From: Selaginella moellendorffii
Taxonomy: Eukaryota > Plantae > Lycopodiophyta
Assembly (NCBI RefSeq): GCF_000143415.4
Contig: NW_003314387.1
Coordinates: 124,001 to 188,000, forward strand
DNA length: 64,000 bases
Direction: 5' to 3'
The notes beneath the pieces were generated by a model that was not told where the DNA came from, made no database searches, and saw nothing but the letters and a program-made list of their open reading frames with translations. Position numbers and translations under genes: made by a program. Position 1 is the first letter of the stretch, and the number at the start of each line of letters is the position of its first letter. Of this stretch, positions 1 to 64,000 are shown piece by piece.

Positions 1-1592
1 GCAGAGTGGGACTAGAGTGACTTCCCAGCTTCGTTCAACAAGGCCAATCGAATTGATCTGAGGGAGGTCAATTTACCCATGCCTGAGGAACTGAAGACGG
101 CTATGGATCTTTCAAATCTAGAGAAAGCTCCAGGTGCAGCATGGGAAATGCTCAACTGGGTCTTCAACGCAATAGCGGGTGGGTCACCTGCTTCCGACTC
201 CAAAGGGCAAATGCATTGTCGAGTACAACTGCGGCGGACTATTCTTTCAAGCCGCACTACTCAAGGGTGTCCCGTGTGTTGCGGTGACAAACTCCATTGA
301 ATAGGTGACTTCAATGGAGCATATAATTACAGTTGCCAAAGAAAAACAATATCTTCTCTGCGAACCTGGTGAGTACGCACTTTAAGTTTGAATGTTATCT
401 CACAAGCTCTGTATGCAGGAGCGTGGCCACCCCCAGATGCTGAAACGGCGTTAACAGCTACTGTTGAAGATACCCATGTTGGGCTGAGCTCACAACCTAC
501 ACAAGGTAAGGTCACGTGAGGCCTCACACCATTTTGATTATAGATCGTTGTGAATATTCAGATACGAGGACTGAAAAGCGCACTGGTGGCGCGTCGAAGA
601 AGGACAAATAGACAAGCAAGAGGAAAAAAGGAGGTACAAATTATATTTGCAATGGCGTGTGGTCTCATGCCATTCCTTGCAGGAGACACTTCTTCAAAGG
701 GAAGGCACGAGGACGTACAGAAGGCAAAACAGGCAAGCACCAGCCAAGTACAACGGACGAGAGGTACCAATCATTTTTGTTATACGTGAATTCTCATGCC
801 ATTGCTTCTTGCAGCTCAAATTCCAAAGAGACTAGGGCAAGCAGCGCAGACTTCACGACAAGAACCTGAAGGTTTGATGGCGTGTGGCCCCTAGCAATTA
901 ACTAATGTTCTTGCAAATCGCGTCGAGGAAATTGAACGAAACAACGTGCCTCCAGTGGAGGAGGGGGAGGCCTCGGAGAGTGATAAGGAGAGTTCCGAAA
1001 TAGGTGATGCACGATCAGAGGCAAGTAACATTACCATTTGACTTTCTCCTAACGCAGGAGGATTGCTTGACTATGGTCCATGTGAGGGGTAGCAAGCCCA
1101 TCTTCGTCAAGCCAGAGGCTGTAGTGATGAACCGGACTGCTAGGTCAAGTGAAATCCTCATCATCAATGACTCGCTGATTAAAACTGCAGCGAACACGCG
1201 TGCACCCCATCTCTTGCAGTATGGAAACTAGGGAGAAGAAACCGTATGTTCTGGGGGACCTTGCAAAACGGCCTTGAGCGATGGTGATAGAGAACTGGCC
1301 AGTCTAGGAGGTGGCTGCAGAAATCAACCAAATGGCAGATGGAACGGTATATCAGAAGCCATTTGATTGGACAGACACCAGTCATCATTTATGGCATGTA
1401 TATTGTCTAGCCAAGCACTATCCGCATCTCCATAATCTGCTCAACCGGATGGGTTCTTCGACCACTGAATATGAGCGTGGACGTATTAGAGAAGAGATGG
1501 CATTACTATTGGGTTTAAATCCTGATAGTGTGGAGAGTGATGAAATTCCAAGATTATTATATAGGCGTTTGAGGCAAAAAATAACAGTCTGA
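1..1592 (+). pseudogene. 3' part of a decayed multi-exon gene of unknown family
   Basis: Series of ~50-nt GT..AG introns (about 369-418, 506-561, 634-682, 764-814) separating coding-like exons. In-frame TAG stops and frameshifts are present. The last exon-like ORF (1311-1592) is followed by AT-rich sequence. Confidence 0.45.
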
Positions 1593-2738
1593 GATGGCAT
1601 GTATTTATTTAAAAATGTAACTTATTATAGCATGGGGTTCCATGCCATTGTATTAATATTAAAAGACAATTCTTTGAGAGGATTTGCATTATACTAGAAG
1701 TGTTACAGCATGTTATTGGAAGTCTACGAAGTTGTTTTATTAATAAGGGGAAAGTAAAGATTGAATGGGGACTTGGGTTCCACCTAGACTCGGAGCAATT
1801 GAGCCAATATTAAAAGGATGGAAAGAAATTGGACGACGATGACAAGGAGAAGAGAGAGGTGAAGCAGTGGCAGGGGGAGGAGAAGTGATTGAGTAGACAT
1901 TTCCTTGTTTAAAATAAAATGGCATGTGCCTCAATGCAGTTGAATTTTGTTATATTTATATACTATATAAAGGTTTGGAAACCTTATTTTACAAGTGGGA
2001 TAATGACAATTCCCACTTTAACGAAATAGAGCTTATGTGCCATGTGTCCAAAAGATTGGAACCCAAGTTTCAAGGCCTTGGGCTACTAAATGAATGAACG
2101 GTGCCAAACTCTTAAGCATGGAGCCAAGGAACAATAGCACTAAAGCACAGAATGACTCCCAAGCACATAGCCCAAGGAGCGAAGGGATAGGAGCACAGAG
2201 TGACTTGAAATAGTCCTAGAGTATTCAGCATCCTAATGCCAAGACCAACATGCAAAATAGAGCCAAACAAAGTTTGGTGGTATTTCAACATATCGGTGGC
2301 TTAACACAAGAAAATGAGTACTCCACCAGCTAGCATGGAATGGAACTTGGGTTTAGACCCAAGCTGGACACAAAACAAGGACAGGCATGCAAATGAGACC
2401 TAAACTATACCTTAGGTTAGTTAGCCATGCCTAACCTACTTATTATCCCTATTATATATTTGGAACCCCTTATATCCCCCCGGCCCCCCCCTCCCCCCTT
2501 GAGGAACATAAGCTTTAGGCTTTCACCCCAAGCTTCTCTTAGTACTAAGAGTTAGTCTCTGGGACAAGCTTGAAATTTATTAAATATGGAATGTTCCTAG
2601 ATTGCAAATTTGAACATGTGACAAACACCATTGTGTTCAGGACAATCTCTACATTCTGTAAATATGCCAAATGAGCAAATCTAAACACTTTCTATAAATA
2701 GCATTTGGAACTGAATTGAGATTAACACAAAGGGCATG

Positions 2739-4677
2739 TGTAAGCAATTAATTTTTCCATTCTACTTTAGTCACTTAACCACGCCTTTGACCATTTGGAC
2801 GAGTCTCACTCACCACCTCCTTAAATCCAATTTAGGACTTAGGACTTGCTAGCCTTGAGAATGGCATCCATGCCACTCATCCCTTGCACTTAGTCGAAGT
2901 GCTCCACGTGTCCGGTCCCAAGACCGACACCCCAAGGTACCACCGACATACTAGCCTGTTACGCTAAGGCCATGCCCCTTAACCTTGGTCATACTGGTGG
3001 TCTAACACCACTTGCATCCCAATCCCGTCTCTCAAGGACTGGACCATCCGTTCATGAGTGATCATTCCAGATCCACTCCTTAGCATCCTTAGGATGCCCA
3101 TAGACATGGGGAATAACCTTCCCCAATATCCTTTTTCTGGTCCCCACCAAGTCCCTTTCTGTCCATGGCCGTGTTCACCAACACTACCATTGGATCGAGG
3201 CCCACAGGCCCGACCACTAAGTCCCATGGTCCTCTGGGACTTCCTCACCACACAACTGTGTCCTTGGTCACTACCCCAGAGGACTGCTCCTCTTCCTTTC
3301 CACAGTCTGGGCCTTTGGGACAACATTTCGGAACACCGTGGCCTTACGCGAGCCACCTGGGTACTCTCCCCACCTTTCGCCTTTAGGTGCTCTAGCCATG
3401 GGCTTAGAGCGAGGTTCCGTTGAGCCACACCTGGTATCCAAGTAGGTAGTGCCACCCACACTTGGACTGGGAGCATCGGCCAGTCGATCTCCCGGGGGAA
3501 CTAGAGCCGGCTCTTGAACACTTCACCAAGCTACCCCGCTTGTCGGTCCGTATTCACTCTAGTCTTGGACTTCCCAGTGGTCAGTTCATCACCCAACACT
3601 GGGTCTGGCCTTCCTGGGCCAAACTGGCCTTTCCTGGCCAAACTGGCTCCACTGCAGTCCTCCCCCTTACTATACTTTTGGAGCTCACCAAACCCCCCAG
3701 GGTCTGGGAGACGAACGCTTTGGGCTTTCACCCTCTCAGACTCGAACTCGGACTCGAACTCGGACTCGGACTCGGACTCGGACTCGGACTCGGACTTGGA
3801 CTCGGACTCGGACTCGGACTCGGACTCGGACTCGGACTCAGACTTGGGCTCGGTCTCGGCCTCCACCTCGGTCTCGGTCTCGGTCCCGGTCTTGGTCTCG
3901 GTCTCGGTCCCGGTCTTGGTCTCGGTCTTGGTCCCGGTCTCAGTCTCGACCTCGGACTCCATCTCGGGTCCTTCTCGGACTCCATCTCGGATTCCATCTC
4001 GGGTCCATCTCGGACTCCGTCTCGGTCCATCTCGGACTCCATCTCGGACTCCACTTCGGACTCCATCTCGAACTCCATCTCGGACTCCACCTCGGACTCC
4101 ATCTCAGACTCCATCTCGGTCCATCTTGGACTCCATCTCGGACTCCGTCTCGATCCATCTTGGACTCCATCTCGGACTCCACTTCGGACTCCATCTCGGA
4201 CTCCATCTCGGACTCCATCTCGGTCCATCTCGGACTCCACTTCGGACTCCATCTCGGACTCCATCTCGGTCCATCTCGGACTCCATCTCGGTCCATCTCG
4301 GACTCCATCTCGGACTCCACTTCGGACTCCATCTCGGACTCCATCTCGGACTCCACTTCGGACTCCATCTCGGACTCCATCTCAGACTCCACCTCAGACT
4401 CCATCTCAGACTCCGTCTTGGTCCATCTCGGACCCCATCTCGGACACTTCCACGTGTCATGTGTTGGTCCTTTTGGGTCCCTTTTTGGAGCCTCGCTTAT
4501 TGCTCGCTTTGTGCTTGTTCCTCAAGCACTTTGTTGGGAGTTCCACTCCCGCTCTCAACCTTCCAAGTCAGAGCTTTTAGTCCAAATGGGTCACGCTCGT
4601 TTGGCTTTCGCTTCAGCCACTACCTTGTGGCACCCTTTCCAGCTCCACTTTGGGGCCTAGGGATTTTGTGTCTCACA
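2739..4677 (-). mobile_element. Solo LTR, family A (satellite-bearing, 1.94 kb)
   Basis: TGTAAGC...CTCACA termini with a perfect 5-bp TSD GCATG (2734-2738 / 4678-4682). Orientation is taken from the PBS next to the copy at 16870. Confidence 0.93.
3738..4445. repeat. Compound satellite inside LTR-A: (GGACTC)n, (GGTCTC)n, then 12-mer CGGACTCCATCT units
   Basis: Directly visible tandem arrays. The same array, at different lengths, occurs in every LTR-A and LTR-C copy. Confidence 0.95.
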
Positions 4678-5329
4678 GCATGATAGTGAAGGTGTTTGAT
4701 AGACATGGTAAGCTATCACCTAGTGATATTGAAAAACTAGTCTCAATATGGGAGGGTTCTTGTTTAGCTAGTGCAAGATAGAGCAAAAGAGAATTAAAAG
4801 TCAAGCCGAATATGCTCAACTAAAAATACATAAAAATTCCTACCTTATGTCCATTTGACTAAGTACAGGTGTTAAGCCCAATTTACTAACACTTGAACAA
4901 GAAGGGCTGATAAAGAGAACTGACAATACTAATCTTCTACTATTGTGGCAGTAAGGAAAGAGTGTTCGTAAGGACAAACTGACAAATAACTTTCGATACC
5001 CGAAGTCATATTTGCAACAGTTGGAACACTCTTGACATGAAGAAAACTTTTAACAAACTATAAAATAAAAACATTATTTAGTGAAATAAGATTGCAATCT
5101 CTTATATACATTATGATGATAAGCATTATATAGTAAAGTATACCTTTATGTAGTATTAATACAAGTGCCTTCTAGTTAGAAGTTCTAATCTAGACTTGTT
5201 GTTGGAGTTCGTCAAGGTGTTGTTCCCATATCAAAATTCATAAACTAACACCATTCCATATTTAATAAGGTTTTGTGATTGTCATAACTAGTTAGAAGTT
5301 CTAATCTAGGCAAGTATAAGACAAGGGGG

Positions 5330-8300
5330 AGAAGCCTTTTTGTCAAGGGCCATCTGAGTTGGTGATGCAATTTAGTGTTCATTTCGGAAGCCTCTTGCTT
5401 CATGCAGAGCCAAATATATCGGAGAGGATCAAACTAGGAATGTTGTGGCTAGCACTTCATCAAGATCTTGTCGGACTTGTGCATGCACTTACTCCAGCCA
5501 CCCTTGACGATGCTCTTTGCATAGCATAACGTTATGAGACGTTGCCTCTTTCACTTCTCGCTGCCCGTCCTTCCGCTCCACTTTCTATGGGTGATAGTCT
5601 TGTTCCAATGGAGGTTAATGCTACTACTGCTCGAGTCCAAGGACAAGGGCAAGGACATGGTTGTGGTCATGATGTTCGCTATTGGGCATGTGATGAAGTT
5701 GGTCACACTTATTGGTGTTGTTGGCATTTTCCAGATTGGTGACTGGGTAGAGACCTTGGTGTCAGCAATGTCTAGTTAGTGCTACTGCAGTGGAAGGTTT
5801 GGACACCGAGATGCATCCAGGAAATGAGGAGTCATGTGAATAACGAAGGGACCTTGCGCAAATAAGTCAGTGACCCCTTCATATTTCTTTCAGGAGTATC
5901 ATTAAGGGGTTCACTTGGCACCGGTTCATCCAATATTTACTTTTCAAGCTCGTTTTTATAATAAGAGGTCTTTTATTATTCTCTCCGTGTTGGTTGATAC
6001 AGGTTCAAGTTTATCTTCTATTGCTTGATCTGTTGCCACACATTGCCATCTACACTTGCATCATGAGGCAAAATCAATTTTCATTCTTTATAGCAATGGC
6101 CGTACACATGCATGTGTATAGGATGAGGTAGACCTAGTTGTGTGTGTGGGTGATCTCAAGCTTGAGTTGCAGTTATTGCAGGTGGTGCCGAGTCAGGCTC
6201 TTGACCTCATCCTTGGTATGGATTGGTTGCAGTGCAATCATGCCAAGTATGACTTTGAGGTTTCTCCCCCTTGTCTTATATTTCCTTATATTTCATTTAT
6301 TCCTCTCACTTCTGTACTTTTTTGTCCCTCTACTTCCATTACTTTTGTCCCCCCACTATTTCTTAATATGTTTTTGTCTTGTTTTACTCTTCCCTTTTCC
6401 GATCCTTCTGATAATTTTTGTGTTGTAGTGGTTGACTGGCTCATGAAGGAGTATTCTGATCTTTTAGAATTTGACCTATCATCTGGGGCCAAGATTGCCA
6501 TATGTCATCTGATTCCAACCGGGGATGCTCGTCCAATCAAGGTTTTTGTTTGTCGTTGGTCACCCAAAGAGATCAAGATTTTACGTACAAATGTCAAGAA
6601 GATGTTGGAAGTTGCAAAGTCCTTGGGTATGTGAACCTTATCTTGTGATGAAGTCTGATGAGAGTATTTGTTTTTGCATCAACTATCATTCGTTAAACTA
6701 AGTAATGATCCTAAATGTGTACCCTTTTCCTCACATTGCTAATCTTTTGGATCATTTGGGGCGAAGTCGTTGATTCACCAAGCTAGATCTTGCTTCTAAG
6801 TATTGGCAAGTACTGATTGATGAAGAAGATATTCCTAAGATTTGTATTTAGTTTGTACGAGTTCTTAGTGATGCCGTTTGGTTTGAACAATGCTCCAGCA
6901 ACTTTCCAACGGATGATGGACGAGGTTCTTTACGATATGCTAGAGGTGATTACTGATTTCATTGATGATGTCTTGATTTACTCAGAGGGTATATGAGAGG
7001 AGCATGTTCATGATGTTTGTAAGTGTTGGATCGGCTACGGGACATTGGTTTAAAGCTGAAGCGGCCAAAGTGCGTATTTAGGTCCAAAGACACAACTTAT
7101 TTTGGGTACTGTATTTCTCGTGAAGGTTTGCAAGTTGATCCTGACAAACTTGTGGCTGTTTTAAAGTTCCCTATTCCAAAGTGTGTGAATAATGTGCAGC
7201 GCTTCTTGGGTAAGGTGCAGTATTTTGGTCATTTTGTGGATCATCTTTTTAATTACATTGCACTATTGCAAGCGTTGCTAAAGTCATTAACATCATCTTT
7301 CATCTAGTCTCCGGATTGTGAGCAGGCGTTCGTGAATCTCAAAGAGCTATTAACAACTCCTCCGGTTTTGGCATATCCTAACTATACTCAACCTTTTATT
7401 TTGTGTGTAGATACTTTTGACATTAGTCTTGAAAGTGTGTTGATGCAAGAGAGCTCGAGTGTGCTTGGTCAGTGCCATTCCATTATGTATATAAGCCATA
7501 CATTACAACCAGTGGAGGTGAACTATTCCATGACAGAGAAGGAGTGTTTAATAGCAGTCTGGGGTTTTGAGAAACTTCATGCTTATCTACATGGTTCTCG
7601 GACATTACTTGAAGGTGACCATGCTGCCATTACTTCAATATTGAAGTGAAAGAACTTAGTTAGTTGTATTGCTTAGTGGGCTTTGAAACTTTAGATGTAT
7701 GATTTTGATGTTCATCACCCAGGGTGTTTTATGGCTGATGTTGATGCCCTTTCTTGAACTCCTCTTCCTTCTCCACTCTCTTCTCATGTTTCTAACGAGC
7801 CTGTTGTTCCAGCATCTGTGGATTTTCTAGACCAGGATTTTGTGCTGTCAGTGGTTGCTGTAGTTGACGTTCAGTGTCCACAAGGCATAGAGCAAGATCT
7901 ACCTTCTCTTGATGAGGTTCGCAAGGCTCAAAAGATTGAGTCGTGGATTCAAAGGTTTCGAGATGGGTTTAAGAATCTTGCATCACTTGCTGATGACTTG
8001 CCTTCCGGCATTTACATTCTTAATATCGCCTTGAAGATAACCTTCTTTATTTTGTGGGGATGGATCCTGATGATCATTTACGGCTGGTGGTGCCTTCTGT
8101 CTTTATTCCGTGGTTTCTTCATACCTACCATGATTGTCCTATTTTAGGTGGGCATATGGGACACCGTTGTGTAACCGAGAAGCTGTGCATGTCTTTCTAT
8201 TAACTGAAGATGCGCCGTGATATTATCTAGTATATGCGTAGCTGCATTTGGTTCTAAGCTCATAATACTCCCCCTTGTGCCACGAAAGGATAGTTGGAGT

Positions 8301-9461
8301 CAATTGCAGTTTCCCATTTGTTTGAGTTGGTGGCGTTTGATCTTATGGGACCTTTTCCATGGTTGACAGCTAGCAATGAGTATGTTATTATTGCTTCTGA
8401 CTACTTGACTCGTTGTTTGGAAGTTGGTGCTCTTGTTAATGCTTTTGCAACTGTTGTTGGATACTTCCTCCTCAATCGAGTGGTGTTCTAGCATTCTTGT
8501 CCAGAGCGAATTCTTTCGGATAATGGTCATGCATTTATGGCTGAGACATTTCACATTTTGATGTTTCGATTGGGGATATGCCACATTTTCATGAGTGTTT
8601 ATCATCCACAATCAGATGGTCTGGTGGAACAACTCATTTGGACGTTCAAAAGGATAATTGCGAAGTATGTACACTTTTAGCATTCGGATTGGGATGCTTA
8701 TTTGCCATCTCTTCGGTATACATATGGCACAGGGGTGCAAAATTTTGTTGGTGCTTCACTATATAAATTCTTATATGGTCATGATTCAATATTACTAACG
8801 GAGTTGGGTTTACCTTCACAATTACCATGAGCTACCAATGTTAGGTCTTGGGATCAGTATTTGATGAGCATTCTTCCACTTGTCCAAGTAAAGTCTACTG
8901 AACACTTAGGCCACATACAAGTGGGACAACAACAGTGCTCCAACTTCCATCATCATCCATTTGCAGAGTACAAAGTGGATGACTTGGTGTTAGTCCGTTT
9001 TCCCCATCTGATGGTATGTGGTTTATCTATGGGGCTCCTTGCTCAGTGGAAAGGACCGTATCGGGTGTTGCGGCAAGTTAGACCACAAGTTTATGAGGTT
9101 CGACATGATGTCCAGCAGGCCAATCCTCCAAAGACTGTGCATGTGCAGCAGTTGAAATACTTCATACAAAAGGATTAGGAGCAGTTAATACCACCTACAA
9201 ATCTGCCAATGCCTCCTCCTGACATTCCTCCAGGTCTTGGCCCATTTGCAAGAAAACCATGATAGTCTTCTATTATTCTGAGAGGAGGGATTGATGTGAG
9301 GGCGGCTATGATGCCATATACTAATATTAGGGTAGTGGGATTTTGGTAGCTGTTGGATTGGTTTCAATTTGGACCACTTGCTCTTGTATATAAGTTAAGG
9401 TTTTTGGCCTAATTGATATGCACATTTTTTGTATTCTCTTTCCATATTTCAATCACCCACA
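5330..9461 (+). mobile_element. Degenerate Ty3/gypsy element (family D): gag-PR-RT-RNaseH-IN pseudogene, PPT and short 3' LTR
   Basis: Decayed CCHC knuckle near 5680, protease VLVDTGSS near 5990, RT VMPFGLNNAPATFQ and FIDDVLIYS at 6870-6985, RNase H NYSMTEKECL, integrase FDLMGPF and SDNG. Purine tract gagaggaggg near 9280 is followed by TGTGAGG. Many stops and frameshifts. Confidence 0.9.
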
Positions 9462-9775
9462 ACTATAATACTAAAACAATCTATATATTTTGCTCCCTCT
9501 TTTTAGAAGATCAACATCATTGTCAATACATACTCTAGTTTAGACTATTGCTAAGGAAATAACTCCAAATAAAATCATCACTTTGTTAGAAATGCACTAA
9601 CTTAGTTATGGGACTACATCTTTCTTTATATAAGACACAATAACACTTAAACACCTATCCATCACTAACAAGGAAATGACTAATGGAGTCAATTACCCTT
9701 GCTGCTCTAGGTGTTACCCAACTTACAAAAGATGATATGCCCTTATTTACATAGAGAGAGAAGCCAAAGGCCTAA

Positions 9776-9963
9776 TATAAGCTCTTATTTTAGAAGGTCA
9801 TTACCCAACTCAGTACTACTCAAACTTAAGAATGCTTAGCCTCAAGTACCCTAAGACTTTTAACTAATTGAAAAAGGAGATGCCCTTTTATTTATAAACT
9901 TTTTCCCTTTATATTTAAACCCTAATAGATTATCTTTTAAATCATTCTCTTTAGTTGCATATA
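9776..9963 (-). mobile_element. Decayed Cassandra-type solo LTR
   Basis: Aligns by eye with the LTRs at 42666-42860, including the 5S-derived cagtactactcaaacttaagaatgcttag segment. It sits within a remnant of the LTR-B 3' UTR. Confidence 0.7.
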
Positions 9964-10526
9964 GCCCAACCCTCTTAAGCAACAATTCAAACCTATTAGA
10001 ACATTTAAATAAACTATTGTAAACAACCAGTTATAGTTATTTATACAGTTACCACCTTTGAATGGAAATAGGAACTCAAGAAAGAGAGGCAGATGGTCTA
10101 CAATAACTACCCCATAACTAGAAATTTCATTATACATATGAAGTATTAAAGTCAATTTGCTTATACTAGTGAATGTATCATCTAAAGGATATAATATGTA
10201 TCACATGAAGGAAATACTTATGAATATATTACTTAAAGGAAATAACATCTCAATCTATCAAAGTTGATCTTAGCAACAATCAATACAATTAAATAAATTT
10301 TACAAGTGCTAACAAATACTCATTCATAATAAATATTATAACAACTAATTTGAATATACTTTAGTCAATAATATTATTAAGGAACAAAAATTGCTTAAAT
10401 AAGTGTTAGCAACATCTTATTGATATCTTAAACCCAAATGACCAATCCAGAATAAACTATATAGAATATGTGGTAATGTGGAAAACCAAAAGTCATCAAA
10501 AAGAATAACTAATCATTATAAAAAAT

Positions 10527-11416
10527 TGTTGTGAATATCACTTCGGGTATCAAAAGCTACCTGTCGACTAGTCCTTTTGGATATTTTTTTTTCACTACCA
10601 TAACAGCAGGAGGTCAGTATTGCTAGACCCATTATTAGTTCCCACTTGAGCTAGTTGAGAAACTAGTCAATGGCCATACACTTAAATTGGATAAACATAA
10701 GATAAGAACCCTATATGTTTCTTGCTGAGTATATTCGGCCTATTAAGAAACTTATGTCATTAGCTTGCACTTACTAGTATCAAGAACCTTTGTGATATCG
10801 AGATTGGTCCCTCAATATTCACTATATGATAACTTACTGTATTTGCCAAACATTCTCACTATCATGCCTTTTGTGTTAGTTTCAATCCGGTCCCAAATAC
10901 TATTTATGAAAAGTGTTTAGATTTGCTCATTTGGCATATCTACGGAATGTAGAAATTGTTCTAAACACAATGGTGTGTGTCTAAATTTGCAATCTAGAGA
11001 CATTCCATATTTAGTAAGTTACAAACCTGTCCCAGAGACTAACTCCTGATACTAAAAATGGCTAGGAGTGAAAGCCCAAAACATGCGTTCCTCAAGGGGG
11101 GTTCCAAATGTATAGTAGAGATAGTGGTTAAGTCAAGTATGGGTGACCAATCTAAGGCATAGTCTAGCTCCCGCTTGTGTGCTTGTTTTTGTTCTGCATC
11201 TAGCTTGAGTCTAAGCCCAAGTTCCATAACATGTTAGTTGGTGGAATACCCATATTCTTGTGTTAGGCCACCAGTATGCTGAAATAGCGTCAGACTCTAT
11301 TTGGCTTTGTTTTGTGTGCTTATCCTGGCATTGGGATGTTGGATACTCTAGGATTGTTATAAGTTGCTCCAGGCTCCTTTTTTTTCACTCCTTGGGTTGT
11401 ATGCTCATGAGTCACT
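10527..11416 (+). mobile_element. LTR family B (5' part), interrupted by an LTR-A element
   Basis: Starts tgttgtgaatatcacttcgggtatc and is collinear with the other LTR-B copies. Confidence 0.8.
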
Positions 11417-14400
11417 TGTAAGCGACTAAATTTTCCATTCTACTTTAGTCACTTAACCACACTTCCGACCATTTCGAAGAGTCTTACTCACAACTTCCAT
11501 AAGTCTTATTTTAGACTTGGGGCTTGCTAGCCCCGGGAATGGCATCTCTGCCACTCAACCTTTGCACTTGGTCCAAGTGCTCCATATGTCTGATCCTATG
11601 ACCGATATTCAAAGGTACTACCAACATATCAGCCCATTATGCTAAAGCCATGCCCAATCACATTTGCCGCACTAGTAGTCCAATACCATCTGGATCACAG
11701 TCTTGTCTTTTCAAGACTAGGCCATCCGTCCATGAATGGTCATCCCAGATCCACTCCTTAGCATCCTTAGGATGCCTATAGATGTGGAGAATAGCCTTCC
11801 CCAATATCCCTTTTTCAGTCCCTACTAAGTCCCTTTCCAACCACGGCCATGTTTGCCAACACTGCCATTAGATCAAGGCCCACAGGCTCAACCACCAAGT
11901 CCCACAGTCCTCTAGGACTTCCTTACCATGCAACCATATCCTTGGTCACTACACTAGAGGATTACTCCTCTTCCTTTCCACAATCTGGGACTTTGGGATA
12001 ACATTTTGGAAGACTGTAGCCCTACATGAACCTCATGTATACTTTCCCTGCCTTCTGCATTTGGGTGCTCTAGCCATGGGCTTAGAGCGAGGTGCTGTTG
12101 AGCCATGCTAGGTATTCAAGTAAGTAGTGCCACCCACACTTGGACTGAGAGCATTAGCCATTCGATCTCCCGGGGGAACTAGAGCCAGCTCTTGAACACT
12201 TCACCAAGCTACCCCACTTGTCGGTCCGTATTCACTCTAACCTTGGACTTTCTAGTGGTTATCCCATCATCCAACACCTGGGTACGGCCTTCCTGGGCCA
12301 AATTGGTATTTCCTGGCCAAATTGGCTCCACTGGAGTCCTCCCCCTACTATACTTTTGTAGCTCACCAAACCCTCTAGAGTCTAGGAGAAACGCTTTGGA
12401 CTTTCACCCTCGGACTCGAACTCGGACTTGAACTTGGACTCGAACATGGACTCGGACACAAATTTGGACTCAGACTCGGACTTGGATTCGGATTCAAACT
12501 CGGGCTCGGGCTCGGCCTCAGTCTCGGCCTCGGCCTCGGTTTTGGTTTTGGTTTCGGTCCCAGTCTCGTTCTTGGTCTCGACCTCAGACGCCATCTCGAG
12601 GACTCCATCTTGGACTCCATCTTAGGTCTGTCTTGGACTCCATCTCGAACTCAACCACGTGTCATGTGTTGGTCCTCTTGTGTCCCTTTTCTAGAGACTC
12701 TTTTATTGCTTACTTTGTGCTCGTTCCTTGAACACTTCGTTGGGAGTTCCACTCCCACTCTTGACTTTTCAAGTCAGAGCTTTTAGTCCAAACGTGTTAT
12801 ACTTGTTTGGCTTTCACTTCAGCCACTACCACCTGGCACTCTTTCGGCTCCACTTTGGGGCTTAGGGATTTGTGTTTCATAACTCCACAACCCATAAACA
12901 AAGTTCAATGTCCTCATCAAATAATAAATTATTTTATAAAGTAATACTAGCATGTATTACTCTTTCCATCTTTGGCACCTAGCCAATATTCGTCAATGGT
13001 TTGACACTAAAGGCTCACCATGCTTTGTCCATCCTCTAAGGAGTATAATTTCTCCAACTTAGAAACTCATTTGACCATTTGTGGTGGTTCTCTTCTTTTA
13101 TTGATTTAGTTCTCACTAAACTTGTTAGAGACACTTTCTCTATCTCAATCCCACTATTCATTTTTGAGTAGTCTCAGTTCCCATTGATATAACCTTTGCA
13201 CTTTGGAACTTTTAATTTTGACTTTTCGGAGTCAATTTCCTGGGTGTTTTCGACACTTTACATTGCACCTATTATGCAACTCCACTTCCCCATCCTAGGA
13301 GTTCCCCATCGCTTGAGAGCACCATCATCTTTTTTTCTATTTTGTGCCACCTTTGGCACTAAATTTCAATTATCATAATTTGTGCTAGGGCTGTCCACAG
13401 CCCTATCATTTGGCTACCTTATCGTTACCTCCCTTGGAGCTTCCATTTTCGCCAAATCAGAGCAATTGGGAATTCATCCTTGAAAACACATTGCCTCCCC
13501 ACAATCCATCAACATCCAACACATTAGTGTTCCTAGCCTAACTTTGCCATTTAGGTTTTGTCCCATGATTCCCATGGCTCTTTTCTTAGCCATTAGTTTT
13601 TTGCTCCTATCTATTGATTATTGCACTAAATAACATAGGATCACTACCTCCATCCTTAAAGTATTCTTTCGATTCCATGGCAAAAGCTCCACTTTGCTAA
13701 GTCCAAAAGGTGCTCACCCTTAGTAGGTCTCTTTAGCATTTTCTGCTATGGGCTTCATCCACGGCCCAATTTTGTGACCTTTCGATTCTCTCTTAGAGAC
13801 TACTTTCTTTGAACTCACTATGTCATCGCATTAATATAGCTTATTTCCCTTAAATGTCCTTCCCACTTAGTCACCTTGACCAAGCCACACCATTATCATT
13901 AGTTCAAATCAATACTTTGAACTAGGAACTTTATTCCTTACCCAAACAAAGACTTTGTCCTTACTTAGCCACAAGATCACTTAGTGATCTCATCTTAGCA
14001 CCTTAATAGGTTTGTCAATAGATATTAAGTTTTCCAAACCTTTAAGTTGTTGACTATGACCCCAAGGGCATCCCTCACACTTGGTAGTACGCCCAAGCTA
14101 GCCCTTTTGGCCAAGGGTCCATAGCAACTGAGACTGGGTGTCCCTATCTCATTCACTATGTCCTTAGTGCCACTTGCACCAAAATGTTCAAGTTAAATAT
14201 ATTGAACTTTCACTCTAAGCAATCTAACTATGCATCACGACTCCGGAGTATCCCCCACTTGGTAGTGTACTTAAGCCAGTCTCCTCATTGAGAGTCTATG
14301 ACCACCAAAATATGAGTGTCCTCATATTCTAAACTATCACTACGCCCTAATGATTTGGGACTCAAACCCAAGCACTAGAGGGTTGGGACTCAAACCTAAC

Positions 14401-16936
14401 CTCCGTATATACATCTACGGATGGCATCACCCAAGATGCTTGGCGTGACTTTCTATGCCAGTGCACCAATTTATACCTAAAGCACACTACAGATCATAGC
14501 TTAGGAACCTAGTTCTTCCGCACTACCAAGTCCTCTCACTTGACAAGTTTATAATCATGTATGGACTCCTCCATGCTTGGCCCCATAAGCCACCTTTTTT
14601 GAAGTTAGCACCTTCAACTACGGTATTTGTTCCCTCAGTTTGCCAATTTTGCTTAATAAGTCATCCGGCCAATGTAACATGGTTTCATGCATAAGCTTGA
14701 AAGTCCTTGATTATCAACTTTCATTCAAAGCTATCCCTTTGAACACTCAGGAACAACTTCCCCAACCTTGATAACCTTGCTTTATGGCAAGTTTCAAGAT
14801 TATGCTTCTGCTGCACCACTTTGAATTCGTGCATTCTATAAACTATTTACATTTGGCATTCTAGGTACTAAGTTATCTAAAATTGTCTTTGGGAACCTTA
14901 ACTTGCTAAGGCATTTCCTTTTGTAAACTTTTTAATTGCCATATAGTTTAATAAGGATAATTCCATATTTTAAACTCTACATGGCATCATGGTTATTAGG
15001 AACAACACACTTAAGCACCCACTTGATTCTCCACTCCCAATTTATATAACCATCTTTGGTTATGCCTTTCAATTCCTATAGTTTGGTTACTTACGTTTTG
15101 GCCTCATACGTTTCCTTTAATTATTCTCCTCTAATCTAGGAGGATAGCTTTGCACTTTCTATTATGCCTTAACAAGTATTCTTAAGGATGAACCTACCCA
15201 TTAGCTTAAGGAGTGGTTCCTTAATCTGGCTATATTCACCTTGTAATTTTACAGATCGGGATTAACGTTGCTACTTATAGGCCTTTATATGCTCATCACT
15301 AGCTTTGCCAAAATCCCTTTTTAGCTTTGTCAAATTCAGATCAACAGACTTCTCTTGCATCTGCAACATTGGACGTTTAGATAGCACTTCCTATCCGTCA
15401 TTCGCTAGGGACTTAGTCCCTTGGGCCTTCTCTAATGCCCTCATAAAATTAAACACCACCTCCTAGTGTTTTAGAGTGCTTGGGTGTCCAATAAAAGCCT
15501 CTTTGATAATAAGCATTCCCTTTATGACATTGATTTACTTTATTGCAACATAAGCAATTTATCTCCCATAAGGGTATATCTAACTTCCTTATCCCAATAA
15601 GAAGACTTAATTTAACCAATTATTTTGCACCTTTTGCTTAGTTACCTTATAGTTGTCAAATCCTAAAATTCATTGCTGGTGTTCCCACACCTCTATCATT
15701 ATTTGGGTCACCACACTCCAACTGTATGCCTTCCAGTTTAGGCTATGACATTCCCATTTCCATTAGGATTCCTTTGGGAAAGGGTTTTCATGAACCTGCC
15801 AACTTAACCTCAAGGTATCACACTTTGGTGCATTTAGTGTTTTTACACCATCGGTTCCATGAGCCTAATTTTATGACACTTCTTACTTGTGTTTAGGTCT
15901 TTGCAAAGACCAATACAATTTTTTCTCATACCAACTATCTATTAACACTATACTATAGAGTTTACACACAACTTTGTGTCAAAGTTGTTTTCTTTTGAGA
16001 ACACCTTTCCCATGACTTTAGTATGGCATATTTTGCTATCAATGAGATACCTATTGTTCTCATACTTGGATCTTATGATCCTTCCTTTGTAGGGCACAAT
16101 ACACCTCAATTCAAATGCTTTTACCAATCCTTTAGGACCATTCCTTGATTTTACTTGAGTCATCCAACATTTTTGGATTTTGCTAATCCAATGACTTGTA
16201 AGGTCTTATTTTTGAGGTGCTAGCCCATTGGAATACAACTTTGTGTATTCATGTCCTACTCACAAGGACCATCTTTGCAAGTGTTGCTCTAACACTTGAT
16301 TATTCCTCATTTTCTTTGGGCTACTCTTGCTCCTTAGGACTATCTATCCATATGATAAGAATACCGATTCATCCTTTGAGCACACCCCCAACTCCTTGGG
16401 TTTGTTCCAACATTTATAAAAGGTAGCCCCGGCTACCATTTCAAGGACTCGTGTCCTCATCCGTATTTGACCTTTCACGGTCATTAGTTCCAGTCTCCAA
16501 TTCATGAGCACCAGCCTCAATTATATAAGGATAATCTTGTGACTCCTTTATTGTTTTAGAGTCCCTATCTTTCCCATGATCCCAACTATAGTTGTTTACC
16601 ACAACTACATTAGCCAAGATCACATCCTCGACTCTCTGAGGAAAACTTTATATTGTTCTCAAGATCCCAAAGTTGTTCTATTATTGACCCTTTTCTATCC
16701 ACCACCTCATCTACAAGTTCACACATGAATTGTAGTGGAGAGCTATGTCTTCATGACTTGCTACTCCCCAAGGATAGGCCCACTCCTAGGACCTTCTGAT
16801 ACCAACACCAGTGGTGATATACTTGAGCACCAATAAAAGTCAAATTAAGGAACAGCTCTGATACCAAATTATAAGCAACTAAATTTTCCATTCTACTTTA
16901 GTCACTTAACCACACTTCCGACCACTTGGAGGAGTC
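11417..16936 (-). mobile_element. Decayed LTR retroelement bounded by LTR-A (3' LTR 11417-12881; 5' LTR reduced to 16870-16936); internal region lacks recognisable pol
   Basis: Met-type PBS adjacent to the 16870 LTR end. Internal 13380-14545 is homologous to 29550-31300. Confidence 0.75.
16855..16866 (-). promoter_or_regulatory. Primer-binding site, initiator tRNA-Met type (TGGTATCAGAGC)
   Basis: gctctgatacca on the + strand, 3 nt from the LTR terminus. Confidence 0.9.
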
Positions 16937-18279
16937 CAAGATGGACCCGAGATGGAGTCCGATATGGACCGAGATGGAGTCCGAGATGGACTTGAGTTGG
17001 AGTCCGAGATGGACTCGAGATGGAGTCCGAGATGGAGTCTAAGATGGACCGAGATGGAGTCTGAGATGGAGTTCGAGATGGACCCGAGATGGAATCCGAG
17101 AAGGACCCAAGATGGAGTCCAAAGTCGAGATCGAGACCGAGACTGGGACCGAGACCGAGACCGAGACTGAGACCGAGACCGAGACTGAGACCGAGACCAA
17201 GGCTGAGACCAAGCCCAAGCCCGAGTCCAAGACCGAGTCCGAGTCTGAGTCCAAGTCCGAGTCCAAGTCTAAGTTCGAGTCTGAGAGGGTGAAAGCCCAA
17301 AGCGTTCGTCTCCCAGACCCTAGGGGGTTTGGTGAGCTCCAAAAGTATAGTAGGGGGAGGACTACAGTGGAGCCAGTTTGGCCAGGAAAGGCCAGTCTGG
17401 CCCAGGAAGGTTGTACCCAGTGTTGGGTGATGAGCTGCGCACTAGGAAGTCCAAGACTAGAGTGAATACGGACTGACAAGCGGGGTAGCCTGGTGAAGTG
17501 TTCAAGAGCCGGCTCTAGTTCCCCTGGGAGATCGACTGGCCGATGCTCCCAGTCCAAGAGTGGGTGGCACTACCTACTTGGATACCTGGCGTGGCTCAAT
17601 GGAACTTTGCCCTAAGCCCATGGCTAGAGCACCTAAAGGCGGAAGGCGGGGAGAGTACTCATGAGGCCCGCGTAGGGCCATGGTGTTCCAAAATGTTGTC
17701 CCAAAGTCCCAGTTTGTGGAAAGGAAGAGGAGTAGCCCTCCGGTGTGGTGACCAAGGACACAGTCACACAGTGAGGAAGTCCTAGAGGACAGTGGGACTT
17801 AGTGGTCGGGCCCGTGGGCCTTGATCCAATGGCAATGCTGGCGAACATGGCCAAGGATAGAAAGGGACTTGGTGGAGACTGGAATGGAGATATTGGGGAA
17901 GGCTATTCCCCATGTCTGCGGGCATCCTAAGGATGCTAGGGAGTGGATCTGGGATGACCACTCATGGGAGAACGACCCAGTCTTAGAGAGACAGGATTGC
18001 AATGTAGGTGGTGTTAGACCACCGATGTGACCAAGGTGAATGAGCGTAGCCTAGCGTAACAGGCTCACATGTCAGTGGTACCTTGGTGTGTCGGTCATGG
18101 GATTAGACACGTGGAGCACTTGGACCAAGTGCAAAGGTTGAGTGGCGGGGATGCCATTCTCGGGGCTAGCAAGCCCAAGTCCAAAACTAGGACTTATGAA
18201 GGTTGTGAGTGAGACTCCTCTAAGTGGTTAGAGGTGTGGCTAAGTGACTAAAGTAGAATGAAAAAATTAGTCACTTACA
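16937..18279 (+). mobile_element. Partial LTR-A in the opposite orientation, fused to the preceding LTR end
   Basis: Begins inside the satellite (gagatggagtcc units) and ends ...tagtcacttaca. Confidence 0.88.
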
Positions 18280-19229
18280 TCAAGCTTAAAAAGGTTGGTT
18301 CGTGCATGGTTTTTATATCCTTGCGTTAGGCCACCGATATATTGAAATAGCGCTAGACTCTGTTTGGCTCCATTTTTCATGCTAGTCCTGGCATTGGGAT
18401 ATTGGGCACTCTAGGACTGTTTCAAGTCACTTCGTGCTCCTGTTCCTTCACTCCTTGAGCTGTATGTTCGAGAGTTGTTATGTGCTCTAGTGCCATTGCT
18501 CCTTGCCTCCATGCTTGGTAGTTTGGCACATTCAGTGGCCGAAGGTGCTATAACTCATGTTCCACTCCACTATCCTTTGGACACCTGGCATGTGGATGTT
18601 CATTTTGCATTTTATGAATGTTGGTGTTGGATATTAGATATATGGGCAATGATGTTCGATGCTTAAGCATATTATTGGGTCATGAGAATTTATGTTAAGG
18701 TGAACTTATATAAAATTATTGGTAGGAAGAAGTTGATTGAGTCTTGAAAGTTTGCATTTCTAGATTAAGAGTCATTCTTTCTCTAGGATGGAAAATTTTC
18801 CACAAATTTTCTTAGGCTTTTCCAATGGCTGATTTGTTGATCATTTTGTCCAAAAACCTTTTCGTTTTCGTAAACCAATACAAATTAGTGAAAGGGTTGG
18901 AGTTGACTTTGGTAATCTTAGACCTTAGTAAGTAGTTTGTATGATGTGCCTGGAAGAAATGCTAACTTTTGGGGCTAAGGCAATTAAGTTGGATAGAGTC
19001 TGGAGTTGGTGTAGAAAAGTGGCCATTACGCTTTTCTAAGAAGGGTGACTCTTATGCTTTTCTTCTATAGTATTGTGCTTGGTTGCAAATTGCACCTTGC
19101 ATATTGTTACACTCTATGACAATAGTGAGCTCTCACTGAACTTGACTTGGTCTTGGTAGCCTTGCGCCTTAGCTGAGGATGGTGATGTCTAACTTGGTTG
19201 TTTGTGTCAGGAATCCCCCAATTCTTGCC

Positions 19230-19376
19230 ACATTCCTGACTCTCGCCGGATTCCTGACCTGCAGACCACATTCCTGAATCTCGAGACACTTCCCTATTCC
19301 TGACTCTCGAGACACTTCCCTATTCCTGACTCTCGAGACACTTCCCGATTCCTGAGTCTCGAGTCACATTCCTGAT
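19230..19376 (+). repeat. U3 tandem repeats (26-bp ATTCCTGACTCTCGAGACACTTCCCT units and ATTCCTGA motifs), also present in the 3' LTR
   Basis: Visible direct repeats upstream of the TATA-like tatagtatatatagg near 19451. Confidence 0.85.
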
Positions 19377-19592
19377 GATGATGTGGCGCCTCCTTGACCT
19401 CAGCTGTATTTAGGCCGTCCTCGTCCAAGAGTGGTGGAGCTTCATCAACCTATAGTATATATAGGTTAGCCTTGTTCCATTTCTCCACAATCTGAATCAA
19501 CACCAGTCTAAGGCCTCTTCTTTGTTTTCACTAGCTTTTTCTCTTTGTCTTTAGCATTTTCCAGTCTTGATCTTGTTGGGGGTCTTGACAGT

Positions 19593-19607
19593 TTGATTCA
19601 GATTGTG
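19593..19607 (+). promoter_or_regulatory. Non-tRNA (self-priming) primer-binding site
   Basis: TTGATTCAGATTGTG is the exact reverse complement of CACAATCTGAATCAA at 19486-19500 in the LTR. No TGG-type tRNA PBS is present. Confidence 0.85.
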
Positions 19608-19681
19608 TTTTTTGCTTTTCTTTTAGCTTGTTTTGATTATTTGATTGCCTTTGTCTTTTCCCCCCTTTCTTTTCTTTCTTC

Positions 19682-20659
19682 TTGCCAATGGAGTCTCCAA
19701 GCCATTCTGATTTCTTTGCCGAAGTCCTTGCAAAAATTCAGTCTGAGAATACCGAGCTGAAGGCAACCCTTCTACGCATGCAGCAGGAGCTTGCTTCACT
19801 TTCGGCTCAAGGATCCAGCAAAGTTCCTGAACCGAAGGTGAGTTTCCCGGCGAAATTTTCAGGCAAGCGTTCGGAGCTTCGTGGATTTTTGAATCAAATG
19901 GAGCTGATCTTTGCACTTCAACATCGGCGGTACCCCACTCCCGAGTCTCAAATCGGCGCGATTGGGACGTTGCTCGAGGGTGCAGCTTTGTCATGGTTTT
20001 CTCCTCTTCTGGAGAAGAGCATGAAAGGGGTCGTGGTTCCGGAGCTGATGGATCTTCAATTGTTCAAAGAGAAGCTCGAAGCATGTTTTGGCGAGACGGA
20101 TCGGGTTCGGGCTGCTACCACAAAGATGAGACGTCTCTCTCAGGGGTCTCGTCCTGCCTCGATCTACGCTGCAGAGTTCCAACTCCTTGCCTTGGACACT
20201 CAGTGGGATGAGCGGGCCCTGATTGACCAATTTCGTTTCGGCCTCAACAACGGTGTCAAGGATTTGTTGCTCACCATGGAGGATCCCAAGGACCTGTCGG
20301 ACGCCATCAACAAAGCTGTTCGATGTGACAATCGTCTCTTTGAACGTCGTCAGGAAAGTCGCCGCGCCGCTGTTTTTCCGTCCCAGACTCAGGAATCCCA
20401 GCTTGAGTCTTCGGGGCATAGTCCTGAACCTACTGCTCCGGTCCCGATGGATATTTCTGGTACTCCCCGACTCATTAGAGGGAAGTTGAGTCCTGCTGAG
20501 AGGCAACGTCGAATATCTCATAATCTTTGCCTCTACTGTGCTGATCCTAATCACAAAGCAGCTGTGTGTCCCAGGAAGCCTCCCCGATTGCTCAAGTTCA
20601 CTCTGCCTCAAAGTCCACCACTGTTGCAGTCGGGAAACGACCCTATCCAAACAGAGTAG
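19682..20659 (+). CDS. gag: Gag polyprotein (PEG10/sushi-like capsid plus CCHC zinc knuckle)
   Basis: Open 325-aa ORF with [25 protein letters not shown] and [14 protein letters not shown]. Confidence 0.93.
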
Positions 20660-20675
20660 GAGCTGTCTGTTTGGA
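20632..20675 (+). promoter_or_regulatory. -1 programmed ribosomal frameshift signal
   Basis: G GGA AAC heptamer in the gag frame (20632-20638), a 7-nt spacer, then a perfect 10-bp stem TCCAAACAGA/TCTGTTTGGA (20646-20655 / 20666-20675). pol lies in the -1 frame. Confidence 0.85.
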
Positions 20676-23600
20676 CTCCCCAAATAAGAATCACTTTTCT
20701 TCCTTATCAAGCTCCTCACCACCTTTCATCAAAGCCACCACCAATTCCCGCAACTTCCGCGTCCCATGTCTCCTTTCTTTCACCGGACAATCAGGACTCA
20801 AGGCTTTGGCGCTACTGGACTCGGGTGCAACTTCCTGCTTCATGGACACAGACTTTGCTGCCCGACATCACGTTCCTCTTTCTCCTACCATACGGGATCT
20901 GAGGGTTGAAGGCATCGGCGGGCATTTTGTGTCTCCATCTTCTGGACTTAGGGAAACGTTGCCCGTTCGAGTACACATCGGGTCCACCGTCACCGATATC
21001 GCCTTCAACATCATCAACAGCAAGTCTTCCTCTGTGGTGCTCGGTCTTCCTTGGTTCCAACTACATCAGCCTCAGATTTGTTGGAAGGACTTACAGCTCA
21101 TCTCTCCCACATCACCATCTCCCACGGCTTCCCCTGGTGTTCATCGAGTCCGAATCAGGAAAAGTTCCCTAAACTCAAGTCGGGGTTCTGTTCCTGACTC
21201 TACGCAGTTTTCATCCTCTTCTTTTTCCTCTCTTCCATCTTACACTGGACAGTATCCTCGTCTCATCATTCCATTTAGTCGTACCCCTCCTCCTATCTCC
21301 ACAATCACTATGAAAGAACTCCTTCATGAAGAACCTCTTTTTCTTTTTGCTTTGCATGTTTCTCCTGTCAGTCTTCCTGAGAAGTATCATGATTTTGGGG
21401 ATGTGTTTGACAAGAAAAAAGCTAGTGTACTGCCTGTTCATCGGCCTTATGATTGTCCCATTGATTTACAGGAAGGAGCGTCACCTCCGTGGGGGCCGAT
21501 CTACGGGTTATCCCCGTCCGAGCTTAAGGCCCTCAAAGAGTACGTGGATGAGAACCTTGCCTCGGGCTACATTCAGCATTCGCAGTCCCCGGCTGGAGTG
21601 CCTGTCTTCTTTGTCAAGAAGAAGGATGGGAGCTTGCGGCTAGTCATCGACTACCGAGGTTTGAACAAGGTGACTGTTCGGAACCGTTATCCGCTGCCCC
21701 TGATCTCGGACCTGTTGGAACACCTCGGCGGTGCCCGCTTCTTCACCAAGATCGACCTCCGTGGAGCATACAACCTGATCCGGATCCGGCCTGGTGATGA
21801 ATGGAAGACTGCGTTCCGAACCCGCTATGGCCACTTCGAGTACACTGTCATGCCATTTGGCTTGACAAATGCTCCAGCGGTTTTCCAACACATGGCGAAC
21901 GACGTTTTTCGGGAGTTTCTTGATCAGATGGTGATCGTCTACCTCGATGACATCCTCATCTACTCAAAAACTTAGGAGGAGCATGACGAACATGTTCGCA
22001 AGGTGCTAGCGAAGCTGCAAGAACACGGCCTATACGCGAAGCTTGAGAAATGTTCCTTTGATCAGCAGTCTGTGGAGTTCCTTGGGTACATTGTCACTTC
22101 TGAGGGTATCACGATGGATCCTGCTAAAGTCAAGACTATTCTCGAATGGGAGCCTCCACAATCAATGTCAGACGTTCAGGTTTTCCTTGGCTTCGCCAAC
22201 TTCTACCGCAAATTCATTGATCACTACTCTGACATTGTCCTTCCTCTCACACATCTCACTCGCAAGGATGTTCCCTTCTCTTGGTCTGCTGCTGCCTAGC
22301 AGGCCTTCGACACACTCAAGGCGGCCTTCAGTTCTGCTCCTGTCTTGATCCATGCTGATTCCTCACAACCTTTCTTCATCGAGGCTGATGCCTCCGACTT
22401 TGCCATTGGTGCTGTGCTATCTCAACTCGGAGCGGATCACGAACTTCATCCGGTCGCTTTCCATTCTCGGAAATTCCAGCCTGCGGAGATCAATTACGAA
22501 ATCCACGACAAGGAGCTTCTTGCCATCGTGGATTCCTTTGGAGAGTGGCGCCGTTTCTTGGAGGGGGCGAGCCATCAAACAACAGTCTGGACGGATCACA
22601 AAAATCTCGAGTACTTTGCCACTTCCCGAGTTTTAAGCCGTCGTCAAGCAAGGTGGGCACAATTCCTGAGTCGGTTTGACTTTGTTATCAAGTACAGACC
22701 TGGAAAGTTTCAAGGCCTTCCTGATGCTCTTTCAAGGCGCTCCTATCTCAGTCTCAGGCCTGGTAATCCTGCCTTCGATCAACAGGATCAAGTTATCCTC
22801 GGTCCTGATCGGCTTCAAGTTATGGCAATTTCCCTGGCCCCTCAGGACTCCTCCTTGATGGATGCAATCAGAAACGATCTTCAATCCGATGATCTTGCTA
22901 GCGACATTTTTCCCCATCTTCAGGTTGGACACCCAGTGACTCCCGACTGCCGGCGATTTGACGAGTTCGAGTTCTTAGATGGCTTATTGTACCGTGGGGA
23001 GCAGCTTTACGTTCCTGAAGGTGATGCTCGAAGGTTGATCCTGATGGCGTGCCACGATAGCCCGACTGCTGGTCACTTCGGCATTGCGAAAACCTATGAG
23101 CTAGTTGCACGGGACTTTTGGTGGCCTCACATGGACGACTACATCAAAGCTTTTGTTACCTCCTATGACACTTGTGCCCGGAATAAGGTACCTCGCCACC
23201 TTCCTTCAGGTTTGCTTCGTTCCCTTCCGGTCCCTTCAGGTCCTTGGGAATCCATCTCCATGGATTTCTTGAGTGATCTTCCGAGTTCTGGAGGCTTCAA
23301 CAGCATTTTAGTCGTGGTGGATCGCTTCACAAAGATGGCGCACTTCTTGCCATGTACCAAGGAGTTTTCGGGCGAGGACATGGCAAAACTGGTATTCAGG
23401 GAAATTTTCCGACTTCATGGGATTCCTACAGATGTGGTTTCGGATCGGGGGCCTCAGTTCATCTCTCATTTCTGGCAACGGTTTTTGCAGCTGCTTGGAG
23501 TGAAGGCCAACCTCTCTTCGGCATATCATCCTCAAACTGATGGGCAGTCCGAGCGAACGATTCAGACGTTGGAACAATTCTTGAGGTGCTTCATCAACTA

Positions 23601-24405
23601 TCATCAGGATAACTGGTTCGATATCCTTCCCCTTGCTGAGTTCTCCTATAACAACTCTGTTCACTCCTCTCTTTGAGTTTCCCCCTTCTTTGCGAACTCT
23701 GGCCGAAATCCCCGATTTAATCTCTCACTTCCTTCTCCATCTGAATCCTCTCGTTCAAATCCCCGCTCTGAATCATTTATCTCCAACCTTCAGGAAATCC
23801 ACAACTCCATCTCCTTCCACCTCCATCGTGCTCAGGAATCTCATAAAACATTTGCCAATGTCCATCGTCAGGATTGTCCCCCTTACAATATCGGGGATAA
23901 AGTCTGGCTCCTCAGGCGAAATATCTCCACCACCAGGCCCTGTCCAAAACTCGATTTCAAACGCCTTGGTCCTTTCCCTATCACTGCCATCATTAATCCT
24001 GTCACCTATCGCTTTGCACTTCCCTCCTCATATCAAATTCACCCCATTTTTCACTCCTCTCTCCTTGAGCCTTATATTCCCAGTCCTATTCCAAATCAGG
24101 TCATTCCTCCACCTCCACCAGTGCAGCTCGAGGATGGGTCTGAGTACGAGGTTCAGGACATCCTTGATTCCAAGATTTCACGATCTAAACTCTACTATCT
24201 GGTGGACTGGAAGGGTTATAGACCTGAGGAAAGCACTTGGGAACCTGCGGACAACCTGATTCATTCTCCTGACCTTGTTCAGGACTTCCACCGCCGCTAT
24301 CCTTCTCGTCCCAGTCCTCATTCTTTTTCTCCATCTCCCATCCCTCGCCGCTCATCTCATCCTCCTCTTCGTTCTCGTTCACATCCTCGTTCCACTCGTT
24401 CTTGA
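20638..24405 (+). pseudogene. pol: Pol (PR-RT-RNaseH-IN-chromodomain) with three in-frame nonsense codons
   Basis: LLDSGA, YLDD, EADASD, HHCC/DDE integrase and YEVQDILD..YLVDWKGY..STWEP all lie in one frame. Stops at 21973, 22297 and 23674. Confidence 0.95.
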
Positions 24406-27400
24406 GGAGGGGGTGCTGTCAGGAATCCCCCAATTCTTGCCACATTCCTGACTCTCGCCGGATTCCTGACCTGCAGACCACATTCCTGAATCTCGAGACA
24501 CTTCCCTATTCCTGACTCTCGAGACACTTCCCTATTCCTGACTCTCGAGACACTTCCCGATTCCTGAGTCTCGAGTCACATTCCTGATGATGATGTGGCG
24601 CCTCCTCGACCTCAGCTGTATTTAGGCCGTCCTCGATCCAAGAGTGGTGGAGCTTCATCAACCTATAGTATATATAGGTTAGCCTTGTTCCATTTCTCCA
24701 CAATCTGAATCAACACCAGTCTAAGGCCTCTTCTTTGTTTTCACTAGCTTTTTCTCTTTGTCTTTAGCATTTTCCAGTCTTGATCTTGTTGGGGGTCTTG
24801 ACAGTTTGAGGTTGAGATGTTGGTACTCGTACTATAGCTTGTCTATCAAGAGGTTGTGTACCAATATGAGTTCATCTCATAGTTTTCACTTTAGTTTCAA
24901 CTCAGTGTTGATTATGCATAGCTAGCCTTTTCAAGGCATGCTCAAAGCTAGTGGCTAAATGCATTAATGAGCTTATTACGGTTGAGTTGGATTTGAGTGG
25001 TCATTTAGTTATGTTTGTTCATGAACCTTTATTTTATACTTGAGGTATTACGTTCATGTTGGATGACTATATGACTTAATGATATGAGTTTAGTGTTTGG
25101 GACTTGTGAAGCAAGTTAAAGAATGATTGTTAGTTGCTTTGTGACTAGTGATTACTTGTAAACTTTGTCAAGCACTTGCTTTGCTCGATGATGATTTAGC
25201 AGTGATAGATTTGCTTTACCAGATGGTGTTGCGGAGGATTATGTCATTAGACTTACATGGTTTTTCCATGTTAGTATGTTGACTTTACCTCTATTGATAT
25301 CATTTGGTTGCGTTTATTCCGTAGTGTTAGATTTCATGGAGTCTTGGATGTGGTGATTCACTTCTTGATGATATATTATTTATAGCTGAGTATTGTTGGA
25401 GGATTGGTCTCAAATATTGAGTAAAGTATCTTTGACTTTGGTTAGCTTGGTTGTTAGAGAGTTTTGGGTAGTGATTCACTCTTGCTTTCTTTTATCTTTG
25501 TTTTGGTGTTGATGGTATTGAAGTGATGCCTTGTCACTGACAATATTGATGTTGAGATTTGAGTGAAATGAGATGTCTCTTCTTAAGATTGATATTGAGT
25601 TTCATTAGTCTTGATGAAGATAGTGTTGATGATTTGGCTATAAATTTGTGTTATTGACATTCGTGCATTTGCTAGTTAGCAATAATGTTGGTGTTCAAAT
25701 GAACTGAGTGAAAAGTTGAGTTAGTTGTGTTCTAAATAAGATTGCTTAATAGGGTTTGAGCTTTAGCTTTTCCTTGAAAAGTGATTTAATCATGGATTAT
25801 GCTATCTATATAAAAAGAAGAGTTAGTGATTGATATTGAAATGTTTGAATCCCGGTTGGATTTAAGTTAGGGATATATCAATCATTGATGATTCTTCTTG
25901 TACTTGTTATAAAGTGAGTTATGTCTTGCTATAGATGGATTCATAAAAGATCAATTTAGTGATCACTTGTTGAGTGTAACTTCAATATGCTTAGCTTTTG
26001 GATTGATGCAAATATGCTCTTCATTAGCTTTAGCATTATGAAGTTTGGCTTATAGATATGTTGAGAAGGATATTGTGGGTTGTACCATGATTTCTTCTTT
26101 AGCATTGAAGTCAGGTCATGTAAGATTTGTGATCATTGTTAAGCAAGATTTGGCTATAGGCTTCTTCAAATTTTTGGTTCCTTGAGTTTTTATGCTCATT
26201 ATTCCATTTGTTAGGAGTTGTTGGGGGAAGGCATTCTAACTCATAGCTTCAATGTTGAAGTTAGTAATTGTATCTAGCAACTATTGGTGATGATTGACTA
26301 TCATCTAAAATAATTGATTATCCTTATCAAAGGTTTTGCTTGATTATTGTTGATTTAGAGAGATTTGCTATTTTTCAGGATGGTGGATTCTTTCTTTGAT
26401 GATAATTATACATCTCTCTATTGATGGGATGATTGATGATATTTTATAATGGTTAGTTGTTTTCTTTGATTGCTTATGGCTTTTTGCAATACCACATGTT
26501 CTTTGTGGTTTTTTCTGAATTGGTCTCTTGGGTTTGAGACATCAATAGGATGTTGCTGACATTTGCTTAAGAAACTCTGGTTCCTTCGTATTGTTGACTG
26601 AGATCTAGTCAGATTGACTAGTGCAATACTTGGCATAAACAAGTGTTTGTTGGTCTTACCGCATTCATATTATTCTGTTGATTGTTGCTTGAGTTAGCTT
26701 TGATAGATTCGGATATTTTTTTTTTTGGGTGATACATTTGTGAGCATTTTGGTTGCCAGTCAATGATACTTTGTGTTCTTTGAGTTATCTTTGGTAAGCT
26801 ATTTGGTATACTGTCTGCAATCTTTGGTAGTTCAGTTTTATCATTGAGTTTCCTTGATAATACACTGGCTATTGAATTTTGTTGGATAGTGAATCCTATG
26901 TTTCCAACTATTGTGATCATGGTGGTTCTTTTACTCTAATACTGGTTTATCAGATGCTAACTTACTTGGAATACTTTTGTGTTCTAATCTAAGATTTATT
27001 CACTAATAATTAAGTCTCTTAAATATCATTGTTTCTGACTTTGATATTATCCATCTATTGATCTTTGAATTTGGGCTAGTATAGGCAGACTAGCTTTGGC
27101 ACTTCATATGTAGAGTAAAATCTTTAGTCATGGGGTAGCTACTGTCGACTAATCACATAACCCGGCTCTCTGTTGATGTTCCTTATTCCGTTCAAAGGGT
27201 ATGACTGTGTAAACAACCCTAACTGCCTATTTACAACAGTCTATCTAAACTTTACTGACAGGTTTGGTTTCTTTGCTTATGAGGGTTGGGGCCTCTAACT
27301 TCTCTCTCTATATCCCTACAGGTAGGGGTGTATCACACTTTTGTAAGCTGGGTGACACCTAGAGCAACAAAGGTGGCTGACTCCGTTGGTCATTTCCTTG

Positions 27401-27596
27401 TCGGTGACGGCCGAAAGGTGTCTAAGCTAGTAGTGCATCTGCTTTAGACAAAGAGGTTGCTTCCTAACTCATTTAAATTAGTGTATTTCTCATATAGTGT
27501 GATCACCGTGAATTTTTTCTGGAGTTGTTTCCTTGGCAATGGTCTAGACTGAAGTATGCATCGACGAGGATATCAATCTTCCCTAGAGGGGGAGAG

Positions 27597-28449
27597 TGTT
27601 GCGAATGTGACTTCAGGTATCGAAAGTTACCTGTCGGCCAGTCCTTATAAACACTCTTTCCTTACGGCCACGACGGTAGGAAGTCAGTTTTGCTGGACCC
27701 TTTATCAATCCCTCTTGTGCTAGTGGAGTTAACTAAGCATTTCGAGTGTACTTAGATTGAACAAGCATAAGGATAAAATTCCTACGTATTATTAGCTAAG
27801 CATACTTAGCCCGATAAGGAGTTCCCATTCTGACCCTAAACCCTAAGCCCAAATTCCATTTGACGCTAACGCAAGGATATGGGTACTCCACTAGCTAGGC
27901 CACCAATATGTTAAAATAGTGTAGACTTTGTTTGGCTCTGTTTTGCATGCTTGTCCTAGCATTGGGATACTAGGCACTCTAGGACTATTCCAAGTCCCTC
28001 CATGCTTCTTTTCCTTTGCTCCTTGGGCTGTACATTCGGGAGTTGTTCCGTGCTCTAGTGCTATTGCTCCTTGGCTCCATGCTTGGTAGTTTAGCACCAT
28101 TTCTCCGTCTAGTGGCCTAAGGCCCTAAAACTCAGGTTCCACTTCAGTGTCCTTTGGACACATGGCATGTGACATGTGGCATATGGAGGGTTTAAGTTCC
28201 ACTTCATGGTTATCCTATGGTAAAACACCATAAGATAAAGGGTGAAAACCACGTGTGCTACAATTTGGCACCATTCTTTCATTTATTGGCCCAAGGCCCT
28301 AAAACTCAGAATTTGTACCACTGTCTTTGGACACGTGGCATGTGGCACGTGGCATATGACATATGGCACATAAAGGGTTTGGGTTCTGCTTTGTGGTTAT
28401 CCTATGGTAAATCATATAGGATAAAGGGTAAAAACAACATGCATTATAT
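27597..28449 (+). mobile_element. LTR-B (internally deleted) preceded by a PPT and followed by a degenerate PBS
   Basis: PPT agagggggagag at 27585-27596, start TGTTGCGAATG, and tggtattagag immediately after the LTR end near 28451. Confidence 0.8.
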
Positions 28450-30051
28450 TTGGTATTAGAGAATACATCTCAGTGAGTACTATTCAATGAGATTGGGCAA
28501 CTAGTCTCATTGCATACACAAAGATGAAAATGATGATTTGAGTGGGTACACGTTTAGGTGCAAAGACTTCACATTCATTCCTTAGGTATGGATTTAGTTA
28601 CCTTTTTGTTCCATATTATATGAGCTTGCTCTTGGGCTTATAAGAAGGATTGAGTTGTTCCATTTGCACGAGTTTGTGTTTGGGCTTGTAAGTGAGGCAT
28701 ATTAGCAACTCAATATTACACTTTGAGTTGGTAAGAAGGTATACCATTTTGCACGAGTTTGCGCTTGGGCTCGTGAGTGAGGCATATTAGCAACTCAAGG
28801 TTAGACTTTGAGTTGGCAAGATTAATGTTAGCCTATTGGTGATTCCATGAGTTGTTCCATGTACTATGGGTAAAAATAAACCTCTCTTAGATTTGCTATA
28901 AGTGGCAAATAGGCTAGTCTGTAGTTGTTTAGCATGGCACTAGTAGATCCTTCCTAAACATGATTATAAATGGATCAATCAAGACTGTAGGGATTAATCT
29001 ATTGGTTCAAGTAGTCATTGCCACACTCTCTCATAAATTTTTCTTGGATTGAACTGAAGGCAGTGCGAAAGCAAGCTTGAGGTTTAGTCAAAAGTAGAGT
29101 CAAAAAATAGAGTTATCAGGGATGAAGGATCAAATATGTAAATCATCTTCTCTTTTTGGAAAAATGATTTGTAACGAGGTGTTAACTCATTGCTTGCGTT
29201 CACATTATGCAATCAAGAGTGCCTATCTTGTTGCATATTGGTTATGGTGGTATTACAAATGGTGAGTTATAAGATGGATAGTAGTAAACTATTTTGTCTA
29301 GGCTTGCTATTGAAAACTTGGGTTACAATGCTTAATTATTTTCCGGGGAACCTTACTATTGCTTTTTGAGTAGCTTAGTGTTGAATTAAGTTTTGAGTTT
29401 TGTCAGAAAAAGAGTGACATAAGCTAGTTTGTGTTGTGAACAAAAGTTGGTAATGTTAGTTATAAATCTCTTTTGGTGGAGTGTGGCAATTATGTTACAT
29501 TTTGTCGAATAGAGTTAACATTTGATACTCAAGTAAACTTATTGTAAGTTGTGTTAGAGCTATCCACGGCCTTATCATTTGGCTACTTTGCTGCTCCCTC
29601 CCTTGGAGCTTTCACTTTTGCCAACTTGGAGCATTTGGGAATCTATCCTTGGAAGCCCACTTCCCTTCTCACAATCTGTTAGTATCTAATACATTAATGT
29701 TCCATGCCTAACTTTGCGATTTGGATTTTTTCCAATGAACTCTATAGCCCACATTTAGCCACTAGTCTTTTACTTTTATTCGTTGATTGTTGCACTGAGC
29801 AACATAGGGTCATTACCTCCATTCTCAAAGTATCTTTTTGGTTTTGGCGTTGGATTCAGGTAGAGAGAGTATACTGTGAATGGAGTGATTATTTTTTTGG
29901 ATGATGTGAATAAAATAATTCTTGCAAATAAAACCTCTAGTAGTAACCACAACTAATTTCTTCACTTTTAAAACAATGCCTTTGTTTTGAAAAGTCGTGT
30001 ATTTTCCTTAGAAAGTTATTTGCCGGTCACTTTAGGACGGCCAATTTAGGA

Positions 30052-30412
30052 AAGTATCCCGTTGCGACTGAGCTCACCGCCAATGCAGAGAATGCCAGGC
30101 GAGCTCTCATGTGCTTGTTTGGATGTGACGAGTCAACCGTCACCAAGGAGATCAAGGAGGACCCGGAGACACGCAATCTATATCGTGGCTTCTCCAGGTT
30201 CATGCTCGAGGACTTGTACGAACACAAGAGCTGCAAGAATCTCCCGTCAAAGTCGGCCAAGAAGAAGCTGTGCAGCCAGGTTGCCTTCCTCATGATCCTC
30301 AGGAACCGTGCATACTCGGCCATGGTGGAGTGGCTCTTCCCTTTGCAGCTGCGCATTTCCATCCACCCGCATCCAAACAGAGGTCCCAAGTATGGCATCA
30401 ACATCATCCATT
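30052..30412 (+). pseudogene. Internal fragment of an isocyanide (isonitrile) synthase, Dit1/PvcA family, fungal-like
   Basis: Translates to YPVATELTANAENARRALMCLFG...LYRGFSRFMLEDL...KKKLCSQVAFLMILRNRAYSAMVEWLFPLQLRISIHPHPNRGPKYGI. The YRGFSRFMLEDL and R.SIH.H...PK.GI motifs match, from memory, the C-terminal half of fungal DIT1_PvcA domains. Confidence 0.8.
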
Positions 30413-31309
30413 CCTGGCAAGGGTGTGTCAAAGGCTTTACTTTGCTAAGTCCTAAAGGTGCTTACCACTAGTAAGTTTCTTTAGCATTTTCTACTATAGG
30501 CTCTGTCCACGGCCCAACTTTGCGACCCTCCCATGGGTCTCTCCTAAAGAGTACTTTCTTGGACTTACTATACCATCATTATTAGTCTAATTGATTTCCT
30601 TTTATGTGTTCTTCCCACTTGGTTACCTTGACCAAGCCCCACCATCATCAATAGTTCAAATTAACACTTTGAACTACGAACTTTATTCCTTAACATCACC
30701 AGGACCTTGTCCTTGCTTAGCCATAAGATCACCTAGTGATTTAACCTTGGCACCTTAATAGGTTTGCCAATAGGTATTAGGTCTTCCAGACCTTTAAGTT
30801 GTTCACCATGACCCTGGGGGTATCCCTCACACTTGGCGGTGCACCTAAGCCAGCCCTTCTAGCCAAAGGTCCATAACAACTAAGATTAGGTGTCCCCATC
30901 TCATTCATCACATCCTTGATGCCACTTGCACCAAAGTGTTCGAGTTAGATATCCCAAGCTTTTATACTAAACAATCTAACTGTGTATCATGACTCTGAGG
31001 CATCCCCCACTTGGCGGTGTGCCCAAGCTAGTCTCTTTACTAAAAATCCATGACTACCGAAAAATAAGTGTCCTTATATTCCAAACCATCACCACAACTT
31101 AGTGATTTGGGACTCGAACCCAAGCACTAGAGGGTTGGGACTCAAACCCAACCTCCGTATATGCATCTACGAATAGCATCACCCTAGATGTCTAGCATGA
31201 CTCCCCATGCCGGTGCACCAATTTATACCCAAAGCGTGCTATGGATCATAACTTAGGAACCTAATCCCTCCAAATTGCCAAGTCCTCTCATTTGACAAGT
31301 CACCCACTT

Positions 31310-32490
31310 TAATGGCCATATTGGCTCTAGCCTTCTTCGGGTAGAGATATTCCCTCAAAAAGTGTCCCACTTCACCACAATGCTGCTAACTGACTTGCCC
31401 TTCTTATCCATGGGTTTGTCTCTTTTTGCTTGACTCCTCCACATACTCGCTCGCTAACCACTAGATCTACCTTTTCGGAACCCCGAAGACTCATTCTTAG
31501 AGAAACTCTTCTTGAATTTCCCTTTGCTATATGTTCCCCTTGGTTTGGCCCCTTTGCTAAACATGGACCCTAACCCCGTCGTATTCCCCTTTCGCAGGTT
31601 ATCATTGAAATGCACCTTGATAGCCACATCTAACACTTCTTTGTAATTGGTCGGGTTCTAATGCATCACCTCACCGCGAGCCTAGGTTTGCAAGCCTGAT
31701 ATGAAGGCATGGAACGCATCCATATCACCCATATCCATGACCAATATCCTCTTTGCCATTAATCCATTCACATACTCTTGAATGGTTCCGATCTGCTTCA
31801 GCCTACTCAACTCATCCCTTAGATGCAGAGTAGCATTTGGAGGAACGTATGTCGTGCGGATCCTCGCCTTCATCATTTCCCAAGTGGCCACCAGTCCTTC
31901 GTTGGCCTCTGTCGTTCTCCACCAACACTTGGCATTATTTGCCAAGTATGGTTTTGCACATGGGACCTTCTCCGAGCTCGGTAATTGCAATTCTCAAAAG
32001 TAGTCCTCCATATCATAAAACCAATCCTCCACTGCCTTATAGTTGTTCACTCCCTTGAAGACCAAAGGGGGCTTTGGTTTGTACTTGGGAACTGCCTGAG
32101 GGATTGATTCCACTTCGGTTTGTTTGACCTTGTTTGGTTTTGCCTCAGTCCCTACCGAAAGATCCACACCTTCTACGCTACCAGCATCTGTAGTCTTTTG
32201 CTTTTTCTTCCACTTCTCGTCACGCTTTAGCTTGCATACGAGAGTTTTCAGCAGGGCACTGGTCTGTGCCAATTATCCTTCTAAAACATCCAATCAAGCC
32301 TTGGATGACCAAACCTTGCCACCAGACTCCTGTTTGGAAGTTTCCTCACTGAAGTCCTCCTCATACAAGGATTCCTCATCCATAGCCTCTTGTTTGACTG
32401 GAGGCTCCAGCTCTGGAGCAGATTTTGTCTCTACCTTGGTTCGTTTCCGCCCTACCTTTACCATCTCCCAGCAATCCGCTTCTATCCTTC
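31310..32490 (-). pseudogene. gag: Retrotransposon gag pseudogene
   Basis: ORF pieces 31994-32272, 31682-31990 and 31454-31636 are in frame and separated by stop codons. Confidence 0.85.
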
Positions 32491-33651
32491 GCTAGAACTA
32501 AGGAAAAGGCTCTGATACCAAATTGTAAGCCACAAATTTTTCCTTTCCAATTTGCCAGCTTACCTCATCTATCCGACCAACACTACCTTAGCTTTTGCTA
32601 AGTTCCCTCGCCAAGGTTCCCGCCTATTGTACCAGCTCCTACTTAGTCCTACTTGGTTTTAGCTACTCACTACACGAGCAATGGAGCATTAGCCATCCAT
32701 CCATGGATTCCCAAATCTCTCCCAATCCCCCTCCCCGGGTTAGACTAGACTTAAGGTTCGGCTACACTCCCCGCAGGCACAAGCAGCCAAGCACACCAAG
32801 CCTCCAGGTTCCTAACACCCTTTGGTACAACAAAACTTGATCATGGGACCATCTAAATCCCAAGCCTTGGGTGCAACACTTGCTTCAGGACATCGGGGCG
32901 AAACACCATGGCTTAACGGCCTGGTATGGGTACCTCTACACCCCCACTTCCATCCCGAACGGAAGGCCCAAGCCCCTAGGAAGGGCGAGGACCAATGAGC
33001 CACAAGGTACTCAAGTGGGGCACCACTCCACATGAGCCGGGAGCACCGCAATCAGTTTCCCTTTCGGTTTCCCTTTCAGGAGTGGGAGTTGCTCTTGAGC
33101 ACTTCCTTGGGTGGCCCCTCTGGCACCACCCGAGTCCATGCTCACTCCCACCCAAGGCCCCTTGGCCCTAGTCTCAACCTCAAGTTAGTTTGGAAGCACC
33201 ACTGGAGAGTTCCTTCAAAACTAGTTCCTGGACCTCACTATATTTTGGGAAACCCCCCCCCCCCCCCCCCCCCCCCCGGGAGATGCACATTTTGGGCTTT
33301 CACCCCTTGACCCGTATTAGTACTCGGACTTGGTCTCGGACTCGATCTCGGACCTGACTTTGGACTCGGTCTCGAACTCAGTCTCGAACTCGACTTCGGA
33401 CTCGACCTTAGACTCGGTCTTGGACCCAATTCGGATCTTGGACTCTATCTCAAACTCGGTCTCGAACTCAGTCTTGAATCAGTCTCCAATTTGGCCTTGG
33501 ACTCGATCCTGGACTCTATCTCAAACTCGGTCTCAGAGTTGGTCTTGGACTTGATCTCCGACTCCATCCCATCCGATGAACTCTTTGTCATTTCAGTTAT
33601 GTTTTCGGGGATCCTTTAGCCTACGACACCTCGGGGAGTTGATTCCTTACA

Positions 33652-35021
33652 CACTTGCATCACAGTCCCGTCTCTCCAAGACTGGGCCATCCATCCACAA
33701 GTGATCTTTCCAGATCCACTCCTTAGCATCCTTAAGATGCCCATAGACATGGGGAATAACCTTCCCCAATATCCCTTTGTCAGTTCCTACCAAGTCCCTT
33801 TTCTGTCTATAGCCATGTTCGCCAACACTACCACTAGATCAAGGCTAACAAGCCCGGCCACTAAGTCCCATTGTCCTCTAGGACTTCCTCACCATGTGAC
33901 CGTATCCTTAGTCACTATACTAGAGGACTGCTCCTCCTCCTTTCCCCAGTTTAAGATTTCGGGACAACATTTTGGAACACCGTGGCCCTATGTGGGTACT
34001 CTCCCCACCTTCCACCTTTAAGTGCTCTAGCCATGGGCTTAGAGCAAGGTTCTGTTAAACCACGCCAAGTATCCAAGTAGGTAGTGCTTCCCACACTTGG
34101 ACTGGGAGTATCAGCCATTCGATCTCCCAGGGGAACTAGAGCCAGCTCTTGAATACTTCACTAAGCTACCCCGCTTGTCGATCTGTATTCACTCTAGCCT
34201 TGGACTTCCCAGTGGTTATCCCATCACCCAACATCTAAGTACAGCCTTCCTGGGCCAAATTGGCCTTTCCTAGCCAAACTGGCTCCATTGGAGTCCTCCC
34301 CCTTACTATACTTTTGGAGCTCACCAAACCCCCCAGGGTTTAGGAGATGAACACTTTGGGCTTTCACCCTCTTAGACTTGAACTCAAACTCAGACTCGGA
34401 CTCAGACTCGGACTCGGGCTCGGACTCGGGCTCGGGCTTGGTCTCGGTCTCGGTCCTAGCCTCGGTCTCGGTCTCGGTCCCGATCTTGGTCTCGGTCTCA
34501 GTCCCGGTCTCGGTCTCGGTCTCGACTTTGGACTCTATCTCGGGTCCTTCTCGGACTCCATCTCGGGTTCTATCTCAGGTCCATCTCAAACTCCATCTCG
34601 GATTCCATTTTGGACTCCATCTCAGTCCATCTCGGACTCCATCTCGGGTCCACCATCTCGGACTCCATCTCGGACTCCATCTCGGTCCATCTTGGACTCT
34701 ATCTCGAGTCCATCTCGGACTCCATCTCGGACTCTATCTCAGACTCCATCTCGGACTCCATCTCAGACTCCATCTCGGGTCCATCTCGGACTCTTCCATG
34801 TGTCATATGTTGGTCCTCTTGTGTCTCTTTTCTATAGCCTCACTTATTGTTGGCTTCATATTTGTTCCTCGAGCACTTCATCGGGAGTTCCACTCCCACT
34901 CTTGACCTTTCAAGTCGGAGCTTTTAGTCCAAACATGTTATGCTCATTTGGCTTTCGCTTCAGCCACTACCACGTGGCACCCTTTTGGCTCCACTTTGGG
35001 GCTTAGGATTTGTGTCTTACA
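33652..35021 (-). mobile_element. Partial LTR-A into which the LTR-C element inserted
   Basis: Collinear with 3008-4677 and ends tgtgtcttaca. Confidence 0.88.
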
Positions 35022-36404
35022 TACAATTGTTAACTAGCAAATGCATAAATTCTAATAACACAAAGTTATAGCCTAAATATTAACACCATTTTCATTGAGA
35101 CTAATGAAATACAATATTAATCTTCAATGAGCACAACTAATTATCAACTATCTAAATCATGATAAATGAAAATATCCAACTTTCTAAATATGCTTATGGA
35201 GAAACATCTCATCTCCTTTTAATCTTAATAATCTCCATATTACACTCCTATAATCTTTATTAGCTATCTAGGAATATAGAGACCACTGTCAAGTAGCCAA
35301 AAACACCAAGCCTCTATATTCCTAACATCTTGTGGTCTAGCAAGACTTGTTTATTAGAGCATTGGACTCCCATTTGCTCCAATACCAAATATACCACACT
35401 TTATCTCTCTCTTTTTAAATTAATTTGAAAAGGGGGAATTATTTGATGAATGAGCCTTTAGTGGTTATTTTATCCACATATATCCCCCAAGATTCTACAG
35501 TGATAATATATTTAAATTTTATCCCATGATCACATATATTACACAACTTTTTACTAAAGTTGCTTGTGTAATGAGTATCTTTGAGCTAGAGATTGGATCA
35601 TATACCTCAATTTACACTTTACCCAACTTAATAGTTATATTAATCCTAGCTTTATTCAGGTAGAGACATTCTCTTAAGAAGTGTTTGGACTCCCTACAAT
35701 TGAAACATACATTATTCCCCATATTATTAATGGAGTTGGTTTTCGTATCAAAGGGTTTTTCCCTTTTTGTAGTGCACATAAATTTGGAGCCAAACTCTAA
35801 GCTCATTGCACTACAAAACGAGGGTCTAATACACTCTCAATCCTATGAGAATCAGCTCCCTATATCTAGCATCGAGATGCAAATTGGTGTTAGATAGTGT
35901 TTGGCATGATTTCAGCATATTGGTGGCCTAACATGAGGAGAAGGGTACCCTACCCCACCAACTAGAGTAGTATAGAACTTGGGCTTAAACCCAAGTTAAA
36001 TGTAGAACAAAAAATAATATAATTCAACAAAAGTCAAACTAATGTCTTAGATAGTTAGTTATACATTTCAACCATTATCCCTACTATATATTTAGAATTC
36101 TTCATATCCCCCACCCCGTTCAGGAACACATGCTTTGGGCTTTCACCCCTAGCCACCCTTAGTATTAAGAGTTAGTCTCTAGGATAAGCATGAAAACTTA
36201 TTAAATATAGAATGGTGCTAGATTGTGAATCTGAGAGCAGGAATAATGCCATAGGGTTCAGGACACTCTCTACATTCTATAGATATGCCCTCTTGAACTA
36301 GATTTAAAACGGAACCAACATATAGGACATGATAGTATGGGTGGACACAGTAAGCTACCATATAAAGATATTTGAGAGACTAAACTCAATATTGTGGGGG
36401 TTTC

Positions 36405-38133
36405 TGTGAGACACAAAATCCCTAGGCCCTAAAGTGGAGCCGGAAGGATGCCACGTGGTAGTGACCAAAGCGAAAGCCAAACGAGCGTAACATGTTTGGA
36501 CTAAAAGCTCCGACTTGAAAGGTCGAGAGCGGGAGTGGAATTCCCAACAAAGGGCTCGAGGAACAAGCACGAAGCAAGTAATAAGCGAGACTCCAAAAAG
36601 GGACCCAAAAGGACCAACACATGACATGTGGAAGTGTCCAAGATGGACCCGAGTTGGAGTTCAAGATGGAGTCCGAGGTGGAGTCCGAGGTGGAGTTCGA
36701 GATGGAGTCCGAGATGGACCGAGACGGAGTCCGAGATGGAGTCCGAGGTGGAGTTCGAGATGGAGTCTGAGATGGAGTCTGAAGTGGAGTCCAAGATGGA
36801 GTCCGAGATGGACTCAGACAGAGTCCGAGATGGACTCAGACAGAGTCCGAGATGGAGTCCGAGATGGACTCAGACAGAGTCCGAGATGGAGTCCGAGATG
36901 GACCGAGACGGAGTCCGAGATGGAGTCCGAGATGGACTGAGACAAAGTCCGAGATGGAGTCCGAGATGGACCCAAGATGGAATCCGAGATGGAGTCCGAG
37001 AAGGACCCGAGATGGAGTTCGAGGTCGAGACCGAGACCGGGACCGAGACCGGGACCAAGACCGAGACCGAGATTGAGACCGAGACTGAGGCGGAGGTCGA
37101 GACCGAGCAGAGTCCGAGTCCGAATTCGAGTCTGAGAGGGTGAAAGCCCAAAGCATTCATCTCCCAGACTCTGGGGGGTTTGGTGAGCTCCAAAAGTATA
37201 GTAAGGGGGAGGACTGCAGTGGAGCCAGTTTGGCCAGGAAAGGCCAGTTTGGCCCAGGAAGGCCAGACCCAGTGTTGGGTGATGAACTGACCACTAGGAA
37301 GTCCAAGATTAGAGTGAATACGGACTGACAAGCGGGGTAGCCTGGTGAAGTGTTCAAGAGCCGGCTCTAGTTCCCCTGGGAGATCGACTGGCCGATGCTC
37401 CCAGTCCAAGTGTGGGTGGCACTACCTACTTGGATACCAGGCATGGCTCAACGGAACCTCGCTCTAAGCCCATGGCTAGAGCACCTAAAGGCAGAAGGTG
37501 GGGAGAGTACCCACAGGGCTTGTGTAGGCCCATGGTATTCTGAAATGTTGTCCCGGAGTCCCAAATGGGGGAAAGGAGGAGGAGCAATCCTCTAGTGTAG
37601 TGACTAAGGATACAGTCACATGGTGAGGAAGTCCCAGAGGACTATGGGACTTAGTAGTCGGGCCTGTGGGCCTTGATCTAGTGGCAGTGTCGGCGAACAT
37701 GGCCATGGACAGAAAAGGGATTTGGTAGGAACTGACAAAGGGATATTGAGGAAGGCTATTCCCCATGTTTGTAGACATCCTAAGGATGCTAAGGAGTGGA
37801 TCTAGGTTGACCACTCGTGGACGGATGGCTCAGTCTTGGAGAGATGGGATTGTGATGTAAGTGGTATTGGACCACAAGTGCGGCAAAGGTAAATGGGCAT
37901 GGCCTTAGCGTAACGGGCCGATATGTCAATGGTACCTTTGGGTGTTGGTCTTGGGACTGGACACGTGGAGCACTTGGACCAAGTGCAAGGGATGAGTGAC
38001 ATGGATGCCATTCTCGGGACTAGCAAGTCCCAAGTCCCGAATTGGACTTAAGGAGGTTGTGAATGAGACTCCTCCAAGTGGTCAGAGGTGTGGTTAAGTG
38101 ACTAAAGTAGAATGGAAAAATTAGTCGCTTACA
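36405..38133 (+). mobile_element. Solo LTR-A
   Basis: TGTGAGAC...GCTTACA termini; TSD GTTTC/GTTCC (one transition). Confidence 0.92.
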
Positions 38134-41100
38134 GTTCCCAACACAGGTAAATGCAAGTCAACAAATGAGTTTCTCTAACTAGGTCAAGTATACTTCACTA
38201 ATAATATTTAGGAATTCCATCCTTATGCTTATCAAGTCAAGTGCACACGTGATGACCAATTTTTTAACTAGTTTGGGTGGAGAACATAAAAGGAATTAGC
38301 AATATTAATCTCCTATCGTCATGGCAATAAAGAAAGAGTGTTTGTAAGGATTGGCCAACAAGTATTTTTTGATACCCGAAGTCATATTTGCGACACTCTC
38401 TAAAGATGTTAAAACTTAAACACCCTCCAACCGTCACCAACAAGGAAATGATTAATAGAGTTAGCCACCCTTGCTACTTTGAGTACCACTTGGCTTACAA
38501 GGAATGATACATCCATGCCCACAGGAACATACGGAGAGAGTTACAGGTCCAACTCTCCTGAACAAGAAATCAAACCTATTATGAAGATTTAAACAACTAT
38601 TATAAAGTGGTAGATGAAATTGTTTATATGACCACCCCCCTTTGCAAAAATGAGTTAACAAGAGAGAGGTAGGGACTTGTGATTAGTCTATAATAGTTAT
38701 CCCCGCACTAATGTGCTAAAGTTAACCTGCCAAAGCTAACCCAAGAACTTAATAAATAAGAGAAATGAAACTTTTGATTTAATAAAAATATATTACTTTA
38801 TTGATTTGCAAGATTTATTACAAGATTTATTGAAGTGATTCTTTATTACAATTCTCATACTCCATGACAAGCTCATGGGCATGCATAAGGTTGCTAAGAG
38901 GCTCCCACATTGATTCACAAAATGTTTCCATTTAATTAAATATTCTTTAGTATGACCACTACATTTTTGGCTACATGATAAAATGCTTTCAACTTTGTAT
39001 TCAAGTTCACCATCCATAACTTTTGATGGTGAATGAACCTCCCTTGATTTGCAATATCCATAGTGTAAGATGTTAATAAATTAGAATGAATTATATTATG
39101 AACATTGGACATTTCTGCAAAAAGATCCAACCGATAGGACACATTACTAATTTGTTTCAACACCCGATAATGATAATAGCTTCCAAGACAAAGATCCTTT
39201 AATATTCAAGTTTCGGGAAGATAGCCATACTTGATCTCCCACTTGATAGAATACATCCTGATAATGCTGATCCTTATCACATCAATACCTATCATGAGCT
39301 TTACCCATCGCCTCAGTAGCTTTAGACCAATTGTGGTGTAGTTGCTCTGCATAAATCTCAACATAATGGAACCAACATATAAGACATGATAGTGAGGGTG
39401 TTTAGTGGACGCAGTAAGTTACTATGTAATGATATTGAGGGACTAAACTCAACATTATGGGGTTCCTAACACTAGCAAGTGTAAGTCAACGAATGAGTTT
39501 CTCTAACCAGGTCAAGTATGCTTAACTAATAGCATTTAAGAATTCCATCCTTATGCTCATTTGATCAAGTGCATATATGATGATCAATTTCTCAATTAGC
39601 TTAGGTGGAGACCATAAAGGGAATCAATAGTACCGACCTTCTATCATTGTGGTAGTAAGGAGAGAGTGTCTGTAAATAATTCTCAATATGAGCATTTATA
39701 TGTTCAATCTACCCATTAGTTTGAGGATGATAAGTTGTACTAAACTTCAACTTAGTTCCGAATAACTAAAATAGTGTACCCTAAAACTTCTTTGTAAATC
39801 TTAAATCCCTATCCGAGATCATCTCTTTGGGAAAACCATGAATCTAGACTATTTCATGGAAAAAGAGCTTTGTTTCTTATTTCACATTTACTATTTCCAT
39901 AGTTAGAATGAAGTGTACAATTTTTGACAACCAATCCACAACCACCATCAAAGTATCATAACCCTTAGACTTCGGCAAGCAAGTAACAAAGTCAAGTGTC
40001 ACACTCTAAAATAGCTATGCCAATGCTAAAATGCATTGTAACTTCCTAACGTGCTTCTTAGTTCTTCGCTTACATTGCTAGCATATAGAACAAGAATAGA
40101 CATAATCTGCTACATCACCTTCCATACCAAACTAGAAAAATCCCTTTTTCAATGAAGCAAGAGTCTTTTTGTTTACCACCATATCCCACTACTAGATCAT
40201 GATGTTCCTGCAGAAATAGCTATCGTAGATCCTTAGAGGGAAGATATAATCTTTCTTACTTATAGAAAATAAGTCTATCCCGAACTAAGAAGTGAAGCTT
40301 TGCATTGGCACAACTAGCAACTTTTGCCACTTCACTACTAAGGTTCTATTTCGACAACTCCACACAGTGCAACATTTCCTTCGCCAATGAATCACTTCTA
40401 TATGAAGCTCAACATCCTCCAATTAATTTGAACTGATTGCCGATATTGCCCAGAATTGAGCATGATGACTCAACACATTTGGAACAATATTGTCTTTACT
40501 AGGTTTATAGATGATTTCAATATCAAATTTAGTGAGCTTCTCTTGCCAATGAGCCTACTTCAATATAAGCTTTAGTTGCATAGCAAAGTAGCTCAGTGTG
40601 TTACTATTTGTATAAACCTTGGTATGTCCATCCAAATAGTGTCTCTAGTGTTCCAACACCGAAACTATAGCAAACATCTCTTTCTCGTATGTTTGCCATC
40701 TTTGTTGGATTTCATCCAATTTTCTAGAATAAAATGCAATAGGTAAACCACATCACCTTAGTGTAACACCAACTGCATTGTCACAATCTTGTTGCAACAC
40801 GGCACCTATAGCATAGCTAGATGCATCACAATGCACATCTAAGGGTTTATCAAGATTTAGGATCTTGAGAATAGGAACTATAATCAAGATCTCCCTCAAC
40901 TATATAAAAGCATACTGACAAGTTGGTGTCCAATGAAATGGTATACTACCCTTCGTTAAGTTAGTCAATGGAAGAGAAATACTTGCAAAATTGTGAACAA
41001 ACTTATGATAGTATCCTGCCAAACCGAGAAAAGAACAAACATCTGATATAGTAGTCGAAACTTCCTAAGACTTCACCGCTTCAACTTTCTTTAAATCCAC

Positions 41101-41401
41101 CTCAATTATGCCACCACCAACTATATGTCTAAGAAAGTTTATATACAATTGTCCTTTGGGCTTTCACCCCTAACCACCCTTACTACCAGGAGTTAGTCTC
41201 TAAGACAAGCATGAAAACTCAGTAAATATGGAATGGTGTTAGATTGCGAATCTAGGAGCAAGAACAACACCTTCAAGACATTCTCTACATTTTATAGATA
41301 TGCCTTTTGAGTAAATCTAGATCTTTACCATAAATAGCATTTGAATCTAGAACGGAACCAACATATAAGACATAATAGCGAGGGTGTCTAGTGGATATGG
41401 T

Positions 41402-42562
41402 TGTAAGCCACAAATTTTTCCTTTCCGATTTGCTAGCTTACTTTGTATATCCAGCCACCAGAGCTTTAACCTTAGTTAAGCTCCCTTGCCAAAGTTCCCA
41501 TCTATTATACTACTTGGTCCTACTTGGTCTCAACAACTCACTACACAAGCAACGGAGCATTAGTTATCCATCCATAGAGTCCTAAATTCTCTCCTAATCC
41601 CCCTCCTTAGATTAGACTGGACTTAAGGTTTGGCTACACTTTCTGCAAGCACAAGCAGCCAAACACACCAAGCCGCTAGATTTCTAACATCCCTTGGTAC
41701 AATAAAACTTGATCATAGGACCCTTTAAATCCTAAGTTGTGGGTGCAACACTTGCTTTAGGACACTGGGGGGAAACACTGTGGCTTAACAGCAGTACTTC
41801 TATTCCCCCACTTCCATCCCAAAGGGAATGCCCGAGGACCAATGAGCTACAAGGTACTCAAGTGGGGCACCACTCCACATGAGCTAAGAGCATTGTAGTT
41901 TGTTTCCCTTCTGAGAGTGGGAGTTACTCTTGAGCACTTCCTTGGGTGGCCCCTTCAGCACCACCTAAGTCCATGCTCACTCCCACCAAAGGCCTCTAAG
42001 CCCCAATCTCAACCTCAAGTCAGTTCGGAAGCACCACTGGAGAGTTCCTTCAAAACTAGTTCCTAGACCTCATTATCTCTATTATACTTTTGGAACCCCT
42101 AAAGCCCCCCCCTCTTGGGAGACACACACTCTGGGCTTTCACCCCATGACTTGTATTTATAATCGGACTCAGTTTCGGACTCGATCTTGGACTCGATCTC
42201 AGACTCGACCTCAAACTCGGACTTGATCTTGGACCTGACTTCGGACTCTATCTCAGACTCGATCTTGGACTCAGTCTTGGACTTGATCTTGGAGTCAATC
42301 TCGAAGTCAGTCTTGAACTTGGTCTCGGACTTGGTCTCAATCTTAGTCTCAAAGTCAATCTCGAACTAGTCTCGGACTCGGTCTCAAACTCAGTCTCAGA
42401 GTCAGTCTTGGACTTGATCTTAGACTCGGTCTCGAACTATGTCTCAGATTCGATATTGAACTCGATCGTGGACTCGGTCTTATCCGATGAACTCTTTATC
42501 ATTTTGGTTATGCTTTCAAGGATCCTTCAGCCTACAACAGCTCAGGGAGTTGGTTCCTTACA
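41402..42562 (-). mobile_element. Solo LTR-C (satellite-bearing, 1.16 kb)
   Basis: TGTAAG...CTTACA termini; TSD ATGGT/ACGGT; collinear with 32524-33651. Confidence 0.9.
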
Positions 42563-42665
42563 ACGGTAAGCTACCATATAACAATATTGAGGGACTAAAC
42601 TCAATACCATAGGGGTTCCCAACACTAATAAGTGCAAGTCAACGAATGAATTTCTTTAACTAGGT

Positions 42666-43260
42666 TGTAAGCTCATGAGTTTGGACTTCTCGGGAGGTCA
42701 CCTAGCCCAGTACTATTCAAACCCAAGGACGTTTAACCCCAAATATCCCAAGACCCTTAACCGATTGGAAAAGGGGGTGCACTCTTGTTCATGGGCCCTT
42801 TCCCTCTATATTTGAACCCCAATGGATCGTTTCTCGAGTCGTTCCCTTTGGTTGCTTACAATCCACCATGCTTCCCTGCAAGTTCACGCCTTCGTGAACG
42901 GAAGCTGAGAGCCACAACTCTCCTGAGAGCCCCGCTCTCTTGACACCCTACCCCTCGGGTCGAGCCCAGCGGGAGCAAACTGGACTAGCCAGATGTCAAT
43001 CAACATGTGGTGCGATTCCCCTAGCCAACCAACAGAGTCGGACTCGAGACCTCTTTGATACCAAATGTAAGCTCATGAGTTTGGATTTCTCGGGATGTCA
43101 CCCAGCCCAGTACTATTCAAACCCAAGGACGCTTAACCCCAAATATCCCAAGACCCTTAACCGATTAAAAAAGGGGGTGCACTCTTGTTCATGGGCCCTT
43201 TCCCTTTATATTTGAACCCCAATGGATCGTTTCTCGAGTCGTTCCCTTTGGTTGCTTACA
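42666..43260 (-). mobile_element. Complete Cassandra-type TRIM (595 bp) with 5S rRNA-derived LTRs
   Basis: 195-bp LTRs at 42666-42860 and 43066-43260 (TGTAAGC...GCTTACA), perfect TSD TAGGT and PBS tggtatcaaag. The LTR minus strand reads gttaagcgtccttgggtttgaatagtactgggctgggtgac, matching 5S box A, intermediate element and box C. Confidence 0.93.
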
Positions 43261-46200
43261 TAGGTCAAGTATATTTAACTAATAGCATTTAGAAATTCAT
43301 CTAATCAAGTGCATATGTGATGACCAATTTTTTAATTAGCTTGGGTGGAGAACATAAAGGGAATCAGTAGTATCAACCTCCTATTGTCATGGCAGTAAGG
43401 AGAGAGTGTTTGTAAGGACTAGCCGACAAATTTCTTTTGATACCCAAAGTTACATTAGCGATACTGTTGGCCCCACTTGCTTGCTTTTTGGATTTACTCT
43501 TCTTAAACTCTAAGGACTTATTTTTAGAGAAACTTGTTTTGAATTTCTTTTCTCTCAATTGAATCCCTTACTAAATATAGACCCAAACCTAGTTAAATTC
43601 CCTTTTGCAAGTTCTTATTAAAATGCATCTTGATAGCCACATCTAGCTTCTTTATAATTTGTTGGGTTATAGTGTATCACCTTTTCTTGAGCCTACGTCT
43701 TGCAATCTTGAGATAAAGGTATAAAACTATTACAAATGTGATTGTAGGTATAGAAAGTTACTTGTTAATGAGTTCTTTCAGATATTCTTTCTTTACTACC
43801 ATGACAGTAGAAGACTAATATAGTTGATTCCCTTTCTCAACCCCTTTTGCTCAAGTGTTAGTAAATTGGGATTAACATTTGTACTTAGCTAAATAGATAT
43901 AAAGTATTAGGAACTCCTATGTGTTTCTTGTTGAATATCTTTCCTATATTGCACAAGCGATTCAATCATACCTCAAGGTTGATGGACTAAGACAATTCGG
44001 TTTGCAGGTCTAGCATTGGATGTGTCACATTTGTTTCTTGTTTATTCAAAAAATGCCCTCCACTTTAGTGTCTTAGAGGTACCCTTCTTCCTTCATTTGC
44101 TTGTCCAGCTACTGAATCTCTGCATAAATTTCATCTCTCTATGGACGTGGCATGATAGAAGAAAAGTCCAATGACCTATAAACTCACTTCTCTCTCTCTA
44201 TGAGACTCACACAAATGGGTGCAAAAGAGCCATCTAGGCAAGTTTCTTACTCTCAAGTCTGATATTCATTTTGCTGGTGTTTATATTACAAAACAGACAA
44301 ATAATAACATCAATTATTAATTTTGATTTCCCGTCTCTACACAATGCATTAATGAAGCTAAGAACTATTATTTCCCTCAAAAAGGCCTGGAAGAACCAAA
44401 CTAAAGCACAAACTGCTGGTTGGTTTTTTTTTTTTTTTTTTGCTAGCAGCAAGGTTGTTTTTTTGTAGAGACAAATCAATCTGGAATCCTAGATTTTCCT
44501 ACAGACACAATCAAGGCTGTGTAAGAAATGTTGTGTAAGGGATTAGAGCATAGATTGTGGCACTTCTATCACTGACTTAAAGGTATACAACCATTTTTCC
44601 AAATGGTCTTTACCACATATTGAATTTAGTTGCATTGTAAGAGGCTACAGAAAGAAACTTCAAACCATTACCATTTCAAAAGAAATGACTTCACTTTCAC
44701 TCCATATTTCCCAATGCCCTTTTATGAAATGTAATGGATAAGCACCTATCTGTAGAAACTTTGAAAGATAAACCACATTCCTAGCAAATTAGAACCTACT
44801 TTAATCTCTTTGATAAAGGGTAAACCAAAATAATTGTACTCTTTTCAAACAAATATACTCTTTTCTTATAAATCAAGTCATTGTTCTTCTCCTTGGTGGA
44901 GCACTTCTTTCTCTTAATACACACAAACTTTACATTATACTTAACAATTGCTTTATGCTTGAATGTGAGTGGACAATTTTTTTCTCATATAGTGTAGTGG
45001 AGAATCCTCTAATCAATAATTTCCATAGTTTGAGTAAAATGATGCATAGACTCAAAACAATTTTTGCAAATGAGAAATATAAAAGAGTTACTTTTATTAA
45101 TAATTATGAAAAATTAACACATGCTACTAACATCAGAATGAGAAACAAATGTAAAAGGATTTAATGGGTGAAATAGATGTTTTTTTTACTTAATAAATCC
45201 ATATGCCAAATTATATAAAATGTTAAAAGACATTTAAGAGAAACTACACAGTGAAACTTCAAATTCGACACAAATATATGGGTTTGTAAAGTAGTGATGT
45301 ATGCTAGCTGGGATTCTAGCTCCACTGGAAAATATAATTTAAAATAAATATGAAAAAATTCCAGAATAAAATTTAATTGTTTTAGCAAAAGTTTTAGTGA
45401 TTCGTTTAAATATTACAATAATTTTTTAAATTGGTATTTTTAAATAGTTTATAGTATAGTTGTAAAATTTTATATGAGTAATGGAGAGAGTAGTTTTTAG
45501 AATAATGTTTAGTGCTAATAAGTTTAAAGCATATTAAGAGCATAAAAATAAGACTAATACTATTTTAAAACCTTTTATGGGAAATAAGAAAACAGAATAA
45601 ACCGAATCTAAAATATATAATTGGGAATACTATACTTCTTCACTATCCTTTTATTTAAAGTTTCCAATTGAATGATACACTTTGACTATGTATTTTGAAA
45701 TAATAAGATCCACCATCACTCATCTCTTCAATATTATCACCCATGGATGCAAAGGTTAATACACTATTGTAACTTGATGGTTGTGGATGCGGTGGAGAGT
45801 ATAATCCAGGGGACAATGTCAACAACAAGGAGGACATGGATGCTTGAGTTATGCTCCTGGGACCAAATCCCTGCTCAATTGATCTCGCCAGCGATGCTGC
45901 CCGCTAGTGCTCAATGTATTTCTTCGTCTTGCACACATAGAGCAAGAAATTTTTGCACTAAATCATGATTTGCTGAAGGAAAATATCATTGTAAAAACTT
46001 TAAGGAATATAAAATATTGGCTTCATAAATTAATTGCAATTCCATATACAATTGGCAAATGCTTAAACCAACCTTGAAATTATAATTTTGAACTGAAACA
46101 AGGAATTTCAAAAGACATTATAGTTCATAAAGCACCATTACAACAAACAATACATTTACCCATTGACAATCCTTCAAGACCACTGTTAATTCAAAATTTT

Positions 46201-46896
46201 CTATGAAAGAGACACGACCACTAAGACTGTGAAAAAGTCTTAAAAAAATCCATTAAGACTAAGTTTCTGTGTGAAAAAGAAAAGCAATACAATGCACACA
46301 ATATTTTTCCATAGCACCTTTGTAATCTCCTTCACAAAAATCATTAGGATTTATGTTGATATAATTTTTTAATTTAAATTATTTTTCCACTTCATTAACA
46401 ATCATTTCCTGCTCATTGTTCTAATAATAACATTGCTTCCATTTAGAACTAAATTAACTGTTTTTCACTTTCAGTTTTGGACCATTATTGTGTCTATACA
46501 TGACTATTAGTTGTTTGGTCATTAAAGCTTTTATGTGTATTAGGCATTCATCATTTTCCTCACAAATTTTAAAGTAAGCTTATAGGCAACTTTATAGACA
46601 ATTGAATAAACAAGTGAGTAAGCAAGTGATATTAAGAAATAGGATAGTATGATAAGGATTATCAATTTCCCAAATTTAATAAAAGTCTTATGGTGTTTGA
46701 AACTTTTTTTTGTGAACCACAAGTCTTATCACAAATATAAGAATGTGTTGGGATTTTGGAGATAATAGTATTTTTTTAATCCATATATTATTGTTTTTTA
46801 GTTTTTCTATATATATATATACATTCTGTAAACATCTGTGGCATTGATTTTTTTCATATGTAAGAACATATAACTCATCTTGGCTACACAATTGAT

Positions 46897-49081
46897 TCAA
46901 TGGAGAAATTCAGTGTCTTGAGAATTATAAGAGTACCAAAGAAACATCACTGGAGAGGACACGTTGTAAGAAGTCCCTGCGTGAAACCCCTCGTCGATGC
47001 CAAGTTCTTCGACAGCAAGGCTTTGATCCGTGCTAAGCCACCAGCGTTTGAGAAGAAAACCATGCCTAGCGGCGCTGGAAGTTATCTGCGCTTCGTCGAT
47101 CCTCCTGGCCAGATGACACAGCAGCAGGCTTGGCTTGGAGCTCGCAGCACTAGAAAGCAGCTGCTTGGCGGTCTCGAACAGCGCGGGCAGCGCCTCTTCA
47201 ACGTAAGTCACGTCTGTTCCAAAGATGAACTCGAATCCTCCGGAGAAACGGCCTAGAACCGAGGAGATCTCGCCACAGTCACCCCATTGCAGCCTCTGGC
47301 AGGATATCTTGTCCACAGGGAAAGTTTGAGCGTTGGCTTGGATGTTTTGCTGGAGCAAGTCGAGAGCTTGAGTGTCCGCGTCCGTGGTGAGGACATGCCT
47401 TGCGGAGAGCGACGCTAGCAACGAGCAGAGGCCGACGCATCCACTGCCGAGTTCTAGCACGGTCTTGTTTCGGAGAAGAGATGGAAATCGTAGCAGCAGC
47501 TGGGACATTGCCAGGGCAGATTCCCACAGCATTAGTCCTGTGCTCTTGCATGTGTGCTGGTGGCTGCGGGATATCGACTTTGCAACGATACGATAGTCCC
47601 CAAGCTCGACCGCGGTCTCCTGGAACGAGAAACTAGATAGTACCACTTTTGATTCGAGTGTTACGAACCAACCTCAGGAACTGGTGCTTCTATGAACAAG
47701 TCCTCTCCCAGGCCATCTAGCGAGCACGATGCATCTTCTCCAGGTTCTTCTTTGAGAACAAAGGCGCCTTGAATCCATTTCCTGAAAGAGAAGTACACGA
47801 ACAAGTTCAAGTATCGTCGTAGGAAAGAAAGAGAGCACTGTGAAACCTGTCCATAGCAAGGCCCTTGGATCGGTTCTCCACGACCTTGCAAACGACGTCG
47901 AGCGCCTCCACTGCGAAGCCTTCTTTCATAAAGAGCTCGGAGAGGAAGTCTTCGGAAAAATAAAACGCGCGCTAAAGCCTCATGTCAGATGCGTGCAAAA
48001 AACAAATCAATATCAATGTTACCATACCGTGCCATCTCCACGCACGAAAAAATTCTCACTAATCTGCTGGTCCTTCTTTCTGAATCTTTCCTGCATATCA
48101 AGAAGGATATCAGTGTCTCCCAAGCCAAACTAGTTCCAGGCGCTCACCTCGGACAGATCTCCTACCGCATAATCCCTGAGAAGAACATGTCCACCAGGCT
48201 GCACAGCACTGTGTCAAAAACTTCACGTTTCAAGTTTTATCGACCTTAAGCACTCTCTTGATGTTTGCCAAGACACCAGACATTCGATCCGGAGATACTG
48301 CTGAAAGCATAAACACCTGCAAATAGAAAACCAAGCCTCAATACTTCATTGTTGATCGCTCAAAAACTTTACCAGGGTCACAATGTCAGCTGACGAAGAA
48401 GGCATGTGTTCCGTCAATTGTTCCGATGTCACGTCACAAACAAAAGCATTGGCCCGACTGTCGATATAGTCGCTGTGTGCCTAAGACCAAAAGGAGAGAA
48501 GTTCCTGTAGTGGAAAAGAACCAAAGTAGCCGAACCTTCACAATCTCAATCGCTCGAGGAGAGAAATCGCATCCATGCACAAATATGTGGGGGTACTCCG
48601 CCAGCAAAGGAAAAATCGTGTTGCCTACACCACAGCCAACCTACTAAAGAGTAATCGAGAATGGATGAAGTAAACCACTCCATACCTCAAGCACAACTCC
48701 AGCGCTAGAGGCATTTGGGGTACGCGATGAATTCTAGAAAGAAAAAAATGCCAAGAGATTGAGAAAAAAAAAGGAGAACCTACACTCTAGAAACTTACCA
48801 AGTTCGTGAAATAGTTCCCCCATTCTTTGTCCAAGTAATGTCGATCCTTGAAAAACTATTGCCCTGTTAGCGAGACCGGAAGAAAGAATAGAGAGAAAAG
48901 AGAGCCATTACTCTGTTCTCATTGCGCTTGTAGAACTTGTCCCAGTAGCGCATTGCCTCCCTTTCATACTTGTCTGGAAGAAATCGAGCGATTGATCACA
49001 GGACAATCGATCGAGCTGCCATAGATCCATACCTCGCCAGAACGCCGAGACGAGCTGCGACTTGGTGGGATAGATCTGCAT
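46897..49081 (-). CDS. Multi-exon dual-domain SAM methyltransferase (METTL2/6-like tRNA m3C domain plus Methyltransf_16-type domain)
   Basis: Exons give [16 protein letters not shown]|[21 protein letters not shown]|[13 protein letters not shown]...LE|[12 protein letters not shown]. The last exon gives [10 protein letters not shown]...VLELGSG. Short introns. Span given; exon boundaries are approximate. Confidence 0.88.
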
Positions 49082-49126
49082 CGCCAGACGGGCGCTGGCT
49101 CGCCCAAGATCCTGGACGAAAATGAT

Positions 49127-49135
49127 AAACCCTAG
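49127..49135 (+). promoter_or_regulatory. Telo-box (AAACCCTAG) in the divergent promoter
   Basis: The motif lies in the 78-bp gap between the methyltransferase and PPR start codons. Confidence 0.55.
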
Positions 49136-49159
49136 CGGCCCTGGAAGGAAGAAATAAAA

Positions 49160-51190
49160 ATGCTAGCTGGGGGAAGGAAATATGGAGAGACAAGCACCAC
49201 GGATCATTCTCACTGGGCGGCTCTTCTTCGCGAATGCAAGAGCTTGCCCCAGGCGAAGAAGCTCCACGCCGAGATCATCGATCACGGGCTCTCTAGCAGC
49301 ACCTATCTCGCCAATCTTCTCATCCAGCTCTATGGCCGATGCGGCAGCGTCGCCGACGCATCCAGCGTCTTCTCCTCCATGGCCGGGAATCGCAACATCT
49401 TCTCCTGGAACATCATGTTTACCGTGTTTGCCCAGCAAGGGGATCTTGGCCGCGCCAGGGATCTCTTCGATCGCATGCCCGATCGAAACGTCGTGTCCTG
49501 GAACGCGATGCTGGCGTGCTACGCGCAGTCGAGCCAGATCGCCCAGGCGGAGCTCCTCTTCCGCAAGATGCCGCAGAGGAGCCTCGCGTCTTGGAATTCG
49601 ATGATCGCCGCCTATGCCCAGAACGATCTCCCGGAGGAGGCGCTGGAGATCTTCACGCGCATGGATCTCGAGGGGATTGCCCCGGACAAGATCACGTTCG
49701 TTAGCGCCGTGAATGCGTGCTCCAGCCTGAAATCTCTCTACCACGGCAAGATCGCGCGGATGAAGATCCACGAATCGGGGCTGGAATCGGATGTTTCGGT
49801 GGGCAATGTTCTCATCACGATGTATGGGAGGTGTGGATCCATCCAGGACGCGAGAGATTGCTTTGATAAGATCAAGGATCCAAGCGTGGTCTCGTGGACA
49901 GCGCTCCTCACAGCATATGCCCAAAGGGGGGATTTGCAAGAGGCGGCTATGGTGTTCGATCGAATGCCACTGAAGAACGAAGTCTCCTGGACCGCGATGA
50001 TCACAGCGCACACCCAATTCGGCCACGCCCAGCAAGCGATCCTTCTCTTCCGGCGAATGGATCTCGACGGCGTCTATCCGGACGAGGTGACGGTGGTGAG
50101 CGCGATCGATGCTTGCGCCCATCAGGGCGATCTTGCCATGGGAATCGCGGTCCACAGCGATCTTGCGAGCAGCGGCGGGATCGAGATCGAGGATGCCGCG
50201 GTGGGGAATTCGCTGATCAATCTCTACGGCAAGTGTCGCATGGCGGAGGAAGCTCTGGAAGTCTTCCAATCCATGCGCTGCCGCAAGAACGTCGTCTCCT
50301 GGACCGCGATCGTCGCCGCGCTCGCCCAGAACAAGCGCCTGGATCAAGCCAGGGATCTCTTCGATCGGATGCCGATCCGGAACGTAGTCTCCTGGAACGC
50401 GATCATCACCGGCTACCTCGACGACGATCGCCCGCCCGACGCCATCGATCTCTACTACCGGATGCGCCAGGAGGGCGTGCCCGCGGATCGAGTGACATTC
50501 GTGGCGATGCTCGAGGCCGCCGCCTCCATCACGAATCTCGTCCTTGGCCGAGTCATCCATAGCCACACCCAAGAAGAAGGGATCGAGGGCGATATTCTCG
50601 TCGGTACCGCGCTGTTAAGCATGTACGGCCGGTGTGGCTGCACTGAGATGGCCGTTCGTACGTTCCACGGTATGCCGCCGCGGCACGACGTCGTCGTGTG
50701 GAGCGCGCTCATTGCCTCGTTTTCACACTGTGGAAATGGCGGGAAAGCACTGGAGGTGTTCCACGGCATGCTGCTCGACGGCATACTGCCCAACGGCGTC
50801 ACGCTTGTTAGCGTGCTCTCCGCGTGTAGCCACATTGGCGCCGTGGAAAAGGGCTGGGGTTTCCTGGCGTCCATGAGCTCGGATTTTGGGATCCAACCCT
50901 CGGAGGATCACTTGGCCTGCGCTGTGGATCTGCTCGGCCGATCGGGGCGCCTGGCCGAGGCCGAGGAGTTTCTGCTCGATAAGGATGAAGAAGGGGGCGG
51001 CCGCGGCTGGAAATCGCTCCTCGGCTCCTGCCAGGGAGATCTCGGCCGCGCGTCACGAATCGCGGAGCTAGTCCTGAGGCTGGATCCGGCGGATTGTTCG
51101 TCGCACGTCACGATCTCCAACATTCTCGCGTCGGCATCGCCGGCTCTAGGGTTTAATCCAGGAGGAGGGAAAAACGTGGCAATCTTTTAG
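49160..51190 (+). CDS. PLS-class pentatricopeptide repeat protein with partial E domain and no DYW (putative organellar RNA-editing factor)
   Basis: Intronless 676-aa ORF with repeated RNVVSWNAM, LITMYGRCG and VLSACSH motifs, then CAVDLLGRSGRL..AEE. Confidence 0.95.
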   Translation: MLAGGRKYGETSTTDHSHWAALLRECKSLPQAKKLHAEIIDHGLSSSTYLANLLIQLYGRCGSVADASSVFSSMAGNRNIFSWNIMFTVFAQQGDLGRARDLFDRMPDRNVVSWNAMLACYAQSSQIAQAELLFRKMPQRSLASWNSMIAAYAQNDLPEEALEIFTRMDLEGIAPDKITFVSAVNACSSLKSLYHGKIARMKIHESGLESDVSVGNVLITMYGRCGSIQDARDCFDKIKDPSVVSWTALLTAYAQRGDLQEAAMVFDRMPLKNEVSWTAMITAHTQFGHAQQAILLFRRMDLDGVYPDEVTVVSAIDACAHQGDLAMGIAVHSDLASSGGIEIEDAAVGNSLINLYGKCRMAEEALEVFQSMRCRKNVVSWTAIVAALAQNKRLDQARDLFDRMPIRNVVSWNAIITGYLDDDRPPDAIDLYYRMRQEGVPADRVTFVAMLEAAASITNLVLGRVIHSHTQEEGIEGDILVGTALLSMYGRCGCTEMAVRTFHGMPPRHDVVVWSALIASFSHCGNGGKALEVFHGMLLDGILPNGVTLVSVLSACSHIGAVEKGWGFLASMSSDFGIQPSEDHLACAVDLLGRSGRLAEAEEFLLDKDEEGGGRGWKSLLGSCQGDLGRASRIAELVLRLDPADCSSHVTISNILASASPALGFNPGGGKNVAIF

Positions 51191-51262
51191 GGTTCTTGGT
51201 CAGATTTGCTGATGAGATTCCAAGCTTGGCGAGCTGGGAATTGATTCCAAAGCGCGGGGCGC

Positions 51263-53118
51263 ATGATCGGAATGCCCCCCACTGCTCGCAAGTAAGCGCG
51301 TGTGTGCTGCCAATTCTCGATCTGTGTGTGATGACTCGCATCTATCATCCTTCTCCTGGCAGCGTGCTTGTCAAGCGAAATGAGTCGCTGCGCTTGATCA
51401 TTGCGGCTTTTTGCGGGATTGTGGTGGGAGTCTTCGTCGGTGTCTCCTTCTCCAGGGTAATTCTCCATCTTGATCTCACGAAGTTTGGCTCTGGCTCACA
51501 GCTTTCTCTTTTTCTTTCTTTTTCAGTCTGGCTTCTTTTTGTCCATGAGAACTCTGGTGGAGGAGTGTGGCCGGAAATCCTTGTTTTGCAAGGTAAGAGA
51601 GCGACTCTAGATCTATCACCATTTTCACCAGAGCTTGGTTTTTTTCTTCTTTTCCAGAACATCAAGCCTTCTGGTACAGAGACTCTACCGCCGGGAATTA
51701 TAGTTCCACAGACGGATCTTTTGTTGCGAAGATTGTGGGGAGATCCAAATGAGGTACTGCGCTCCAGATCCTTTTTTTTTCTCCTCCATGCATGCGTACC
51801 AGTTCCATCTGAGATAAAAGTAAACGAAGTTGCTTTACCTGCTTTTTTTTTTCTTTCTCTTTGTTGTAGGATATCGTCCACAGGCCCAAGTATCTACTGG
51901 CAGTAACAGTCGGTTTTGATCAGCGGGAGATGGTAAACAAAGCGGTCTCAAAAGTAAGCCTTGCTCGTTTCGTTCGTTCAATTAACTCATTCAGCGCTTG
52001 CAGTTTGACAAGGATTGGTTCGTCGTTCTCTTTCACTACGATGGACGAACTGATGGATGGGATCAGTACGAGTGGTCTCAGCGCGCTGTACATGTGAGCG
52101 TTAGGAAACAGACGAAATGGTAACTTTCTTCGGGTTAAAACTTGGCCCTGTCACATCCTGCTGTTGCTTTCTAGGTGGTATGCCAAACGATTCTTGCATC
52201 CGGATGTGGTTGCGCTGTTCGACTTCATATTTATATGGGATGAAGATCTGGACTTGGAACACTTCGATGCTCAGGAGTAAGCTAAAGAGCTACAAAGCTT
52301 GATCAATGGTTTGCTGTTTTTCTTTTCTGCAGGTATGTAGACCTTGTGAGAAGATACCAACTAGAAATATCGCAGCCTGCCGTAGACGGGGTTTTGACTT
52401 GGCAAATGACAAAACGTAGGGGTGACGTTGAGGTTCACAAGTGCGTCTAATCCAAATCTGGATTGTGTAAAATCATTGCTTGATGTTTTTTGCTCGCAGG
52501 GACGCTGAGGAAAGGCCAGGATGGTGCGCAGACGGTCCGGAAAAGCCACCTTGTGCTGCGTAAGTCTTGGCTTTCACTTGGACATAGATTTCTATTTCTT
52601 AGTGGTGTTTCTGGCAGATTTGTGGAGATCATGGCTCCGGTGTTTTCCAGGAATGCTTGGAGATGCGTGTGGCATATGATACAAAACGATTTGGTACACG
52701 GTTGGGGCCTCGACTTCAATCTTCAGAAATGTGCACAGGTTAGTTCTAGTGTATTTGACTTCCAGGTTCTTACGTTTTCGTTTGTGGTTACATACAGCCG
52801 GCGCACGAGAAGATTGGAGTCGTAGATTCACAGTGGATACAGCACAAGGGTGTGCCTTCTTTGGGATCTCAGGTAAAGAAGCTCAAAACTTCTCCTTAGT
52901 TCTTCAATCAAACTTTTGCTCCAGGGGCAAACGGTGCAAGGAGGCAAACCACCATGGCAAGGGGTATGGCCTTAACTTCACTAGGACTGCTTTTAACAAC
53001 GTGATTGCATTCGTAGGTGCGAGAGAGATGTAGGCTTGAGTGGAGAATTTTCACGGAGCGAATGAAAGATGCCGAGAGGAATGCCACTAATGACCTCCAT
53101 CGCCATGGTATTTTCTAA
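51263..53118 (+). CDS. Multi-exon DUF707 family protein (type II membrane, putative glycosyltransferase-like)
   Basis: Exons give RNESLRLIIAAFCGIVVGVFVGVSF, PSGTETLPPGIIVPQTDLLLRRLWGDP, VLFHYDG, WYAKRFLHPDVV, EISQP and FVEIMAPVFSRNAWRCVWHMIQNDLVHGWGLD. Stop TAA at 53116-53118. Start is 51263 or 51272. Confidence 0.9.
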
Positions 53119-54705
53119 CTGGCTATCAAATTCTTTTCACAGAGGCCATCAATTCTTTTGTTGGCAATTGTTCCCATAAATAAGTAAAACTAAAATTTAA
53201 AACTAAAGTTTAGGATTTATATTTTAAAATATGTAATAATATTATGTTTAAATTTAATTAAGTATAAGTGCATGGAATATAGAAATGGAATATAGAAATG
53301 GACATCCAAAATCCCTAATTTATATACAGGAGGGAATGATTTGGATTGAAACCAATATAACATTTATTAAAATCCCACTATACTAATATTAATATAAGGC
53401 ATTGTATTTGTAAATTTGGGCCTCATATTATCCTTTTCTCTCGGAATGATAAAAGATAATTAAGGTTATATAATGGACATGTCAGAATAAAGAGAAACAT
53501 CAGGAGGAGGCATTAGTGGATATATAGGTGATACTAGCTTTTCCTAATCTTTTTATATGAAGCCTTTTAACTATTGCATATGCATAATTTCTAAAAGATT
53601 GACTTGTTGAACATCATATTAAACCTTATAAATTTAGGGTCTAACTTGTTACAATATCTAATATAGTCCTTTCTACTAAACAAGGAGCCCCTTAGATAAA
53701 CCACATACCATAAAATTGGGAAAACAGACTAACATTAAATTATTCACTTTTGTATTCTATAGATGGACGATGATGGGAGTTATTGTGCCATTGTTGTCCC
53801 ACTTGTACACAGCCCAGATGTTTAGCAGACTTTACTCATATAAGTGGAAGAATCCTCATCAAATATTGATCCCAAGACTTAGCATCGACAGTTCATAGCA
53901 ATTGCAAAGGTAAACTCAACTCTATTGGTAGTATTAAATCATGACCATATAGGAATTTTTATTGTGAAGCAATAACAAAACTCTACACCATTATGATATA
54001 TATATATATATACTGAAGAGATGGCAAATAACCATCCCAATCCAAATGTTAAAAGTTTATATACTTCACAATCATCTCTTTGAAGGTCCAAATGAGTTGT
54101 GCCACCAAACCATCTGATTGTGGATAATAAACAGTTGTGAAAGTGTGGCATATCCCCAACCGAGACGTCAAAACATGAAATGCCTCAACCATAAATGTGG
54201 GACTATTAGCCGAAAGAATTCACTTCGAACAAAACTGTTAAAACACCACTCAATTAAGGAAGAAGTATCTAATAGCAATTGCAGACACATTAACAAAGCA
54301 CCAACTTTCACTCAATGAGTTAAGTAGTCAGAAGCAATAATAACACACTCATTGCCAAATAATTAACCGTGGAAAATGCCCCATCAAATCAAATGCCACC
54401 AACTTAAATGGATGGGAAATTACAATTGACTTTAACCGTCCTTTTGCAACATAATGGGGAGTATTACGAGCTTGGCATTAAATGCAACTATATACATACT
54501 AAATAACATCATGTGGCATCTCTGATTAATAGAAGGACTTGTGCAGCTTCTCAATCACACAAAGATGTACTATATACCCACTTAGAATCGGAAAATCATA
54601 GTAGGTATGGAGAAAGCATGGAATAAAGATTGAAAGCACCACTAGCCATAATAATCACCAAAATTTATCCCCACATAATAAGAAAGACCATTCATAAGGT
54701 GATAT

Positions 54706-57298
54706 TGTAGCATACGTGGTTTTCACCTTTTATCTTATGGTGATTTACCATAGGATAACCACAAAATAGAATCTAAACCTTTTATATGCCACATGTCACA
54801 AGCCATGTGCACATGCCATGTGTCCAAGGACAGCAAAATGAAACCCAAGTTTCAAGGCCTTGGGCCACTAAACGAAGGAGTAGAGCTAAAACTCCCAATT
54901 TTGCAACTAAAGAGCAAGGGAATTGAAGCACGAAGTGACTTTTGTGCATTCAACCCAAACAATAAAGGGACAAAAGCACAAAACGATATAGGAATAGTTC
55001 TAGAGTATTCAATATTCCAATGCTAAGACCAACACATAAAATGGAGCCAAACTGTAAGCGACAAAATTTTCCATTTTACAATAGTCACTTAACCAAACCT
55101 CCAACCACTTGAAGGAGTCTCTCTCACAACCTCCATAAATTCTATTTTAGACTTAGGGCTTGCTAGCCCTAAGAATGGCATCCATGCCACTCAACCTTTA
55201 CATTTAGTCCAAGTGCTACAATGTCCAATCCTATGATTGACACCCAAATGTATGTTATGCTAAAGCCATGCCCATTCACCCTTGTCACACTGGTGATCCA
55301 ACACCACCTACATCATAGTCCCGACCCTAAAAAATTAAGCCATCCGTCCATGAATGATCATCTTAAATCCACTCTTTAGCATCCTTAGGATGCCCACAAA
55401 TATGGGGGACAGCCTTCCCCAATATCTCTTTTTTGGTCCCCACCAAGTCCCTTTTTGTCCATAGCTGTGTTCGCTAACATTGCCATTGAGTCAAAGCCTA
55501 TAGACCCAACCACTAAATCCCATTGTCCTTTGGCACTTCCTCACTATAGGACCATATCCTTGGTCACTAAACCAAAGGATTGCTCCTCTTCCTTTTCACA
55601 ATCTGGGACTTTGGGATAACATTTCGGAACACCGTGGCCCTACATGAGCCTCATGGGTACTTTCCCCAACTTTCACCTTTGGGTGCTCTAACCATGGGGC
55701 TAGAGTGAAGTTCTGTTGAGCCACACTAGGTATCCAAATAAGTAGTGTTATCCACACTTGGACTGGGAGTATTAACCATTCAATCTCCTAAGGGAACTAG
55801 AGCTGGCTCTTGAACAATTCACTAAAATACCCCGCTTTTAAGTTTGTATTCATTCTAGCCTTGGATTCCTCAGTGGATATATCATCACCCAACATATGGG
55901 CATAACCTTCCTAGGTCATATTGGCCTTTCCTTGCCAAACTGACTCCATTGGGGTCCAACCCCCACACTCTCCCTATTATACTTTTGGAACCCCCTACAG
56001 CCTTTGCTGGGGGACAATCGCTTTGGGCTTTCACCCAACAGCTTGTATTAGTATTCAAACTCAAACTCGGATTCGGACTCGGACTCGGACTCGAACTCGA
56101 TTTCGGCCTCAGACTCAGTTGCGAACTTGGACTCGGTCTCAATCTCGGTCTCAATCTTGGACTCCATCTCGAACTATGTCTCGAGTCCATCTCAAACTCC
56201 ATCTTAGGTCCATCTTGGACTCCATCATGGGTCTATCTCAGACTACATCTCGGGTCCATCTTGGACTCCATCTTGGACTTCATCTCGACTCCATCTCATA
56301 CTCCATCTCGAGTTCATCTCAGACTCTATTTCGGGTCCATCTCAGATTCTATCTCAGGTCCATCTCAACACTTCCACATATCATGTGTTGGTCCTCTTGT
56401 GTCCCTTTTCTAAAGACTTATTTATTGCTTGCTTCGAGCTCGTTTCTTGAGCCCTTCTTTGGGAGTTCCACTCCCACTTTTGACTTTTCAAGTTAGAACT
56501 TTTAGTCCAAACATGTTACACTCATTTGGCTTTTGCTTTGGCCATTACCATATGACACCCTTTTGGCTCCACTTTGGGGCTTAAGAATTTGTGTCTCACA
56601 CAAAAAGAGTTTAATGCTATTTTAGCATACTAATGGCTTAATACAAGGATATATGTACTCTACCAGCTAATATGGTATAGAACTTAGGCTTACACCCAAG
56701 TTGGATGCAGAACAAGTACACACAAGTGGAAGCTATTTTATACCTCAAGTTGCCCCCTCCCCCCTTAGCAGAATGCATGCTTTAGGTTTTCACTATTGGT
56801 ACCAAGAGTTAGTCTTCGGGATAAACTTGAAACTTATAGAATATAGAATGGTGTTAAATTGTGAATTTGGATACAGAGCCAACACCATTGTGTTTAGGAC
56901 AATTTCTAGATATGAAAAATTAGCAAATCTAAACACTTTCTTTAAATAGCCAATAGAACCGAATAAAACCAATATATAGAGCATAATAGCAAGGGTATTT
57001 GGAGAATATAGTAAGCTATCATCTGGCAATATTAAGGGATTAGTATCAATATATGAGGGTTTTTGAAAGCTAGTGGAAAACAAAGCAAAAGAGAACTAAA
57101 AGTCAGGTCAAGTATGCTTAAAAATAAACACATAGAAATTCCTATGTTATGTTCATTTGGCTAAGTACAAATGCTAAGACTAATTTACTAACACTTAAAT
57201 AAGAAGGGTTGGAAAGGGAATCAACAATACTAAGGAAAGAATATTTGAAATGACTAGTTGATATGTAACTTTTGATACTTGCAGCCATATTCACAACA
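54706..57298 (-). mobile_element. Solo LTR-B (about 1.04 kb net) containing an LTR-A solo
   Basis: TGTAGC...CAACA termini; TSD GATAT/AATAT. The flanks rejoin the family-D pol. Confidence 0.85.
55053..56600 (-). mobile_element. Solo LTR-A
   Basis: TGTAAGCG...CTCACA termini; TSD CAAAC/CAAAA. Confidence 0.9.
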
Positions 57299-58057
57299 AA
57301 TATTGAGAGCGTAAATACCAAAATAGTAAGTCATCAACAAATTATATAAGATTCTCAAACCCATCGTAAAGCCTTCAAATCCATGACCCAATCTTTTGAG
57401 CCTCACAAACCTCATCATGAAAAGGTAAATCTTGTTTTACTCCTTGTAGACACTAAACATCAAATACAACAATAGTCAATAGCATGGAATTTTAATCCAA
57501 AACATTCACAGATGTTGGAATAATAGGTTCATTAGAAATATGAAAAGAGAGCAAAAAAGGAAAAGGAGCTCAAGAAAGGGCATCAGCATCAGCTATAGAA
57601 CTCCCTGAGTAATGAATAACATCAAAATTATATATCTGAAGCTTCAAAGCCCACTAAGCAATATAACCAACTGAGTTCTTCTGCTTCAATAATAAAGTAA
57701 TTGCAGCATGATAATCTTCTAGTAAAGTCTAGGACCTATATAGATATGCATGAAATTTCTCAAAACCCTAAATTACTACTAAACACTTATTCTTTATTAT
57801 AGAGTAATTCACCTCCACTGGTTGTAATGTATAGTTGATATATGCAATGGGATAGTGTTGACCATGCACACTCAAACTCTTTTGCATCAACACACCTCCA
57901 AGACAAATATCAAAAACATCCATGTGCAAAATAAAAGGTAGAATGAAAATTGGAGGAGTCATCAATAGGTCTTTGAGATTTGTAAATACCCACTCACAAT
58001 CCATAAACCAAATGAAGAAAAAATTAATGACTTCAGCAACACTTGCAACAGTGCAAT

Positions 58058-59053
58058 TGTAAACTCTTGAGTTTAGACTTTCTGGTAGGTCACCCAACTC
58101 AGCACTACTCAAACCCAAGAAGTGCACTTTTATTCATGGGCTATTTCACTCTATATTTGTCACGAATGTGACTTCAGGTATCGAAAGATACTTGTCGGCC
58201 AATCCTTACGGACACTCTTTCTTTACTGCCATAACAGCAGGAGGTCAGTACAGTTGGATCCCTTTAGTAGCCCCTCTTGTGCTAGTGGAGTTAACTAGGC
58301 ATTTCGAGTGTACATAGACCGAATGAGCATAAAGATGAAATTTCTACATGCTATTAGCTAAGTATACTAACTAAGTATACATAACTATTCTTAACTCGGG
58401 GTAAGTATACTTAGCTAATAGCACATAGGAATTCCATCCTTATGCACATCCGATTTAAGTACACTCGAAATGCCCAGTTAACTCCACTAGTACAAGAGGG
58501 GCTACTAAAGGGATCCAACTGTACCGACCTCCTGCCGTTATGGCAGTAAGGAAAGAGTGTCCATAAGGACTGGCCGACAAGTATCTTTCGATACCCAAAG
58601 TCACATTCGCGACAATATTGAACCTCTATAGATCGTTTTTTAAGTCGTTCTCTTTGGTTGTTTACAATCCACCACATTTCTCTGCAAGTTCACGCCTCCA
58701 TGAATAACAGTTGAGAGCCATAGCTCTTCCGAGAGCTCTGCTCTCTTGACAATCTAGCTCAGTTGGAGCAAATTAGACATGCTAGATGTCAATCAACATG
58801 TGCTGTGATTCCCCTATCCAACTAACAAAGTCTGACCCAAGACCCCTCTGATACCAAATATAAACTCTTGAGTTTGGACTTCCTAATAGGTCATCTAGCC
58901 TAGTACTACTCAAACTTAAGAACACGTAACTTTAAGTATCCGAAGACCCTTTAACCGATTGAAAAAAGAGATGCACTCTTATTTATAGGCCCTTTCCCTC
59001 TATATTGAACCCCTGTAAATAATTTCTTGAGTTGTTGTCTTTGGTTGCTTACA
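58058..59053 (-). mobile_element. Second, older Cassandra-type TRIM interrupted by a fold-back element
   Basis: Two 5S-containing LTRs, internal region homologous to 42861-43065, PBS ctctgatacca near 58846, TSD GCAAT/GCAGT. Confidence 0.88.
58158..58614. mobile_element. Fold-back element made of two inverted 211-bp LTR-B 5' ends
   Basis: Arms 58158-58368 and 58404-58614 are reverse complements. TG...CA termini and a perfect TSD ATATT. Confidence 0.9.
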
Positions 59054-59086
59054 GCAGTGTGATGATGATCAAGACTGAGATATTGC

Positions 59087-60853
59087 TGTGAGACACAAAA
59101 TCCCTAGGCCCCAAAGTGGAGCTGGAAAGGGTGCCACGTGGTAGTGGCCGAAGTGAAAGCTAAACGAGTGTAACACGTTTGGACTAAAAGCTTTGACTTG
59201 GAAGGCCGAGAGCGGGAGTGGAATGTGAGACACAAAATCCCTAGGCCCCAAAGTGGAGCTAGAAATGGTGCCACGTGGTAGTGGCCGAAGTGAAAGCCAA
59301 ACAAGCGTAACACGTTTGGACTAAAAGCTCCGACTTGAAAGGTCAAGAGTGGGAGTGGAACTCCCAACAAAGTGCTCGAGGAACAAGCACGAAGCGAGCA
59401 ATAAGCGAGGCTCCAAAAGGGGACCCAAAAAGGACTAACACATGACACGTGGAAGTGTCTGGGATGGAGTCCGAGACGGACCCTAGTTGGAGTCTGAGAT
59501 GGACCCAAAGTGGAGTCCGATATGGAGTCCGAAGTGGAGTCCGAGATGGAGTCCGATATGGAGTCCGAGATGGACCCGAAGTGGAGTCCGATATGGAGTC
59601 CGAAGTGGAGTCTGAGATGGAGTCCGATATGGAGTCCGAGATGGACCTGAAGTGGAGTCCGATATGGAGTCCGAGGTGGACCGAGACGGGGTCCGAGATG
59701 GACCCGAGATGGAGTCCGAGATGGACCCAAGATGGAGTCCGAGATGGAGTCCGAGATGGAACCGAGGCCGAGGCTGAGACCGAGGCCGAGACTGAGACCG
59801 AGACCGAGTCCGAGTCCGAAACCAGGACTGAGACTGAGTCCGAGTCCGAGTTCAAGCCCGAGTCCGAGTCCGAATACTAATACAGGCAGTTGGGTGAAAG
59901 CCCAAAACGATCGTCCCCCAGGGAAGGGGGAGGACTGCAGTGGAGCCAGTTTGGCCAGGAAAGGCCAGTTTGGCCCAGGAAGGCCAGACCCAGTGTTGGG
60001 TGAGGAGCTGACCACTGGGAAGTCCAAGACTAGAGTGAACATGGACCGACAAGCGGGGTAGCTTGGTGAAGTGTTCAAGAGCCAGCTCTAGTTCCCCCGG
60101 GAGATCGACTGGCCGATGCTCCCAGTCCAAGTGTGGGTGGCACTACCTACTTGGATACTAGGCGTGGCTCAACGGAACCTCACTCTAAGCCCATGGCTAG
60201 AGCACCTAAAGGCGAAAGGTGGGGAGAGTACCCAGGTGGCTCGCGTAAGGCCACGGTGTTTCGAAATGTTGTCCCAAAGGCCTAGACTGTGGAAAGGAAG
60301 AGGAGCAGTCCCCTGGGGTAGTGACCAAGGACACAGTCGTGTGGTGAGGAAGTCCCAGAGGACCATGGGACTTAGTGGTCAGGCCTGTGGGCCTCGATCC
60401 AGTGGCAGTGTTGGCAAACACGGCCAGGGGCAGAAAGGGACTTGGTAGGAACTGACAAAGGGACTTTGGGGAAGGTGATTCCCCAGGTCTGTGGGCATCC
60501 TAAGGATGCTAAGGAGTGGATCCAGGATGACCACTCGTGGACAGATGGCCCAGTCCTGGAGAGACGGGATAGTGATGCAAGTGGTATTGGACCACTAGTG
60601 CAGCAAAGGTGAATGGGCATGGCCTTAGCGTAACGGGCCGAGATGTCAGTGGTACCTTTGGGTGTCGGTCTTGGGACCAGACACGTGGAGCACTTGGACC
60701 AGGTGTAAGTGTGGAGTGGCATGGATGCCATTCTTGGGGCTAGCAAATCCCAAGTCCTGAATTGGACTGATGGAGGTTGTGAATGAGACTCCTCCAAGTG
60801 GTCGGAGGTGTGGTTAAGTGACTAAAGTAGAATGGAAAATTTAGTCGCTTACA
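59087..60853 (+). mobile_element. Solo LTR-A with its first 137 bp duplicated
   Basis: TGTGAGAC at both 59087 and 59224; ends GCTTACA; perfect TSD ATTGC. Confidence 0.92.
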
Positions 60854-62429
60854 ATTGCACCTTGCTCAGGAAGTGCTATACATCATTCACACACTTTGGA
60901 ATAGGAAACTTAAGAACAACTACAAATTTATCAAGATTAACTTACAAACCCTCACAAGAAATATGGTACCCAAGATAAATAATGTTTTTGGACCTAAATA
61001 TGCACTTCGATAGCTTCAGTTTTAAACCAACTTCCCATAATCAATCTAACATATTATGAACATCATGGATGTGTTCCTTTTACATCCCCTCCGAATGAAT
61101 CAAGACATCATCAATGAATTCAATTGTCACTTTTGGCATATTGCAAAGAATCTCATCCATCATCTACTAGAAAGTTGTTGAAGCATTATTTAAACCAAAT
61201 GGCATCACCAAAACTTATATAGACTAAATAGTGTATGAAAAATAGTTTTAAAAATATCCTCTTCAGCCATCGGCATTTGTTAATACCTAGAAATAAGATC
61301 TCCTCAAACAATCTAAGAAATCAACAATGTGAAAAAGAGGATAAATATATGGAATTAATATTTTATTTAATGGATGATAATTGATATAGAAATGAATACT
61401 CTCATCAAGCTTCGTCATAAGATGAGGTTCACATGCTTAAAGATTCTACAACTTTTGAATAACACCCTTTTCCAACATCTCTTTGACGTTGACACATAAA
61501 ATCTTGATCTTTTTTAGTGACCAAAAAGAATAAGAACCTTGATTGAACGAGCATCTCGAGTTAGAATATGATGATATGTCACAATCTTAACCCTAGTCAA
61601 CAGATCAAATTCAAAAAGATTGGCATACTCCATGAGTCAATCAACCACTACAACACAAAAACTATTAGAGGGATTTAAAAAGGGAATAGAGAAATAGATA
61701 GAAACAAAAGAGGAAGTAAAGGTAAAAATGAGAGATAAAAATGATAGAAGCAGAGGGACTAAGAGGAACAAAAATGAGAGGAATATAAGAAATATTAAAA
61801 AATATAAGATAAAGAGGAGAAGTCTCAAAATCACACTTAGTATAATTGTATTGCAACAAATGCATATCAAGGATAAGGTCACCCGTAACAACTATAACTC
61901 AAGTTTGAGATTGCTTATAAACACAATTAAGTCCACCTCATCTCGCATATATATATGTGTATGGCCATTGTCATAAAGAATGAAAACTAACTTTGCTATA
62001 TAATGCAAATGTAGATGGCAATATGTAGCAATAAACCAAGCAATAGAAGATAATCTCAAGTTTGTATTAATTGGAGAGAATAATAAAAAACCTCTTGTTA
62101 TAAAAACAAGCTTAGAAGTAAATATTAGATGAACTAATGCTAAATGAACCCTTTGATGAATAGCTATCAAAATCCCACTAGGCTAATATTAAGATACGGT
62201 ATTATAACTATACATTTGGACATCACATCATCCCCTCTTAAAATGATGAAAGACAATCAAGGTTCTCTAGATGTTTTTCTTGATGATTGGGCTGGAAAGA
62301 CACATAAAACAAGGTTAAGAACTAGCAAACCCAAACCACACAGACCAATGAGCGATTGTTATGGTGTTGATCAAGCTGGAGAAAGAATAGCAAGATCAAA
62401 AACTATCAACTAGACAGAGAAAGCAAACC

Positions 62430-63080
62430 TGGGGCATGTCTTTGAACAAAAGTTTTGTTAGCAACCAAAGACACTCCACACCACTGCCATGAACTAGCCA
62501 GGTGATGTGTTTTTGTTGAACAACAATGTTTCCACAGGAATCTTTGCAAGAACTCCTCCAAGGATTGGCCCCGCAACCATTCCCAGGGTCTGGGTGAGAA
62601 TGAATGAGCAAGCTTGTGCACATTGTCTGCCTTTGAATACCAACAATACAGGGATCTGTACAATACCTTTTCACAAAGAACCACCCAGTAAAACCAATCC
62701 CATTTACCATATGCCCCACCAGAATGAGGTAGAGAACTTTGGTCCGGTCTGCAAGATGATATGGCCAAGAAGCAGGGAAACCGATGACAAGTCTAGAGTT
62801 GTGCCATACTTTCTCTCAAATTTTGGCAGGTTGGAGAGTGGAATCACCATGATAGATGAGACGAGAGTTACCACTCCCACAGTCAATCCGCTGAAAAGAG
62901 GTCCTCCACCCAAATGTTTGGCATTTGATTGACTTCAGCATTTGAGTTTATATGGAAATGAAATCACCTACATGATGTGGCCGTGGGTACAATAACAAAG
63001 AACATGTTAAAAAGGAAGTTTGCATAGAGAATGATGCATAGAGATACTAAAGGAGGAGCTGAAGCTTGGTTGCCATCCTT
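62430..63080 (-). pseudogene. N-terminal half of an MFS transporter (related to the MFS domain of SPX-MFS proteins, no SPX domain), frameshifted
   Basis: Stitched frames give SLCIILYANFLFNMFFVIVPTATS|YAKHLGGGPLFSGLTVG...LLLGHII..ADRTKVLYLILVGHMVNGIGFTGWFFVKRYCTDPCIVG...QTLGMVAGPILGGVL...FNKNTSPG*FMAVVW. Probable 47-nt intron at 62925-62971. Confidence 0.75.
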
Positions 63081-63541
63081 GCTCTTGGAATCAATGACAA
63101 ACACCTTTTTAAAATAATCCTAAACCTTTGTTTGGCCTAATCTACTCCCGGAGACATTAATCATTTTGGCAATGGTCCTCCTTCCTGACAAATTTCTCAC
63201 TCTTTACAGCCTAATTAGTTTGTGAATGCCATTAAAATTTTGCATAAGCTATAACTGGCTTCATTTTGGTTCACTTAATCGACAATTGTACATTTGACCA
63301 CCACCAAAATGTCTGTGGGCGAAATTCTCAGTCGCTTCTCAGTCGCACAAGGATAACTCTCGATCAGTGGAGGATTCAGTGTCAAGCACTGGCAGCATAG
63401 CAGATTCCGCGTTCTTTGAGGACCAGGAAAGACCTTACTTGCAAGAACTTCTATGGAAGGAAAGTTCGTGACAAGACAACATAGGGAATGGTGGGCGCCA
63501 ACCAAGATCATTGCTTCGCGAATGTGAGCACGAAATCGCTA

Positions 63542-64000
63542 TCATTGCTTCGCGAATGTAGGCATGAAATCGCTATACTGTTCCAACTGATGTGGAAAGA
63601 GGCAGAGCGAGACATCGATGCCGCCATCCACGGGCACAAACATGACGGTGCTCGTCTCTGGATCGAGCGGGAACACCGCGCGGCACGGCTTGCCCCACCC
63701 GAAATCCAGCTCCCGCGCGCCCAGCATCGCGCGCGGCCACGCGTTGATCCCCACGTCGCAATTCCCCGACGAGTACCAGAAATTGCGATTCTCTTCCAGG
63801 AAATCCCACCCGGATCGCAGGTACTCGTCGGTGATCTGCGCGCGCGCGCGCTGGATCTCGATCACCGCCGCCCCCAGCGGCTCGCCCACCAAATCGCGCT
63901 GCGTCATCTCCGCGTGAGCCCAGTAGATCGCGTTCCCCACGAACGTCGCGTCTAGCGGCGGCTGTACCGTGCGGCGGATGTCCAGTACGAATCGAAGCCG
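63542..64000 (-). CDS. BAHD acyltransferase, C-terminal part (gene extends beyond the window)
   Basis: GNAI motif and the diagnostic DFGWGKP. Open GC-rich frame running to the window edge. Confidence 0.9.
   Translation of the reverse strand, partial: RLRFVLDIRRTVQPPLDATFVGNAIYWAHAEMTQRDLVGEPLGAAVIEIQRARAQITDEYLRSGWDFLEENRNFWYSSGNCDVGINAWPRAMLGARELDFGWGKPCRAVFPLDPETSTVMFVPVDGGIDVSLCLFPHQLEQYSDFMPTFAKQ

What the first reader, a model, noticed from the sequence alone, without database searches (positions are those of the whole stretch)
29847..30425. Fungal-type isocyanide synthase (Dit1/PvcA) fragment inserted inside a retroelement: possible isocyanide pathway in a plant
Seen: compared with the homologous retroelement interior at 13650-13700, this copy carries an extra ~580 bp with no TSD. 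About 200 bp is AT-rich and about 370 bp is GC-rich, stop-free coding sequence antisense to the element. It reads ...LYRGFSRFMLEDL...VAFLMILRNRAYSAMVEWLFPLQLRISIHPHPNRGPKYGI. Knowledge: these motifs match the C-terminal half of DIT1_PvcA isocyanide synthases (yeast Dit1, Pseudomonas PvcA, Aspergillus XanB/CrmA), which as far as I know are characterised only in bacteria and fungi. Inference: the fragment has host-like GC3 bias and keeps its CpGs while the flanking TE is C-to-T eroded. It was therefore probably copied fairly recently from an intact gene elsewhere in this genome, implying a horizontally acquired isocyanide synthase and possibly undescribed isocyanide metabolites.
Basis: partly seen in the sequence, partly recalled or inferred. 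Interest (0 to 1): 0.9.

Follow-up and report, generated by a model that had tools for sequence, protein, structure and literature searches.

The report
Dead DIT1 gene scrap patched into retroelement
A 588-base patch inside an old, decayed retroelement of the spikemoss Selaginella moellendorffii contains an exact 360-base copy of the middle of one of the plant's own, already annotated, fungal-type DIT1/isocyanide-synthase genes; it is most likely a scar of DNA repair, not a working gene.

Summary
Compared with a sister copy of the element at 13370-14548, window 29838-30425 is an extra 588 bp. Bases 30056-30415 (+) read stop-free and hit Pfam DIT1_PvcA (E 1.5e-33, profile 121-236 of 273).

The window is Selaginella moellendorffii scaffold GL377691.1 (assembly GCA_000143415.2). 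The 360 bp are 360/360 identical to two tandem, intact, intronless 521-aa genes on scaffold GL377593.1 (RefSeq "spore wall maturation protein DIT1"). They are about 95% identical to two other family members, one of them 161 kb away on the same scaffold.

The AT-rich part (29852-30047) comes from an unrelated locus and looks like the 3' end of an abundant transcript. The insert is therefore a two-donor mosaic. It has no TSD, TIR or poly(A). Both outer junctions share about 5 nt with one pentamer of the host element.

I read it as templated filler from microhomology-mediated repair or template switching, which left a promoterless 120-codon fragment.

The parent family is real, multi-copy, and groups with chytrid fungi in my tree. 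It is already in RefSeq and UniProt. A 2018 survey lists ICS proteins in "one species of moss" without naming it. This scan has flagged the family 17 times on other DNA of this genome. The fragment adds no evidence about isocyanide chemistry.

The parts
29539..29837 (-). Left flank: degenerate retroelement (copy B), homologous to copy A 13370-13669
   Evidence: BLASTN 76% identity; CpG o/e 0.24; very high k-mer depth in a DNA run, so a high-copy repeat
29838..29851 (.). 14 bases of unassigned junction sequence (T/G-rich). Either short filler or element sequence that copy A lacks
   Evidence: Not aligned to copy A; not part of the piece-1 donor match, which starts at 29852
29852..30047 (+). Piece 1: AT-rich 196 bp copied from an unrelated locus. 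It looks like the last codons, stop and 3' UTR of an abundant transcript, plus downstream DNA
   Evidence: A 156-nt contig of run X3 (depth 195, 0 differences) covers 29852-29933, preceded by different GC-rich sequence. It ends about 18 nt after an AATAAA. An 817-bp contig of DNA run X4 covers 29852-30047 (6 differences) with unlike flanks on both sides. Absent from the DIT1 loci L001-L003 and L005
30048..30055 (.). Inner junction, 8 bases. AG at 30053-30054 also fits the DIT1 donor (2-nt microhomology). A 14-bp tandem duplication (30024-30051) abuts it
   Evidence: family D5
30056..30415 (+). Piece 2: 360 bp (120 codons) of a DIT1/PvcA-type gene, residues about 313-432 of the 521-aa parent. 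No start codon of the gene, no promoter, no C-terminus
   Evidence: 360/360 identical to L002 and L003 6938-7297; 95% to L001 and L005; Pfam DIT1_PvcA E 1.5e-33, profile 121-236/273. Contigs of X1, X3, X4 and X19 match up to 30415, then continue as the parent gene does
30416..31300 (-). Right flank: the retroelement resumes exactly where copy A continues (A 13678-14548). 30416-30425 is probably element sequence belonging to an internal repeat unit
   Evidence: BLASTN 80.6%; repeat D2 30420-30445 / 30498-30523; CpG o/e 0.31
31239..32272 (-). Broken gag region of the host retroelement. It gives the element's orientation
   Evidence: Retrotrans_gag E 2.5e-10 at 31685-31993 minus strand. gag is split into several stop-free pieces. 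No pol homology between it and the insert

Best explanation
The 588-bp insert is a mosaic of templated filler DNA. It is a non-functional scrap, not a gene.

Proposed sequence of events (the route is inferred):
1. A break or stalled replication fork arose in an old, decayed retroelement copy.
2. The free 3' end primed on an unrelated locus through a short microhomology (GATTC) and copied 196 bp of the 3' end of another gene.
3. It switched template to one of the tandem DIT1 genes on scaffold GL377593.1 and copied exactly 360 bp of mid-gene coding sequence.
4. It re-annealed to the element through a second microhomology (ATTCC[T]) at the same pentamer. Almost no element sequence was lost.

This is SDSA-type double-strand-break repair or MMBIR/FoSTeS-type template switching.

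Shown: both donors exist elsewhere; the DIT1 copy is exact; transposon and retrocopy hallmarks are absent; the host element is old and eroded. Inferred: the repair route and the microhomology use.

The parent genes are intact members of an annotated, expanded, fungal-type DIT1 family in Selaginella moellendorffii. The fragment is simply fallout from that family.
For: Genome identity: 22,031 bp of the window are 100% identical to GCA_000143415.2 GL377691.1.

DIT1 donor: 360/360 identity to two tandem genes encoding XP_002975629.2/XP_002975630.2. The exact 119-aa core is also in XP_002975631.2. The parent is full length, with DIT1_PvcA 1-269/273.

Breakpoints: contigs from four runs leave the window at 30415 and continue with the parent's next bases.

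Second donor: 29852-30047 is found with different flanks in DNA and (probably) RNA contigs.

Age contrast: the insert has 0 substitutions and CpG o/e 0.66. The host element has a broken gag, no pol, CpG o/e 0.24-0.31 and only 76-81% identity to its sister copy. The patch therefore arrived long after the element.

No TSD, TIR, LTR, Helitron ends or poly(A).

Junctions: copy A reads CGATTCCATGGCAA at the site. Piece 1 starts GGATTCAGG. Piece 2 ends CCATTCCT and is followed by GGCAA.

Independent support: a 618-bp contig of a 2020 run spans element, piece 1 and the first 27 bases of piece 2 with 0 differences.

Precedent: simple or mosaic filler DNA, and gene fragments copied into breaks by SDSA, are described in plants (PMC2686159, PMC3445842).
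Against: - No true empty-site allele was available. The pre-insertion sequence is inferred from a sister copy only 76-81% identical, so the microhomologies and the status of 29838-29851 and 30416-30425 are uncertain.
- The right junction (30415/30416) is not bridged by any contig listed. It rests on the Sanger assembly and on the exact resumption of element collinearity.
- The donor locus of piece 1 could not be identified, and run X3 is only guessed to be RNA.
- Published plant filler DNA is usually shorter and often copied from nearby. Here one donor is on another scaffold.
Confidence: 0.72

Rival explanations
1. Gene-fragment capture by a mobile element (Pack-MULE, Helitron, CACTA or similar) that then inserted into the retroelement.
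For: Plant transposons do carry mosaics of fragments from several genes (background in PMC3445842). The insert is such a mosaic.
Against: - No terminal inverted repeats, no TSD and no Helitron-type ends.
- Nearly the whole insert is accounted for by the two donors, leaving only 14 + 8 + up to 10 bases for any carrier.
- No other copy of the mosaic was seen. Contigs holding either piece elsewhere have other flanks.
Confidence: 0.08
2. Capture by reverse transcription. Either the retroelement picked up host RNAs by template switching while it was being copied, or a chimeric retrocopy was inserted.
For: Both pieces match transcribed sequences, and piece 1 looks like a 3' UTR. The DIT1 donor has no introns, so a cDNA origin cannot be excluded by splicing.
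Against: - The insert is antisense to the element.
- It shows 0/360 substitutions while the element is heavily decayed. It was therefore not acquired when the element transposed.
- There is no poly(A) and no TSD.
- Piece 1 runs about 114 bp past the end of the transcript contig.
- The piece order (3' UTR first, internal coding piece last) is the reverse of what target-primed chimeras give.
Confidence: 0.08
3. Assembly or cloning chimera: the junctions do not exist in the plant.
For: The window is from a Sanger shotgun assembly that holds both haplotypes. The DIT1 piece is a multi-copy sequence where assemblers can mis-join. The right junction is not bridged by any listed contig.
Against: - A 618-bp contig from a separate 2020 run crosses the left and inner junctions without a mismatch.
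- The element resumes exactly at the base where it left off relative to copy A. A mis-join would not reproduce that.
- A three-part 14 + 196 + 8 + 360 bp mosaic is not a typical chimera.
Confidence: 0.04
4. A functional unit: the fragment is expressed, either as a truncated protein (ORF 30109-30471) or as antisense RNA from the retroelement that feeds RNA silencing of the DIT1 family.
For: A 120-codon ATG ORF exists. The piece is perfectly complementary, in element sense, to at least two or three DIT1 mRNAs. The DIT1 family appears in probable RNA contigs.
Against: - No contig joins the fragment to element sequence in the probable RNA runs. RNA-like contigs leave the window at both ends of the piece.
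- The ORF covers under half of the domain.
- With zero substitutions there is no signal of selection either way.
Confidence: 0.05

Closest known systems
Filler DNA / templated patches from double-strand-break repair in plants (maize p1, wx, R-r; SDSA gene-fragment insertions in grasses: PMC2686159, PMC3445842)
   Same: An insertion with no TSD or transposon ends, copied from sequences still present elsewhere in the genome. It is a mosaic of more than one donor, has short homologies at the joints, and creates a gene-fragment pseudogene.
   Different: At 588 bp it is longer than the classical maize fillers (8-131 bp). At least one donor lies on another scaffold rather than nearby. There is essentially no accompanying deletion. 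The host is a lycophyte.
Selaginella moellendorffii DIT1 genes XP_002975629.2 / XP_002975630.2 / XP_002975631.2 (RefSeq 'spore wall maturation protein DIT1', GL377593.1)
   Same: 360/360 nucleotide identity over residues about 313-432, the same frame, and Pfam DIT1_PvcA.
   Different: The window holds only 120 of 521 codons. It lacks the N-terminal 312 residues, the first 120 and last 37 profile positions, any start codon of the gene and any promoter. It lies antisense inside a retroelement.
Yeast Dit1 / Pseudomonas PvcA / Aspergillus ICS enzymes (PF05141; PDB 3E59, 9DHM)
   Same: The parent protein matches PvcA and L-Tyr/L-Trp isonitrile synthase structures by sequence (E 1e-25 to 2e-28). Like yeast Dit1 (536 aa), it is a single-domain protein with an N-terminal extension (520 aa).
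   Different: The product in the plant is unknown. Yeast Dit1 probably makes N-formyl-tyrosine, not an isocyanide (PMC7345447). No partner enzyme was examined here.
Pack-MULE / Helitron transduplicated gene fragments
   Same: Multi-gene mosaics of exon pieces embedded in repeat-rich DNA.
   Different: No TIRs, TSD, Helitron termini or additional copies were found.

Membership tests
DIT1_PvcA (PF05141) isocyanide synthase / Dit1 family | Significant match to the family profile above the curated cutoff | tested here: met
   Fragment: 116.9 bits against a cutoff of 26.4, E 1.5e-33. Parent P0155: 278.6 bits.
DIT1_PvcA (PF05141) isocyanide synthase / Dit1 family | Complete domain in an intact reading frame with a start codon (a functional gene) | tested here: not met
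   The fragment covers profile 121-236 of 273 only and residues about 313-432 of 521. Homology stops sharply at 30056 and 30415. The parent genes do meet this feature.
DIT1_PvcA (PF05141) isocyanide synthase / Dit1 family | Enzymatic formation of an isonitrile or N-formyl amino acid | not testable with these tools
   Needs expression and assay of the parent gene.
Templated filler DNA (microhomology-mediated DSB repair / template switching) | Insert absent from a homologous reference site, with no TSD, terminal repeats or poly(A) | tested here: met
   The reference is a paralogous element copy, not the allele.
Templated filler DNA (microhomology-mediated DSB repair / template switching) | Donor sequence(s) still present elsewhere in the genome, and the insert may be a mosaic | tested here: met
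   DIT1 donor 360/360 identical. Piece 1 is found with other flanks in DNA contigs, but its locus is not identified.
Templated filler DNA (microhomology-mediated DSB repair / template switching) | Microhomology at the junctions | tested here: inconclusive
   GATTC (left) and ATTCC[T] (right) both match the pentamer region CGATTCCA of copy A. AG sits at the inner junction. The true pre-insertion sequence of copy B is unknown.
Transposon-carried gene fragment (Pack-MULE / Helitron) | Terminal inverted repeats or Helitron ends, a TSD, and multiple copies | tested here: not met
Processed retrocopy | Poly(A) tail, TSD, loss of introns | tested here: not met
   No poly(A) or TSD. Intron loss is uninformative because the donor gene is intronless (1566-bp gene for 521 aa).

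The most novel reading that the evidence does not exclude
The retroelement-embedded piece is perfectly matched and antisense to the DIT1 genes. If transcribed from the element, it could yield antisense RNA or siRNAs that act in trans on the tandem DIT1 genes. A repair scar would then serve as a regulator of a horizontally acquired gene family.
Probability: 0.04. Interest if true: 0.6.

Novelty: new member of a known kind. Interest (0 to 1): 0.27.

Why it matters
The fragment is a clean, datable example of how plant genomes scatter gene scraps. It is a two-donor patch with zero substitutions, sharp breakpoints and apparent microhomology, in a lycophyte, where such events are little documented. 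It also warns against a mistake: a stop-free, GC-rich, CpG-rich 'coding' island inside a transposon can be repair debris rather than a gene.

The larger question is what an expanded, fungal-type DIT1 family makes in Selaginella. That question remains open and worthwhile. It belongs to the intact genes on other scaffolds, which are already annotated and which this scan has flagged many times. This fragment adds no evidence about that chemistry.

Tried and rejected
- **Intron idea.** I tested whether the AT-rich 200 bp is an intron of the parent gene. The parent is intronless, and the piece is absent from ±6-8 kb around three DIT1 loci.
- **P0001 as donor.** I tested P0001 (XP_002967756.2, the best representative hit). 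It is only 95% identical in DNA. The same-scaffold paralogue (L005) is also 95%.
- **Annotation of the fragment.** The fragment's ORF (30109-30468) has no matching gene product on record.
- **Other copies.** The AT-rich piece has no other copy in the window and none in the scan's notes by sequence. No other DIT1 pieces are in the window.
- **A closer reference copy.** The fetched loci hold no closer copy of the host element to serve as an empty-site reference.
- **Dating the host element.** No LTR pair of the host element could be identified. The region is a nest of fragmented repeats.
- **Literature.** 'Selaginella' with 'isocyanide synthase' gave 0 papers. 'Selaginella' with 'dityrosine' gave one irrelevant paper. 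Only Lim et al. 2018 mentions a 'moss'/plant ICS in passing.
- **Allelic haplotype.** The region could not be fetched.

Full report
**1. What is in the sequence**

Window 29838-30425 is an insertion relative to a sister copy of the same repeat.
- Copy B 29539-29837 aligns to copy A 13370-13669 (76%).
- Copy B 30426-31300 aligns to copy A 13678-14548 (80.6%).
- Only 8 bases of A (CGATTCCA) correspond to the 588 bases of B.

The insert has two compositional halves: GC 0.33 over 29852-30047 and GC 0.54 over 30056-30415. It hits Pfam DIT1_PvcA at E 1.5e-33, profile positions 121-236 of 273.

The host repeat is a retroelement whose gag lies on the minus strand (Retrotrans_gag, 31685-31993, E 2.5e-10). 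CpG observed/expected is 0.24 and 0.31 in the flanks against 0.66 in the coding piece.

**2. Which genome, and where the coding piece came from**

A PPR protein encoded at 49160-51187 is found exactly in Selaginella moellendorffii assembly GCA_000143415.2, scaffold GL377691.1. The fetched 22,031 bp are 100% identical to window 39160-61190. The window is therefore GL377691.1:124001-188000.

An exhaustive profile search with the fragment found a 520-aa protein at 98% identity. The next-best hits were at 50-60% identity. Their names:
- The best hits are S. moellendorffii 'spore wall maturation protein DIT1'.
- The next are chytrid fungi: Blyttiomyces, Cladochytrium, Irineochytrium, Phlyctochytrium and Geranomyces.

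The Selaginella family has at least six clusters at 90% identity, with about 38 member sequences across old and new annotations and both haplotypes.

The fragment is closest to P0155 (XP_002975629.2 and XP_002975630.2). At the DNA level, window 30056-30415 is 360/360 identical to two tandem genes 14 kb apart on GL377593.1 (L002 and L003, 6938-7297). The only mismatch in the 363-bp BLAST alignment is at 30055, outside the clean copy. The exact 119-aa core also occurs in XP_002975631.2.

Two other paralogues are only 95% identical: L001, and L005, which lies 161 kb away on the window's own scaffold.

The donor gene is an uninterrupted 1566-bp ORF. Its protein covers DIT1_PvcA 1-269/273 and matches PvcA and isonitrile-synthase structures by sequence.

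Public-run contigs support the breakpoints. Contigs of X1, X3, X4 and X19 match the window up to 30415 and then continue CTCTAGTGGCAGC..., exactly as the parent gene does after position 7297.

**3. The AT-rich half has a different origin**

Piece 1 is not found within 6-8 kb of the DIT1 loci examined. It is not an intron, because the donor has none. In one search:
- A 156-nt contig of run X3 (guessed to be RNA; depth 195) matches 29852-29933 without a difference. It is preceded by unrelated GC-rich sequence and stops about 18 nt after an AATAAA.
- An 817-bp contig of DNA run X4 matches 29852-30047 (6 differences) with unlike flanks on both sides.

All three frames close within about 50 nt of 29852. 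I read piece 1 as the last codons, stop and 3' UTR of an abundant transcript, plus about 114 bp of downstream DNA. This is an inference, and its locus could not be searched with the tools available.

**4. Anatomy of the joints**

| Part | Coordinates | Reading |
|---|---|---|
| Host element | up to 29837 | Left flank |
| Unassigned T/G-rich bases | 29838-29851 (14 bp) | Filler, or element sequence that copy A lacks |
| Piece 1 | 29852-30047 | Begins GGATTCAGG |
| Inner junction | 30048-30055 (8 bp) | AG is shared with the DIT1 donor; preceded by a 14-bp tandem duplication |
| Piece 2 | 30056-30415 | Ends CCATTCCT |
| Host element | from 30416 | Resumes GGCAA... |

Copy A reads CGATTCCATGGCAA at this site. 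Both outer joints therefore share about 5 nt (GATTC, ATTCC[T]) with the same pentamer of the target. Almost no target sequence is lost.

There is no TSD, no terminal inverted repeat, no Helitron-like end and no poly(A). Bases 30416-30445 belong to an internal repeat unit of the element (family D2), so they are probably native element sequence.

**5. Mechanism**

The pattern has five features:
- two unlinked donors;
- exact copies with sharp ends;
- short homologies at the joints;
- no target duplication or loss;
- no mobile-element hallmarks.

This is the pattern of templated filler DNA. A 3' end from a break (SDSA) or a stalled fork (MMBIR/FoSTeS) primes on ectopic templates by microhomology. 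It switches once, then returns to its own locus. Plant precedents include simple and mosaic filler DNA at maize p1, wx and R-r (PMC2686159). SDSA-mediated insertion of gene fragments as filler is also described (PMC3445842).

The timing argues against capture during retrotransposition. The insert has 0/360 substitutions and keeps its CpGs, while the element around it is decayed. The insert is also antisense to the element.

A retrocopy is unlikely. There is no poly(A) or TSD, and the 3' UTR-like piece lies upstream of the internal coding piece. A transposon carrier is unlikely because the two donors account for nearly the whole insert and no other copy of the mosaic appears.

An assembly artefact is unlikely. 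An independent 618-bp contig from a 2020 run crosses element, piece 1 and the first 27 bases of piece 2 with no mismatch. The element also resumes at exactly the right base. However, the right junction itself is not bridged by any contig listed.

**6. The horizontal-transfer claim**

I built a quick maximum-likelihood tree of 13 Selaginella, 9 chytrid, 15 Dikarya, 1 oomycete and 7 short bacterial-type sequences (SH-aLRT supports).
- The fragment falls inside a Selaginella clade (100).
- That clade joins the chytrids (82).
- Together they sit within a fungal clade (99).

This agrees with a fungal, chytrid-like origin, at moderate support. Among named hits, no other plant appeared. That list is not a survey of plants.

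The family is not new to databases: RefSeq and UniProt name it. Lim et al. [quoted passage not shown] The text does not name the species. I found no paper on Selaginella DIT1 function.

Yeast Dit1 probably makes N-formyl-tyrosine rather than an isocyanide (PMC7345447). The chemistry in the plant is therefore open.

This scan has already flagged the family on other DNA of this genome: 17 notes, including tandem arrays. I reused two of their leads, the species and the 2018 paper, and checked both myself.

**7. Verdict**

The object in this window is a dead 120-codon scrap in a two-donor repair patch. The 'undescribed plant isocyanide pathway' is neither shown by it nor new as a gene catalogue entry.

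Confidence that it is a non-functional copy of the GL377593.1 DIT1 genes is about 0.97. Confidence in the microhomology-mediated templated-repair route is about 0.7.

Noticed in passing
window 19205-24809: An apparently young, intact Ty3/Gypsy element. The LTRs 19205-19596 and 24417-24809 are 99.5% identical. Long + strand ORFs carry gag, protease, RT, RNase H and integrase domains.
   Followed up: partly
window 46900-47646 (-), 49160-51187 (+): Ordinary host genes at the right of the window: a Methyltransf_16 lysine methyltransferase and a 676-aa PPR protein. The PPR protein served to place the window on GL377691.1.
   Followed up: yes
L005 3001-4548 (GL377691.1:315399-316946): An intact 515-aa DIT1 gene (XP_002991977.2) lies on the window's own scaffold, about 161 kb from the fragment. 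It is only 95% identical to the fragment, so the nearer paralogue was not the donor.
   Followed up: yes
L002 and L003 (GL377593.1:1744273-1771798): The two donor genes encode the same protein (P0155) and are both identical to the fragment over its 360 bp. They sit 13,960 bp apart. The 13.6-kb loci differ at 1571 positions when compared base by base without alignment, so the surrounding repeat units are not simple exact copies.
   Followed up: partly
window 2739-4680, 11417-12880, 16931-18279, 33648-35022, 36405-38133, 55053-56600, 59224-60863: A high-copy 1.4-2 kb repeat, probably an LTR, present seven times in both orientations. It contains internal tandem repeats (for example 3731-4445, 36636-37136, 59457-59875).
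   Followed up: no
window 30083-30415 in run X19: A run labelled with a different organism code (organism B) holds the DIT1 piece with 1 difference in 333 bp, but holds the flanking element only at 90-95%. It may be a close relative, or a sample containing S. moellendorffii-like DNA.
   Followed up: no
window 30024-30051: A 14-bp tandem duplication (CGGTCACTTTAGGA / CGGCCAATTTAGGA) lies at the end of piece 1, right before the inner junction. It may be a slippage footprint of the same repair event, or it may already be present in the donor.
   Followed up: no
proteins P0002, P0008, P0111, P0160, P0163, P0187: Several S. moellendorffii gene models carry partial or fused DIT1 segments. One is fused with a mannosyltransferase domain. 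Other broken or chimeric DIT1 copies therefore exist in this genome.
   Followed up: no

Follow-up and report, generated by a model that had tools for sequence, protein, structure and literature searches.

Results

Genes and retroelements of the window

The window, that is, the whole 64-kb stretch of DNA that was analysed, carries blocks of retroelements with ordinary genes between them. The latter include a lysine-methyltransferase-like open reading frame (Methyltransf_16) on the minus strand at 46900-47646 and a 676-aa PPR-repeat protein encoded on the plus strand at 49160-51187. A young Ty3/gypsy element occupies positions 19205-24803. Its LTRs are 99.5% identical, it is flanked by the target-site duplication (TSD) GTTTG, and its gag, protease, reverse transcriptase, RNase H and integrase reading frames are largely open, which indicates that integrase-competent elements were recently active in the region.

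A family of 1.4-1.9-kb LTRs (TGTAAGCGAC...GTGTCTCACA) that internally contain long 12-bp tandem repeats is also present in seven copies, on the plus strand at 2739-4677, 11417-12879, 33652-35021 and 55053-56600 and on the minus strand at 16931-18279, 36405-38133 and 59224-60853. At least three of the seven are solo LTRs with 5-bp duplications (GCATG/GCATG, CAAAC/CAAAA and GAAAC/GGAAC). Most of these LTRs lie inside LTRs of the family that also provided the arms of the fold-back described below, perhaps because they insert there preferentially, or simply because the nesting is dense. Converging pairs of this 1.4-1.9-kb repeat were considered as larger fold-backs and rejected, since each copy is a solo LTR in its own right, with a separate 5-bp duplication.

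Structure of the fold-back unit

Positions 58158-58614 form a 457-bp inverted repeat with arms of 211-215 nt that are 90% complementary and a centre of 29-35 nt. It is the longest short-range inverted repeat of the 64-kb window. The repeat finder placed the arms at 58157-58371 and 58401-58615, each 215 nt long, 90% complementary and 29 nt apart; cutting both arms at AGTATACT instead divides the unit into 211 + 35 + 211 = 457 bp. The termini read TGTCAC...GCGACA, so that the unit starts with TGT and ends with ACA. It is non-coding, and its only open reading frames end at the palindrome.

The left arm (58158-58371, plus strand) corresponds to positions 1 to about 214 of an LTR of Ty3/gypsy type and begins with the U3 start TGTCAC. 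The centre (58372-58400) is assigned to the minus strand and holds a third copy of the core TAAGTATAC. The right arm (58401-58614, minus strand) is the same LTR start in inverted orientation, reading TGTCGC on its own strand. Aligned with eight copies of the family, both outer ends of the unit (TGTCAC and TGTCGC) coincide with base 1 of the LTR. In place of a pair of direct LTRs, we found inverted arms whose outer ends are both U3 starts, and the U5 end is absent from the unit. Neither a primer binding site (PBS) nor a polypurine tract (PPT) is found in the 29-35 nt centre, which consists of LTR sequence with palindrome repeats, and the R region is likewise absent from the unit.

The source LTR family

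The closest ordinary LTR, which we call LTR-B, lies on the plus strand at 27597-28447 and is 83% identical to each arm over the first ~215 nt. Measured against 27597-27814, the identities of the two arms are 83.0% and 82.6%, compared with 90% between the arms themselves. The polypurine tract agagggggagag directly precedes the LTR at 27597. The LTR ends at about 28447, and two bases further on is TGGTATTAGAG, a primer site of the tRNA-iMet type. With a PPT before it and a PBS after it, the copy at 27597 is a genuine LTR. Six more diverged copies of the family all begin at the same TGT, and in total eight copies in the window share this first base. Another copy, at 38395 on the minus strand, comes after scraps of open reading frames whose matches to an integrase SH3 domain and to a chromodomain stay under the Pfam cut-offs and are in the correct order. 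This points to a Ty3/gypsy family of chromovirus-like affinity.

The first-pass annotation had described the unit as an inverted repeat of two LTR left ends, and it had taken the arms for true 5' (U3) ends. The repeat finder and the division into 211 + 35 + 211 bp agree with the former statement, and the 83% match to an LTR that possesses both PPT and PBS, along with the shared TGT start, agrees with the latter.

Two further features of this family were observed. The LTR at 27597-28447 carries a 175-bp internal tandem duplication (28090-28255 and 28264-28441). Its combination of a PPT upstream and a PBS downstream also implies that it is common to two internal regions, either in a tandem array (LTR-internal-LTR-internal) or in a recombinant. 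Elsewhere, at 43355-43462 (minus strand) and 43728-43857 (plus strand), two starts of the LTR-B family point apart with about 265 bp between them, an arrangement opposite to that of the fold-back.

The host element

The fold-back is enclosed in a Cassandra-like terminal-repeat element (TRIM) with 5S-like LTRs on the minus strand at 58058-59053, comprising a 3' LTR (58058-58666) that contains the insert and a 5' LTR (58855-59053). Without the insert, the host measures ~540 bp, with LTRs of ~150-200 bp that are 81.6% identical and an internal region of 188 bp. Its primer site, TGGTATCAGAGG, is a PBS of the tRNA-iMet type near 58838-58849 and adjoins the 5' LTR, and its own TSD is GCAAT/GCAGT. 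The host thus has short direct LTRs, a tRNA-iMet PBS, a tiny internal region and a TSD, which is the layout of a Cassandra TRIM. It sits inside a decayed gypsy pol region, of which an RNase H scrap is found at 57771-58127.

Better-preserved paralogous LTRs match the full Rfam 5S_rRNA model with 26-27 bits, compared with a gathering score of 38, and the host copy itself has a deletion of roughly 48 bp within the 5S-like segment. Over the whole window, Rfam gave zero matches at gathering thresholds. As the 5S match stays below the gathering score, 'Cassandra-type' appears a reasonable label for the host rather than a formal assignment. The best 5S_rRNA matches of the window (26-27 bits) belong to a second Cassandra-like TRIM at 42666-43260, whose LTRs are 96% identical and spaced by 400 bp. 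The right end of this second element adjoins a truncated, inverted start of the LTR-B family (43268-43462).

Target-site duplication

The fold-back is flanked by the pentamer ATATT on both sides (58153-58157 and 58615-58619), and we compared this site with uninterrupted copies of the host family. In the sister 5' LTR of this host (58841...), the site reads CTCTATATTGAACC and includes ATATT once. The three other copies of the host family (42648.., 43048.. and 9751..) read TATATTTGAAC or TATATTTAAAC, and the duplication is absent from them. When the insert and one ATATT were deleted in silico, a 14-nt identity with the sister 5' LTR was regained. The chance of a 5/5 match between the flanks is ~0.0014 at the local base composition. 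Since the uninterrupted copies of the host repeat hold this stretch only once, ATATT represents a true 5-bp target duplication. The right flank of the fold-back carries on the host LTR sequence and is not an inverted version of the left flank. The fold-back entered the Cassandra-type LTR in a single insertion that duplicated 5 bp of the target. These comparisons, with the TGT...ACA ends, uphold the earlier proposal of an integrase-type TSD and of entry in a single step.

Other LTR elements in the window likewise have 5-bp duplications. A solo LTR of the arm family (54706-57298), with another solo LTR nested inside it, is flanked by GATAT/AATAT, which indicates that the arm family makes duplications of this length. 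The end of this LTR at 57298 (..CAATATT), which resembles the flank of the fold-back, was tried as a duplicated junction or as part of a second Cassandra element and discarded, as it showed no real homology past ATATTGA and is an ordinary solo LTR end.

The centre and the palindrome

The place where the arms meet is homologous to a quasi-palindrome of the ordinary LTR-B (GCTAAGCATACTTAGC, 27795-27810, plus strand), in accordance with a turn at a palindromic motif as suggested in the first-pass annotation. Within 50 bp, the centre of the fold-back contains the core TAAGTATAC three times. In the orientation of the right arm, LTR-like sequence runs on beyond the palindrome (..CTAAGTATACTTAC CCCGAGTTAAGAATAG..) and is followed by GTATACTTAG, which nearly repeats the palindrome's second half. 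On the minus strand, the spacer is probably an extension of the right arm into about LTR positions 215-243. When we tested to which arm the spacer belongs, one relative only (c10527) gave a clear signal (z about 3), and the similarity was modest.

We then considered the fold of a strand that ends at GTATACTTAG. In the predicted structure, its last 10 nt pair with CTAAGTATAC, giving a 10-bp stem with a 24-nt loop. The stem is weak, with a predicted energy of -4.8 kcal/mol, which 9 of 200 shuffled sequences equalled. According to this model, a strand folded at GTATACTTAG would be a usable self-primer. Extension from the fold predicts the observed unit minus 13 bases, the actual centre containing GTATACTTAG[T/C]TA in tandem. 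The 13 extra bases could be accounted for either by a later 13-bp slippage or by a nearly blunt junction, from about position 243 to position 214, and the nearly blunt junction looks more like end-joining.

Divergence and age of the arms

Between the arms, 21 of 214 sites differ (K2P 0.108). Transitions account for 18 of these and transversions for 3, so most of the mismatches are indeed transitions, as had been noted at first sight. Many of the differences fall on CpG or CHG, and two CpG sites are mutated in opposite directions between the arms. Polarisation with the LTR copies of the window, which are noisy outgroups at 65-83% identity, places derived states in both arms. The arms are equally far from LTR-B and nearest to each other, which argues for a single source for both. 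The transition bias and the derived changes in both arms suggest that they were identical at birth and then underwent a long, methylation-driven decay. Furthermore, the insert is younger than its host, as the host LTR pair is 81.6% identical and the arms are 90% identical. The divergence of the arms marks the fold-back as old and genuine.

That the palindrome was falsely created during assembly or cloning is exceedingly unlikely. Palindromes are prone to chimeric reads, but the arms of such an artefact would be identical, whereas here a tenth of their sites differ, mostly by transitions of the methylation type, around an asymmetric centre. As a separate observation, after a rough polarisation C-to-T-type changes numbered ~14 on the minus and 4 on the plus genomic strand across the two arms together, figures that are small and depend on noisy outgroups.

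Hairpin RNA potential

If transcribed, the fold-back is predicted to form an RNA hairpin of -337 kcal/mol (z = -38), and the strength of this hairpin follows from the inverted repeat itself. The first-pass annotation saw in such an RNA a possible source of siRNAs against the LTR-B family, a role that is hypothetical. At the centre of the unit, matches to Rfam miRNA families were all far below threshold (46.8 compared with 139.7 bits) and of the generic long-hairpin type.

Discussion

Origin of the fold-back

We consider the fold-back to be probably a dead-end by-product of LTR-retrotransposon replication, in which a plus strand turned back on itself and the resulting DNA with two U3 ends was integrated once. 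Synthesis of the plus strand would start exactly at base 1 of U3, right after the polypurine tract. About 200-245 nt further on, the strand would meet the palindromic motif (CTAAGTATACTTAG, with the near-repeat GTATACTTAG 30 nt beyond). There, self-pairing or pairing to another nascent plus strand of identical sequence could allow its extension back to base 1. Because a simple hairpin has one end, either the hairpin strand would have to be copied, or two plus strands would have to anneal via the self-complementary motif and be extended. Each strand of the resulting short, palindromic duplex would run from U3 base 1 to a terminal CA, so that the duplex offers two U3 attachment ends. The integrase of the arm family, or a related one, could then insert the duplex by a single concerted reaction of its two ends with the target. 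Afterwards, each arm would have decayed by about 5%, mostly through transitions of the methyl-cytosine type.

The individual steps have precedents. Integrases carry out concerted integration with two identical ends in vitro, as in the prototype foamy virus intasome with two U5 oligonucleotides, and reverse transcriptases self-prime on hairpins. The snap-back synthesis at the palindrome that had been put forward initially is plausible: the predicted 10-nt pairing speaks for it, while the 13 extra bases in the centre and the single integrase end of a hairpin do not fit it as it was worded. The account is also weakened by the fact that the unit is a single, decayed copy and that the nearest ordinary LTR is just 83% identical, which makes it a distant guide to the progenitor at the turn. 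As the unit has no PBS, PPT or R, it could not be copied by the normal route. With one copy within the 64-kb window, we take it as a single insertion rather than a family.

Alternative explanations

The two U3 ends might instead have come from separate cDNAs of the same element, joined to one target and healed at their inner ends by resection and end-joining near the palindrome. In vitro, the standard product of concerted integration joins ends that come from two donor molecules. The inner breakpoints are unequal (about 214 and about 243), with at most 1-2 nt shared if the downstream GTATACTTAG is native to the LTR, and a junction at this place would be expected, as inverted copies share microhomology at palindromes only. 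Both cDNAs, each several kb in length, would nevertheless have to shrink to within 30 nt of one LTR position, a near-symmetry which the turning back of a single strand gives automatically, and we regard the two-molecule origin as unlikely. Two independent insertions in opposite orientation at one 5-bp site, or some other rearrangement, followed by a large deletion, would make ATATT in part a matter of target preference. A preference of this kind is hinted at by the AT-rich pentamer that flanks a solo LTR of the family (GATAT/AATAT) and resembles ATATT. This course of events demands two hits on the same five bases and a near-symmetric loss of almost the whole of both elements, and the flanks would be expected to match by chance in little more than one case in a thousand (~0.0014). 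Had break repair with fold-back produced the rearrangement, an inverted copy of the left flank would be expected on the right, where in fact the host LTR continues. Such origins appear very unlikely.

Other explanations make the unit a mobile element in its own right. Taken further, the MITE-like nature ascribed to it in the first-pass annotation would make it a non-autonomous, retroelement-derived unit that propagates through repeated integrase action on its two U3 ends, and both the ends and the duplication suit the needs of an integrase. There is no second fold-back in the 64 kb, however, despite eight copies of the parent LTR start, and a unit without PBS, PPT and R has no known RNA-mediated route of propagation. 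Excision of DNA is not known from retro-type integrases. We therefore find repeated movement improbable. A non-autonomous DNA transposon of the Ginger or GingerRoot type, with terminal inverted repeats (TIRs) derived from an LTR end by chance, is a still more remote candidate, and we give it hardly any weight. Such elements share with the fold-back integrase-related chemistry, TG...CA termini (Ginger), long TIRs (100-150 bp in GingerRoot) and, for GingerRoot, presence in lycophytes (PMC6839031). The TSD of 5 bp found here differs from those of GingerRoot (6 bp, rarely 7-8 bp), Ginger2 (6 bp) and Ginger1 (4 bp) (PMC6839031). Moreover, Ginger and GingerRoot elements are multi-copy and encode or need a transposase, whereas the fold-back is present in a single copy in the 64-kb window, its arms are LTR ends, matching an LTR with PPT and PBS at 83% identity for more than 200 nt, and no such transposase was found among the open reading frames scanned in the window.

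Comparison with known systems

If the fold-back did arise from a turned-back plus strand, close counterparts include reactions known in vitro. Integration of U3/U3 or U5/U5 substrates likewise involves two like CA ends, one target and an enzyme-specific stagger, here of 5 bp. Such experiments use designed DNA, whereas the fold-back would be a fossil in a natural genome, formed from a substrate of accidental origin. Hairpin-primed second-strand cDNA synthesis is classical, and retroviral strong-stop DNA self-primes. These cases of snap-back synthesis by reverse transcriptase share with the proposed pathway a 3' end that folds onto an upstream complement and is extended back. Their products normally go no further and never become integrated, in contrast to the product considered here, which would have gained two usable ends and been inserted.

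Like TRIMs and Cassandra elements, the fold-back is very small and non-coding, with a borrowed integrase and a 5-bp duplication. TRIMs replicate by way of RNA and possess direct LTRs along with a PBS and a PPT, whereas the fold-back consists of inverted half-LTRs and has no priming sites. A further parallel is maize Mu killer, an inverted duplication of the terminal region of a transposon that likewise yields a long hairpin RNA if transcribed. Mu killer is transcribed and silences MuDR; the hairpin RNA of the fold-back is a prediction from its DNA sequence. Full-text literature searches found no published natural fold-back of LTR ends with a target duplication, which is not proof of absence.

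Significance

The fold-back would constitute a natural record of two events that are usually seen in the test tube, namely nascent retroelement DNA turning at a palindrome and an integrase accepting two U3 ends. Its small size allows the turn to be read to the base. As a single copy without signs of activity, it is a curiosity. On a wider and much more speculative view, to which we give only a small chance of being correct, integrases in this lycophyte may recurrently insert any small DNA with two U3 ends, with palindromes near LTR starts as hot spots, so that a distinct and recurring class of fold-backs would produce read-through hairpin RNAs that help to silence the parent family. If such inserts are frequent in the genome, hairpin loci against a retrotransposon family could arise in one step from the family's own replication errors.
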